Origin: Mizuhopecten yessoensis | Taxonomy: Eukaryota | Direction: 5' to 3' | DNA: 64,000 nucleotides | Assembly (NCBI RefSeq): GCF_002113885.1 | Contig: NW_018406103.1 | Coordinates: forward strand, 1,045,661 to 1,109,660 | Translations under genes and position numbers: made by a program | The notes under the pieces: generated by a model | The model's input: only the letters and a program-made list of their open reading frames with translations | Databases searched by the model: none | Told to the model about the DNA's origin: nothing | In this document: positions 1-64,000 of the stretch, piece after piece | Position numbering within the stretch: position 1 is the first letter of the stretch | Layout of the letters: every line of letters starts with the position of its first letter

Positions 1-780
1 ATCCAGGTGCTTGTATCATCAATAGTCTATATCTGTCACTATGTCATGTCGGAGCAATGCTGACCTCTGATCACCAAAAACCTCCCTTTTTCCAAGGTAA
101 GAAATGTTTATGGGCATGGTTGCTTGTATTTCTCTGCAATTTTTCCCCCAGATTTTGTTTCACTTTGCTGATTAAAATCAAGTAAAGTTACCAGGAACAT
201 AAAAAAAAACATATCATCAACAAATACATTTGGATATGAACACACAGTTAAACCTTCCAAATCTGTTTCATTTTTCAAATCAAGTAAAGTTACCTTGAAC
301 ATGCAAGCAACAAAAACATCATCAACAAATACATTTGGATATGAATGTACAGTTCAACCTCCATTTACAACCTTGCGTTCCGCCAACATACAATTGTATT
401 CCAAGGTACTTTTTCCTCATGTTCTTATGAAAATTCCTTCATACATTTCCCAAATTTAAATTGCAAAACCCCTTTATTACCCTAATATTTTTCTTGTCAG
501 ATGATTTCAGTAAAATAGAATTTAATAATATTGCTGCATCAATATCTCCAAATTTGTAATCTGATTTGGAAGATATACACTTTTGAGTTTAGTCATTCAC
601 AAAATAAAAATTCAAAAACTGAAAATTGGCAGAGATATATGATGCAATGCATCTGTTTGAAAATGATAAAAAAAGGTTCATTTACAGCATCCATACTTAA
701 ATACCATAGTATTATTACTTTTAATTATTTCGAGAATTGTCTGTATTGCATAGTCTCAGAACTTTGGTCCAGTAATCTGA

Positions 781-3700
781 TCAAAATCCATAGGCCTTTG
801 GAAAGTGGATTAATGTTTCAGCCTCTGAAAAGAACAAGGAGCATCTCATAAATTAACTTTTCCTAAACAAGAAATATCTAGCATAGCAAGAAGCGATATT
901 TGTAAAAAAATACATGCACTTCCATGACAACCAAATAAGCTATGAAGTAGTGGTGTTTCTAAACATTTTCTTCAGGTTAGTAAGTATGGATTATGAGAAG
1001 CTCTTTTTACACAACCGATACAACTTTTTATGTGACGTTTCGATGACTAGTACGATATGTACACTGTCACCATCATCAGACAAATGACCAATGACGCGTA
1101 TGTACACTGTCACCTTCATCAGACAAAGGGCCAGTGACGTGTATGTACACTGTCACCTTCATCAGACAAATGACCAGTGAAGCGTATGTACACTGTCACC
1201 TTCATCAGACAAATGACCAGTGAAGCGTACGTACACTGTCATCTTCATCAGACAAATGACCAGTGAAGCATATGCACAAAAAGGTGTAAAATGTGTACGA
1301 GTTGTCCACAAAAGTAACGGTGTTCCAATTAATCAACCTTGTTAACTATTTGTTAGTTAGGCTGATAAATTGATTATAGAATTCATGATTGATTTAAGTC
1401 GGAATACTTGCATGTAGACATTATGGAGTTTTCTGTAGAGTTATTCATGATTTCAGGCCTAACCTCCTTGCTAGATACTAACAATACCTTTAAGCAACAG
1501 AAGTATCCTGATACCTATTGTATACAGGGAAATGTTCCTCCCAGTTTAACTTACGCCTTGTTCGCCCAATGAGCGTGAATTTGTCATGACAGTTAATATT
1601 ACATACAATTTACAGTATTTACATGTTATGGGCAAAATTTACACTGGGCAAAGATGGACTTTATTGGCAAAGGGCGAATATTTACACTGGGGGAATATTT
1701 ACACTGGGGGAATATTTACACTGGGCGAATATTTACACTGGGCGGAAGTGTCCGGGTATACAGTATTTCAAGCTCCTACTGCGGCATTGTCATTCGCATA
1801 ATTTTACTTCCAAACCTGTTCATGGTTACCAAGGACTATAAATAAATAACAGATTAACCCTTTCACCCCTATGTAACTTTAGTAGACTCTTAAATGCATT
1901 GATATGGAGGGGTCCATTATGGTCTACAGTTGTGAAAGGGTTTAAAAAATGAAGTGTTTAAATGGAGGCGATTTATTGAACTCTGGTCACATTATTTATT
2001 AGCAGTCACAACATGGGGGATCTCACTATAAATTTCCTTAAAACAATTATCGATCTTATTATAAAATCTTATGATTTTTTTGGGAAATACATACACTATT
2101 ATAAATTTAAAATTGCACTCATTATAGGGACTCCCCTGATAATCTATGCAATCAGCCAAGCCCGGCAAAAGGACTATGTACTGTACGTAACAGAAGCAGA
2201 GAAGTCCTCGACTGTCGGGTGTAACTGGCTGTATTAGACCTGGGCACAAAACACACACAATAATACTTTCCTATTTGTACATGAATATACTCAATAATCA
2301 CATTCTTGAAAACAGTAAAAATAAATCCTTTTTTTTAAAAATATTTTTATATTATTATGTAATTTTTGCAAAAAATAAAAATAATTCCTATGTAAACTTC
2401 TTGGCCCCTTCCGATCGCCCTCCCACGACAAAAAACACCAGAATGTGGGGCAACGAAACCAACACATAAGAGCGACTGGCGCATATGGGTTCGCCCAAAC
2501 CGCCACATCCACCAACCAGTTCATAAAATTCCAACAGAACATCAACACTTTGTCGACTGTTGGTTAGTTACGCTAATAAACTGATTAATTGACAACAGCA
2601 AATCATGTTCAATGACCAAATAAATGTAAGATCTTCCTGTAACGATTCCTCTACTGCAAAGAGTAGTTAACGATAAAGGAAAAGGGCATCGTATTCTCCC
2701 ATAACTGTTCGTAGAATTGATCAGGCCTACCTTGTTGAGGCAGTAAATTGTCTAAAACAAGGCCATAAAACTGTTCTGGTCTGCCGTCTGTTGACGTTCC
2801 CTGGCTATTTATTCTGTATGTCCTGAAATATTAGATAGAACCTCAAAGTACTGGCAAGCTAGTGTTATACACAGGTTTGCATAGCACGACCAGTGAAGAG
2901 TTTAAATGTGATGGTTTACTTCACTGGTTGTGCTACTAAGTAAATCAAATTTGAGATATATCTCAGTTGTTGATGTGCCTTGCATGGCCCTGTTCTGCAC
3001 TTTGAGAGAAGGAATTCAGTCAAAATTGCAAAAGATATACCGGTATATTTGTGGCAGATTTTAATTGTACAAAGGATAATGGTAGCTTTCTAGCTTTGAG
3101 CTATAGGGAATTTCCCTTTAGCTCAGTGGTAGAGCGTCTGACCAGGAACCTAGGATCGCAGGTTCGATCCCCGTTAGAAGCACACTATTCTCTTTCCTGT
3201 TACATATGTAATAATACTAGATTTAACTTGAAGCATGTGCTTCAAAGATACTCCTGCTCCCCGCATATCTACAAAGTTTTGAGTCCATTCATGAAACAGA
3301 GGCTTAGATGTGCTGCAGAAACCTGTAATTCACTTAATTTAGTACTCGAGGTCAAGGTTAAAGGTTAAATTGAGGTCACAGTGACCTCATTTTTGGATGC
3401 AACACATCGCTTTTCCATGATATGTTCAGGAAACTATTTTGTGAGAACTTGTTAAAGTCGAAGGTCAAATTGAGGCCACAGTGACCTCGTTCTTGGATGT
3501 GACACACTGCCATTCAACAATATACCTATATGTTTCTACAAAGTTTGATGCCCATTCATGAAATAGCAGCTGAGTTTTGGTCCAGAAATCATCATCAGCT
3601 CGGCCAGATGCATGGACGAAAGGACAAAGTGAGTACTATATGTATAACTCTGACTTCATCACAGCGGTGGAAGAAAAAGAGTTATTGCTATCGCAGTACA

Positions 3701-6700
3701 CTCACCATCCCATGTGTTGACCACAGTGCGGACACTTGGTTATCCACCAGCTGTAATTAGGGAACCACGTGTCATCACTGTATTTCTGAAAGATAACAAT
3801 ATAACAATGACCATCAAATATAGTTCTGTTGTTGTATGGAAATCAGCATAGTTTTGACCCTTTCACCCCTAAAGTCACATTTACACCTTACCAAATCAAA
3901 GAATGGTTAAGTCCAGTTCAGATATGTAGGGGTGAATGAGTTAAATAATCAAGATCCGGAAATTTTTTTTAATGAAAAGACTGCCATGTCTACGACTATT
4001 ATATACATGTACTTTGGATATTCATTTAATTGTTTGTCATATTGCCTCATGTAGTGACACTTTTAGTGAACCTTGGCTGTGCTAAATTATTTACCCCTAC
4101 AGACACATTTGAACTCTTCCAATTCAAAGATTGGAATAGTTCATTATTAAATTTCAGGGGTGAATGAGATAATTGCTGGTGGTTTGAATTCAGAGGTTCT
4201 TGGTCACCAAATCATCAAATATGCTGAAGTTATTCAGACCAGTATTCATTTTTCATTATTTTTTTTAGGTCTTTAAACCTTTCACCCCTATATAACTTTA
4301 GTCGACTATACCATGCATTGATCTGGTTGAGTCCATTTTGGTCTACAGTGGTGAAAGGGTTAAATTTGGTTTTGATACCCGCCTATAAAGTAGAGACGGT
4401 ACACATATATAGTTGTCTTTTTTGTTGGTCTATCAATTTGTTTGCATACGGTGGACAAGTTATATAAACACTGGATGGAGTTCTTATTGTGATTTATATG
4501 TCCACAATTTGTTCAAATCCCTACAGTTGTTCTTGGGAAGAAATTGAAAATGTATGACTTACAGATTAAGATCGCAATAGTTATACCCTACATCCAGTGT
4601 CCCATATGTTGGGCAAGACCAGGATATTTCAGTGCATTTGATTGAGATCAAATTATTCAGGTCTGAGGTGAAAACTAAGGTTGGTCATGGTACCTGAAAG
4701 AATTTTTTTTGTGTCGTGTACACAGATATATATAGTAGAGGACTTGTTAGTTAAGACTTACTTGTAAATCTTCTAAAACATCTGCTTTTCTTGTTGTTAT
4801 AACTTCAAAAGAATTATCTGAAAAATAAGTGAAAAGTATACATATGTACTGAGCAGAAGAGGTCATTCGTTTAAGTAAAGCACAGGTTCTTGTGCTGAAA
4901 ACATGCTGAACAAGCACTGGTTCATGTGCTAAAAACATGCTGAACAAGCACTGGTTCATGTGCTGAAAAATGCTGAACAAGCACTGGTTCATGTGCTGAA
5001 CAAAAAGTGAACAAGCACTGGTTCATGTGCTTAGACTATATAAAGTACATACTGAACAAGCACTGGTTCATGTGCTGAAAACATGCTGAAAAAGCACTGG
5101 TTCATGTGTTGAAAACATGCTGAACAAGTACTAGTTCATGTGCTTATATACTATATATAGTACATACTGAATGACACTGGTTCATGTGCTGAAAACATGC
5201 TGAACAAGCACTGGTTCATGTTCTGAAAACATGCTGAACAAGTACTAGTTCATGTGCTTATATACTATATATAGTACATACTGAACGACACTGGTTCATG
5301 TGCTAAATACAAACTGAACAAACACTGATTCATGTCCTGAACATTTCCTGAACAAACACTGGAACATATGCTTAACACATATTAAACAAGCACTGGTTCA
5401 TGTCCTGAATACATACTGAATGTTTAACTGGTTCATGTCCTGAATACATACTGAATGTATCACTGGTTCATGTCCTGAATACATACTGAATGGAGCACTG
5501 GTTCATGTCCTGAATACATACTGAATATAGCTTTGGTTCATGTCCTGAACATTTACTGAACATACACTGGTTCATGTTCTAAAAGCATACTGAACAAACA
5601 ATGGTTCATGTCCTGAATACATACTGAATGTAGCAGTTCATGTGCTTATATACTATATATAGTACATACTGAACAACACTGGTTCATGTGCTGAAAACAT
5701 GCTGAACAAGCACTGGTTCATGTGCTGAACAAAAAGTGAACAAGCACTGGTTCATGTGCTTAGACTATATAAAGTACATACTGAACAAGCACTGGTTCAT
5801 GTGCTGAAAACATGCTGAACAAGCACTGGTTCATGTGCTGAACAAAAAGTGAACAAGCACTGGTTCATGTGCTTAGACTATATAAAGTACATACTGAACA
5901 AGCACTGGTTCATGTGCTGAAAACATGCTGAACAAGCACTGGTTCATGTGCTGAAAACATGCTGAAAAAGCACTGGTTCATGTGTTGAAAACATGCTGAA
6001 CAAGTACTAGTTCTTGTGCTTATATACTATATATAGTACATACTGAACAACACTGGTTCATGTGCTGAAAACATGCTGAACAAGCACTGGTTCATGTGCT
6101 GAACAAAAAGTGAACAAGCACTGGTTCATGTGCTTAGACTATATAAAGTACATACTGAACAAGCACTGGTTCATGTGCTGAAAACATGCTGAACAAGCAC
6201 TGGTTCATGTGCTGAACAAAAAGTGAACAAGCACTGGTTCATGTGCTTAGACTATATAAAGTACATACTGAACAAGCACTGGTTCATGTGCTGAAAACAT
6301 GCTGAACAAGTACTAGTTAATGTGCTTATATACTATATATAGTACATACTGAACAACACTGGTTCATGTGCTGAAAACATGCTGAACAAGCACTGGTTCA
6401 TGTGCTGAAAACATGCTGAACAAGCACTGGTTCATGTTCTGAAAACATGCTGAACAAGTACTAGTTCATGTGCTTATTTACTATATATAGTACATACTGA
6501 ACGACACTGGTCCATGTGCTAAATACAAACTGAACAAACACTGATTCATGTCCTGAACATTTCCTGAACAAACACTGGAACATATGCTTAACACATATTA
6601 AACAAGCACTGGTTCATGTCCTGAATACATACTGAATATAGCTTTGGTTCATGTCCTGAACATTTACTGAACATACACTGGTTCATGTTCTAAAAGCATA

Positions 6701-9700
6701 CTGAACAAACACTGGTTTATGTACAAAAAAACATACTAAATAAAGCATTGGTTCATGTGGTGCAAACAAACTGATCATGACACTGGTTTATATACTGTTC
6801 TCATAATTTTTTAATAACTTTGAAGTAAGCACATTTGTGTTGGTCATAAGAAGTGACCATATCGTTTGAAGGTTTTATTACTTACCATGTGGATTTTTAA
6901 ATTGTTGAATAAGAATTTCTGGGACACCACCAAATGTAGAATTTCTTTGTCTGAGTGCCACTTTGCTTGGAATGTTGATCAAGTTTGCAGCTCGAACGAC
7001 TTCATGTCCACACTTCCGACATAGCAGGTAATCTGAAAACAGAAGTATTACTGTAAATATCCATAAAAATGTTCCTTACAAAATCATGCAACAACGAAGC
7101 TCCTGATAATGAGACAATTTTAATATATTGCATTGTCAATTTGGTTTGGTTTGTTTGCGGTTTACATCCTATATTTACAGATATGGTCTAGGTTTTGGTG
7201 GTGGAGGAAAGCCAGAGTACCCAGAGATAAACCACCGACCTGCGGCCAGTACCTGGCGACTGCCCCAGGTATGTAGGCCTCGAACCCACGACCAAGTGGT
7301 GATTGGCTAATGGTAGCAGAACTCGGCCACCATGGCCCTCATTGTTGTCAAAGGAGGCTGGGAATTAATATTAGTACTATGGTAGCTCTATATATTGTAT
7401 TCATGAGGCAAAGGGCTACAGTATCAGCCACCAATATCTTCACTTATAACACAGCACCCTGGCCTTGGCAGGTGTGGATGTGACTTTCTGTCTTTATAGA
7501 ACAACATACACTGGATTGCTAAACAGCCTTGGAAAATAGTAACAATTACTGCTTCCTACTAGTGTTGGTTTGTTTGTGTTTTACATCCTATTAACAGCTA
7601 TGGTCATTTAAGGATGTGTCAGGTTTTGATGGTAGAGGAAAGTCGGACTTCCCGGAGAAAACCAACGGCCAGTACCTGGCGACTGCCAAACGTAGGTCTT
7701 GAACCCGCGACCCAGTGGTGGAGGGCTAGTGGTAGCAGATGTCAGATGCCTTAACCACTTGGCCTCCGTGGCTGCTCACTAGTGTTGGATCATTAACATG
7801 ATGATACCATACCTATCACGATACATATGGTAACAGAAGATGCAAGAAAAAAAGAAATGTTGCAATTTTTTAATGGCAAATTATTACAACTGGAAAAAGA
7901 CTCGGTCCAAAATGGGCATGACTTTGAAGTTTCACACAATTCATGCCTTTCGACGTGCATGCCGAGCTGGAGCGGTCAATAGCCATGTTGGAACCGATAT
8001 GAGTAGACTAAATTCAGACACGACAAAATTCTGAAAATATTATAAGTGTATTGTAACTTCCCAAAAAAATATTGTGTTGGTATACTATATTGAAAATATT
8101 GTTATATATCATCGGTCATCAGGTCTGAGAGACAGTCTACAGTGGCGGATCCAGTGGAGTTTTTTGGGCTTCAGGAACCCACCCCCACCCCACCTGGAAA
8201 TTTGGAAACCCCCCTTGATAGGTCTCTGGATCCGACAATGGTCTACATAGTTTTGATTCCTCCAGAAAAAGAGGGAGGGGCACTTATGGGGAATGCTTAT
8301 TACAGTGAATACGGTCACAACATAAACAACGACCTGTGTTACATTGGCAGGGAAAATCCTCGAATTAGAGAGCAGTGGGCCATATTTAGCAATTTTTAGT
8401 CAATATTAAATTAAGAGTTAATCTAGTTTTGAGGGGTCAATGGCCCCATGACCCCCTCCAGGACTATCCCTGCATTGGCATAGCTGTCAAAGCTCCCTCA
8501 TTAGGAGACTGACTCCCTCATTTTGACCAAAATTTACCAATCTCCCTCGAAACTTCCTCATTAAAGTCCAACTCACACAAACTCAAAACCTACATTCTTT
8601 GGTCAAATGATCTCCTACTTACTGCAGGGTGTGTGTAATGATCATAACAGATGTGTCTGAATAAAGTTAATGCTTTTTGGAGTTATTTTGATGCATAAAA
8701 AGGGAAAGATAACTTGAAACACTTTCCCTCTCATTGGAGGCTTCAGAGGTTGACACTTATGCATCGGTGCCAAGAATAGGGCCCCGAAAATTACAAAAAT
8801 TACTCTGATTTGCTCTAAGGAGCATTATTGTTACCCTGGAAACACCCAAGATGACTTCTTTCTGGGAAGTAAGAGGAAACTAGAGTTTGGTAGTTAAAAG
8901 CCTCTCATTTGAAATTTCCAGTAGGAAATTGAAACTAACCGCAAGGGACCAGTCTCTGGACCAAACCAAAAAGCATCATAAAGGTTCAACAAGCCCCCCT
9001 GAAAGATGCTAGTTATATAGTTTCCCTTAACAGGTCCAGTACACTCTGCCAATTGAGCTATATAGCTTTAAAGACCTATATAGCTATATACACCTATAAA
9101 TTATAGCTGTATTGAGCTATATTTTCTCATATTTCAATTTTCATTAAATTAAAGCAAAGTCGCATAAAACAATATGGTTTTTGGTAATGGTGACTACAAA
9201 AAGCATACAGTTAGATGTTTATTTTCATTTTTCATAAATGTAAAATTTCTGATTTTTTCACATCATTATTTTATAAAAAGAATACTTATATTTAATGTCT
9301 TTTGTTATCAACCTTATTATACAATCTTCTTTTAAAAGCGACTTTGTTTTGTTTTCCTTAAAAATGAAAAATGAGTTTTTAATAGGACTTACTTTGGGTG
9401 TGAACTTAAGGGTGACTTTAGCCTCTTACAGGGGTTTGTAGAACCTTAAGGACATTCTAATATGACTGCCACACCAAACCGTTTATCAAATACAATAATG
9501 CGTTCCGTTAGCATTAAAAAATCCAGTGTCACATAATAATCCTCCTTCAATATTTTTCAAACATAATAAAGGTTACATGCACACTAAATTTCAGAAAAAA
9601 TATTCAATAACTGATGAAAAAACTCACTATTCATATGTTCATTTTCCAAGCTGAATATAAGTCACAATTCAGGAAAAAATCCATTTAAACTTGTAAATAT

Positions 9701-10798
9701 CATAAGGTTGGATGTCCATGGAGATGCATTTGTCGAGAAAAATGTAAGAAAATGTGTCAAATCTCCAGAATAATGGCATATATATTCCCCTGAATATATC
9801 ACAACTGAGCACTAGGCAAACAAGGCTGACTGAGGTTGGAAAAAATCATAAAAAGAATGTGAGATTTTACCTGTACACCATTCACTACAGGTTCTCACTC
9901 GGGTAATATGACTCGACTTGTATCAAAAGTCTTGTTAACTTTATGAATTATTGTAAAATATCCAATCAAAATACGTCATCATTCTCGAGATTTGAAGCAT
10001 TTTCTCACATTTTCCTCGACAATAGTCACTACATGGACACTTCAGGAATGCATGTACAGGTAAGTTTTTTCATTAATTTCATTATTCATTGCAATTTTGC
10101 GACATTCAAATTCCGCATTCAAATTTACTTTTCAAGACAAAATCAACAATATTTTCGACAAATCATTTCTGCAAAGGTAATTATTGACATTGTCTTGACA
10201 TGAGTATACTAAGCGACTTCCATACTTTATTCATTTTGAGGAAAGTTAAAAGCCCTTTACGAAAGATTACTTGGGTAATATGGATCGACTTGAGAGTCTA
10301 TATAAAAATAACTTATATAAAATACCAGGAAAGAAATGCACCGCATATTAAATAAAATCACCACTTTCATAAAAATTGCTTCTTTGGAAATAAATATTTT
10401 TGATCACCAGTCATAAATCTCTACTTTAAAGTAAAAGTACTATTAAGGTCTGTGCGGCAGCCTACATTCCTCCAGAAAAAGAGGGAGGGCACTTATGGGG
10501 GCAGGGGAAATGCTTATTACAGTGAATACGGTATATTATTCCGTTACATGGATAAAACGTCAAACCCCTGTGCTAAATCAGTTGTAAGTGAATCTTGCAC
10601 GACTAACTCGAAAAGTTTTATTTTCACAAAGCGATTATCATGAAACATTTTGATATGACAATCCCAGACAATTGTACCTGTTATCTCATCAGCAACAGAC
10701 CCAACACTGTCCAAACTAAAATATACGACAATTAACGTCAAAAGAAAGTGTAGAAAATTGGAAGCCGACAACAAGCACCTGTTACTGGAGGCTGCCAT
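781..10798 (-). CDS. Secreted cereblon-like CULT (thalidomide-binding/yippee-fold) domain protein, 179 aa; exons complement(10678-10798, 6886-7032, 4762-4817, 3706-3785, 2731-2822, 781-824)
   Basis: Six GT-AG exons with matching phases (1,1,0,2,1), total 540 nt, ending in TGA at 781-783. Translation: MAASSNRCLLSASNFLHFLLTLIVVYFSLDSVGSVADEITDYLLCRKCGHEV...QFKNPHDNSFEVIT...DDTWFPNYSWWITKCPHCGQHMGWTY...FYGLVLDNLL...PKAYGF. Two CxxC zinc motifs, NPH, WFPxYxW, HxGW and FYGL are CULT signatures. Hydrophobic N-terminus; no LON domain. Confidence 0.9.
1030..1084 (-). ncRNA. Minimal type I hammerhead ribozyme (Penelope-like element type)
   Basis: Minus strand reads UGU-CUGAUGA-U-GGUGAC(agugUACauaucGUACua)GUCAUC-GAAA-CGUC/ACA. 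This has the complete catalytic core, a 6-bp stem II, palindromic ACGU minimal stem III, a GUC cleavage triplet and a short stem I (UGU/ACA). Confidence 0.65.
1057..1276. repeat. 43-bp tandem repeat, ~5 copies
   Basis: Unit gtatgtacactgtcaccttcatcagacaaatgaccagtgaagc; tcatcag recurs at 1073, 1116, 1159, 1202 and 1245. Confidence 0.9.
1517..1766. mobile_element. MITE-like element with internal 18-bp tandem repeat (gggcgaatatttacactg, ~5 copies)
   Basis: Imperfect terminal inverted repeats tattgtatacagggaa / tccgggtatacagta; tandem units at ~1630-1743. Confidence 0.55.
1854..1945. mobile_element. ~90-bp piggyBac-like MITE (TTAA-flanked); related copies at ~3854-3944, ~4088-4172, ~4273-4363
   Basis: ttaaccctttcacccct...gtgaaagggtttaa inverted termini. 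The internal sequence is closely similar at 4273-4363 and more diverged in the other two copies. Confidence 0.7.
3115..3204 (+). mobile_element. tRNA-derived SINE (head plus ...ctgttaca tail)
   Basis: A box tagctcagtggtagagcg and B box ggttcgatcc. The tail tctctttcctgttaca is shared with the copy at 21525-21625. Confidence 0.65.
4878..6790. repeat. 34-bp minisatellite with 46-bp variants, filling intron 2 of the CULT gene
   Basis: Unit actggttcatgtgctgaaaacatgctgaacaagc with period 34 (4916 to 4950); higher-order re-duplicated blocks. Confidence 0.95.
7138..7340 (-). mobile_element. tRNA-derived SINE with V-domain-like core; same family at 7565-7775 and 16817-17042
   Basis: Shared ggttttggtggtggaggaaagcc.gag.acccggaga...ccagtacctggcgactgcccc...gaacccgcgacccagtgg and a (caaac)n tail on the minus strand. 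Confidence 0.75.
7565..7775 (-). mobile_element. SINE, second copy of the V-domain-like family
   Basis: Aligns by eye with 7138-7340 and 16817-17042. Confidence 0.75.
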
Positions 10799-11593
10799 TT
10801 TGTTGAATGCATTGTGGGATTTGCTTACATTCTCGGAGTTTGACAGTTGTCACGTGGGCAACCGCGTTTTAGGGCGATATAAACAATGGCTCTTCTGTTT
10901 GCTATTTGTACTCCCTCGACAACTTATGTTTACTTGCATATTTCACGTTTTATTTTTGGAAATAGAAACGTTCTATTACCACGAAAGAGTAAAATAATGA
11001 CCAATTGTAATGTTTAGTAAATAATAAATACAATTATTGAACCAAATAATATAGAAAACAACATATTATCTGTTAAATAAATGGTGGAAATATGTAAGTC
11101 ATACTCTCTATAAACATTGTGATGCAACTTTTTTGATTGACAGATTCACCTCGGCGTCAACACCGAATATTTTTACCAAATTTACGTGTTTTAGCTACAC
11201 TTTCTAATCGGCGTTAACAAATTTTGATATATGGGAGTATACTTAAGTGAGTTGTATACATCAATATATTAAAAAGTATTCTGTTTGTATGAATTTCATA
11301 AATTGTCAAATATATCTTCGACCGTGACCTTGGTGTTAAACTCCTTCGGCAAATGAAAACACGGAGGTGTGTCTCTACGAGCCAATGAATGCAATGATAG
11401 TAATCACGAGGTTTTGTTGATACCGGAAAATTAACTCCGCCCACCCTAGCACCATAACAAACCGGCGCAATATACCGGCATATGTTTACATCGACCAGCT
11501 GATTTTTGTGACACTAATGCAGGACAATTACTGAATATTTTGATGTGAAACTTTGTGAATATTACAATTAGGTTTTCTGGATGTGATATACTC
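10799..11593. promoter_or_regulatory. Probable bidirectional promoter between the CULT gene and ZNF704-like gene
   Basis: Divergent ATGs ~800 bp apart. GTCACGTG E-box at 10849-10856, CCAAT ~11382, GC box CTCCGCCC ~11435, and several RCCGG motifs at 11421-11480. Confidence 0.6.
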
Positions 11594-14500
11594 ATGATGT
11601 TTGGGAATCGGAGACTTGCAAAGCGCTCGATTATAGGGACAAAAATATGTGCCATTTGGCAAGATGGCCGATATTACCCTGGTACCATTCAGAATCACCC
11701 GGCCGAAGGGGATTTATTTAGGGAGCAAAAATACACAGTTCGATTTGATGACGGTTACCAGAGGGATGTTAATGTGAGCGATATCATGGGACCTGGATTT
11801 AACAATGTATCGTCTTTAACACTGAAGCACGGACAGAAAGTCTATCTCACGTTAAACGGTCGAGAAGTACAGGGCTCTGTTGCCGAACATAACCGCTCAC
11901 AGGACGAGGTCATTGTAATTGTTCCCACAGTGAGCGGTGACGGAATTGAGCTAATCCGGAAAATAGATGATCTACGGCTGATGGAAAGTAGGAAATCGGC
12001 GAGACTCGTTGACCAGGCGACTGATTATTCTAAACTTGCCGATTTAAATGTACAAGGAGATAAAAAGAGGGCCGTATCTCACGTCATTGATGTGCCGTCA
12101 AAATCACAGTAAGTTACTATTTATAAAACTTTTCTAAAATTTATAATTTTAAATAGCCCAGTTGGATATTCCAATTTTCTGATTGAACAGTTTCATTCAA
12201 TTATCACGTGTATTACGTAGCTGTTATATATATATATCTTACCTATGCAGTTGAAGCTATTGATTGTTTTTTACCTGCAAATTTTCTACCTGTGTTGCAT
12301 ATATACACCTGACATTTCCAGGTAAAAATCAATGGTATATAAGTTACGGTGTATGGTGAAACCTACTGGCCGGTTAGTTACATCGGCTATATAAATAGAT
12401 ACCGGCCGGCGCTTAAATAGGACCCCGACCTTCCCTAGCGATTGACAGTTTAAGATATAAACACCGGCGTGTGTACAGCAGAAAAAAAAGCTTTAATTTA
12501 ACATTAGGGATAGAAAACCCTTTGAGCAGATTTTACATTTTACGAATTTCGGGATCTAACTTTACTTATATTGGGAATTGAAGTGAAATAGTCATATACT
12601 TGTCAATTCAACTGGCACTACAATGTATCTTGGTTGCCGAAAGTGTCTTTTTTGTCAAACAAACCATCATTCTGAAAACAACGGAAAAAATAACTCGAGG
12701 AAAAGGAAAAAGAAAGTTATTCGACACATCCGAACGTTGTACAGTGTAACTCGGCTTACTAGACGGTAATTATCTATTCAAATTGTTATTACAATGTCAG
12801 GATTCAAGCTTTGTATTTCTATATATGGTACCACGGAATGTGTTATCTAAGTCTGTGATGGTTAAACAAATCCCGTGTTATATCTGTTGTGTTATTGTTC
12901 TGTATCTTTATTCAGCTATTTGATGAACATGTTTGGACTTGTCATGTCATCAATTAACTGGTATACATGTATATATATATATATAAACACAATTCATTAG
13001 TTAGACAGATCTTCACACTTGCATATGTATATATGTATATATATTAGTTAGTTTAACTATGTAACATGCTGGACCGGATTGACATTCAACCTAATGAACT
13101 ATTAATATTGTATCAGCTTGATTAAAGCCGTTAAATATGATTTTCGAGTCCCTCCCCTTCTCCATCCCTCCTACTCTCGAGGTTATTTGAGATTAATGGC
13201 CGGTATTTGTCAATGGCGGTCTGGACCAGTATATACTGTGGATCTATTCAAGGCAATGAGAGAAGAGGGTATACTAACCGTCTTCACACTCCAATTCCCT
13301 CCCCCGAACTTAGTACCTGACCCGATTTGAAAATGTATCTCTAGATACTACCGGTACAGGCCGACCCCAGACTCATCATATATCACCTAATCCGGCAGGA
13401 GAGAAATGCCCCCCACCCCCGATCCCCCTACCTACACACACCGCCACCACTGATCTAAATACCACGCTGTGACCAAGACTTGACCAATGCAGTAAGATAA
13501 TATACACATGTACCTATCTGACCTTAGGGATTAGCCCTCCCTCTCAGGAGAAGTGTCCCCCGACCCACCCATATGTATTTAGACAAAGCCTTTGGGTAAA
13601 TAGCATGCTCCGTTATCTCCCCCAGGCGGTATCGTCGACCAAGTAGCGACGATGAAGACAGAGACGGTACACAGACAGAGGAAAATGACGTAGAGATGAT
13701 GGATGAGACGATAGCGGCGATGGTTCTAACGAGTCTGTCCTGTAGTCCGCAGTCTCCCAAGTTCCAGTCGTCACAGCTAACAGGTGCTTGTTGCGTCAGC
13801 TTACTATATATAGCACGTTTACTACGCACAATGGTATATTCAAAATAATACTTCGTCATATGTTTCGCTGTCCTATATTCGAAATATCATGTCCGTATAA
13901 AGTGACTTTCACCCGTGATGTGGTCATTCTATACATTGGGTTTTTATTCTTTGTTCCTAAGAAAAAAAGAAGAAAAAAAGAAAAAATACTATTATAATGG
14001 TAACTTTTGTAAGGGGATATTCAGAGTATAGTGAAAGAAAAAAAAGTCTTGAAAAAAACAAGATAAATATATTGTATATGCAAATTGTACCCTTCGAATT
14101 AGCAAACCTATATATTTTTCACAAGTTTGAAAATCTGGTTCCTTTCAAGGTTGTAGGTTGTTCGGACATTTCATCTTATTTGTCCTTGTTACAAGACAAA
14201 GTTTTCATACATTAAATAACACATACTGTAAATATTCACCAGATCTGACCAATAAGAGCCCCGCCCCCTTGTCCAGTAGCGTGGCGAGCAGTGGTTTCCA
14301 TTCGGAAAGGAGTGACCCCTCCCCGCCCCTCTCCGGCAATCTCAGTGAGAGCGCCCCGGCAGCGTCCGGGAGCTGGTTCTTCGGATCCTACCCAAAAGAT
14401 GAAGGTCTTGTGCTCGAGGAAAATGACGACGAAGATGACGATGTGGAAAATCTGGAACCAAAACGAAAGAGGATCGAAAGTCACGGATATGAGGTAGGAT

Positions 14501-17500
14501 TATCTTTTCTTCCGCATCTGTCCCGTTTTTTTTGTGAAACTGTTTATTGTGACGAAAAGGACAGGGGTGTGTGAAATTCCACTAGGTCAGGACTAGTAGA
14601 TTTATGTCAGCGCTCAAATTATCAATATTTAATATGAAAGTCTAAGCAAGGCTGTAAAGTAGCCAAAATCTACATGTGGACTTCGATATTCTAAATATGA
14701 AATCACAAACCCCGGAAGTTAATACATAGAATCATTTAGACATACATGCACTTTTTAAGTATTTTGTATAATTTGTTTAGCGAGAGAGAAATATATTGTG
14801 TATTTTCATATACATCATATGGTTCTGAAAATCTGTAAAAGCTTTATATATTTGGACCTAAACTAAGGTGTTTAGACCGAAACTTGATCTAAACCCCTCC
14901 GAACATTTACAATTACTCTAAACACATTAGTTTAGGTACATATGCATATGGCTGTAACAAATTACCAGGTCCCTGCGATATACATTTCGCTGTGTCATCA
15001 TATTACTGTACGGAAGCGAAGTTGTGTATTTAGCTATCGCTGTGTGTATTATGCACGGTAAGCAATATTGTAAGACCCTGTAACTTTGTATACATCCTCG
15101 GAAGCGGGATAGATAACTATAAGCCGTCATTATCATGAGGTACGTAAACACGTGCTTGCAATGTACATTTCTTAATTGCTGTCCCTGTCTCGGGTTATTC
15201 CGCTACTGTACAATGCCCCAACTCCGGTTAAATTAAGAGTGACCTCTTTATATATTATAAAGACAGATTGCACGCGTTTGTCAGTAACAACAGCAAAACA
15301 AAAACGTTTACCTTCGAATCAAAACATATATTAACTTTGAATGCAAATGTTAACGATCAGTTAAATTAAGATTAATGTAACCTAAAGTTAAGATAAGTAG
15401 AGGTTATAGGTTAAGGCTTCTTGAGGTTAATACGAGTAACTATAACCGAAGTAAGTCGATTTCAGGTAATACCGATATTACGTAAAATATGCAATCCGAA
15501 ATTTAGAATTTCGGACAAATATGACTTCCACTATCGGAATTTCGGACAAAATGCGTCTTAAGACAGCTGGACTTTTGATAAAATGGAGCCTACCAAACAA
15601 GTAAACTGAGTTAAAAGCCACAAATAGCAACCGTACTTAATATAGTGCTGACGTATATTTCTGTTTCTCGCTTTTATCTAAATGGAAATGATTGTAGAAC
15701 CATATATAGAAACTGCCTGTGGCTATTGTATTTGATGATTGAGATCCAAAGATACAACATACAATGAACTGTAGACTTTGAACCCTATATATATATGGCA
15801 TAAACAGATCGATGACCCTTGACCTAACATATGTGACAATAAGACTTATCATTTGTTACTCGTACAGCAGCTAATAAACGTCAATTTAAGGCTTAACGTA
15901 TAAAATTGTTGTATGGAGTTCGCGCGACCAGGTAAAGTATAATGTACAGGTGTATGCGTACTAATGTATCTTTTTACTGGGTCAGTCTTGCGGGGATAAA
16001 TACACAGTTTTGGGTGCTCGTGACCTACTTCCATCAGCTGATCGCTAACTGATGTAGCTATTTATAGCGTAGGTCATGCTGACGTTATGTTGTCTGTATA
16101 CTAAGCTATGCCTCTGATATAAACGTAGTCGTTACATACACAAAAAGTTACGAACACACATGCAGACATCAATCATTTATCCATTGATGTATTATATATT
16201 CAGTATGAAAAGGTACAATCTACGTAAGCGGAGGATTTTCTTATGCTACTGTAGCAACAATAAGCCGATCGCGATGACGTAGGCAAATTGACCTAAACCA
16301 AGTTCATTGCCCATAAAGATCAATCATTGAGACCACGTGATCGCTTGTCAGAGAGCACGTCTATTTATAGCGCTAAGGCTGGAGAATGTGTATTAGCTAC
16401 CGATTGTTTACGCTGTTCCGTGAATTGAGCGCCCTCCCTCAGTGATGTGTTATTCAGTGCAGTTTTGTGTTCACAACATTTTTGCCGTTGTTTACCATAG
16501 TGGGGGAAAATGCCAAGCATGAGGGCAATGCAGTGAGGTTTTATATTATGTGTTAACAGCCAGAACATTATCCTGATGTAAACACAAAAGTACAAACCTT
16601 CCAGTTTATGGGAAAACAGCATTTGACATGCTGTTATATTGTGTCATGTGCCGAGGGCAAGGTATAGATGGCAGCTTATAATTTCAAGCTTCCATTTTTG
16701 TTTAATAATAAATAATGATATACAACATTTATATAGCGCCCTATATCATTTGTAAAATTACTTTAAAGCGCTTTACAACATATGGATAACAGTAATAGTT
16801 ATAATTGTGAAACAAACTTTGGTTTGGTTTGGTTTGTTTGTATTTTACGTAAGGACGTGCCAGGTTTTGGTGGTGGAGGAAAGCCGGTGTTCCCGGAGAA
16901 AAAAAACCCACCGACCTACAGCCAGTACCAGGCGACTGCCCCACGTAGGCCTCGAACCTGCGACCCAGTGGTGTAGGGCTGGTGGTAGCAGAATGTCAGA
17001 TGTCTTTTTAGTTTTAAAACCACTTGGCGACCTCGGGCCCTACCACTTTGGATTACTTATCGTACGAAATCTCGTTTTATGAAGGTTCCTTGAGCAGAGT
17101 GAAGGAGACATTCATTGTTTGTCTTTTCCATACTTCTGTCCGTCTGCTCCCCCGACATATATTTGTTAGGCTTTGCGTATAGCTCTCTTATGAGAGTGCG
17201 ACATTCTTTAATTTTCCCATGTAGATATATCTTGCGGGTTTTTACAGCATTATATCAAATACACTATGGCCTATATTTTTTTCGCATCACTGACGTTTGA
17301 GAGGTCTGAAAACTGAATGTTCAATATTCATCAAACGTTTATATGTATGTACATACATCTTGAGGCGTGAACGGATAACTGCAAAACATCAACTGTTACC
17401 TATATAGTTTCCGCATCACTGAATTTGATATAATTTGCATTTTGCTCCGATGTCAGATTTATCAAAAGTCATAACGTGAAGACTTCATTAGAATACTATA

Positions 17501-20500
17501 TACTATAACATATAGGTCAAAGAGGCCTATTTATAGCAAATAGAATTCACTGTTGCTCATATTTTCCGCATCACTGATTTTGGATTTAGTTTACGTTTAG
17601 TTCCACTGCTAATACACTGCCGGGAAGTCCAGCATTTATCAAACCACAAAATGTGGATACATCAGGAGAAATACTATAGCTAAATATAAATGTAGGTCAC
17701 TGCGACCTATTATATGTCACAAGCATTGCTTAGAGAAAAGCGTTTAGGCTATATTATACTCTAATAATAAAAACCGATCATACTCATCATGCTTTGGATA
17801 TTTTTCACTTCACTCAAAATAGGTCACTGTGACCTATATTATTCACGGTTAGTGACTTTGGTAATGCGTTGCGTTTTTGCTCCATTCCCGTGAAAGCGGG
17901 CACGTGACGTTTGTATTTATTTTTTTCCCACTTTTTTCTTAAAACATTTTCGTCTAATATCCTTCAATAATAGTAAAAAGTTCATCCAACATAATTAAGT
18001 TTTTGCATAAAATAATCTTTGTAGGATAACACCTTTATCCGATTGTTTTGGCAACGTTATCGATAAAATAACGTTTTATCACAAACTTCCGATCTTATTA
18101 CGGTTAAACCTGTCTAGGGGTACCTGTCTGTTAGTTTGCGTATGTGTTCTTTTAATCTACACGGGGTCAGCTATTGGTCAGCGGGGTGATTGATCTCTCC
18201 GGACACTTCATGTCACGTTACGTCGCCAATGGAGAGTATATATATTATATATAACATCGTGTTACGTGTCTTTGGTCCGGTCAAGTAGTCACTAGCCAGT
18301 GGTCAAATAAGGCTTAAACGTACATTCTTTTTACTTGCTTAAATAAACAGAGACGTATACCACACTATATGGCTTTATAAGCCCTTGATATAAATTCTTT
18401 GTAAGTATGTATATTATATAATGACCAACATTTTTGAGGCCTGATTGTGTAAGATTTCATCGCCGGTAAAACTCTAGGACACAATTAGTCATGTTGATTA
18501 ATCGTCCAAAAAAAAATTATTAAATTTCTTTGAATCAATTAATTCCCTATATAGTAAAAAAAAAAAAGGGGGAAGTATTCGTTTAACTGTCCCGTGAGCT
18601 AGATCCCATGGCCGGAGTTTAACTTCATTAAAGTTCATAAAACCTGAGCAGCCTGGATCGGCAAAATATCTCCTCACCATTGCCATAGGCTACCGGAAAA
18701 CCCTGGACGCAAAAAGATCTAACCCTGCGGAAAATTATTTCCATGTTGAGACATGAAACCAGACAGCTACACAGACGTATTCATAGTGATCAATGTCGCT
18801 ACATATAGAAAATGCTTTTACAAGTTTTAAAAACTTAAACATTTACAAGGGAACGTATCATTTTATGGCAACCGTTTTAATAAGAATGAAGTGGACACAA
18901 ATGAAAGTGCTGAGTTGGCAGACGTTATTGTGTAACGCGAATTGCCGACCATAATCTCTAGTAGGTCGCGTTAAAGCAGAGGTACGTAACTTATGGAGAT
19001 CTCTGGGTAAAGTACACTAAGGACATTCACACGACAGTGTGCTGTGACGTAATAGATAATGAAATATGTTAAATGAATAGTAAAATGATGTGTGGTGACC
19101 GCCGCCAATATAATTAGTTACTAGCCGACACTTCGGCCGTTACCTAGTGACCAGAGCCCCCTGCACGGTATTCACGTTGGTATGAACAACATCAAGACAC
19201 ATTAACGTACATGTTTGTTTGTGTCCATAAGTGTATGGCCAGTATGTTATACGTACGTACATGTGCATGTAAATAGATACATATGTATGAAGAGACCGTA
19301 TAAGTATGCACGTGTATCCCCGATAAATAAACTGCGTCGCACAGGAGGTTTGTCAATAGAGCCTAAATAATTATATCAATGATGAACTTTTGTTGAGGTG
19401 AATATTTGGTTTTATGAACCTGAGAAAGTAACCGATACCACATATTTACCGAAATAAAAGTTAATAATTAAGCCAGATGGAACGCATGAAAAAAACCTAC
19501 GGAGGAAAATGTTGCATTATCGGAATGACGTCATGAAGTGAATAGTAACACCGAGTTAATATCACAAACGATCGACCCAGACGTGATTAGACTCCAACTT
19601 ATGAGGAAGTAGGGTAAATGGGTGTCAGTACAAGTTATTTTTGACTACATTAACACACCTTAATTGTGAATTACATATAAGATGTTAATGTAAAGCGATA
19701 CCGTTGTCAATAGCACAAACACGTGGTTCGTAAAGTAAAGGGGAAATAAAACGTCGCTCATGTGAAGTCATGTGCACGGCGGATAACAGCCTTACTGCGT
19801 ATAACTCTCACATAGCGAGAGCGTGACACAATTATTGTTTGCCATGGGTTTTAACAGCTATGTAACCCCAAAGGGATCCGATGAAGACACAGCCTAAACC
19901 AAAGTAAGAAGGACTGGGAGAATAAGGGGCATAATTGAGTCAACAGAACATGCTGGTTTGTTCAATGTCTTCTTGGCCGCAGACAAATGCCAAAATCGTT
20001 CTGCATTGGTGGGATGGGGGTGTCTCATTAGTCGCCCCTACTACGTAAAACCGATTATACATAGTGGGATACAGAGCAGGCTTTATCTTTCTCCAATCAT
20101 TTGCTTATAGTGATCCAGCGAATTACACACGCTTATGAAACACAAATAAAACAACCTTATAATACGGCCATCAAGACAACAGAAATGCCATATAATGCGT
20201 CTATCATTTACGTTACGCCTACTGTTCCACGCGATACATTGTAGTTGTGTGTAGTGCTTGGCATTCACACACTGACCTAGATTTTTAAACCCTCCAGGTC
20301 GGGCTTCAGGGTCATTGAACTCGAAACTCGGACAGAGACACACTCGCTATCCAAGGCAGAGCTGTGTTAAGGCACTTAAAAGGCAACGTAGATAGCTGAA
20401 CAAGCATCTCACGACTCTTCACGTGAATAAGACCAAAGAGCCATTTTGTCAAAGTCCACGGACGCATTAACTTTAAGTAGACAATCTTATTGTAAAAAAA

Positions 20501-23500
20501 TGTTGACACACTAGAGGCCGGGAATTGGGTGGAAAATAAACCTGCTGTTACCCTATTCTGTTGCAAAAGGCAACTAATGTGTGAATTCCCTGCGGAATAG
20601 GGGATTTGCTTATTTTGTGCTCTCTATTTCGCGACACTAACGGGACATTCTCTCTGCCCCTTTGTTTCCTATAGTGCCTTCCTTTTAAAACCTCACTTTT
20701 GGCCTCAGTGTTGAACGTTTTCGCCTAAGTGAGGAGGCATTGAGTTCTGTCCCCATGCCGGGATATACCAAAGTCCTTAAAAATAGTAGATGTTATTCCC
20801 TGCTTAACGATCAGCATTTAAGGTTATTGCAACAACTAGTTACCCGTTGTCTGTGAGTATAATGTAACCGGATGGAATACTGTATGTCATATGCCTTCGG
20901 TATGGTATTTCCATGCACTCTCACTCCAGTCATTACAATCGTTACAAACACGAAATATCTATATATATATTTCTTACAAACTTTAACTAATCAGTGTCAT
21001 TCATTGTGATTTTTCTTTGAAATCTAGCTATTGATGCATTTCTGATTCCCCTGTCTGATCGTCTGCCCCACTGGAATATGCCTGAACATAAGAACAATTT
21101 TTGCTTTCCGTTTAGATTTCCATTAAGTTTCTCCAACACTCGTAGTTTGGCGATTGTATAGCGGCAATGCCGTGCAGCGCTGCCCTGCTGGAATGTAGCG
21201 AAACTACTGTGCACACAAGTGACTGACTGGTGTGTACTTGACAGGTTTAAGCACCCACGGCAATACACAAATACATAAAAAAAACATCTCGTGACATGCG
21301 CATGATGAAAACCATATTACTTTTTGTAATCATTGGTGCCAGTTAAAGCGTTTGTTTCTTGACCCATCTGGCAAAGTGCCGAATGCGTTCACACTTATAG
21401 TATACAGATAGTGCTGGCGGTATTCACTAATACATCAGAGATATAGCCCTGCACGTTGTGATTTTCGGTTGCATATGCCTTTATATATATATATGTAGCC
21501 GAGCTAGACTGGGTCGATCGTCGGCGACCAGATAGCTCAGTTGGTAGAGCGTTTGTCTAGAGCTCGGAGGGTTCCGGGTTCGAACCCCCGGTCTGGCCGT
21601 TACATTTTCTCTTTCTGCTGTTACATATACATGTATATGATAACGGTCAAGCCGAGAATTTATCAATAGTTACAATAAACGGAAACATCGGGGAATTATC
21701 ATTAGTTACAATAAACGGAAACATCGGGGAATTATCATTATTTACAATAAACGGAAACATCGGGAAATTAAAAGCACCTAGTCCAATAACAAAAAAAATG
21801 TATGTTTCTAAAATCTGTGAAAGAATGAAGTCTGTTGAGTCATGACAATGGGACGGGACCGGACGGACATCAGTTACGCCATAGCTTCAAATACTCGGGT
21901 CGGAATTTTATCAAAATATGAAGTTAAACCAAAAGTCAACGAAACTCTCACGAAAAGAATGTTGCGTGGTTGCCAGATGTTAGATAAGAAATTTAGTGGC
22001 TACTTGCACGTGCAGTGTTTAAGATGTTCTCTTGAAAAATGTTGATACACAATGTAAAGAATTAGTTTGATTTAAACATATTTTTATTTGCATCTAATAT
22101 ACAAAAGGGATCGGGCACAAGTTGTCCAACTTATGTAAAGAATTAGTAAGTTCTTTGACTACGTACGGCATACTTTCATTTAAACTAAACGTCACTGACA
22201 CATGACTTATCTCCGGGGTAATAGTCACGAAATTCATGTTTATAAGTTAAATGGCACACGTAGTTCATTTAGTATACACCGAAACGGCCCGGAGCTCATT
22301 TGTCAATCAATGTTAACGTTATGAGTGCATCGACTTAACCGGAAATGAATAATATTAATACACTCTGTGGCGTCACCACACAGCTGTGAGTCGTCAAGGT
22401 GCATATAGTAGCTAGCTTATATAACGATATCATTATGTGATGTGCTGACTGTGTATTAACAATGCAGGATTATATACACGTATCCAGTCATCTTGTTATA
22501 ATGTAGGAAACTGCCTACAGTTATTCACTAATAGAATGGTGGACTCGTACACACAAATTACAGAAAAATATATAGAGGATATTTAATGGTGTCTTCAGTA
22601 AAAACAAATATATTTCACGAGTGTGGCTAATATTTTTGTTATTATTGAAGACATCACTAATTTTTCTATTTATTACATATTTTAAAGGCTGTGCCCCATT
22701 TTGAATGGGATACTCAACGCGATTCCGACGTTTTCTTCTATTTTCTGGAAGGATTGTTTATACAAATGTAATTAATTGTATATTTATGTAAACACTTATG
22801 TGTGTGTACCAAACATTTACCATAACAACCACTTATTTTACCGTCGCTTCATGTGAATCTGTGACAAGATATCGTTGCCTTTGAATGCAGCAAATAGAAG
22901 ATAGCGTTATGATTGGTCAATACCAAAAAGTGATATCACTTTTGTTATTTGTAACAGTGTGAAATATATCAGTTTTATCAAGTTGATAGAATCCCATATT
23001 TCACTGGCAAAGCTGTAATAAAAACAGATGTTTTTATAGCATTTTTCTATCGCGTTCGCTTGAAAACTTGAGTCGGACTTGGACGAGCTACATTTATCCT
23101 TCAAAATAAAGCTGCACAAAGCCAGTACTGTATTACACTGTCCAGACGTAAAACATTTGCAAACATCAGCATTTATTATCAACTTAATGTAGTTGTTCGT
23201 AACACAGGGACATACGAAATTGTAACAGTTAAGCTAAAATTGGACATACACCTAGGAGTTCTGTGTATTTATTTTACGTTTATGTGTTTAGACCAACATT
23301 TTGTAAAAAAAACATACCAGCCCTGTTACTCGTTTATGCCATCATTGGTGGAAGTGTTTTTACCGAAAGTTGATATTAACCCCTAAGACGTCTTATATTA
23401 CCAGGAACACGTCATATTAGGTATAAACATAACTACTAAAATCGATAATAAATTCTCATGTCCCTGTGCTTCGTATTGGTAATCGGAAACATGATCAGTC

Positions 23501-26220
23501 GACTGGTCAAACTTCGTTCTCGTCCTGAACACTTCGGATTGTTTAGCTGGGAGGATTCGGACGTGTCACAATGATATTGCTGATGTCAATTGTACTAATG
23601 TGTTCATGTAATAAATATAAACTGACCGTAATGGCCTGAATGGTCACTGACCACGCGGTCAGCATCGTGGTTCGACCCCCTCATCTGTGGTCATTATACT
23701 GGTAATAAAGCCGGCAAGGCATGGTAGCCCGAACAACATTAGTGAGGACGTCATCCGGGTAATTTAGCTCACTGCGCCGAGGGCTTGGAACTAGTGTCGT
23801 ATTATTATATAGTAATTGATGGTAACTAGTTTTAAACCCTTCAGTTAAACATTAACCTGCCTAAAACATTATTTATTTTTCAAGGTGCGCTTAATTTTAA
23901 CTATAAATATAGAACATTATAAGATATGAGTTGGTATTATGCTTTCTATGGAAGTTCATGATAATTATGCATTTTATAATAGGAAAATAGAAAACGGACA
24001 CATAACAAACCGGACACCGTCATTATACAATCTTCAGCACGCGCACATAATGGGAATCACGTGATTAGCGCTTAAGCAATGCATCTTCCACACTCTTGAT
24101 TGTGCTAGTGTTTGCCGATGAGTGATTTCCTTAAGTTTATATATAGTTTCTAATAAATATTCGGTATCATTATTATAATAATAATGTTTGTCCTTTAGCA
24201 AAACACACTGTTATGTAAGCAAGGCGTGCATACGATCTCGATCTTAAACCCGTTGTTATAAGTTCCAAGAAAATTATATGAAAAAATTGGTGTGTACATA
24301 GAAGGAAACCTTGCCGGACCTATTATTTTGGTAAAAATAAAATCAGATTACCCAGAAGCAGTCCACTGGTAGCTTAGCTGGAAATGAATTTTATCAATTT
24401 TGTGTTTAATAAAGAGCAATTTTATTTTTGTAGGGTCACAAGAAAACGGTGTTCAAATGTACGTGGAAGAAATGCAACAAAATTCACAACACAGTGTCCA
24501 GTATCGAGGCCCACGTACGCACGGCACATCTTGGGTATGTATCAATTAAAGGGACCCGGATGGAACTACTGTACGGAATGAAAGAGATAAAATATTGTTA
24601 CTCAAAGAATAAGTAGTAAAACATTAAAAAACTTGGTCTCAAATGTTTATCACTCACGGGACGCAAGATTGTATTATTTTTTTTAAACTTAAACCGGGAT
24701 TCGAGCCTGAACCAATCACATATAACGTCGTTAAAAGTGACGTCATACGTGATTGGCTAAGCAAAAAAGAATGTCTAAGATTTTTTCAGGATCTTGGGGC
24801 ATGGACTTCAAAATAATATAGAATGTACCAGTACTACTGTACATACAAAAGACCACAGAGAAATGGGACAGCCATCCTTGACAATCTATTTACCCAAATG
24901 GTAAAACAAATGGGGATTTTTGGGAACAAGATCGTATTATCATGTTTACCAGTGCTGTTACGTGACAAACGTCAATGGAATCAACAGTATCTGATGGGCT
25001 CTTTTTCTGTTTTCAGACTTTCAGAAAGCGACAGCAACTTTCTTGATCACGAGGAAGAATTTTACTACACCGAGATCGAGGTCACGATGGATCACGTGAC
25101 TGAGAAATTCTCTGATATGTGTACGTCATCACCGCCGGAACCAACCGGATTTGATTTCGGCAGACCTATTCCAGATCACGACTACCAGAAAAAGGTCAGT
25201 CTAGATTGTCGTGATTTAACTTTCACGTGTTATACAGATTTGTTTTAGAACAATATTAATTATATTTGAAAATTCATTGACTTTTCATTTTTGTCTAGAG
25301 GAGAAAGATCATATTATACACGGTTTTAAAATTCTAGTGTTGTTATTTATTTGGGTATTTCGAAAATAAGATCTGAAAATAGCATGATTGGTAAAGTCAA
25401 AAGATCTTCATATTCAATTAGACTTAAAAAGTACCGCTTGAAGTTGTTATACGAGATTGTATGACGTCATCATTTCAATTTTTTATGGGACACCAATTTA
25501 CACGATTTTGAATTCTTCATTCTTTTATATTTAAGGAACACAGACAAAATGTTGGCAACATGTTCGCCTCGTCAGTGCCTTCTGGAGGATTCCAACCGCT
25601 GACGTCATCCGGATCTCTTCCCATAACAATGCCACAGATCAAAAGATCGTTGTCATGGCAAAATAACAATACCTCATCCTCGCCTGGATTGTCGGTAAGC
25701 GATTCTATTGACCTTAGTTTGACCTCTAATTACTTCATTTACCTTTATTGGCCGTAGGTTGGAAGACACAGTAGTCTGTTTTGGAATACACATATATATA
25801 TATATATACTGGTAAATAAACTCAAAACTATGTCGCGGTACAGCTGACACACAAACATACAATGATGACGCAGTGCACATATATTTATTTGTATATGCTG
25901 ACACATGCGCAAAATAGGATGACGTAGTACACATATAGCTCTATAATTATTCAATACAGTTCATTTAAGTACATGTATATGAATTATTTTTTCTGTCGTG
26001 TCCTTTCCAGATGTCACCTTCTGTCCGTTCGTCCAAACCATCTCCACAGGAACGGCTGCAACAGCATCAGGCTCAGTCTCCGAAATCTCACCTTTTCTCC
26101 TCTCATAAGAAGCCTCGAAGTGAAGTCCGGAAGTGCCGAAAGGTTTATGGGATGGAAAACAGGGACATGTGGTGCACTCAGTGTAAATGGAAGAAAGCCT
26201 GCTCCCGATTTTCGGACTGA
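11594..26220 (+). CDS. ZNF704: ZNF395/ZNF704/SLC2A4RG (Glut4EF/HDBP) family transcription factor, 523 aa; exons 11594-12108, 13626-13783, 14243-14493, 24434-24534, 25017-25194, 25536-25694, 26011-26220
   Basis: Seven GT-AG exons in consistent phase (1572 nt). Motifs: N-terminal DUF4772-like region ([17 protein letters not shown]), CR1 [18 protein letters not shown]2H2 finger [30 protein letters not shown]2 EEEFYYTEI, and C-terminal C-clamp [25 protein letters not shown]. The symbol denotes the family; the invertebrate gene is co-orthologous to the vertebrate paralogues. Confidence 0.93.
16817..17042 (-). mobile_element. SINE, third copy of the V-domain-like family
   Basis: Aligns by eye with 7138-7340. 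Confidence 0.75.
20700..20940 (+). mobile_element. MetaSINE-like element
   Basis: ataccaaagtccttaaaaatagtag...tgcttaacgatcagcatttaagg...agtataatgtaaccgg resembles the Meta central domain, from memory of the consensus. Confidence 0.5.
21525..21625 (+). mobile_element. tRNA-derived SINE / tRNA pseudogene
   Basis: Cloverleaf-like gaccagatagctcagttggtagagcg...ccgggttcgaacccc...tctggcc with a poorly paired anticodon stem, followed by the family tail ctgttaca. Confidence 0.7.
21668..21770. repeat. 36-bp tandem repeat x3
   Basis: agttacaataaacggaaacatcggggaattatcatt repeated. Confidence 0.85.
22570..23022 (+). mobile_element. Dispersed non-autonomous repeat; second, longer copy at 32846-33420
   Basis: Both copies begin tata.agaggatat.taatggtgtctt..gtaa.aacaaatatatttcacgagtgtggctaat and end atttcactggcaaa..tgtaataaa. 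Confidence 0.8.
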
Positions 26221-28706
26221 AGTGCTACTTCCATTCCAGGAACAAAATCGACCAATCAGAAACGTTTTGATATCTTTCAAATGGAAGGTCCGATTTGATT
26301 GTCTCCCCACAGAGGACACAAACGACAAGGAATCAGTGATTAGACTGAATTCATTCCACATTCTAAGGTTGACCAACCAAATAAACGTTTTAATAAAAAA
26401 AATGTTATGATATATTTAGATATGTCTTTCATAAGAAAGCTCAAATTTGATTGGTCAGTCATAAATACCTTGTTTTTCTGGTCATTGGTTAATTTTGCAC
26501 ATAATTTGTGAAAAACCTAGCGCACAATTAATTGACTACCATTTCAGGGAATAAAAATAACCATAGCTATGCACTGGTTATAGTACGAAACCATCTGTAT
26601 ATTCTCCATCTCCATTTCACAGAGTTCACACTACCCGGATGTACCAAGAACATCCGGGTAACCGGTCAAAACCCCGGATGTCTATTTTTTATGATAATCA
26701 CACATTTATGTCCATCAAAAAAGTCATGCTTTGCAAAAATGGTTATACAACATCAAGGGTGACATTTTGTATAGTTTATGTTGCATGTTACAACCACATC
26801 TATTTACTTGAATTTAATTTAATACAAGGTTAAATTTTGAGAATCCGTTGTCAATGTTTTGTCAAGTATTCCAGATATGTCGAGAAATAACGTGCATGTG
26901 TTTCAACTGAATAATTCAATTTTCAATATAAATTAAAATTTGTTTAAGAATTCAAAGTTAAAAGAAAAAAGAAGAACAACCTTTATCTCAAGCCTATATC
27001 GATGCCACCGTGTGCATCAACGTAGGTTTAATTTCATATCAAAAAGATAGGCGTTTAATTAATTTCACAGAAAAATACTTTCTGACAAGCTTACGTGATC
27101 ATTAAGTCTGGATGAAACCGATTTTGTGAACGTCTGTTTAGAAGCTATGACCAGGGACAAGACAATGAATTACATTTTATCCATTCCTGGCAATGTGGAA
27201 TTTGTACAGATGAAAAAGATTTAAGAATCTATGAAAAAAGGGTACAATTTTCTACTGATGTCATTATGTTAAGAAGTGGATTTTTGTTAAAATTGCAAAA
27301 TAACCAATAATTTGTGAAAAAACAAAATACTCACAGTAATGATCTCTGTTATGTGAATCACCAAATATTCTTGTTATTGTGTCAATATTCAAATACTGAT
27401 TTACTTTTTATCAAAGCTATTGAATTGTCATAATTTCTTAAAAATAAATGCACACTTTATCATGCTAGTTGTATGCAATGTGATATTGAGGGGAAACAAC
27501 ATTAGTTTGCCTATTACCCCTCTTTTAGGAAGTAGTCTCGCCCATACTGTATAGACTCTTGAATAGCAGACTAGTCTATTCTTGATTATGAAGGGAGAGC
27601 AACTATCTCTTTGTCTTTCATACATGTTGTTGAATGCTATTGTTGCCACTCTGGTATTGTGATCATGTTTTAAAATACTTTTTGAGTATGAAAGTTGATG
27701 TGTATCGTTATATATATAAATATAGTATATTCAAAATGAATTGCATTCATATGTTGTAGATAATGTTTTGCCCCACATCCCTGTCAGAAATACGGTTTTG
27801 TGATTCTTGAACTCTTTTTAATTAGGAGGTACATGCTCATGGCCATGTAGCATACGTTCTTAACTTTTTATGTTCATGGAAGTCACTATCCATTATCAAG
27901 TGCAATCATTCTGTTTTGTTGTTTATAATTAAATTTGTTAAGTTTATATATTTGAAATTAACCAGAAAGGGAAAAAAAGATGGAAATGTAATTTAACTGT
28001 ATCAATCCAGTATGAATGTTAAATATCAGCTTTGCCCTAGTATATTTGCCAGTTTTGCATTCATCACTATGAATCACAAAAAGGTTTTATCTGAATCACA
28101 GAAATGTTTGAATTAGAGACACTCGAAGTTATTGCTCTGCTGATGATGTAATTTAGACAACTTTTGATCATTGATGTAACTTAGAAATTTTTTCATCATA
28201 CATAATGCAATAATTTAGTTAAACAATTTTTTGTGATAAAAATTTCATGAGGAAAGCAATCATTTAATCACTTTTTTTTCACGTTTTCTGACATCATTTT
28301 ATAGATAAAATGTGACGTATCTTTAAATATTAGACTTATACATGAATCACATTTTTTCTTTCGATCTGATTAAAGTTGTTTACCTTTTTTACTCTTATTG
28401 AGTTGCCATTATACTTGAATTCAAAGAAAACTCAAAATTATAGATATTGATTGCTTATTTAATTTCAAAATTTTAATAAAAAAATCACTGTATACAAATT
28501 TCGTTCCCTGATGCTGGGCATTGATGTGTTTCAGCTGCTGTATTTAAACGTTTAGATATATTTTCACCCAGGCCCATTTCTTGTTCACTTGTTCTTATTA
28601 TTCTGGTGGAGGGTTTGGGATAAGTTGTTTAGTTATCCGGATATATTGACCTATACTGTTTTAAAAATTATATATTTTTATGTCTTTTATTAGTATAAGA
28701 TTGTAC

Positions 28707-28778
28707 CAGTCGGGAACCGTCGGCACTTTCCGTAAACGTATTTTCTGGTGTACGGAAAGTGCCGACGGTTCAGGATTG
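28707..28778. mobile_element. 72-bp hairpin MITE; same family at 57057-57111 and partial at ~30910-30945
   Basis: gaaccgtcggcactttccgta...tacggaaagtgccgacggttc inverted repeat; flanks agattgtac / agattgtag. Confidence 0.8.
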
Positions 28779-31700
28779 AGATTGTAGAACCTATTTAGTG
28801 CTTTATCGTTGTATTGATATTCATATCTTTATGTACACAGGGGCCTGACACGCTGATGTGGATTAAAAGTCGTATGAATAATTGTTTATCGGTGCGTTGA
28901 GCCCTTTGTTTGTATTTGCGAAACTATAATTTTCAATGTTTGAATTAATTTTACCTAAGATACCCCTGGGTACCTTTTTTTGAATTATAGAGTTCATGTA
29001 GCCATCATAAAGCCACAATGTATTTGAATATTCATGATTATTTTTCTATGTAATGATAACAAGAAAATACATGTTACCGAACGTTTTTGTTGTGCGGAAG
29101 ATTACCAAGGATCTTAAAAGAGTTGCCTCCCTTCGCGTATTCGACTACCAATCGCACCACTTTTGGTAATTAAGTGATTCGACTACATTTCTATTACATA
29201 ATCGTATTTTGCCGTCTTTATATGGCGCCCAAATTCCTATTCTGTTTTTTCCAATGTCTTGGTAATTTTGTTTGAATTTATAATCAAAATCTTTGAGAGC
29301 GAATGAATAATAATTATAATTTGTAAAAACCCTGATTGTCAGCGATGTTTTGCGTTTGTTTGGTATTAACATGTGTATATACTTTTGCAGTATACATGAT
29401 GAGTGTATGACTTTCAAATTAAACCAGAATGATTTATAGAGTTATCTATTGACACGTGAACTGTGTCACCTGAGTAATAATATGAAATAGTTCCCGGTGT
29501 TTTTGATGATCTCAGCAAAATAATACAGAGATAGAATGCATATTTTAATTTGTATTTGAAACAATGGAGTTTCATTGGTCAACCAAAAAGTCATAACGAA
29601 CTGCATTGACCAATCAAGGGGAAATGCTTAAGTAAAACATGGATATATATTACCCACAAATACAAAATCGTTGCTAGATTAACACCAACTCACTGCTATT
29701 TTCACCGAAACATCTAACAAACTTAAACCCAGATACAATACCAGGTGTGGTGCTTTGAAACCATACTCCATCTTAGATATGATTTCTACTGTTAAAATGT
29801 ACTCAAGTAGCGCTATAATCAATGAATAAAACTATCAAAATCGCACTCGGTGATCGCATTGTGATCACAAGGCTGAGCGAACTCTGCAACTAATCCCGAT
29901 AACAAACTGTGTGATTGTAAAAGGTATACAAATATTTTGTCGAAAACTTAAGATAGCGATTAGTATTTGAATAATACGTTACCGGAATTTATCCACAAAA
30001 TGTCCTGGACGCCTTTCACAGAAAGGTTTCTTCCTCTTAAAATTATTTGAGAAAAAAACTGTCAGTTGATCTATACAATTCAGATATGTCAAGTTTTTGT
30101 TTTTGATTTTATAACGATCCAAATAACTATTATATAGAGATTTGAATTTTTTTGACTAAAATGAAAGTTTTCGATGATTATTAAATTTATTTAATCAATC
30201 TGGATGTCATACACATCCTCTGCGTCCCCTATTTTAAGATGACATAATTATGTGTAAGATAGATATTTATATTCATGTTCTTGTATGGTATGACTATTTT
30301 GATAGATTGTGTTTTTGTTAATGTCACGTGATGTATGGGATACATCGGGCCAGTTAAGATTTCGTATGCGCATGCGTAGATTTATATAGTTTTATCCTAA
30401 ATTGATTGAGGACTCTAGATTTTTTTTAATTTTTGTTTTTAGGTTTGTTTCATAGATGATATACTTTTCCGGCATTTTCCGGCATTTTCCGGTCAAGGAA
30501 AAGCACCCCAGATTTCGTATTATTTAAAACGATGGAAATGGAATGGAAAACACTTTCTATTTTCGAACAAATAAAGATAGAATGAATAGTTTTTCGTGTT
30601 TTCAAGGGAAATCTTCAGCTTAAAAAAATACCCACAATAAAAAGAATAATCTAGCATATGCATAGCAAAGGGATTCGGTCAGTAAATATATATCTGAATT
30701 ATTATTTTCATATATTAGTATCTTCGGTATATGAGTTCCGGACAGGCATCAAAGTGAGGTTGTTGTTTTAAAAAATTACAACAGCTTTACCGAAAATCCT
30801 AGATGATTTTTATTTTTTTAATTTTGTTCATGAGATTAACAGTTTCGTTTATATTCGGTTGTGAGTCGACAAAGAGTTCAAATACACAATTTCTCGCGAA
30901 TACTAACCCCGGGAATCGTCGGCACTTTCCGTAAACAAGAAAATATGTTCTGGTTTATGTGTGTGTGTTGGTATTCCTAGGTGTGTATGTGTGTGATTTG
31001 TTGCTCTTTTATAGAATTGAAATTCCCAATTATAGGTTGTTTTAAGGACAATCGGGAAAATTCAGTATATGAGTGAATGACTGTTTATGATTTGTTATAA
31101 TTTATGTTTTTGATTACACAATATGAGTTTCAACAGTTTCATTTTGAAATGATACAGTATTATTGTGAATTTTAATCAGTCAGTCTGGAATCACATTCAT
31201 TTATATAAGACAAATCCCTCCAACCTTTTTGAGTCATGCTGTGGGTAACGAGTCCTGAAACTGGGACACTTATTCGTTGTTTGAGTCATACTTTCATTAA
31301 AAAAAAAGAACAAGCGAAATTACCTGACGATTAATATTTGAATTTATACCTCATCGATTGATTATGAGCATTGGCTATTAATAGAAACCAACGACTGCTA
31401 GTGCTATGTCCAAACAGCAAATTTCATACCAAATATATGAACCCACACAACTCGGATAACTCGAACTTTTTCCACGACCCCGTCGACCTCGAGATAACGA
31501 CGTTCGACTGTATTTTTACTATTTATACAGCAGACCCAGTTGAACAATATACGTATAAGTCAATTCAAAAATTTAAATAACGAATAATATGTATTAACGA
31601 ATCGATGAATGTCATTAATCTTAGTTAATTAAAAATGTCATTCATTAATTAAATCCGAAACTTTGACTAAGTTTTTTTTAACCTTCTGCTAGGCATGATT

Positions 31701-32845
31701 AGTATTCAAAGCCTAGGTTAGTATAGAGGTACCAAGGCCGCTTATCTAGCCTAAAAAGACGAAAGTCAAAGAAAATGACTGAATTCTGTTATTATGGGAA
31801 AATCCACTATGACCGTAAACCTGAGTGTTTTGTGTTTTCTTCTTCAAAATTACGAAGTACTTTTTTTCACATAAAATACACGACCAATTTTATCTAAACT
31901 ACCTTACCTTGGTTTTTAACTTACTGTGCCGGCGTGTTCGAAACGCTCTTTTCCAGTTAACCTGTTCCTAACATACGTCTCGAACGCACCCCACTTAATC
32001 CGTACTCCGATACTAGAACACTAATGACTGGAGCGAATAAGTTGAACTTCGTTATCTCGAAGTCGACAGGATCGCAAAAAATGTCCGATTTTTCGAGATA
32101 AGCGAGTTACCAGACGCCTGAATCGGTTTTTAAGTGACACTTATCTTTCGTTAAAACGGATAATTCAGTCTTCGTGTAAGCAAGATCCGTTAATTATGAA
32201 GTCCAGATAAACAAGGTCTGTCTATAATTAGTACTGGTATTTTTGGTCCTTCTATTTTTAGCAAAAAATGATATGTGTATAACTGCAATAAATCTGTATA
32301 CATATTTATAGACTCAAGGTGACTCTTTGTTAAATTTTAATGTCTTTTCTTTTTACATCTAAATTTTAATGTACAACCCTTTTATTGTTATTTTAGGATC
32401 CCATAGACTTACAGTGTAGTTAATAAGTAATACTTGTTTTGGTCATGTTTTGTAAATATATATACAAACTTCACTGTATATACCATCCAAGATATAAATA
32501 AAACATTATAATACCTACATTATGAGTTTGGTTTTAAAATATTGACTTACATTGTGACAACCGTTTATAATTCACGAATCATATACTGGAAAAGTGGAAA
32601 TCTTCGCGGTGTGGAAATAATCGCGTTTTTCGCGTCGAGTAAATTGGCGCGAAAATATCCATTTATTTAAGGATGATATAGAATATAAAGAAATCAGAAC
32701 CATTGCTAACGCGAACGTTTGAAACCACGATCAGTTTAAAAAGGGACAACGCGAATATTTCCACACGCAACAAAATCCACTTTTACAGTATATAGCGAAG
32801 TGACATGAATCTGGTGACATCATTTTCTTGGCTGTGAACTTAAAG

Positions 32846-33420
32846 ATATAAAGAGGATATGTAATGGTGTCTTTGGTAATAACAAATATATTTCACGAGT
32901 GTGGCTAATATTTTGATATTAATATATAAATGATAGCCACATGAGTGAAATTATTACATTTTTAAAGCATAAAACATGAAAAATGTAACGCACTAAATAA
33001 GGGCGGGAATCAGAAGCGTTATAATTAGCGCCATATTCTAAAGACGTCACGCTTGACAACAAGGCTGCACAGCATTTTGAATTGGATACTCAACGCAATT
33101 CCGACGTTTTCTGTTGTTTTTTTCTGGTATGATTGCTTATAAAAATGTTATTAATTGTTTATTTATGTAAAAAAACTGAAGTGTGTATACCAAACATTTA
33201 CCATAAGAACCACTTATTCTACCGTCGCTTCATTTGAATCTGAACAAAAAATCGTTGCCTTTGAATGCAGCGAATAGAAGATACCGTTATGATTGGTCAA
33301 TACCAAAAAGTGATATTTTCACAGTGAAAATATCACTTTTGATATTTATCACAGTGTGAATGATATCAGTTTTATCAAGGTGATAAAATCCGATATTTCA
33401 CTGGCAAAAATGTAATAAAT
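32846..33420 (+). mobile_element. Dispersed non-autonomous repeat (copy of 22570-23022)
   Basis: Colinear similarity over >400 bp with 22570-23022. Confidence 0.8.
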
Positions 33421-33938
33421 TAATTTCTTAATTGACGGGGTCGTATAAGGACACATTATTTAGAGAAAACGCATTTCAATTTATACCGTTTTGTTAATTT
33501 TACAACAGACAGGGACTCGTATAATGGCGCATAAATTTTATCAAAACACAAATTTAAGTTTGAACCGTTATGTAGATATTTTAACTTTAAAACATACTAT
33601 GATATATCTATAAAGTTTTGTCATAAAGCCTTGTGCCTAGTTCTACCAAATCCTTGATTGCAACTCAAAATACAAATTAAAACTTGTTATGACCGGGTCA
33701 ACAGCATTGGGAAAGTAACTAAGGATACAATTGGACTGGCAGAAAAATCGACAGGGTTGCATTATACGAGTTCCTTGTGGCACTAGGATTAAACTCAATC
33801 GGGACACGCTCGGCAATTTCCGTGTATGGGACGGAAAACGGCGATTGGGCATCCTTACCGTACATGTATATTTCAAGGAGAACTGATAAGATTACAGGGT
33901 CACGCATATTTAGATACGCCCCGCGTGCTGTTCCAAAG

Positions 33939-36900
33939 ATGGCCGGCCGTAACAGTTCTATTTTGATCCTAATCAGCCTTTATCTTCACTGTAAGTATTT
34001 GAACATACTTTTATGTCTGTTTCCTATACTCTTCTATGCTTTGATTTCGTTTTGTTTTATCCCTAACCATGTACGTATTAACCCATTGTTTACTTATTTA
34101 TGGTTCATCCGGTTATTAATGACTAGAGAGACGTACGTCATACACACCACGTGATATATTGTATACATACACGTTTACCTGTACACGTGGATTATACACG
34201 CATGACTGAATCATTAACGATCATTAACCAATTTCCGGACCAAAAACGTAAACAATGGCGATATGGTCGGGGGATAAAACAGTTCTGTATTTAAAAATGG
34301 TTGGCGGATGGCGATATACAGGGGATGGNTATAATTATATAAAGATAAATATTCTGCGTTGCAATTAAAACGTCATAAGACTTAGAGAGACCCGTTTTGC
34401 ATATAAAGCTACGTACATTGTATCATCTAGCAGAGTTACTTCCCTGTGTACGCCGAGAAAATGACATGCATTAAGTGGACTTGAATGCCTCTCGAAACTT
34501 AGGTTTTAGTGACCACATCTTCATTAATCGTTTGCCATTTCTGTTTAACTTCTTTCAAATATTGACTTGAGCAAGGCAACATATCAATAATAGGGCGTCC
34601 TTGATTGTTACGTCATTTGTTTGTGAGAGTAACGTCATCAATTTTTGAGAAAACGACGTAATTTTCTCACACAAACCAATGACGTAACGATCAATACCTG
34701 CTCACAAGAGAAGATAACTCTCAAATACGCAAAAACGGAAAAGTCGATTCAAGTCGACAGCTCGGTAGAAACCGATTTACGCCGGTATCTGACCGGCTAG
34801 TATTCCAATCAAGCGCTCTATTCAACATAGCATCAATATATGTATATACATGTACCATTTAAATGTTGTAGAGTTCGTGATGAAGGATTTTAAATTTGAG
34901 CCGGCGAAATGTAGATTGCTAAAGTTTATTTACGTTATGAAATGTTCGACATCTTTTCAAAAGCATTTGCTCCAATTCAGATAGACGCTGCACGAATTGT
35001 TACAGGACTACCCATATACACAAAAATTCGAACATATATTTAATGAAATTGGCTGGGTCCCACTAAGAACTAGACGGAAGCACAGACAAGTATCAATTAA
35101 AAACGGTACTGCTCCAAATTATTTGTGTGACACCATACCAGATAGCATTGGGGATATTTGCCGTTATAACCGAAACCATTCCCAACATTTAAGACAACCA
35201 AACTTGAGGCTTGAACCTATGCGCAATTCTGTTTTCCCATCAACTACAAAAATCTGGAATTACCTAGATATATCTATAAGGAATTCGGCTACTCTCAGTT
35301 CATTTAAAACAAATATAAAGTTAAAAGGGGAAATACACAATAAATGCTTTCTGGCATTGGGTTCTCGTAAACTAAATATACTTCATTGCCGTTTGAGAAA
35401 CCGTGCCAGCTCTCTTAACTATGACCTATTAAGAGCAAATTTAAATAATACAACTGAATGGGCATGCGGTAATCCATGTGAAGACTCTTATCACTTCCTC
35501 TGTGTATATCACCTATTCCGTCTTTGCGTATTGCAGAGTTATCTTCTCTTGGGAGCAGGTATTGATTGTTACGTCATTGGTTTGTGTGAGAAAATTACGT
35601 CGTTTTCTCAAAAATTGATGACGTTATTCTCACAAACAAGTGACGTAGCAATCAATACCTGCTCCAAAGAGAAGATAACTCAGCAATACGCAAAGACGGA
35701 ATACACCCAACAGCGAAATCTAACTTTAGACTTGCTCCTATATGGCGATCTTAAATTCAGCAAAGATGAAAATACCTCAATTGCAAAAGCTGTTCAAAAT
35801 TACATAAGCAAATGCAGCCGGTTGTTTTCTTCTACTCTGCCTGTTTTACAATCCTTTACTTCGTTTCTCTCTCCGTCTTTTCTTCTCTCTATTTTCTATT
35901 TATTGCGTAAATTGCCTTATCAAGTTATTGTTTTTATACATGTATTTGGAGAAAAGGATTGTGAAAAATTGTAAATCTTTATTTCCAATAAAATATTTTT
36001 TGGCCAGCTCCAATCGAGCCGAACCCCCGCCTTTCCGGCCGGCCGCAGGATGCTCGGGGTTTGCAATCGAGCAGGCCCTTCGTGATTAGTTATGGCCCTG
36101 CTGAAGTGCAATATTTTAAAGAAAAGGGAGAAGTTATTTTTATCGTATAAGTGCCTGTTATAATAACGTTTAATTGCAAGAAAACATTAACCATTTAAGG
36201 ATTTTTGTCACATATATGTATACATAGTGATCGCCAAAAAGATCTTTATTGAAGCAGCCATTTTGTTTTCTGATTTCATAGCTTCTTCTTTCGTACTGGG
36301 TAGCGTTTCCAATACAGAGTTATCGGCCTTTGTCACTGGGATATGGAACGACGACACCAATGGCGCCTCCTTCTCTGACATCACATACAACCTCCAATCA
36401 CATACGTCGAGCTCATCATCCGCGGACCTCGCCAATAACAGGTGAGGAACACGACTTTTGATTGGTCAGTTATATCGTCCCATGTTGTCATATGAAAACA
36501 CCAGTCTTGTGATGAATGACGCAGGCAGGGTCGCTTATTTTGTTTCGCAGATTTATTTTGTTGATTTAAACATATGTTATTGCCATAATACAGCATGGTT
36601 GGGCACAAGTTATACAACTGATATAAAGGCATTTCCATAAAAAAATACACTAAAAATACAACAAAATTACAAGATGGCGCACCAAAAAAATACTTTATGA
36701 AAAATGTAGCTAAATAAAAGTTGTTTTACATGCGTTCACTCATTCTCACACCACACACACACGCACACCCACTCACACGCGTTTATATGAATATAAACAA
36801 GAGATAGAGAGTGGTCTTGGGGGGGGGGGGGGGGGGATTATTAATGTTCATGACGTTCTGCTGTTTAATTGTTCATCACTTCATTTGAGATCGCGGCTCG

Positions 36901-39900
36901 GAGTCAGTGGAGCCTTAATATAAGTCGTACATATAAGATGAAGGACTTTGTATGGCTTCGACCTCACACAAATCCATACATACTGAAAACCTCCCCTTGA
37001 ACTTTCAAACCACGTACAGTTTACTCTCAGAAACTACAGAACGCATCTGCTTGAACAAAACTTAACATCAGATGGAAATGTGTTGGCGTAACCAATACGT
37101 CTTAAGGGGAAATATAAAGTTTGTTCAAATTAGTTGTTTATGGTTGCTAAAACCACTGTGCAAAACCTTGTCAAAATAGGCTGAATTTCAATTTCCATTG
37201 TCGGAATCGCAGATTGGTCATTTTGAACTGAAATGTATAAATATCACATTCTTTATAAAAGAGATGTCGACTGATTTCTTTCCTTTTGTTGAACATGCAG
37301 TATATTGTTGTGACAGCTGTCAGATGATATCAATCGGGAATATTGCGTATACACAAATCGTACTCCGTAAGTTATTGTTTGGTTTGAATTTGATTGAGAC
37401 AATGCTCATTGTCTAAGTTAGAATAACAAATTGGGTAGTCTTTATCATAGGGATTTTCTCCCTAAAACATGTAAAATTACGCTGAACACCTTACTTTAGA
37501 TCCAAATATAGCGGTAACAAAATATCAGGTCCCTGTGGTCTATCTAACACCTGTAGCCTGTTTGTCTATACATGCACGGGATTTAACAAGCAGAGGGTAT
37601 GTTTTAAACATTGTTAACATATTCTTCATCTCCTGGCGTCAAAGTTAATCTAAAATTATTGTTAACGGAGAAATGGTCTTTGAATAGATCGCTATACATA
37701 TGCATCTGGTAGTGTATCAGGCATGACGGTAAATACTCTCGTTCATGTGACCGAATGAACCCATATAATTTCATTGAGGTCACAATAATCTATGTTCATG
37801 CCGTACAATACCCATTTTAAATGTTAAATATACACTTTATTACTTTACAACAATGATGAATCATAAAACCCTCTTTTTGGCTCGGATGAAAGTGAGTGGG
37901 GGTCTTAATTTGGGAAGACTGATATAACTGGAAGTCATTTTTCCGCGCCCTCAGCCTCGTTTTAGATTCAATATTATATATGGCCGTCGCCTGCGATAAG
38001 AGTATTTCTGTCCTTTCTCAGATTTCTGTTGAAATTCCTTAGCATGAAAACTGCGATAATATCGTCTCGTGAATATAATATAAATTTAGATATTAAACAA
38101 ATACTAAAATGATGTTGTATGTGAATTCGTTGCAGATTGTTCCACTATGTTAATGAGAACCATCTCTTTACGAAACCTACGTACTCCGCTTTCATCGCCT
38201 TGCTTGACAACTTCGACAAAAACACAGCTCATTCGGAGCATACGTCATCGACGGAAACTGCCGAAATTGACCGATTCATTACGGAAGTGATGAAAACTTC
38301 GGTGATGTCGGAAACTTATAGATTTCTGCATGGCAAAGGTAACTGGAGAGTTGTATTGCATTCCGACAGAGCAATAAAACATTCATTAAGGTAAACTGTA
38401 CCAACAAGTCAGATCATATTATTACCATTGTTACCTTTCAAAAGACACATTCCATGAAAATCACATGTTACCATACATGTTGTTAGAAATTTGATTATTT
38501 GAAAAGATAAAACAAAAACAAAACAAAACCATAAACATTGCAAGGCTCGAACTCAGAATCTAAACATTACACATTACACCAATGTTGCCAGTTTCAAAAA
38601 GTGTGTCCAATTTAAGGACCAAAGATCATATTAGTAACGTATCAGTAGACGGTACTCTAACCTTGATAAACAAGATCGGCCAAATAATTAATGAATCTAA
38701 TAATTATAACTGGTATTGTCTCTTGATTGGCTAAGACGATCATTTCAACATTAAATGTAATTTGTAGAATACATACCCCCTAGACCTCTTAGTATTACAT
38801 AATAAATGAGTATCTAAAAAAAAAGAATTGTAAATATTCTAATTATTGACCCATAAAATTATGCTGCCGTGTAATACATCTAGGTGAAGTGGAATATATA
38901 CATACAGTAAAACCCCACTTCCTCGAACTCGATTTACTCGATTTCTCGTTTACTCGGTTACCCCTCATTCGTCGAACAGTTCGTTTGGTCCCGACCGAGT
39001 TCGTACATATTCTTTGTATATTCCTTGAATACCCCGTACGAGTTCGAGTTAGCGGGGTTTTATTGAATATGTATTGCAATTTAGTATTTAGCGGTTGTAA
39101 TTAACTTAAAGTTTGTCTTTACAATATGTTTGACCTATTTATTATAAGGCTACACCACATCAACGACCGCCTTCCGGGATACGTTAAAGAGCATATGGTT
39201 TACCCAGTATTCTCGATCCGGAACTTCCCACGGAAGTAACGGATTCGAGCACGTGTTCGTCGGAGAGACAACTAGCACAGATGTTTCCGGTTTCCATAAC
39301 TGGATTCAATTCTACCTCGAGGAGAAACTAGGGCACATCAATTATCTTGGCTACATCTACTCCAATCAGGTAACTTCGATTTCACGTATACCTACGAGCA
39401 GACAAATCGAGTTATGAAATGGACTCTATCTTTGTATTTGATATCCTTGTCTCAATTATGATCCTCTTAATTTATTTAAACTGCTTAAGGTAGAAAGTTG
39501 GTATGTCTTTTCGGTATAACATCTCGGAAGTTGAAAATAATGTTGATATTTCCGTTTGGTCTACAGCCTCGAAAGTTGAAAATAATGTTGATGTCTCTGT
39601 TTGTTAGAGAGTAACGGAAGTTTGGGAAAAACTTGTTTTGTCTGTTTGAACGTTGATATTTCCGTTTGATCCACAGTCCCGGAAGTTGATAATAATGTTG
39701 ATTTTCCCGTTTGTTCCACAGCCTCGGAAGTTTATGGTAATGTTGATTTTCCCGCCTGTTCCATAACTCGGGAATTCTATGGTAATGTTGATTTTTTTCG
39801 TTTGTTCCACAGCCCCGAAATGTGATGGTAATGGTATTTTTTCCGTTTGTTTCGCAGCCCCGGAAGTTGATTGTAATGTTGATTTTTTAATTTGTTCCAC

Positions 39901-42169
39901 AGCCCCGGCAGTTGATGGCAATGTTGATGTTTCCGTTTTTTCCACAACCCCGGAAGTTGATGGTAATGTTGCTTCTTCCGTTTGTTCCACAGCCCCGGAA
40001 ATTGATGGTAATGTTGATCTTTCTTTTTGTATCACAGCCCCGGAAGTTGATCGTAATGTTGATTTTTTTCGTTTGTTCCCTAGCCCCTGAAGTTGATCGT
40101 AATGTTGATTTTTCCGTTTGTTCCCTAGCCCGGGAAGTTAATTGTGATGTTGATTTGATCGTTTGTTCCACAGCCCCGGAAGTTGATGGTAATGTTGATT
40201 TGTTCTTCTTTCCACAGCCCCGGAAATTGATGGTAATGTTGATCTTTCCGTATGTTCCACAGCCCCGTAAGTTGATCGTAATGTTGATTTTTTTTCGTTT
40301 GTTCCCTAGCCCCTGAAGTTGATCGTAATGTTGATTTTTCCGTTTGTTCCCTAGCCCGGGAAGTTAATTGTGATGTTGATTTGATCGTTTGTTCCACAGC
40401 CCCGGAAGTTGATGGTAATGTTGATTTGTTCTTCTTTCCACAGCCCCGGAAATTGATGGTAATGTTGATCTTTCCGTATGTTCCACAGCCCCGTAAGTTG
40501 ATCGTAATGTTGATTTTTTTTCGTTTGTTCCCTAGCCCCTGAAGTTGATCGTAATGTTGATTTTTCCGTTTGTTCCCTAGCCCGGGAAGTTAATTGTGAT
40601 GTTGATTTGATCGTTTGTTCCACAGCCCCGGAAGTTGATGGTAATGTTGATTTGTTCTTCTTTCCACAGCCCCGGAAATTGATGGTAATGTTGATCTTTC
40701 CGTATGTTCCACAGCCCCGGAAGTTAATGGTAATGTTGATTTTTCCGTTTGTTCCACAGCCCCGCCCCGGAAGTTGATCGTAATGTTGATTTTTCCGTTT
40801 GTTCCACACCCACAGAAGTTGATGATAATATTGATCCTTCCGTTTGTTCCACAGCCCTGGAAGTTGATGTTAATGTTGATTCGTTCGTTTTTTCACAGCC
40901 CTGGAAGTTGATTGCAATGTTTATTTGTTCGTCTTTCCACAGCCCCGGCAGTTGATGGTAATGTTGATCTTTCCGTATGTTCCACAACCCCGGAACTTGA
41001 TGGTAATGATGATTTTGTCGTTTGGTCCACATCGACATCCCTGGAAGTTGATGGTAAAGTTGATTTTTCCGTTTGTTCCACAGGCACGATGGTTGATGGT
41101 GATGTTGATTTTCCCGTTTGTTCCACAGCCCCGGAAATTGATGGTAATGTTGATCTTTCCGTATGTTCCACAGCCCCGGAAGTTAATGGTAATGTTTATT
41201 TTCCCGTTTGTTCCACAGTCCCGGAAGTTGATGGTTATGTTTATTTTCTCGTTTGTTCCACAGTCCCGGAGGTTAATGGTAATGTTGATTTGTTCGTTTG
41301 TTCCACAGTCCCGGAAGTTGATGGTTATGTTTATTTTCCCGTTTGTTCCACAGCCCCGGGAGTAGATGGTAATGTTGATTTTTTCGTTTGTTCCACAGTC
41401 CCGGAAGTTAATGGTAATGTTGATTTGTTCGTTTTTTCGACAGCCCCGGAAGTTGATAGAAATGTTGATTTTTTCGTTTGTTCCATAGCCCCGGATGTTG
41501 TATTTGATGTTGATTTGTTCGTTTTTCCATAGCCCCGGATGTTGATGGTAATGTTGATTTGTTCATTTGTTCCATAGCCCCGGAAGTTGATGGTAATATT
41601 GTTTTGTTCATTTGTTCCATAGTCCTGGAATTTGATGATAATGTTGATCTTTAAGTTTGTTCCGCAGCCCCGGAAGTTGATGGTAATGTTGATTTTTCCG
41701 TTTGTTCCACAGGCCCGGGAAGTTGGATGGTAATATTGGATTTTTACCGTTTGTTGCACAACCCCGGGAAGTTGGTGGTGATGTTGATGTTTTCGTTTGT
41801 TCCACAGCCCCGGAAGTTGGTGGTGATGTTGATTTTTTCGTTTGTTCCACAGCCCCGGCAGTTGATGGTAATGTTGATCTATTCATTTTTCCACAACCCC
41901 GGAAGTTGTTTGTAATGTTGATTTGTTTGTTTGTTCCGCAGCCCCGGAAGTTGGGTGTTCACTTTACTTGGTATAATAAACCCAAACCCTTGACCACCCT
42001 TCTGGTCGGTACCAGTCCGGAGTTTGACCTCGCCGTTTTGACAACCTGTTTCTTGGTCCGGAAAAACACCAATTGTCACTTCGATATGGCGGGAAACTAC
42101 CTCACGGTGAAATCCTATGACGTCAGCTATGTCCATGGTGATCAAGTGGCTACAGCCTATTTTAATTAA
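33939..42169 (+). CDS. ENDOU: Poly(U)-specific endoribonuclease (EndoU/XendoU/PP11 family) with signal peptide, 287 aa; exons 33939-33990, 36282-36441, 38136-38338, 39149-39369, 41942-42169
   Basis: Five exons in consistent phase (1,2,1,0; 864 nt). Motifs IWNDDTN, LFHYVNE, PTYSAFIALLDNF, catalytic GFEHVFVGE and SGFHNWIQFYLEE, WxxxxK...GTSPEFD, C-terminal VATAY. The N-terminus MAGRNSSILILISLYLHSSSFVLG is signal-like. Confidence 0.92.
34965..35995 (+). mobile_element. 5'-truncated non-LTR retrotransposon (CR1/L2 group) 3' end in EndoU intron 1
   Basis: IQIDAARIVTGLP / EIGWVPLRTRR / FPSTTKIWN / HCRLRNRASSLN / CGNPCEDSYHF are typical of the post-RT region of LINE ORF2; AATAAA near 35987. Confidence 0.75.
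35514..35703. mobile_element. 190-bp palindromic MITE nested in the LINE; inverted partial copy at 34600-34740
   Basis: tattccgtctttgcgtattgc...gcaatacgcaaagacggaata termini; CACC direct repeats on both flanks. Confidence 0.8.
38902..39066. mobile_element. TACAGT-terminated (Tc1/mariner-like) MITE; related fragments ~31440-31512 and ~32040-32110
   Basis: tacagtaaaacccc...ctcgaactcg / cgagttcgagttagcggggttttattg inverted ends. Confidence 0.6.
39500..41953 (+). repeat. ~45-bp minisatellite (~54 copies) consisting of the EndoU intron 4/exon 5 junction; includes a ~226-bp higher-order repeat at ~40030-40720
   Basis: Unit atggtaatgttgatttttccgtttgttccacag|ccccggaagttg. The last copy supplies the real acceptor (AG 41940-41941) and the first four codons (PRKL) of exon 5. 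Confidence 0.93.
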
Positions 42170-42342
42170 AAAGATATTATTTAAAATGTTTTGTAGATAC
42201 AGTGTGAATTTGTATTTATCTATTTGTTTATTTATTTACCCCATTGGAGAGCAGACAGGAAATGAAATAAATAAATGTGCTCATTCATTCATTTATTCGT
42301 TCTTTTAATTTTATTCATTTAACAGAGGTCATCATTATTGCA

Positions 42343-42410
42343 ATGCCTCCGCTAGGAGTCGAACCCGGGACCTCTGGTTTACTAGTCTTACACTCTACCG
42401 AATAACCTTA
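42343..42410 (-). mobile_element. tRNA-derived SINE head (Thr-AGT-like loop ctagtaa)
   Basis: Minus strand ggtagagtgtaagactagtaaaccagaggtcccgggttcgactcctagcggaggca; degenerate D and anticodon arms. Confidence 0.55.
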
Positions 42411-43648
42411 GAGAAATTATCCCTAACCTAGTCGGTAGGAAGCAGCTAGTACTTTACCAGGGTGACATTTATTTAGCTGTTTATATATTTATTTAAGACA
42501 ACGCCAAAAAGAAAGAGCAGATACGAAATACATGAAATAGAGGTGTTGATTTATTTATCTAAATAATTATTTAAGACAACGCGAAAAAAAGATTGTGTTG
42601 GCGGGAAAGGAAAGAAATAGAAGTTCTATTGTTATCAATTCACAAATTATGGTAATGTAAGGGATTACAATTTATTTTTATTTTTTACATTTTTTAAATC
42701 CGTTCTCGAAACAATGATAATCCGCATTTTCTTTTAACAAGGAAACCTTCATCCTCGCATTATTTTACGTATCAATAGAAGGATTAATAATATCATAAAT
42801 CCAATTAGGAAACAATATTTTGATATTAAAGTTTATATGTTTGCAAACGTGAATGTCCTTGCACGCTGTAGAGAACTTGATCAAGGACACCTATTACATT
42901 CTAAGATATATATTACTTTTTGTAAAGGTGATATATTATTATTTACGTTAAATTACGAATGGAAGAAATTGGAAAAACTACATTATGTTGCATTAACCCT
43001 GTCTTTTGTCAATTTATATTTATCAATATATATTATATTATATTATCAACAACTTTGTCATGTCCATATAACCACATACACATCGAAATAAAATTCCTTA
43101 ATTGATATATAAGCCGGGAAAAAATACTTTACTCATAAAACATGAGAAAAATAGGGAAAAAATGTATACGTAGGTAAGTACTACATTTTGCAGAAAGCAT
43201 TGTGACGTTAAAATTGTTGATTTGCTGTTTCTTAAAATAGTTAAACCGAATCAATATCACAAATCGCCGAGGATCCAACCATAGAGGATGTAGGAAATAT
43301 GTGCGGCATCTTAGATTCCTTAATCATAGCACATATTTACATTGATTGTTTATCCGAAGATTCTATACTTATAATTACATATGTTGTAAAAAACAAAATA
43401 AGAAATAGATGTGTGGAAAAATGCTTATAATCACATATGTGAAACTCGCTAAACATTCTAACACACCGTCCCATTTCTGTGTCTGTTCCCCCATTTTCTC
43501 TCATTCTGATTTTTTTCTTTTCTATGAACGTCTTATCTGTGTAAGTTATTTTACTTTCCTTGTCCTATTCTGATATGATCTGTTCCAGACTCTTTCATAA
43601 ACAGATATAATCTAAGTGTTGCACCCCCGAACCCTGAAGCCTCCCCCC

Positions 43649-43792
43649 NNNNNNNNNNNNNNNNNNNNNNNNNNNNNNNNNNNNNNNNNNNNNNNNNNNN
43701 NNNNNNNNNNNNNNNNNNNNNNNNNNNNNNNNNNNNNNNNNNNNNNNNNNNNNNNNNNNNNNNNNNNNNNNNNNNNNNNNNNNNNNNNNNNN
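43649..43792. other. Assembly gap (N run) between poly-C tracts
   Basis: Run of N. Confidence 0.99.
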
Positions 43793-45024
43793 CCCCCCCC
43801 CTGAAGTAAACCTAACACAAACATTTTAATTATGACTTGGACACACTCCATATTTTACCGTGATAACATTGCAGTCTCATTTCTAAAATTTTCTCTTAAA
43901 AAATACACTGCTCGTGAATTTTAAACATCTTGGCAGATATAATTATACAGCAAAGTAGGTATTTAAACTTAAATGAATATTTCGGGGATAATTTCGCAGT
44001 GGTTTTTGTTAAATCTATAAAATCATATTTATATTCTAAGTATATAGGATGATGAGGAGGTTTTTTTCTAATTCTTGATACTTGATAGGTCAATCTTGTG
44101 GTCGACACTGTACTTTTAAAACTAAAATACATATCATTTATATATAATATTTGTTTTACCTTCTTTTGTTCTTTTTATTTATTTGTTCTTTTTATTTATA
44201 TATTCTGTCACGGTGATTCTGTATAGGAAACAGAATACTTTTATTCAAGTAAAAACAAACGTCATATAAAAAGACCAGGTTTGAAATAAATCATGATAAT
44301 TTAAGTAAATGTCAATTTAAAATTATAATGTTTGATAAAACTTCCGAGGTAACCTAAAATGTTATGAATATGTTAAACTATAGCTCATTAAGTGACACAA
44401 ATGTAGCTCTAATGACACGAGTTACATTAAACGAAATTATCGGTAGAGAATAAAATGTCATATAAATCAGAATAGATATCCAATTATCCAATGTTTGCCA
44501 TCCAAATAGTTCCAACATTGAAAAAAAAGAGTTAACACTTTTCTCGCAGAAATGGTGTCACTTTCGACATGAATATTTCAGTTGAGAATGAGGAGTATTT
44601 CACGTCTCTACTACAACAAACTTTATCTCAGTCCGTCTCTAATGATCACTGCTTTGTCCGAAATCCCTGAATGTTTTTACTCGGAGACAATTAAACTGTT
44701 TCAAAAGTGTCCCGTTAATCAATTACAAAAACACAGTAATCAAAACATTACCGGCCCGGTTGGTCGTGAACCCTGCTACGTCACAGGTCAGAGGTGACAC
44801 AGGTGAATCGAAGATGTCCATTTCACGTTCTTCACGCGCGAGTGAAATGAGTTCACTGTGCCAACGGGAAACTCAGCGACTGAAAAAACAAGGTGTCAAT
44901 CGGGGTTACATATACAGGCGAAAATCGTTGTTTATTTACATTTCTGATTCTCGACGAATTTGGATAACATCGTTGGAATTCTTCTACTTTAACTGTTTTT
45001 ATAAGCGATCAACAAAGACACAAC

Positions 45025-48000
45025 ATGGGAAAGAGGAAGAGATGCAATGAAAACGGCGAAGAAGTTATGACCGACTTACCTCCATCAAAGCTGGCTTTTA
45101 CAGGTTAGTGATCATTGTTAGCACAATATTTCAAATCATATTTATTGTTACCGTATGATGTTGTGAGTTTCATGCATTTATTGTTTTGGGTTTAATACAT
45201 TTAAATCCAACAAGATAACACAACAGTAGGATTTGCATTTCATAAATCATGTCGTCTTGCTTCGATTTACAGAACATTTCCGTATTTCAACCTTACCCAA
45301 GTTTCCTCTATATATCGGAATAAAACCTCTGTGTGGTTGAAATGAACGATTTGTAACACATTAAATACTCTTATATTAAGATAATATATGTCTAATCTCG
45401 GTTTTTCTGTTTCCAAACAGATTTTTTTTTATACTAATAGTAAACATTAGCAGAGCGCCCTGTAATAGATCATTTTTTAAAGTGTTCGGGTCGGCCCAAA
45501 CGCTATTTAGCTAAATATTTGCAAATAAACCTTATTTTAGTATGCTTTGAGGTAAAGTTTTATTTATTCTATTCTATGTATCTATCTTTTTTTACTAATT
45601 TTACCCCTGTGACCGTGATTTATTTCTGCTACGTTTAAACTTGTAATTTTAGCTTAATTGTGACCAAATGTTCGTTATTAAAAATCATTTGCATCATGAA
45701 CAAAGTGCGTATTATATACTGATGTAAATAAACAAAATCAAAGCAATTTTGAATATGTTTTGTTCCCAAAATAGTTGTAATGTAATGTTTAAAATTCTTC
45801 ATCAAATTAACTCGATGAAAATATCGCTGAGCAAAGTGAAACTATACCCGTTTCGTCAAATAATATGTCACAACAACAGTTTTAATGTGAAACTAACTTA
45901 TTTGTTTTCGATATGTTCAAGTTCTTTATTACCTTGGGTCTTTTGACCCATCGGTTTCAAAAGTAAGATTTATTTACAATATCTACAGAAAATACAATAC
46001 AATACAATACATGCAATACATACAATACAATACCAGCAATGTACAAACAGTATGGAGAGTGTAACAAATTAAGTTAATTGGTTTCTTCTTACATTTGCCG
46101 CATTTATATATTTGGACAAATTGACAAGTTCTATTGTGTTATTTACATTAAATAGATTTATCATTTTAAACATACTTGAGTTTTTTACATAGTACTTTTG
46201 CAAAAATTTAACACGCAAATCCGAATAACATGGACATTTCAACATAAAATGAAACTCATTTTCAACGTCATTTAAATTACATACAGTACACACTCTAAGA
46301 CTACGCTCAATATTTTGATATCTACCTTTTTCTATATTTAGATTATGAGCAGATAACCTAATTTTTGTAATCTCTTTCAAATATTCTCTAGATAATGGTA
46401 TTTTTTTCGACATGCATTCATAACTGAAAACAAAGCCTTTCTTCCCTGATCTGCAATTTTTTGTTGTGTTTTTCTAAATATTCCATTGTAATTTAGTAAG
46501 ATTCCTAGGTAGTTAAATCCGTTTACAATTTCTAGCTGACGACCATTGTATTTCCAACATTCATTATTTCTCAAAATACTCCATTTCGAAACACAAGCAT
46601 TTTTGTTTTATCCGTATTGACTGTTAGATCCCATTTTTTCGTGTACGATTCTAAAAAGTTTAACATATCTTGCATACCCTCTGGCGTTTCGGAAAAAATC
46701 ACCATATCGTCTGCGTACATCAAAGGGAACAAATTCAGTATTTGAATTTCTATCGACTGACAGTTGTCAATTAAAAATTGCATTTCGCAATCATTAACAT
46801 ATAATGTAAACAATAATGGCGATAAAATTTCACCTTGAAACAATCCATTTTCACAATTGAAATAATTGGATAATGAACCATTATGCTTAACACAACATTT
46901 AGCACTACTATACAATGACCTTATTAGCTTTAATAATCTCCCATCAATGCCTTCTTTTATCAATTTGAACCACAAGTTTTGTCTATTGACGAAATCAAAA
47001 GCCTTTGTAAATGTAATATGTAAACAGTTTATAAATTTATGGTTCGGAGGTATGGGGACATAATCCTTCGATAATTGGAAAATACTGGAGAGGTTTTGTA
47101 ATAGGTAATTTTGTGTACGTGAAAACATACCTAAATTAACGATAGAGTAAAGTCTTGGACGATTTCCATTGACTATTATAAGAAAATTAGAGTCCTTCAA
47201 TATTTATGAAAAAATAAGCAAAAGAAGAGAATTGAGCCTACTATAACAGCAATGGACACAGGCAAATGCCCATATATCCAGATCAGTTGTATCGCCAGCC
47301 TCTAATCTGTCGCCCCGACAGTTAATATTATAATTTCATTATTTTCAAGTTCATGGTTGGATAACATTCTGGTTCTCCAAAGTGCTTATCAAGCCGAGCT
47401 TTAAGATACAAGACTATTCTTCTAACGCCGCATACCAGAAACATACAAACATAAGCACAGTAGAGATATTTCTACGACAAACGAATTGCATATTATCCAC
47501 TTATTCCGACAGTATAACAATCCGAAGTCTAGGGTTCGAATCCCGGTCTGTTCCTGACGAATTTTACACACAGAACAAAGTTGTTAATTATATTTTGTTG
47601 ATTTTATTTTTTTACTCTGTTTAGTCATAAAAGTCCATAAAGGTATGTTTTTCTTTTACAAACAAGAAATATCAAATCTATAGTCATGCCGAGAAACAGT
47701 ATCCAAAGCGTAGTTACAGCTTTTGGCTATACTACGGAGATGCTTGATTATTTATTTTCCGCGTCACCCGAAATATTAACTCGTTTTTAAATTGCATGTA
47801 ACTTTCAATAGCCCAGTGCAGCATACTACTTATATCTGTTAATGCGTTTGTTCTATCTTCAATACGAGTTGAATTTCTATATTTCACTGACAGGTATTTA
47901 TTCCATAAAATGCAGGGAAATACTTGATATTTAAGAATCATCCTGGCTAAAATTCAGTGCTCTCGGTCCAAAACCATCTATTAACACCCAGGATATAGAT

Positions 48001-51000
48001 AAGTAAGAAAAGGTATGCCGGGCGCTGATTTCCGGAAAGTTTTTATGAGGCGATACTGGTTGTGTGATTTCCGGTTAGGGTTTAGGTTCATAAAGTTGAA
48101 CCATTTTCGTTTCTGCAGTGTATAATACTGGAGTTATCTCCCTTCCTCTAGTAAATTATCGCGACATTGAGCTTGGAATTTGACCTATGTTTCGTTTTAT
48201 CCGACAACCTAGCATAATTTACTTGTTACCTACGGTCTTCAGATGATCTTAGATGTTGCGAGGACGTTAAATTCCGCACAATCTTGTGTCATAATAATAA
48301 AAAAAAAACAACCGATTACCCGCTTCCTAATTTGTATCCAATCTAATTAAAATTAGAAACATAATTCTACTCCGCTAAGATACACTTAATGTATTGGAAT
48401 GTATCGTAGAGGAGCGAAATTACAAGTCTAGTTATGATAAAAATGAATTTGTATCGCGGTTATTTGTCCTATATGTTTTTGTTTTATTTATTTGTATTTT
48501 ATTACTCGAATTCTAAAAAATTATGTCATATAACGTACATCACTTAAAATAGAATATTTGTTTTTTATAAGTACATGTAGCACAAATTTGTTTTTGCAGA
48601 AGTTCCTGTTCTGATTCCCAATCATGAACACAATACAATGAATGACCAACTTCCGGCATCCCTGCAACAAGTCGAGGCTGACCTTAGGAAGGTCATGGAC
48701 GATTTCGTCCAGGTCTACGAAAGACTTGACACGGGCGATGATCCAACAAAGAAGCCGAACTACTCATATACCGAACTGGTGTACCTAGCTATCTTGAGAT
48801 CACCGAACTTTTGTCTTCCCATCACAGAAATCTATAAATACATCAGGAGCAGATTCACATTCTTTCGGGACTCCCACAGAACTCACTGGAAAAACGCCGT
48901 AAGACATAGTTTATCGAAGACAAAATGTTTCACAAAAATTGCTGTCGGGAAACGGCACGGTGTTCCGGGTTTGCCGAACCGGTCATCATTTCTCTGGTGT
49001 ATTCTACCAAACAGTATTGTGAGCTTTGCCAGGGGAGACTATCGACCATCGGTGGACAAGGAAAGTGGCATGAATACCCTTCGGTGGGGTTACTATAAGG
49101 TCAACGCTGGTCAGTTCTGGAGCCAAGTGGCCGTATACCTAGAGAAGAAGTTCGAGAGCTTCCGAACGATGGTTTCCAACAGTAGCGATCCAAGACAAAT
49201 AGTAAAGGTTAGTAAACTATAGCAAAAGTTATCTTAATCTGGGTCGAGCACTAAACATGACAATGTTGAATCCTGAATATGTAATGGAACAAGCGGAAAA
49301 CGAAAACGAAAAAAAATAAGTGCAACGGATGTAATGTGCGGTCGGTCACCCATCCAACTACTGACCACACTCAACGTTGCTCAATAAGTGAGCGTGTCCC
49401 CGGGTTATACCGCATCACTGGAAAAGCTAGCTTGCCAGTAAGTCAGTTTTTCCCCCTCAATTTCCTTAGCTGTTACACTATTCCCCCTCCGAGAAGTTTC
49501 GTTCCGAGACTTGGCCTGGGGAATCCCTGGTGTCCTCCCTGTGTACCAATGCACCTTCCCTAACCACCGGGAACTGGCCTTTCATGATCATACAGAGTTA
49601 CTACGCATAACGTGCGGGCGGTCATCAATCCAACTACTGACCACGCTCGATGCAGAACTAGTGAACGTGTCCCCGGGTTATACCGCATCACTGGAAATCC
49701 CCCTCATGTTCCTTAGCTGTTACAAAGAGTAGCCTCCCCTAGTTTTTCATTTTGCCGGAAGTTGCGAACATTCATTAAGTCATGGACTAAGTGGGATGTT
49801 CATCTCGATGAAGCCGAATCCCAGGTAGCATAGTGCGCTTTTCCATAGTTGTAAACACCATTCAAACTGTTTTCGGGACCTCTATATTATCGATGAAAAG
49901 ACGTTTAGCATTTGTATGTTAACTGTCGAAACACATAAACTCCAGTTATGCTAAAAAGATAGCATAAACATCACACTCATTGGTACAGTTTTTTTTCAAA
50001 ATAATAAATATATCAATATTATCACCGGAAAAAGCCGACAAGATACACCTCTCCACGGGAAAAAATGTGTTGTTTTTTTGTTTTCTATTTCGAAACAAAA
50101 TGAGTCCCTTAATTGACCAAATTTAAAATAAGTACCTACCTCTTATAACACTTTGAAAATAGACAATTTTACGTATAGAAAAACCAACTGAAGTACAATA
50201 TAGATTCGTTCAAAAATAACATTTCAAAAGTATTTAACAATCAGTATGGCTAAAAATATTCTCAAGTTAAGGATAATCGGCAAAATACTTTTTTTGAAGA
50301 TATAAAACACTTTTAGTTAATTTCAATACCGGTATAAGCTGATGATAAGTTTATTTTAATATAGGGTTTTCATTGAATTTCAATAAATTACAAATGCTGC
50401 ATTCACATACACAGAAAATGCTAATATTCAAAGTTCGCGAACAGGGCCGATTCGGGGCTATTTTAAGCCTAAATTTCACGATATAATCATAACTGCTCCT
50501 TATATTTTGAGCTAGTGCAAACAAAGACTTAAACAAATTCTGTATCCAAATATCATTTTGGGTGAGATATATTGACAGATATTGCCCAATGGATTTTGCT
50601 CAAATCTTCATCTCAAGCTATTTTGAAAGGCCAGCGTTAAGTCTAAGGTTCTGATTATATTTGGTATTAATTTTGTCGTTTTTGTTTTTTTACTAGGACA
50701 GCTGTTTATGATGTGGTCTTTTTCTTATAATCAGTTAAATAAGATAAGCTTTATTTATTTTACAATAATTATGAAACAAGTTTTTACAACTTATACTAAT
50801 CCCTCTTGTTGGCCCGGATGTTAGCGCGCGGGTGTCTTAATGTGGGAGGAAACCAGAGAAACCCACGTGGTCGGGCAGGTGACCCCAACCTTTTCACGTC
50901 CGATCGGGGAATCGTACACCAGCCGCCTTGGTGAAAGGCAAGTGCGCTAACCACTGCGCCACCCGACCGCCCCGTAATCAATCAAACCGCCGTACGAATT

Positions 51001-51740
51001 CCATACCCCATATAAAGGTTAATATTGCACATACAATGATGTTTAAAGAATTTCTCTGCGTTATTTAGTTTCAGATATGCTCTCTACCGGATCCATCCAC
51101 GCAATCTGACCTTACCGTGACACCGGAAGTGCTGGAGCACGTGGCTGATAATTCCAGAGACATTCTACCCGCCAATTGCCATGTCGGATACGGATTAGAA
51201 ACTGACTTCATGTCAAAATTTGAAAAAGCAACAGATACCGGAAATTCATCTACGGACGATGATTTTTCTCCAAAATCGTCTTCAATGTCAACCTCAGTTA
51301 ACGACAGTGGGCATGAAACACTTGAATCGAGCCCAGAGGAACTCCAGGGCGATTTGTTTTCGTGGAGACAACCAAAAAATAATCTTAATTCCTCGTATCT
51401 TTCGTTCATACCAGCCTATCAGAATCCGGGGCGGTTGTCGCCAGAGTTACCCGATCTTGGACACGTGAGTCCATTTGAATTATCTCCCTTGTCAAACCAC
51501 GGCGCTTCACCCCCACCATCCTTGCTGACGTCAACACAAAATTTACTGCGTGTTTCGCCCGTTCCGATGACGTCACCATCCTATTCAGATTCATACAGTT
51601 CGTATTATTCGCCATATCAGTCGAGTCACGTGATGTATCCTGCACTTCATGACCTTGCCTATTCGTATCCGGTTAACTATTATCCGATGCAAGGAAACGA
51701 CCCAATGATGTCCCTTACACCAGAGTGGTTAGGAAATTGA
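45025..51740 (+). CDS. Divergent forkhead-box (Fox) transcription factor, ~450 aa; exons 45025-45103, 48600-49207, 51075-51740
   Basis: Forkhead domain KKPNYSYTELVYLAILRSP...LPITEIYKYIRSRFTFF...WKNAVRHSLSKTKCFTK...FLWCI in exon 2. Phase-0 splice to a Ser/Pro/Tyr-rich last exon. Exon 1 (MGKRKRCNE...AFT, phase 1) joins in frame but is less certain. Confidence 0.85.
45965..47010 (-). mobile_element. Degenerate non-LTR retrotransposon (reverse transcriptase plus C-terminal CCHC knuckle) in Fox intron 1
   Basis: KAFDFVNR, GLFQGEILSPLLF, LMYADD, FNYLG, RLSAHNLNIEKGR, CTVC...EFHFMLKC split over three frames; (TATTG)n tail at ~45990-46030. Confidence 0.88.
49335..49725 (-). mobile_element. Tandemly duplicated (period ~276 bp) element containing a 5S rRNA internal-promoter fragment (SINE3-like)
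   Basis: Minus strand ttgagcaacgttgagtgtggtcagtagttggatgggtgaccg resembles 5S rRNA GTTAAGCAACGTCGGGCCCGGTTAGTACTTGGATGGGTGACCG; copies at 49344 and 49620. Confidence 0.6.
50795..50975 (-). mobile_element. tRNA-derived V-domain-like SINE (different family)
   Basis: Minus strand ggtggcgcagtggttagcgcacttgcctttcaccaag...cgattccc...gtgggtttctctggtttcctcccaca. Confidence 0.7.
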
Positions 51741-52579
51741 AAAATGTTTTGAACGGAGGTTGGTCTTCCGGATGTGACGTTTATAGTGCTATTTTTTACA
51801 CTCACAGAGTGGGTGTATACACTGTACAGTATATTTTGTTATATATTTTACGAAACAATAGAAATTGTATATTTTTACGAAACTACTAATAAGTGCAAGA
51901 GTTAGCGATGATCCTCCTTAATTTCAATAAGGACTTGTAATTATCATATATATATTTATTTATTCACTTTTTAATCAGAAAAGTAATATATATTTTATAA
52001 AAATATTTAAATATTAATCATGTGGCTGAAATCACGTGGCAATAATTTAAAAAGTCATTCAATCCGTATTCGTTCCTTTCATTTTTATCCGCAATTAACA
52101 GATGATTTTAATTGATCTTGCATTTTACGAAACTTGACCATTTTAAAATTGTATATGAAGATATGTTGTTTTTTATGAATATCGAAATTATTAAATGAAT
52201 AAATCTGTAATATTTGATCGGAATTTGAAAAGGAGTTATTTGTTATGTTATTTATTCACTAAAGTAACGCCGTCACGGTTCATTTAGAGATGACATGTGT
52301 ATGTCACACTGGTAAGTAATTAAACGCTCGGCTTCCTATCTCCTCTACGAAGGGAAAGGTCTCTGTGGCTCAACCACAGGTTCCGGGTTCGACTCCTGGC
52401 AGAGGTATTGAAAAAAGACCTTTCTTATAAAGACAGCTACGTAGGGACATGAGAAATATTTACAAAATACTCAGCATTGTTCTCACTAGTATCGTTTTTG
52501 GACTTGAAAACACTCGGGACGGAGTTCGTTCCTGGAGGAAGAGGAGTATGTCACAATGGTATAATATCGGCCACTTACA

Positions 52580-52775
52580 CAGGGACCTGAACATTGGTTG
52601 CAGTTATATTTTGACCTAAACTATGGTGTTCAGATTTATTATACACGTTTTAGGGGTTTAGATCAATTTCCGGTAAAAATGCCACCCTGGTCAAAACCCC
52701 TTAATCTTGAAAAATTACTCTGAACACATTAGTTTAGATCATAGCATAGCTGTAACCGATTCGAAGGCCCCTGTT
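52580..52775. mobile_element. CAGGG-terminated MITE; related pieces at ~14850-14975, ~37465-37535 and ~52875-52940
   Basis: cagggacctg...gacctaaacta.ggtgtt.ag / ctgaacac.ttagtttagg.c...ggtccctg shared among copies. Confidence 0.6.
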
Positions 52776-54210
52776 GAAGTAGATAAAGTCGTACGGAAGA
52801 GTTATTTTACACCTTTATAGGGCGTATATCTATTTTCGGTAAAAGTGGAATGCCATCCGAAATAATCCATAAAACATGTAAAAGTACTCTGAACATCTTA
52901 GTTTAGGTCCAAATGTAGCGGTAACCAATTCTCATATCCACGTGGCCGCTTCCTACAGACTCAGCTACGGAGAATTTGTCTTCAGCTACTTCTACAGAAC
53001 GTTAGACTAATAAAGCATACATGTTTGGTTCTACCACCACGAGCGAAGAAGAGTGAAAAAATAATCTTTGTTACACGTTTATATCGATCAAAAAAATTGA
53101 TGTAAATCGATGAAATTGACATTTTATACACTGTTACATAACTGGGACTCTCTAAGTGATGACGTCACTTCACAACATTATTCAAGACGGTCACTTTTAC
53201 GGAAATTCCCGAATGGTTCTAATTGACGTTTGACGTCTGAAAGAAATAGCAACCTATTTGAATATTCTATGTATGTTTTGATTAGGTTGTAGCGCAAAGA
53301 TATTTATGTATTTTGCAAGTTAGTGACTATTATTATCAATACGGTGTATAGAAAGAACAATATTGTTTCCGAGAAAGTGGATGTTTATCCATTCGGAAAC
53401 AAAGAAATCAAGAACCTAGAAGAAAAACGCAGAAGGTTAAAAAAAATATCTGGATGTTTTTCATGTACATAAAACAACTAAAACGCGTATTGTATAAAAT
53501 CCTTACACGTTGATCCGTGCCGTTTGGTTGATTGACATTCTTTGAAATGTTAAGAACATGTATTTTGTTCTCAAATGCAAATTTTTTTTTCAGTTGGCGC
53601 ACGTAGTAATTATTATACTCGCTAGGTGCCGCTAACATCGCGCCGCCATTACAGAAGTGATCATACTCATAAAGGCGGGGAAGTCGAAAAGCAAAACTAG
53701 GTAACATTGATATTTCTATAAAATTCCCTGGAACTTCACTGAATTTGTATTTACGTGTGTAAAGTTGATAATGATGAATTCAATTTTAAAGAGGCCGCTG
53801 CAAAATCAATCACCCCAAAGGATGTTAAATCGAACGAGTGACACTGAACCTCGTTTCGAACCATCATACATCGTCGACGTCATCATCTTCTTTAATTAAA
53901 TGATGTCATGTCAACGTCACAATTTACAACCAATGAAATCACGAGGTTACATTTGTAAAACAAGACTGAACACACGGATAATGCAAGTATTTCGACTTGT
54001 TGAACCAATCTGTGAGTGCTATAGAGTATATGCGATAACGTACAACAGATCCTTTACGTAGAAGAGTGACTTTGTGTAGTTAATAGTTGTACCAGTAGAA
54101 TAGAGTGACATTCACGCATCTTTGAATATATTTGAACGGAACTGTGTTGCATCCCGTCATAAATGCTAAAAAAAATGTGTTTTAAATCAGAAATTTTCCA
54201 TTTGCATTAA

Positions 54211-54392
54211 CTCCCTTGTCAGACTACGGCTCTCCACCTCCATTATCTTTGCTGACGTCTATCGGCAAACCTCGGGTGACTCCGCTACGCCCCATCACGA
54301 GTCAACCGAGGAGTTGCGAGTGTGCTGACGTGAACACAAAATTTACTACGCTTTTCACCAGTTTCGATGACGTCACCATACTATTTAGCTTT
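54211..54392 (+). pseudogene. Degenerate duplicate of part of Fox exon 3 (51484-51590), interrupted by a 64-bp insertion
   Basis: ctcccttgtcagactacggctctccacctccattatctttgctgacgt[...]gaacacaaaatttactacgcttttcaccagtttcgatgacgtcaccatactatt matches ctcccttgtcaaaccacggcgcttcacccccaccatccttgctgacgtcaacacaaaatttactgcgtgtttcgcccgttccgatgacgtcaccatcctatt. Confidence 0.8.
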
Positions 54393-54669
54393 CAGTCGAA
54401 CATACACGAGTTTACATGAAAACTGATACTTGAATTATGTAATTAAATTCATGCAAATTATAAACTACAAATAACTTTTTATTCTTTATTCAATAAATAA
54501 ATAAATACATTTGTATAATAATTAAATAATTGAGAATAAGCTTCAGATGGTCCGTAAAACGGTCAAGTGTCCTGAAAAGCATAAACAAGTGAATCAGTAA
54601 ATGGATACATCAACTTTGTGTAATAGGGTTTCATTAAAAACATTCTTATTTCTCAGAATTTCCCGATAA

Positions 54670-56760
54670 TTGTCAGTGAACTAAATGATTTATCAGTGAA
54701 CAGAATGTTTATCAGTTGAAATGAAATTATTTATCTGACGACAAAATGATTTTTCGGTGAATAAAAACATTTATTATTGAACAAAATTACTTGTCGGAAC
54801 AAAACGATTCATCATTGAACTAAATTCTTTATCATTGAACTACATGATTTATTATTGAACTATATAATTTATTATTGAACTACATGATTTATTATTGAAC
54901 TCCATTAATTTATTATTATTGAACTACATGATTTATTATTAAACTCTATAATTTATCATTGAACTACATAATTTATCATTGAACTACATGATTTATTATT
55001 GAACTATATAATTTATTATTGAACTACATGATTTATTATTGAACTCCATTAATTTATTATTATTGAACTACATGATTTATTATTAAACTCTATAATTTAT
55101 CATTGAACTACATGATTTATTATTGAACTACATGATTTATTATTGAACTCTATAATTTATCATTGAACTACATGCTTTATTATTAAACTCTATAATTTAT
55201 CATTGAACTACATGATCTATTATTGAACTATATGATTTATCATTGAACTATACGATTAATCATTGAACTCTATAATTTATCATTGAACTACATGATTTAT
55301 TATTGAACTCTATAATTTATCATTGAACTAAATGATTTATCATTGAACTCTATAAGTTATCATTGAACTAAATGAATGATCATTGAACTAAATGGTTTAT
55401 CATTGAACAATATAATTTATCATTGAACTATATGATTTATCATTGAACTATATGATTTATTATTGAACTATATGATTTATTATTGAACTAAATGATTGAT
55501 CATTGGACTAAATGATTGATCATTGAACTATATGGTTTATTATTGAACTAAATGATTTATCATTGAAATATATGATTTATCATTTAACTAAATGATTTAT
55601 TATTGAACTATATGATTTATCATTGATTTTCATGATTTATCATTGAACTTCATGATATATCATTGAACTTTATGGTTTATCATTCAACTATATGGTTTAT
55701 CATTGAACTAAATGATTTATCATTGAAATATATGCTTTATCATTTAACTAAATGATTTATTATTGAACTATATGATTTATCATTGATTTTCATGATTTAT
55801 CATTGAACTTCATGATATATCATTGAACTTTATGGTTTATCATTGAACTGAATGAATTATCATTGAACTACATGATTTATCATTGAACTAAATGATTTAT
55901 CATTTAACTATATGGTTTATCATTGAACTAAATGGTTTATCATTGAACAATATGATTTATCATTGAACTATATGATTTATCATTGAACTAAATGATTGAT
56001 CATTGAACTAAATGATTTATCATTGAACTATATGGTTTATCATTGAACTAAATGGTTTATCATTGAACAATATGATTTATCATTGAACTATATGATTTAT
56101 CATTGAACTATATGATTTATTATTAAACTATATGATTTATCATTGAACTAAATGATTGATCATTGAACTAAATGATTTATCATTGAACTATATGGTTTAT
56201 CATTGAACTAAATGATTTATCATTGAACTAAATGATTGATCATTGAACTAAATGATTTATTGAACTACATGATTTATTATTAAACTATATGATTTATCTT
56301 TGAACTAAATGATTGATCATTGAACTAAATTATTTATCATTGAACTATATGATTTATCATTGAATTTCATGACATATCATTGAACTTTATGGTTTATCAT
56401 TGAACTGAATGAATTATCATTGCACTATATGGTTTATCATTGAACTAAATGATTTATCATTGAACTGAATGAATTATCATTGAACTATATGGTTTATCAT
56501 TGAACTAAATGATTTATCATTGAACTATATGATTTATCATTGAACTATATGATATATCATTGAACTAATTGTTTTATGACAAAACAAAAATATGTATCAG
56601 TAAACGTATTTATTTATCAATATATGTAAATATTTTAGAAAACAAATATGTTTTACCATTGAATAAAACGATTTATTACTAAACAAGATATTTATCATTG
56701 AACATTGAACAATGAAATTATTTTTCAGAGAACAAATATGATTTATCAGTGAACAAAATG
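54670..56760. repeat. 20-bp minisatellite (tgatttatcattgaactata), ~90 copies in the core plus degenerate flanks
   Basis: Strict 20-bp periodicity over ~54830-56570. Confidence 0.95.
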
Positions 56761-56843
56761 AATAATAAGTTAACATTGATCAAAAGTCGATATCTTGCAA
56801 TTTGAAATGATCAAAAACCGGAAGTTGCCCCTACCGGATTTGT

Positions 56844-59800
56844 TTAGAAGTAAAAGCATCGGCATTTCGCGTCAACACAGTGGTAGTTTCCGCGTCCGCT
56901 ATGGCAGTTGGCGCTGGAAGGGCAGTCACTCTTGTCGGAACATCCTACAAAAGTTACAAACAAAAATATATGAATATTCAAAACATAGATTAAAATAAAA
57001 CAATGTTGTGAAAGTTATACACTGAACATGCTCTTATTACCGTACAATCAGCAGATCAATCGGGAACCGTCGGCACTTTCCGTAAACGAGAGTACCGACG
57101 GTTCTCGATTGTCAGCAGAGTAAATTGTTCGTCTGGTTAGCTAGTCTCGTTCAACCAGACTCTTGTTGTCTGCGCAAGCTACACCGAAAAATTACAAGTG
57201 ATCAAGCGTCTGGTTGAACGAGACTACGCCGGTATGAAACGAGGTCCTTCGGAAGTCATAAAAGTTTTTTGGAGGGACTAATGCCCCGAACCTGATCGCC
57301 CTGATCAGATGCAAACAACACTTTTTTTCATAATTTGAAATGGTCAATTTTATTTGTGTTTTTCTTTTGTTTTCTTATCTTTTGTAAGTTATAGCAGTCT
57401 TAAGGGATACGCGTACCACTGCCAAAACTGTGACTATGCTTCAGAAACAGTTTTCCAGCATGACTTTAGCTGTGCTAAGTCATTTTGATAAGAAAGCCAG
57501 ACCTTGCGGAACTTTATAAAGCAAAAACAAAACGAAACAAGCAAAATAGAATCAAAAAGACATTTTGTGTGTAAAACTTCAGCGATGCTAGACCAGGTTT
57601 CGAACCCTTGAGACAAGATTGTTAAACATGTATACCGTTGCTCTACCGAACTAAGCCACTTGGCCAACGGAAGTGCCCGACCCTCTTGTGCTTCAATAAA
57701 ATCCAAAACGAAATGAAGGGGAGGTTACTCTATATACAAAAATCACAGTGGAATTCTTCATTGTTTTGTCTGCAATGGTACAGGCATTCTTACGAAGTAC
57801 TTTTGCGTGTTCATTGCAATATGGTTTACGACACACGACAACTTGTCATCTAGTCCGAATTATTCTGAAGTTTATCGACTTTTTTCATATCGGTCTGTCG
57901 TCGATTAACGTCAGAACTCCGGCCCTCTATAATAGGCGGGAAATATGCGGCCCGCCCCCGGAGCGCACTTCAAACTGATATTTAGAAACAAATCGTCACT
58001 TTCACACACATGTCGAACATGGATCGAACGATCTATTCTTTATGCACAAGATGAACATACATAACATGCCTCAAACAACCAATACAATCACTAAAAACAT
58101 ATTTTTTCAAACTTACTCTGTTTTACTATAGTTTTTTGATAGTCCCGCCTTCTAATGCCACGTGACTAAAATATCGCCGGCCTACGTCATAACGTTGGGA
58201 AATACCTTCGGTAACGCGAGATCTCGGCAAGTCATGTGACATTGCTCATGGCCTAATTTCTATTAAACACATGGGTTGGTATAGAAAACGTTAGAAAATA
58301 CTTTTCGTAATGATCTTTGAAACATGTTATTGATACCATCTAGTGCATAAAGAATAGATCTTTCGATCCATGTGCGACATGTGTGTGAAAGTGACGATTT
58401 GTTTCTAAAATATCAGTTTGAAGTGCGCTCCGGGCGCGGGTCGCAGTCTCCCGCATATTATAGAGGGCCGGAGTTCTGACGTTAATCGACGACAGACCGA
58501 TATGAAAAAAGTCGATAAAACGTCAGAATAATTCGGACTACTTGTCATCTACCTACCCTACTTAAAAGAAAAAAAATAGGGTGCCATCTTGTAATTTTGT
58601 GGTATATGATTGTAATTTTGTAAGGAAAGGGCTTGACATAGGTTGCATTATGGCAATAAAATATGTTTAAATATATACTTATGGTTCAATATAATAGGAC
58701 GAATAGAATTAATCGTATACTGCTAAGAAATTCCCTAAATTTTGTGAGCAATATGATTCGTGACCATTTTTTATTTTCATAACACAATGTAGTATATTGA
58801 GACAAAATGTAACATATGGAGACAAAATGTAGCATATTGAGACAAAATGTATCACAATGAGACAAAATGTAACATATGGAGACAAAATGTATCACAAAGA
58901 GACAAAATGTAACATATGGAGACAAAATGTAGCGTAGTGAGACAAAATGTAGCATATTGAGACAAAATGTAGTATATTGAGACACAATGTAGCATATTGA
59001 GACAAAATGTAGCATATTGAGACAAAATGTAGCATATTGAGACAAAATGTAGTGTAGTGAGACAAAATGTAGCATATTGAGACAAAATGTAGTATATTGA
59101 GACACAATGAAGCGTAGTGAGACAAAATGTAGCATATTGAGACAAAATGTAACATTCTGAGACAAAATGTAACATATTGAGACACAATAAGACAAAATAT
59201 AACATATGGAGACAAAATGTAACATACTGAGATAAAATGTAGCATATTGAGACAAAATGTAACATACTGAGACAAAATGTAACATATTGAGACAAAATGT
59301 AGCATATTGAGACAAAATGTAGCATATTGAGGTAAAATGTAACATATTGAGATAAAATGTAACATACTGAGACAAAATGTAACATATTGAGACAAAATAA
59401 GCATATTGAGACAAAATGTAACATATTGAGACAAAATGTAGCATATTGAGACAAAATGTAACATACTGAGACAAAATGTAACATACTGAGACAAAATGTA
59501 GCATATTGAGACAAAATGTAACATACTGAGACAAAATGTAGCATATTGAGACAAAATGTAACATATTGAGACAAAATGTAACATATGGAGACAAAATGTA
59601 ACATATTGAGACAAAATGTAACATATTGAGACAAAATGTAGCATATTGAGACAAAATGTAACATACTGAGACAAAATGTAACATACTGAGACAAAATGTA
59701 ACATATTGAGACAAAATGTAACATATTGAGACAAAATGTAACATATTGAGATAAAATGTAACATACTGAGACAAAATGTAACATACTGAGACAAAATGTA

Positions 59801-61821
59801 ACATACTGAGACAAAATATAACATATTGACATTCGGTACGAAGAAAACACAACACCACATAAAAAACGTGAAATCCTCTAAGTTATATAGATTTATCTAA
59901 ACGGTTTACCTGCAAGCCACAAATTTTCAGGTTATATTATAATTACTATTCCGCATTTACTAATTAAATGAATATTTTGTTGTACTTACCGCTACCGGTG
60001 TTGGTGGTCTGGGCCTCGCAGTAACATGCACGGTTATGGCAGGTAAGGGCGTGGTTTGGGGCACACATGGTTAGGCCATTTTCACAATCAGAATCACTTC
60101 GGCACCCCTCTGAGTTTACGCAGACTGTAACGGAAGATAAACAATGTTACTATTACAATGTAGTGACCTCGACATGTTTTCCTTAAATCCAAATATTCCA
60201 AATATAATATCTTTGGTTATACTAATTTATTTTTCGTTGTTTTACTAGTTCACTAATCATTAAAATACGGTATTTTCATTTATCAACGATTTATTCAAGT
60301 TAATAATTGGTTTCGTTATAATAAAAATGACCTTAACGGGTTTTTTCATCATCTTTTTATTTATTAAAATTGACTGAAAAGCTGTTTAGAAGATAACTAT
60401 TGATAGGTTAACATTTCGTTTAATTCTGAATTACTCGGTCGTTCATATTATTTACCATATAAGTTTTCTACCGATTACTTTAAGAGGTATGACCTGTCTG
60501 AGCTTGATATTTCCCGAACAGAAGGGGGATATGACATTCAGAGAGATTATATCACCGGCCTAAACCTTTATAAATCGCAGTTTGCAATTATTTTATTCTT
60601 TGCATTATGTATCTGTAGCAGTTAAAATGGAAGTTAAAGAAAAGCGAAAAAATAACCCTAAAAATGTATATGTTCAATAATTGTGTCTATTAGGCTACAG
60701 TTTTATTTTTTATTTTTACACTTAACCACAGGGAGATGAAAACTTATTCATATTCACATTTCAACAATAGTTTTCAACACGCACGGATTTTTAAATGTTA
60801 TTGACGTTATTGAGTTATTGACGGTTATGCTTAAATCGGCTAATCATAATGGCTTCGGGTAGAATGAGAGTTAAAAATAAAATTGAGGCTTTTAAGTCGC
60901 GTCGCTCCTCTCCTTTGTAATCTTTAAAGGACAGGTATCAGCCTAGCGATTGGTCAGTTTCTTTTTACCTGAGACCAATCAAACAGCTGTCTGCGTGCCT
61001 TCAATTTTGCTATGACATATTCCAGGGGTGCAGAGAGCGAAAGTGAGCGTAACCACTAGATATCGAGGATGGCAAAGGTCTAGATTTTTCATGTTCTGTA
61101 TGGTATCCATATAAAGTCAAGCACATAGAAAAAATAGAAGGGGTACAGAAAAGAGCCACCGAAAAGTTTTCTGGATAACAAAACATAACCTACCAAAAAC
61201 GACTAAAAAATCTTACACTAGTGTATATACGAGAGCGATTCATGTTCGTTTATCAAACTGTGGAACAAGGTAACGGAGAGAACAGCACCAGAAGACACTC
61301 ATTTAAGATATATACCCAAAAACAAGCTTTAACATCTAAAAGAAAGAACTATTTTACAGTCAGAGTGGTGCACATTTGGAATAATTTACCATCGGAGGTG
61401 GTAAACGCACGACCCCTAAATTCATTTAAGGATAGACAACAGAAATGCTGAAAAAATCAGGAAATATTATATAACTTTAAAGCACCGATTTAAAAGCGGA
61501 TTTCAAGTTCGGTGCAATACAACGATATAGTCCAGTGGGGAGAACCTGTAGAGGTCCGGTACTTGAAACTAACTCTAAGTAACTCTAAAATGTGATTTCA
61601 TAGTTGCAAGGCCGTTAAGCAATTACTTATTTATATAAGTTTTTAATAAAAATGCATAAAGACAAACATGCAACAAAATTTTGAGAAATAAATTAACATT
61701 CGAATTAAAATAGATAAATTATATAAAATACAAGATGGACGCATAAAACTCCATATTTGTACAAATATGGACACTTACCAGCAACAACAGCCAAAATGGC
61801 GAGAGCGATGAAGGTCCTCAT
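56844..61821 (-). CDS. Serine protease inhibitor cvSI-2-like (MEROPS I84-type, 12-Cys secreted peptide), 92 aa; exons complement(61779-61821, 59990-60124, 56844-56944)
   Basis: MRTFIALAILAVVAVCVNS|EGCRSDSDCENGLTMCAPNHALTCHNRACYCEAQTTNTGSGCSDKSDCPSSANCHSGRGNYHCVDAKCRCFYF*. Signal peptide plus two 6-Cys modules ending in CxC; HCVDxxCRC tail typical of cvSI family; both introns phase 1 with strong GTAAGT donors. Confidence 0.88.
57142..57226. mobile_element. 85-bp MITE with 19-bp perfect TIR
   Basis: tagtctcgttcaaccagac / gtctggttgaacgagacta. Confidence 0.75.
57851..58540. mobile_element. 690-bp foldback/MULE-like non-autonomous transposon with ~197-bp TIRs and 9-bp TSD
   Basis: 57851-58047 is the reverse complement of 58343-58540; cttgtcatc at 57842-57850 and 58541-58549. 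Confidence 0.9.
58785..59830. repeat. 20-bp minisatellite (gagacaaaatgtaacatatt), ~52 copies, in cvSI intron 2
   Basis: Strict 20-bp period; accounts for the three long repetitive minus-strand ORFs. Confidence 0.95.
61085..61590 (+). mobile_element. CR1-type LINE 3' fragment in cvSI intron 1
   Basis: VWYPYKVKHIEKIEGVQKRAT...TRRHSFKI...RKNYFTVRVVHIWNNLPSEVV; short tandem tail (taactctaa). Confidence 0.75.
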
Positions 61822-61888
61822 GGTGATAGTGTTGGTTGTATTGGTCAACAGCAGGTTAAACAATGGTGGTGGTCAAAATAGCATGGAC

Positions 61889-61895
61889 TTTTATA
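61889..61895 (-). promoter_or_regulatory. TATA box of the cvSI-like gene
   Basis: TATAAAA on the minus strand, ~70 bp upstream of the ATG at 61821. Confidence 0.65.
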
Positions 61896-62290
61896 CAGTG
61901 GTCAGTTTCAGATTTGATCGAAATGGCACGATATTCGCGACCTATATGGGGTCAAAGCTGATATTATGCACGATTTCGGACCGTGTGACGCAAGCGTCTG
62001 TCCAACACTGTAGACAATTCACACTGCATGGCATGACACAAACATTCGTTATTGTCGTAATATTAGATAAGCTGGTTCAGTAAATATTTGTAAAATCTCA
62101 CATTTGACTCATAGTCTGATAAAATAGTGCGTAATTGTGTGTAGTGAAAGAGGTTAAAAATCTAGAACGATCAAAGATTGAAACAAAATAGGCTGATACT
62201 TAGGCAAGTAACGATAAAGAATGGAACCATCTTATAACATGTAAGATCATAAGCTTGAGCTCAAAAATATAATATATAGTCCATCCTCAT

Positions 62291-62296
<6 letters not shown>

Positions 62297-62343
<47 letters not shown>

Positions 62344-62953
62344 NNNNNNNNNNNNNNNNNNNNNNNNNNNNNNNNNNNNNNNNNNNNNNNNNNNNNNNNN
62401 NNNNNNNNNNNNNNNNNNNNNNNNNNNNNNNNNNNNNNNNNNNNNNNNNNNNNNNNNNNNNNNNNNNNNNNNNNNNNNNNNNNNNNNNNNNNNNNNNNNN
62501 NNNNNNNNNNNNNNNNNNNNNNNNNNNNNNNNNNNNNNNNNNNNNNNNNNNNNNNNNNNNNNNNNNNNNNNNNNNNNNNNNNNNNNNNNNNNNNNNNNNN
62601 NNNNNNNNNNNNNNNNNNNNNNNNNNNNNNNNNNNNNNNNNNNNNNNNNNNNNNNNNNNNNNNNNNNNNNNNNNNNNNNNNNNNNNNNNNNNNNNNNNNN
62701 NNNNNNNNNNNNNNNNNNNNNNNNNNNNNNNNNNNNNNNNNNNNNNNNNNNNNNNNNNNNNNNNNNNNNNNNNNNNNNNNNNNNNNNNNNNNNNNNNNNN
62801 NNNNNNNNNNNNNNNNNNNNNNNNNNNNNNNNNNNNNNNNNNNNNNNNNNNNNNNNNNNNNNNNNNNNNNNNNNNNNNNNNNNNNNNNNNNNNNNNNNNN
62901 NNNNNNNNNNNNNNNNNNNNNNNNNNNNNNNNNNNNNNNNNNNNNNNNNNNNN

Positions 62954-63008
<55 letters not shown>

Positions 63009-63032
63009 GGATGATGATGAGGATGATGATGA
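62297..63032. repeat. (CT)n and (ATG)n microsatellites flanking an assembly gap (N 62344-62953)
   Basis: Direct reading. Confidence 0.97.
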
Positions 63033-63169
63033 TTGAGGTAATGGCATCACAATGTTTGTGAGTGAGTGGACGTTTTTGTTGTTGTTGTTTTATATATTAA
63101 TAAAACTTGTGAAAAAAAAAATAAAAAAAATGAAAAGATTATTTAGCCTACTAGTTTTCAAAGAAATCC

Positions 63170-63408
63170 GTCAAAAAATGTAGCAGAAGATCTCCGGGCA
63201 AAAAATCAAATAATGAAATGAACAAAGGGCAATAACTTTTCAAATCAAAATTCTTTTAAGGGAGACACAACTTCATATCATGATTATTATGTATACCAAG
63301 TTACAAAGAGATCGGTCGAAAAATGTCGGACAAACAAAAGTTTACGCCGGACGGACGGACGGCGCCATACCATAATACTCCCGTCAAATTTGACGGGCGT
63401 ATAAAAAT
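63170..63408 (+). mobile_element. Helentron-associated (HINE/DINE-1/pearl-like) element 3' end
   Basis: (GGAC)n microsatellite followed by the hairpin cccgtcaaatttgacggg and ataaaaa. Confidence 0.65.
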
Positions 63409-63499
63409 CTCTCGTCGCCAGAAAGCTACGTTATCGCAGCTAGATTGAACCACAGGGTTCGTTACACCTGTGTATGTCTATGTGTGGTGTGATGGTATT

Positions 63500-63880
63500 A
63501 CCAAAACTCTTGACAACTCAAAACAATCAGATATATCGGTTATGGATTTCTCCAAAGTTGCAAAGCATTTGATAAGGTCAGCCACTCTCTTCTTACCAAC
63601 AAACTCAGTCATTATGGTATAGATGATAAAACTACTTCCTGGAAACTCAAACTTCTTAAGTAATAGAACCCAATCAGTACTTGTTGAAGGCGTCACATCT
63701 GAGTATGTACCAGTTTATCCGGCGTCCCCCAGGGATCTTTACTGGGGCCTTGTTTGTTCCTATTTTATATTAATGACATGCCAATTGGTTTGAACTCCAC
63801 GGTCAGATTGTTTGCGGATGATACCATCGTATATCTAGACAAACTAACCCTTTTGGAGAAAAAATGGTTAATGGCTTTCC
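63500..63880 (+). mobile_element. Degenerate LINE reverse-transcriptase fragment (CR1-like)
   Basis: [57 protein letters not shown] with frameshifts. Confidence 0.85.
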
Positions 63881-64000
63881 AAGTGTTAATGTTGTGATGC
63901 AACTGAAAAGATGTATGTACTTATAATATATGAAATCATTTCATCATACATGAAGAAATGGATGATGATGATGATGATGATGATGATGTTGTTGATGATG

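Follow-up and report, generated by a model that had tools for sequence, protein, structure and literature searches.

Minimal hammerhead ribozymes (min-HHRs) are known from metazoan Penelope-like elements (Cervera and De la Pena, 2014, PMC4209133). In the accessible part of that study they combine the conserved core CUGANGA...GAAA...UH with a short helix I, a long helix II that has an unpaired base between positions 9 and 10.1 and a G10.1-C11.1 pair, and palindromic positions 15.2-16.2; helix III is lacking, and the motifs mostly occur singly in truncated copies with inverted neighbours nearby. Single min-HHRs are reported there not to cleave, and dimers to have low activity. A similar arrangement has been described for the Poseidon elements of Anolis (Frangieh et al., 2024, PMC11167929; Craig et al., 2021, PMC8557442), in which, as far as the accessible text of the two papers goes, a reverse transcriptase (RT) is followed by a C-terminal GIY-YIG endonuclease, the hammerhead lies in the pseudo-LTR, copies have two 3' end points set apart by a 30-40-bp AC-rich tail, and inverted 5'-truncated partner copies occur. 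The Poseidon hammerhead is described as cleaving only with the element's protein, with no read ends in RNA-seq, in the corresponding part of the later paper (PMC11167929).

Tandem arrays within such sequences also have precedents. Transposon segments lying between direct repeats of 5-10 bp give rise to minisatellites, according to the accessible text of Ahmed and Liang (2012, PMC3389668), who cite the Alu case of Jurka and Gentles. Non-LTR retrozymes consist of tandem repeats that come from Penelope pseudo-LTRs and hold hammerhead sequence; an active one has two or more units in a row, every one of them containing a complete hammerhead (bioRxiv 10.64898/2026.07.22.740005, accessible part). Both kinds of sequence that meet at the locus described here, the minimal Penelope hammerhead and the transposon-derived minisatellite, are already known. 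We consider the locus, with a probability of about 0.85, to be a truncated Penelope end that carries a minimal hammerhead and a slippage-born minisatellite, likely with no effect on the host gene. This is close to the retroelement relic that a preliminary description of the DNA had offered as its fallback, and which we judge to be the best reading; the locus is probably an ordinary one, one of hundreds of truncated Penelope ends, with a minisatellite added.

A minimal hammerhead core in a truncated Penelope end

Reading of the sequence confirmed a minimal type I hammerhead core on the minus strand, from 1082 to 1031, and every coordinate that the preliminary description had given for it was correct. 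Its parts are as follows:

1031..1082, minus strand: complete minimal type I hammerhead, with a 3-bp stem I, a 6-bp stem II plus 4-bp extension, and no stem III
1082-1080, minus strand: stem I 5' strand, UGU
1079-1073, minus strand: CUGAUGA
1072, minus strand: unpaired U between CUGAUGA and stem II
1071-1066 and 1047-1042, minus strand: stem II arms GGUGAC and GUCAUC, with one G.U pair
1041-1038, minus strand: GAAA
1038-1035, minus strand: palindrome ACGU
1034..1036, minus strand: GUC triplet, with the predicted cut between 1034 and 1033
1033-1031, minus strand: stem I 3' strand, ACA

The likeness to the min-HHRs (PMC4209133, accessible part) extends to the conserved core, the lack of helix III, with GAAACGUC and its ACGU as the palindrome, the long helix II, with U1072 as the unpaired base and G1071-C1042 as the G10.1-C11.1 pair, a helix I that is short by sequence, and the mostly single motifs in truncated copies with inverted neighbours; the location in the pseudo-LTR of an RT plus GIY-YIG element is matched as well. 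Helix I has three contiguous pairs here as against four to five in the Schistosoma families and two in D. virilis, and tandem amplification of the 5' half, as found here, is not described for min-HHRs in that part of the paper. A search of both strands of the window, the whole 64-kb stretch of DNA analysed, finds GAAACGTC a single time. An Rfam search (covariance models, e.g., RF00163), which had been proposed as a check, did not bear the assignment out, returning no hammerhead family match at 1-5000 (E<=5) or 1000-1130 (E<=10); the Rfam hammerhead models presumably expect stem III.

The core lies within a short insertion with the following features:

958..1311, minus strand: 5'-truncated 3' end (pseudo-LTR and tail) of a Penelope/Poseidon-type retroelement, 354 bp
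958..990, minus strand: AC-rich tail of ~33 bp, typical of Penelope-like insertions
1312..1324, minus strand: likely upstream copy of the target-site duplication, 13 bp, 11 of them identical
945..957, minus strand: likely downstream copy of the target-site duplication, 13 bp

The 13-bp flanking near-repeats are likely a decayed target-site duplication, an equally good match being found in 34 of 5000 random window pairs. A search of the same genome with 960-1110 gave 2167 first-look candidates, and the 40 of these that were scored yielded 47 matches, the best of them 92-94% identical. The locus copy itself shares 92% identity with other members of the family in 956-1107 and 91% in 1233-1313, and differs from the family majority by ~6% (median of copies 3%). 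Both core halves are kept in 661 genome copies, the number of matches to a two-part core pattern whose reversed control gave none, which places the count above chance; a stricter pattern of exact core and stems found 389 copies (reversed control 0). The ~33-bp tail is present in 50 of the 86 family ends examined, 33 stop before it and three are of other kinds, and inverted truncated partner copies occur at many family loci, so that the two 3' end points and the partner copies both have their counterparts in Poseidon (PMC11167929, PMC8557442, accessible parts).

The Penelope-like origin proposed in the preliminary description, and the search for a parent family that it suggested, were borne out by these 661 copies and by relatives with RT and GIY-YIG coding sequence. 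At three loci (L015, L024, L030), sequence coding for the RT thumb and GIY-YIG lies directly upstream of the family end, and a YVDD motif and thumb could be recognised by eye upstream of GIY-YIG in L030 and L118, the same domain order and the same hammerhead location as in Poseidon. A frame at L119, which stops just before the hammerhead, scored 24.6 bits with Pfam GIY-YIG (cut-off 22.6); this domain was above cut-off in one of three proteins in one scan and in none of three element pieces in another, and RT was not recognised by Pfam in the broken element pieces. The translations of L024, L030 and L118 have no CX2-5CxxC zinc-finger linker between RT and endonuclease. Neptune and Nematis have this extra linker, in contrast to Poseidon (PMC8557442, accessible part), and domain order and linker, rather than a tree, suggest assignment to the Penelope/Poseidon clade. 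No full-length or intact element was found, the longest relevant open frames having ~180-340 codons: a protein search for one returned broken frames only, a read-through pattern for a longer element had no matches, and nine longer family loci have a common stretch of at most ~1.3 kb. Two same-strand cores at L124, considered as one element, turned out to belong to two distinct truncated copies on either side of a simple repeat.

This core was found in a single family. A search for other families with the core and different stem I bases gave five matches against one for the control, and three of the five were by eye decayed copies of the same family. Helix I has the same three pairs throughout the family, and a 10-copy alignment contains no two-sided change in stems I and II. 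Core columns changed less often (7/602 versus 396/7899), a difference that we set aside because the copies had been picked by their core sequence.

A 43-bp array and its recurrence in the genome

Upstream of the complete core, the 5' half of the hammerhead is part of a tandem array, with the following features:

1056..1278, minus strand: minisatellite of five 43-bp units (TRF period 43, 5.2 copies, 92% matches)
1271..1278, minus strand: upstream slippage word TGTGCATA
1056..1064, minus strand: downstream slippage word GTGTACATA, located in loop II; where a copy has one unit, the two words are 43 bp apart

Each unit holds the stem I 5' strand, CUGAUGA, the 5' arm of stem II and part of loop II. 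CTGATGA thus starts five times, at 1251, 1208, 1165, 1122 and 1079, with a spacing of exactly 43 nt, and GAAA and the cut site are found in the last unit only and are missing from the other four. The region therefore has five units and one GAAA/GUC half, in agreement with the earlier claim that the 5' half alone is repeated four extra times. The unit variants at the locus are nearly star-like, five being single and one shared, with a divergence of 0.037 for units, 0.068 pairwise and 0.057 for the flank. No description of a minisatellite made of half-hammerheads turned up in the literature searched; subscription papers or supplements may contain one.

The same unit, in the same register, is amplified on 13 contigs including this one, with 2-31 units per array. 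Nine of these were found with an exact junction pattern, a spaced-core pattern added C83, C808 and C4568, and L013 on C262 has two units; C5591 and C76750 turned out to carry unrelated repeats and were left out of the count. Among the 14 arrays examined, the terminal core is broken in nine and intact in five, and one array has a core change in all of its 16 units. Variants common to several units, often in blocks, occur in 11 of the 14, and units are less diverged than flanks in 13 of the 14, with block-wise shared variants in the long arrays. Shared unit variants are the mark of local expansion, a mark that is weak at the present locus with its one shared variant. Local expansion at several loci of one family is likewise described for transposon-derived minisatellites (PMC3389668, accessible part). 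As the same array occurs on 12 other contigs, mostly with broken cores, no gene-specific explanation is needed.

A tree was built from family ends without the extra units, keeping the 43 of 86 that have both upstream flank and tail, four arrays among them. The four array loci need four changes on this tree and none of the bootstrap trees (0%, 43 rows) joins them; the tree is so poorly resolved, with 2 of 40 branches well supported, that a single origin of the arrays would also be compatible with it. At L117 and L067 both partner copies have arrays.

Origin of the array

In single-unit copies the unit is bounded by near-identical words that match at 8 of 10 bases and are spaced by 43 bp. Slippage or unequal exchange at such words leads one to expect reciprocal loss, and an exact 43-bp deletion at them was indeed found at three loci. 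The word recurs a third time 71-73 bp further upstream, and a 71-bp array at one locus starts from this copy and contains no ribozyme sequence. We suggest that a 5'-truncated Penelope/Poseidon end was inserted by target-primed reverse transcription and left a 13-bp duplication, that the unit was then duplicated for the first time through slipped-strand mispairing, or through unequal exchange, at the GTGT(G/A)CATA words, and that subsequent growth would have been that of ordinary repeat DNA. In this way the 5' half of the family's own minimal hammerhead may have become a five-unit minisatellite, predicted to be near-inactive in the host pre-mRNA. Duplication between 8-10-bp near-direct repeats is also described for transposon-derived minisatellites (PMC3389668, accessible part), with the difference that a ribozyme 5' half is what has been multiplied here, likely by accident, given where the words lie. 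The arrays thus call for caution: half-ribozyme arrays that look designed recur through an accident of sequence, and the reciprocal deletions are found in the same genome.

We regard it as unlikely that the arrays are seeded at insertion, with the telomerase-related RT copying the 43-nt stretch, realigning on the repeated word and recopying it, and DNA turnover editing the product later. New insertions made by Penelope RT, the sister of telomerase, would then be born with telomere-like half-hammerhead arrays, and the nearly star-like locus copy, in which one of six variants is shared, would fit as one such product made at insertion. Both partner copies on C4568 are arrayed (4 and 8 units) and have private variants in common, as are both tandem ends on C76576 (6 and 6 units), and tandem repetition is considered as possibly triggered during retrotransposition in the accessible text of Ahmed and Liang (PMC3389668). 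However, L062 and L068 each have an inverted partner, belonging to the same insertion, with just one unit, and variants shared between adjacent inverted arms may be due to gene conversion. Arrays on 13 contigs outnumber the three deletions, a rough ratio in that the patterns differ in sensitivity, yet exact deletions and the 71-bp array at the same word make ordinary slippage enough, and the lower divergence of units than of flanks, together with the block-wise variants of the long arrays, also speaks against seeding. If the element's telomerase-related enzyme did make the arrays, this would reveal repeat-addition behaviour in Penelope RT.

Predicted folding and the host gene

The preliminary description had envisaged that the single GAAA/GUC half could pair with any of the five 5' halves and thereby modulate pre-mRNA cleavage, and neither part of this is upheld by folding. 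For 1320-960, the predicted ensemble has stem II paired with unit 5, the nearest, at p ~0.73, with unit 1, the farthest, at ~0.18 and with units 2-4 at <= 0.001; stem I, which has three contiguous pairs by sequence, has p <= 0.001 for all five units, and CUGAUGA is paired with upstream sequence. Monomer folds of hammerhead type are uphill of the ensemble by 7.4-15.0 kcal/mol; for circularly permuted folds the difference is 15.7-23.7 kcal/mol, and the active homodimer lies 14.3-18.5 kcal/mol above two monomers. These are nearest-neighbour energies, which ignore tertiary contacts, Mg2+ and proteins, and since single-unit family copies score alike, being also uphill by 5.8-12.6 kcal/mol as monomers and 13-27 as dimers, they do not tell active copies from inactive ones. 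For the 76-nt ribozyme region, the predicted fold is no better than that of shuffled sequences (z -0.80).

A minimal hammerhead without stem III is predicted to need a second GAAACGUC to cleave, and in a related element its protein too; a second GAAACGUC is not present in this pre-mRNA. The extra 5' halves add no GAAACGUC and therefore provide neither a stem III nor a dimer in cis, so that swapping one 5' half for another cannot give stem III and modulate cleavage. These folding predictions suggest that the hammerhead in this pre-mRNA would cut rarely or never, and the published min-HHR and Poseidon results (PMC4209133, PMC11167929) point the same way.

The host gene has the following features around the insertion:

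825..2730, minus strand: host intron, the last coding intron of a CULT-domain gene (GT-AG; junction reads 824/2731)
781..824, minus strand: coding portion of the final exon (13 codons plus stop), ahead of the 3' UTR (translation; RNA depth)
2731..2821, minus strand: penultimate exon (junction reads on both sides; translation)
3705..3787, minus strand: exon with the CULT (cereblon thalidomide-binding) motif W..W....C..CG.H.GW (phmmer against PDB cereblon chains, best E 2.1e-05)

The claimed location, sense within the final intron of a cereblon-like gene, is in keeping with the matched CULT exon and with splicing of the intron in three of the four RNA runs, and the cut site, put at ~200 nt upstream of the final acceptor, was measured at 209 nt on the sense strand. 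Pfam did not recognise CULT in the 27-aa exon, and a 48-aa exon at 6887-7030 had no significant PDB match. A putative first exon at 10677-10797 encodes a hydrophobic stretch in translation, so that the gene is likely of the secreted, CULT-only animal type, as in the accessible part of PMC4287342, rather than cereblon proper.

RNA was examined over 300-4000 in four runs from four studies. The 825-2730 intron was spliced normally, with 0, 2, 2 and 9 reads across its junction, and over this interval the runs gave no sign of a later junction. The unique intron sequence has near-zero RNA depth, and none of the 50 reads over the element at 1072 carries the locus base, which means that the reads over the element stem from other copies. 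No pile-up of read ends was seen at 1033/1034 in the four runs, a weak test at an exon depth of 0.5-6, with standard libraries that miss 5'-OH ends and animals that may be without this insertion. In one run six read ends pile up at 1025, where the locus copy diverges from the family, and we did not interpret them as cleavage.

A regulatory role of the array is unlikely. It seems very improbable to us that an active intronic ribozyme is at work here, with the upstream halves, or the two GUC-forming junctions through a permuted type III fold, tuning cleavage of the host pre-mRNA. Such tuning would find an intact core in sense orientation, 209 nt from the last acceptor, and a unit 1 that has a change giving a fully Watson-Crick stem II and takes up ~18% of the predicted ensemble. 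It would also find GUC-forming changes (ACGUC or GCGUC) at two unit junctions, 1138 and 1095, in two of the five units, which are seen in none of the other 13 arrays and may allow pairing with the 3' half in a stem III of 4 bp. However, the permuted fold at these junctions has a 2-bp stem I and lies 15.7-16.1 kcal/mol above the ensemble, units 2-4 hardly pair with the 3' half (p <= 0.001), and the window has a single GAAACGTC. The other arrays are mostly broken, and the five intact ones of 14 are no more than the rough family share (661 of ~2167 candidates) would give; the intron is spliced with no end pile-up, a weak argument. Domesticated intronic hammerheads such as HH9 and HH10 of amniotes are single-copy, conserved across species and active as monomers, and have a stable stem III. 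Unlike these, the locus copy is one of 661 and has no stem III. Greater importance would attach to the locus if the two junction changes did yield a functional permuted ribozyme and the host pre-mRNA were cut by it.

It is scarcely tenable that the locus represents a non-LTR retrozyme in the making, whose tandem ribozyme repeat would give a transcript that is cut into monomers, and these would then form circles and be mobilised by the parent element. The array resembles retrozymes in being a tandem repeat from a Penelope pseudo-LTR with hammerhead sequence (bioRxiv 10.64898/2026.07.22.740005, accessible part), but its 43-bp units are incapable of self-processing, four of the five being without GAAA and cleavage triplet, which makes release of monomers impossible and puts the array outside the retrozyme definition. 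The locus amounts to a small natural experiment, in which a spliced intron tolerates an intact minimal hammerhead on its sense strand.

Junctions and terminal units of the half-hammerhead arrays

At two unit junctions of the window array (1138 and 1095, minus strand), a change creates a GUC after a palindromic word, and such GUC-creating changes were found in none of the other 13 arrays examined. The terminal unit at L067 (G000:C76576), another locus of the same element family, is joined to the 3' half via a different microhomology, 41 bp apart; here repeat sequence substitutes for part of loop II and the core is kept.

Arrays also lie at two further loci of the family. L117 (G000:C4568:336100-336800) is an inverted insertion with arrays in both arms (4 + 8 units), and the two arrays have private variants in common, either because the array was already present in the template or through conversion between the arms. 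In the old copy L115 (G000:C83:2600-3720), another array, made of ~22-bp units, comes before the 18 units of 42-43 bp, and a tail segment is duplicated. A 43-bp repeat with CTGATGA at G000:C76750:98236-98624 is unrelated to the family's array; the sequence after it resembles a box C/D or hammerhead context.

A branch-point word in the last coding intron

The window copy contains a perfect TACTAAC branch-point word (976-982, minus strand) ~155 nt upstream of the acceptor, created by a departure from the family base at 979 that is common to this copy and L013, another family locus. As several AG dinucleotides intervene before the acceptor, the word is probably not used as a branch point.

The host gene and other repeats in the window

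The putative first exon of the host gene encodes a hydrophobic N-terminal stretch, which suggests that the gene belongs to the secreted CULT-only family rather than being cereblon itself. This exon and further sequences noted in the window are as follows.

10677-10797, minus strand: putative first exon
4878-6788: minisatellite in another intron of the host gene, 34-bp unit, 1.9 kb
1854-1942: short repeat
3119-3183: tRNA-like sequence (Rfam tRNA 19.5 bits, under cut-off)
39652-41953: 45-bp repeat, ~51 copies, without indels
54673-56761: long minisatellite, 20-bp unit, ~104 copies
58782-59829: long minisatellite, 20-bp unit, ~53 copies

The intronic minisatellite has higher-order periods of 113, 261 and 374. 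The 45-bp repeat has a period divisible by 3, and its AT skew is strong; it may be coding. The tRNA-like sequence is probably a tRNA-derived SINE, and its many RNA reads originate from other copies. RNA depth within 300-4000 is highest over the short repeat and comes entirely from other loci.

What the first reader, a model, noticed from the sequence alone, without database searches (positions are those of the whole stretch)
11630..11990. C-clamp transcription factor carries a 53BP1-like Tudor domain with an apparently intact methyl-lysine cage
Seen: exon 1 encodes [20 protein letters not shown]...[19 protein letters not shown]. From memory, the first Tudor of 53BP1 reads FVGLRVVAKWSSNGYFYSGKI...KYKLLFDDGYECDVLGKDI. 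Its cage residues W1495, Y1502, F1519, D1521 and Y1523 all have counterparts here (W at 11657, YY, F 11744, D 11750, Y 11756). A second beta-rich module follows ([20 protein letters not shown]...EVIVIV...DDLRL), consistent with a tandem Tudor. Inference: this domain of unknown function (DUF4772-like) may be a histone methyl-lysine reader fused to a CG-binding C-clamp, an architecture I do not recall in vertebrate ZNF395/704.
Basis: partly seen in the sequence, partly recalled or inferred. Interest (0 to 1): 0.7.

Follow-up and report, generated by a model that had tools for sequence, protein, structure and literature searches.

The report
Hidden Tudor reader in ZNF395 family
The unexplained front end of this shellfish gene-control protein is predicted to fold as two Tudor barrels; the first keeps all five residues of a methyl-lysine pocket and likely reads a methylated histone, the short motif after the second may grip the nucleosome, and both features are missing from the mammalian relatives examined.

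Summary
The stretch is exon 1 of an intact, spliced, seven-exon ZNF395/ZNF704/Glut4EF orthologue (489/522 identical to a scallop protein) ending in a C-clamp. Its DUF4772 is predicted to be a tandem Tudor. W22, Y28, F51, D53 and Y55 align with the 53BP1 cage. The complete cage also occurs in Nematostella, hemichordates, echinoderms and many lophotrochozoans, so it looks ancestral. It is labile, however: complete in 27 of 132 non-redundant homologues, with W22 and Y55 among the fastest sites. The barrels are predicted to pack unlike 53BP1's (rmsd about 9 A), so this is not a 53BP1-family domain. Vertebrates did not simply lack the module: sharks keep both barrels and the motif without the cage, and mammals keep barrel 2 only. 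Best reading: a nucleosome-engaging Kme1/2 reader on a Sin3-recruiting CCGG-binding factor. No binding is shown. No paper linking the family to Tudor turned up. This scan earlier noted CCGG clusters in another genome's C-clamp gene, but not the Tudor.

The parts
11594..12108 (+). Coding part of exon 1 (ATG ATG at 11594/11597): DUF4772 tandem Tudor plus tail; residue numbers here count from 11594
   Evidence: RNA contigs start at about 11433-11540
11609..11629 (+). Basic N-terminal motif RRLAKRS, kept as RRLGKRS in mammals; role unknown
   Evidence: R7, K10, R11, S12 conserved in 96-99% of non-redundant rows
11624..11797 (+). Tudor barrel 1 (residues about 11-68)
   Evidence: AlphaFold2 strands; rmsd about 2-2.5 A to single Tudor domains
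11657..11659 (+). Cage W22 (= 53BP1 W1495)
11675..11677 (+). Cage Y28 (= 53BP1 Y1502)
11744..11758 (+). FDDGY: cage F51, D53, Y55 (= 53BP1 F1519, D1521, Y1523)
11813..11989 (+). Tudor barrel 2 (residues about 74-132). No cage: L87 and V92 at the W and Y positions, read by eye from the internal repeat. This barrel survives in mammals.
11990..12007 (+). RKSARL, HMGN/Dsup-like candidate acidic-patch motif; low pLDDT in the monomer model
   Evidence: 89 of 96 rows match R[RK]SxRL; 107 of 111 long rows against 83 of 22200 shuffles
13626..13783 (+). Exon 2, with the AAMVL (AAxxL, Sin3-type) motif at 13714-13728
   Evidence: the motif in fly Glut4EF is described in PMC9890238 (passages)
14243..14493 (+). 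Exon 3 (low-complexity linker)
24434..24534 (+). Exon 4, single C2H2 zinc finger
25017..25194 (+). Exon 5 (conserved acidic EEEFYY block)
25536..25694 (+). Exon 6
26011..26220 (+). Exon 7 coding part; C-clamp at about 26128-26217, stop at 26218-26220
   Evidence: the family profile matches the SLC2A4RG C-clamp 7dta at E 1.8e-17

Best explanation
This gene encodes a ZNF395/ZNF704-family C-clamp transcription factor whose N-terminal DUF4772 is predicted to be a tandem Tudor that likely binds a mono- or di-methylated lysine in barrel 1 and, through the RKSARL motif that follows, likely also docks on the nucleosome surface. Shown here: the gene, its splicing, the five cage residues and the motif. 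Predicted: the two-barrel fold. Inferred mechanism: the C-clamp binds CCGG sites (known for the human proteins). The module then stabilises the factor on a neighbouring nucleosome, with R137 as arginine anchor and R133 as second arginine in the Dsup register, and the cage reads a Kme1/2 mark. One Asp plus four aromatics is the 53BP1 pattern, which favours me2 over the two-Asp BAHCC1 me1 pattern; H4K20me2 is the first candidate. The AAMVL helix likely recruits Sin3/HDAC. The cage is present in a cnidarian and in several bilaterian phyla, so it is inferred ancestral and repeatedly lost, an accessory rather than the core function. My odds by step: fold 0.97; Kme binding by this cage 0.55; H4K20me2 specifically 0.25; acidic-patch binding by RKSARL 0.4.
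For: Fold: AlphaFold2 gives two barrels with pLDDT mostly above 80 over residues 11-130. Foldseek top hits are 53BP1 and SETDB1 Tudors (E 6e-6 to 1e-4). Each barrel matches single Tudors at 1.2-2.8 A, repeated for the Nematostella orthologue. Cage: complete in Nematostella P0167, Saccoglossus, Glandiceps, Patiria, Antedon, Lineus and Bugula-cluster rows, and in 8 of 9 rows of the scallop's own clade. W22 is replaced by G, R, S, C or Q in members that keep the domain, so it is not needed for the fold. Among 50 non-arthropod rows, an aromatic at 55 goes with W22 in 26 of 34 against 2 of 16 without it; column 55 is the most W-dependent of 100 columns, and D52, D53 and Y28 are in the top five, while non-cage identity barely differs (0.65 against 0.61). 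Selectivity rule: PMC13285377 section 6 and PMC12219854 section 8. Motif: conservation; RRSARLSA, RRSSRLTS and RRSARIAT bind the acidic patch (PMC12487698, PMC13347269). Sin3 and CCGG: PMC9890238, PMC5339479, PMC11601247.
Against: The cage is complete in only 27 of 132 non-redundant rows and in 0 of 80 mostly arthropod rows. W22 changes state at least 12 times on a 52-row tree. W22 and Y55 rank 90 and 111 of 114 sites by rate even outside arthropods. The tree-aware test of joint loss leans the right way (about 4 pairs to 1) but is not significant (median p 0.22-0.38; underpowered). The tandem superposes on 53BP1 only at rmsd about 9.2-9.3 A over 101-102 residues in both models, so 53BP1's inter-barrel peptide groove is not predicted and the ligand sequence is open. 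Nematostella has the cage but no RKSARL; insects and sharks have the motif but no cage, so the two are not obligately coupled. The motif has K at the second position in most rows where HMGN, Dsup and Dot5 have R. PHF20L1 Tudors lose methyl selectivity on nucleosomes (PMC13285377 abstract).
Confidence: 0.5

Rival explanations
1. The cage is a decaying relic. The module works through its near-invariant non-cage surface (RRLAKRS, GPGF, TxNGRE, R128, RKSARL) as a methylation-independent binder of nucleosomes, DNA or a partner protein.
For: The most conserved positions lie outside the cage. W22 and Y55 are fast sites. Insects, ticks, amphioxus and sharks keep the module without the cage. Mammals keep barrel 2 and RRLGKRS: 108 of 109 non-chondrichthyan vertebrate rows have the GQKV signature. 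PHF20L1 is a precedent for DNA binding overriding the cage.
Against: The same five residues recur in a cnidarian, hemichordates, echinoderms and molluscs across long branches, and in non-arthropods they tend to be lost together. D53, G54 and F51 are among the five sites that speed up most in the mostly arthropod set.
Confidence: 0.3
2. The cage is functional, but its ligand is a methylated non-histone protein (lysine or arginine), such as a co-repressor subunit or another transcription factor.
For: 53BP1's cage also binds p53 K370/K372/K382me2 (PDB titles). The barrels match SMN and TDRD3 Tudors as well as lysine readers. The different tandem packing leaves the ligand open.
Against: The single-Asp W-Y-F-D-Y pattern is that of Kme1/2 histone readers, and sequence similarity is best to 53BP1, Crb2, SETDB1 and BAHCC1.
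Confidence: 0.15
3. RKSARL is not a nucleosome motif but a nuclear-import signal or a basophilic kinase site, or it packs on barrel 2.
For: It directly follows the last strand, and R128, L129 and S132 beside it are equally conserved. Short R-x-S motifs are common (recalled, not tested).
Against: It has low pLDDT in the monomer model, residues 135-144 under 50. It is lost in bony vertebrates that keep barrel 2. R133, S135, R137 and L138 are exactly the positions fixed in HMGN and Dsup.
Confidence: 0.35
4. The Tudor likeness is chance, or the exon does not belong to the C-clamp gene.
For: Single-sequence E-values against 53BP1 chains are weak (0.006-0.1), and Z-scores near 8 are common for small barrels.
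Against: Two Tudor Pfam families pass their cut-offs. Two AlphaFold2 models give the same barrels. RNA joins the exons.
Confidence: 0.02

Closest known systems
53BP1 / Crb2 tandem Tudor (H4K20me2 reader)
   Same: Two consecutive Tudor barrels, cage in the first, same five residues W-Y-F-D-Y; top sequence and Foldseek hits.
   Different: Predicted barrel packing differs (rmsd about 9 A); barrel 2 does not align by sequence; the host is a C-clamp transcription factor; cage lost in many lineages; no binding data.
BAHCC1/Winged eye tandem Tudor (H4K20me1 reader)
   Same: A cryptic tandem Tudor in a chromatin regulator; Pfam BAHCC1-like Tudor passes its cut-off; W, Y, F, D cage.
   Different: BAHCC1's cage is in the second barrel and has a second Asp (D2024) where this protein has Y55 (PMC12219854 section 8).
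Human ZNF395 (HDBP2/PBF), ZNF704, SLC2A4RG and fly Glut4EF
   Same: C2H2 finger, C-clamp, AAxxL motif; DUF4772 in primate ZNF395.
   Different: Mammalian ZNF395 rows have a decayed barrel 1, no cage and no RKSARL. No row named ZNF704 or SLC2A4RG was among the 120 of 133 hits listed for the skate N-terminus; their lack of the domain was not tested directly.
HMGN / Dsup / Dot5 nucleosome-binding motif
   Same: R-[RK]-S-x-R-L with both arginines of the Dsup register conserved.
   Different: K usually replaces the second R; the motif sits directly behind a folded tandem Tudor; binding untested.

Membership tests
ZNF395/ZNF704/SLC2A4RG (C-clamp factors) | C-terminal C-clamp with four cysteines | tested here: met
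   Exon 7; profile match to 7dta at E 1.8e-17
ZNF395/ZNF704/SLC2A4RG (C-clamp factors) | Single C2H2 finger and conserved AAxxL region | tested here: met
   Exons 4 and 2; AAxxL-like motif in 103 of 111 long rows
ZNF395/ZNF704/SLC2A4RG (C-clamp factors) | Binds CCGG DNA and Sin3/HDAC | not testable with these tools
   Known for the human and fly proteins
DUF4772 (PF15997) | HMM score above the curated cut-off | tested here: met
   98.7 bits against 27
Tudor (Royal family) fold | SH3-like antiparallel beta barrel, twice | tested here: met
   Predicted models only; structural matches
53BP1/Crb2 tandem Tudor | W-Y-F-D-Y cage in the first barrel | tested here: met
53BP1/Crb2 tandem Tudor | Pfam 53-BP1_Tudor above cut-off across both barrels | tested here: not met
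   19.9 bits against 22, covering only profile positions 3-51 of 122
53BP1/Crb2 tandem Tudor | 53BP1-like packing of the two barrels | tested here: inconclusive
   rmsd about 9.2-9.3 A in two predicted models; inter-domain confidence of the models was not available (pTM 0.65 for the window model)
53BP1/Crb2 tandem Tudor | Binds H4K20me2 | not testable with these tools
   Needs peptide or nucleosome binding assays
BAHCC1-type H4K20me1 reader | Two cage aspartates, cage in the second barrel | tested here: not met
   Y55 in place of the second Asp; cage in barrel 1
HMGN-like acidic-patch motif | R-R-S-x-R-L/I core with anchor arginine | tested here: inconclusive
   RKSARL: five of six HMGN positions match, K for the second R; RR variants occur in 7 of 96 rows
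HMGN-like acidic-patch motif | Acidic-patch-dependent nucleosome binding | not testable with these tools
   Needs a nucleosome binding assay

The most novel reading that the evidence does not exclude
The ancestral animal C-clamp repressor was a three-way chromatin reader: the C-clamp reads CCGG DNA, a 53BP1-type cage reads H4K20me1/2, and in bilaterians an HMGN-like motif anchors on the nucleosome acidic patch. Vertebrate ZNF395 dismantled this module stepwise (cage lost by sharks, motif lost in bony vertebrates, barrel 1 decayed in mammals), leaving an unrecognised Tudor barrel in primate ZNF395.
Probability: 0.25. Interest if true: 0.72.

Novelty: new variant of a known kind. Interest (0 to 1): 0.52.

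Why it matters
It gives DUF4772 a fold and a testable function. It also suggests that a small, disease-linked family of CG-binding transcription factors carried its own histone-mark and nucleosome reader, an unusual pairing for a sequence-specific factor. Scallop, hemichordate or Nematostella proteins are the right ones to assay, because the fly-like and mammalian proteins have lost the cage. The motif would add a widespread invertebrate family to the short list of HMGN-like acidic-patch binders. The retained second barrel in mammalian ZNF395 becomes a defined domain to mutate.

Tried and rejected
Complex prediction of own-genome H2A, a stand-in invertebrate-type H2B and residues 122-155: no verdict (score 0.01, mark 0.34; alignments not used, peptides outside the calibration), so it is not evidence either way. 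An H2B gene was not found in the own assembly by Pfam or pattern; the assembly may be incomplete. A homologue search with alignment A1 and 'longer' covered only 1349-3850 aa proteins and found nothing. ESM Atlas on P0002 residues 1-145: DUF4772 clusters first, then Agenet and Tudor clusters, all under 0.9, so leads only. The tree-aware joint-loss test was underpowered on the domain-only tree (3 starred pairs) and not significant on the full-length tree (10 pairs; cage columns not masked). The idea that RKSA is an internal H3K27-like mimic feeding the cage was set aside: K is replaced by R in 7 of 96 rows, and the motif persists where the cage is gone. The local Pfam copy does not detect the C-clamp. 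A by-sequence look-up of earlier findings returned nothing. The original 53BP1/Crb2 structure paper (PMC1804291) was not held. No non-animal homologue was identified, but most representative hits are unnamed and only 30 were looked up.

Full report
Gene and observation. The flagged stretch lies in an open frame at 11549-12112. Using the closest database protein (P0002, named zinc finger protein 704-like of the scallop Ylistrum balloti) as guide, seven coding exons join into a 522-residue frame without internal stop, with six GT..AG introns and 489 of 522 positions identical to P0002. All six joints are seen in RNA: five in all 4 runs laid, the exon 3-4 joint in 3 of 4. One contig runs from the Tudor exon to the C-clamp exon. 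Counting from the ATG at 11594, the cage is W22, Y28, F51, D53 and Y55. These align with the 53BP1 residues in HMMER alignments to PDB chains, and the 53BP1 cage list is as stated in PMC5974088 (passages).

Fold. Exon 1 is DUF4772 (E 4e-28) and also passes the cut-offs of the Crb2 and BAHCC1-like Tudor families. The 53BP1 Tudor family hits at E 7e-4, below cut-off and over barrel 1 only. AlphaFold2 on a 66-row alignment gives two beta barrels, residues about 11-68 and 74-132, with low confidence after 135. Foldseek ranks 53BP1 and SETDB1 Tudors first. Each barrel matches single Tudors (PHF1, SMN, TDRD3, PHF20, MTF2) at about 1.2-2.8 A with Z about 8, and also NusG KOW domains, so the fold alone shows no function. 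Over both barrels the fit to 53BP1 is poor, rmsd about 9.2-9.3 A across 101-102 residues, and the Nematostella model gives the same result. The barrels are therefore predicted to pack differently from 53BP1, though I could not read the inter-domain confidence. Barrel 2 has no cage (L87 and V92 at the W and Y positions, read by eye).

Cage across animals. Of 227 rows (plus the query), 210 cover barrel 1 and 132 remain at 80% non-redundancy; 27 of the 132 have the complete cage and 39 have W22. Complete cages occur in Nematostella ZNF704, Saccoglossus, Glandiceps, Patiria, Antedon, a Holothuria-cluster row, Lineus, a Bugula-cluster row and many molluscs (names). None of the 80 rows outside the non-arthropod group is complete (mostly arthropods where named, many unnamed, amphioxus included; P0186 and the skate row left out). 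In the 50-row non-arthropod group, 26 are complete. There an aromatic at 55 accompanies W22 in 26 of 34 rows against 2 of 16 without it, the strongest dependence among 100 columns, while identity outside the cage hardly differs. These rows are related, and the tree-aware test is not significant: 10 independent pairs, about 4 to 1 in the expected direction, median p 0.22-0.38 (52 of 55 candidate rows, three dropped as truncated; cage columns not masked). W22 changes at least 12 times on that tree. Site rates put W22 at rank 90 and Y55 at rank 111 of 114 even outside arthropods, F51 at 16 and D53 at 41; D53 and G54 speed up most in the other set. In the scallop's own clade 8 of 9 rows are complete. 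So the cage looks ancestral and still kept in this lineage, but dispensable in many others.

Which mark. Published comparisons tie one cage Asp with four aromatics (53BP1) to a preference for Kme2 and two Asp (BAHCC1 D2022 and D2024, cage in the second barrel) to Kme1 (PMC13285377 section 6; PMC12219854 section 8). This protein has the 53BP1 pattern. Which lysine it reads is not predictable from this, the more so as the tandem packing differs. The PHF20L1 paper (abstract) warns that Tudor methyl selectivity can vanish on nucleosomes.

The most conserved positions are outside the cage: RRLAKRS, GPGF, TxNGRE, R128 and RKSARL at 11990-12007. Of 96 rows covering the motif, 89 match R[RK]SxRL; among 111 long rows 107 carry it, against 83 of 22200 shuffles. 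It resembles HMGN RRSARLSA, Dsup RRSSRLTS and yeast Dot5 RRSARIAT, which bind the H2A-H2B acidic patch by an arginine anchor (PMC12487698 passages and section 8; PMC13347269 passages). R137 would be the anchor and R133 the second arginine in the Dsup register; most rows have K where those proteins have a second R. This is an inference from sequence. The motif is absent from Nematostella.

Vertebrates. Searching with the skate ZNF395 N-terminus gave 133 hits, 120 listed, those with names all ZNF395-type or unannotated. Sharks, skates and chimaera keep both barrels without W, Y and Y of the cage, and 10 of 11 keep the motif. None of the other 109 vertebrate rows has the motif, 108 of 109 keep the barrel-2 signature, and none of 119 has a W..YY cage pattern. 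Barrel 1 is still alignable in gar, bowfin and coelacanth and is eroded in mammals and teleosts. Macaque ZNF395 still scores as DUF4772 but hits no Tudor family at E 0.01.

Mechanism. Known for relatives: the C-clamp alone confers CCGG binding and ZNF395 recruits Sin3A/HDAC (PMC5339479 passages; PMC11601247 passages). Fly Glut4EF has an AAxxL repressive domain that was in a pool enriching Sin3A (PMC9890238 passages), and ZNF704 is a repressor (bioRxiv 2020.01.09.900548, listing and passages). I infer that the N-terminal module adds nucleosome contact: motif on the acidic patch, cage on a Kme1/2 tail, with H4K20 the first candidate. I give the methyl-reader reading about even odds; the main rival is a methylation-independent role of the conserved non-cage surface.

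Novelty. Searches of the held library: 'DUF4772' 0 papers; two of ZNF395/ZNF704/Tudor 23 papers, 20 listed, where those containing 'Tudor' look by title like expression or interactome studies and were not read; three of six family terms 7 papers, none containing 'Tudor'; 'ZNF395' with 'acidic patch' 0. The library lacks most subscription papers, and supplements were not searched. Automatic Pfam annotation already marks Tudor families on some invertebrate members, so the fold is latent in databases. PMC4999783 (passages) lists the family without describing an N-terminal domain in the passages seen. Verdict: a real, apparently undescribed variant of a known kind, interest 0.52; function unproven.

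Noticed in passing
window 12109-12765 (start of intron 1): Minor RNA form: a contig in run X2 (depth 27.9 against 185.7) continues past the exon-1 donor and splices from about 12765 (GT..AG) to exon 2; contigs in X6 cover 12080-12766 and stop there, and X1 covers 12080-12412. Read-through meets TAA at 12110, giving a Tudor-only 172-residue product or a decay target. An ATG at 12623 is open and in frame with exon 2, so an internally started form would lack the Tudors. The two readings were not told apart.
   Followed up: partly
window 11400-13400: CCGG cluster around exon 1 and intron 1: 13 sites against a shuffle mean of 4.0 (0 of 1000 shuffles reach it), none in the 2 kb upstream, with one CCGGCCGG at 12402. 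The interval was chosen after seeing the sites, and 48000-50000 is also enriched (10 sites, 15 of 1000). Fits possible self-regulation by the C-clamp.
   Followed up: partly
window 48581-49222 (+) and 51069-51740 (+): A Forkhead-domain frame (E 9e-22) and a downstream Ser/Pro-rich frame, probably one Fox gene.
   Followed up: partly
window 34985-35974 (-) and 46571-47203 (-): Frames that look by eye like fragments of non-LTR retrotransposon reverse transcriptase; not scanned.
   Followed up: no
window 4878-6788, 39652-41953, 54673-56761, 58782-59829: Long tandem arrays with periods of 34, 45, 20 and 20 bases.
   Followed up: no
window 16740-17000: A high-copy expressed repeat inside intron 3 draws many partly matching reads, probably a SINE-like element.
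   Followed up: no
window 12075-12095 (end of exon 1 coding): SHVIDVP motif conserved from molluscs to mammals (SRNIDVP) although the flanking sequence is not; function unknown.
   Followed up: no
P0031-P0033 against P0018 and P0021: Neogastropods (Babylonia, Nucella) have two paralogues; one set keeps the complete cage, the other has lost parts of it, a natural pair for a binding test.
   Followed up: partly
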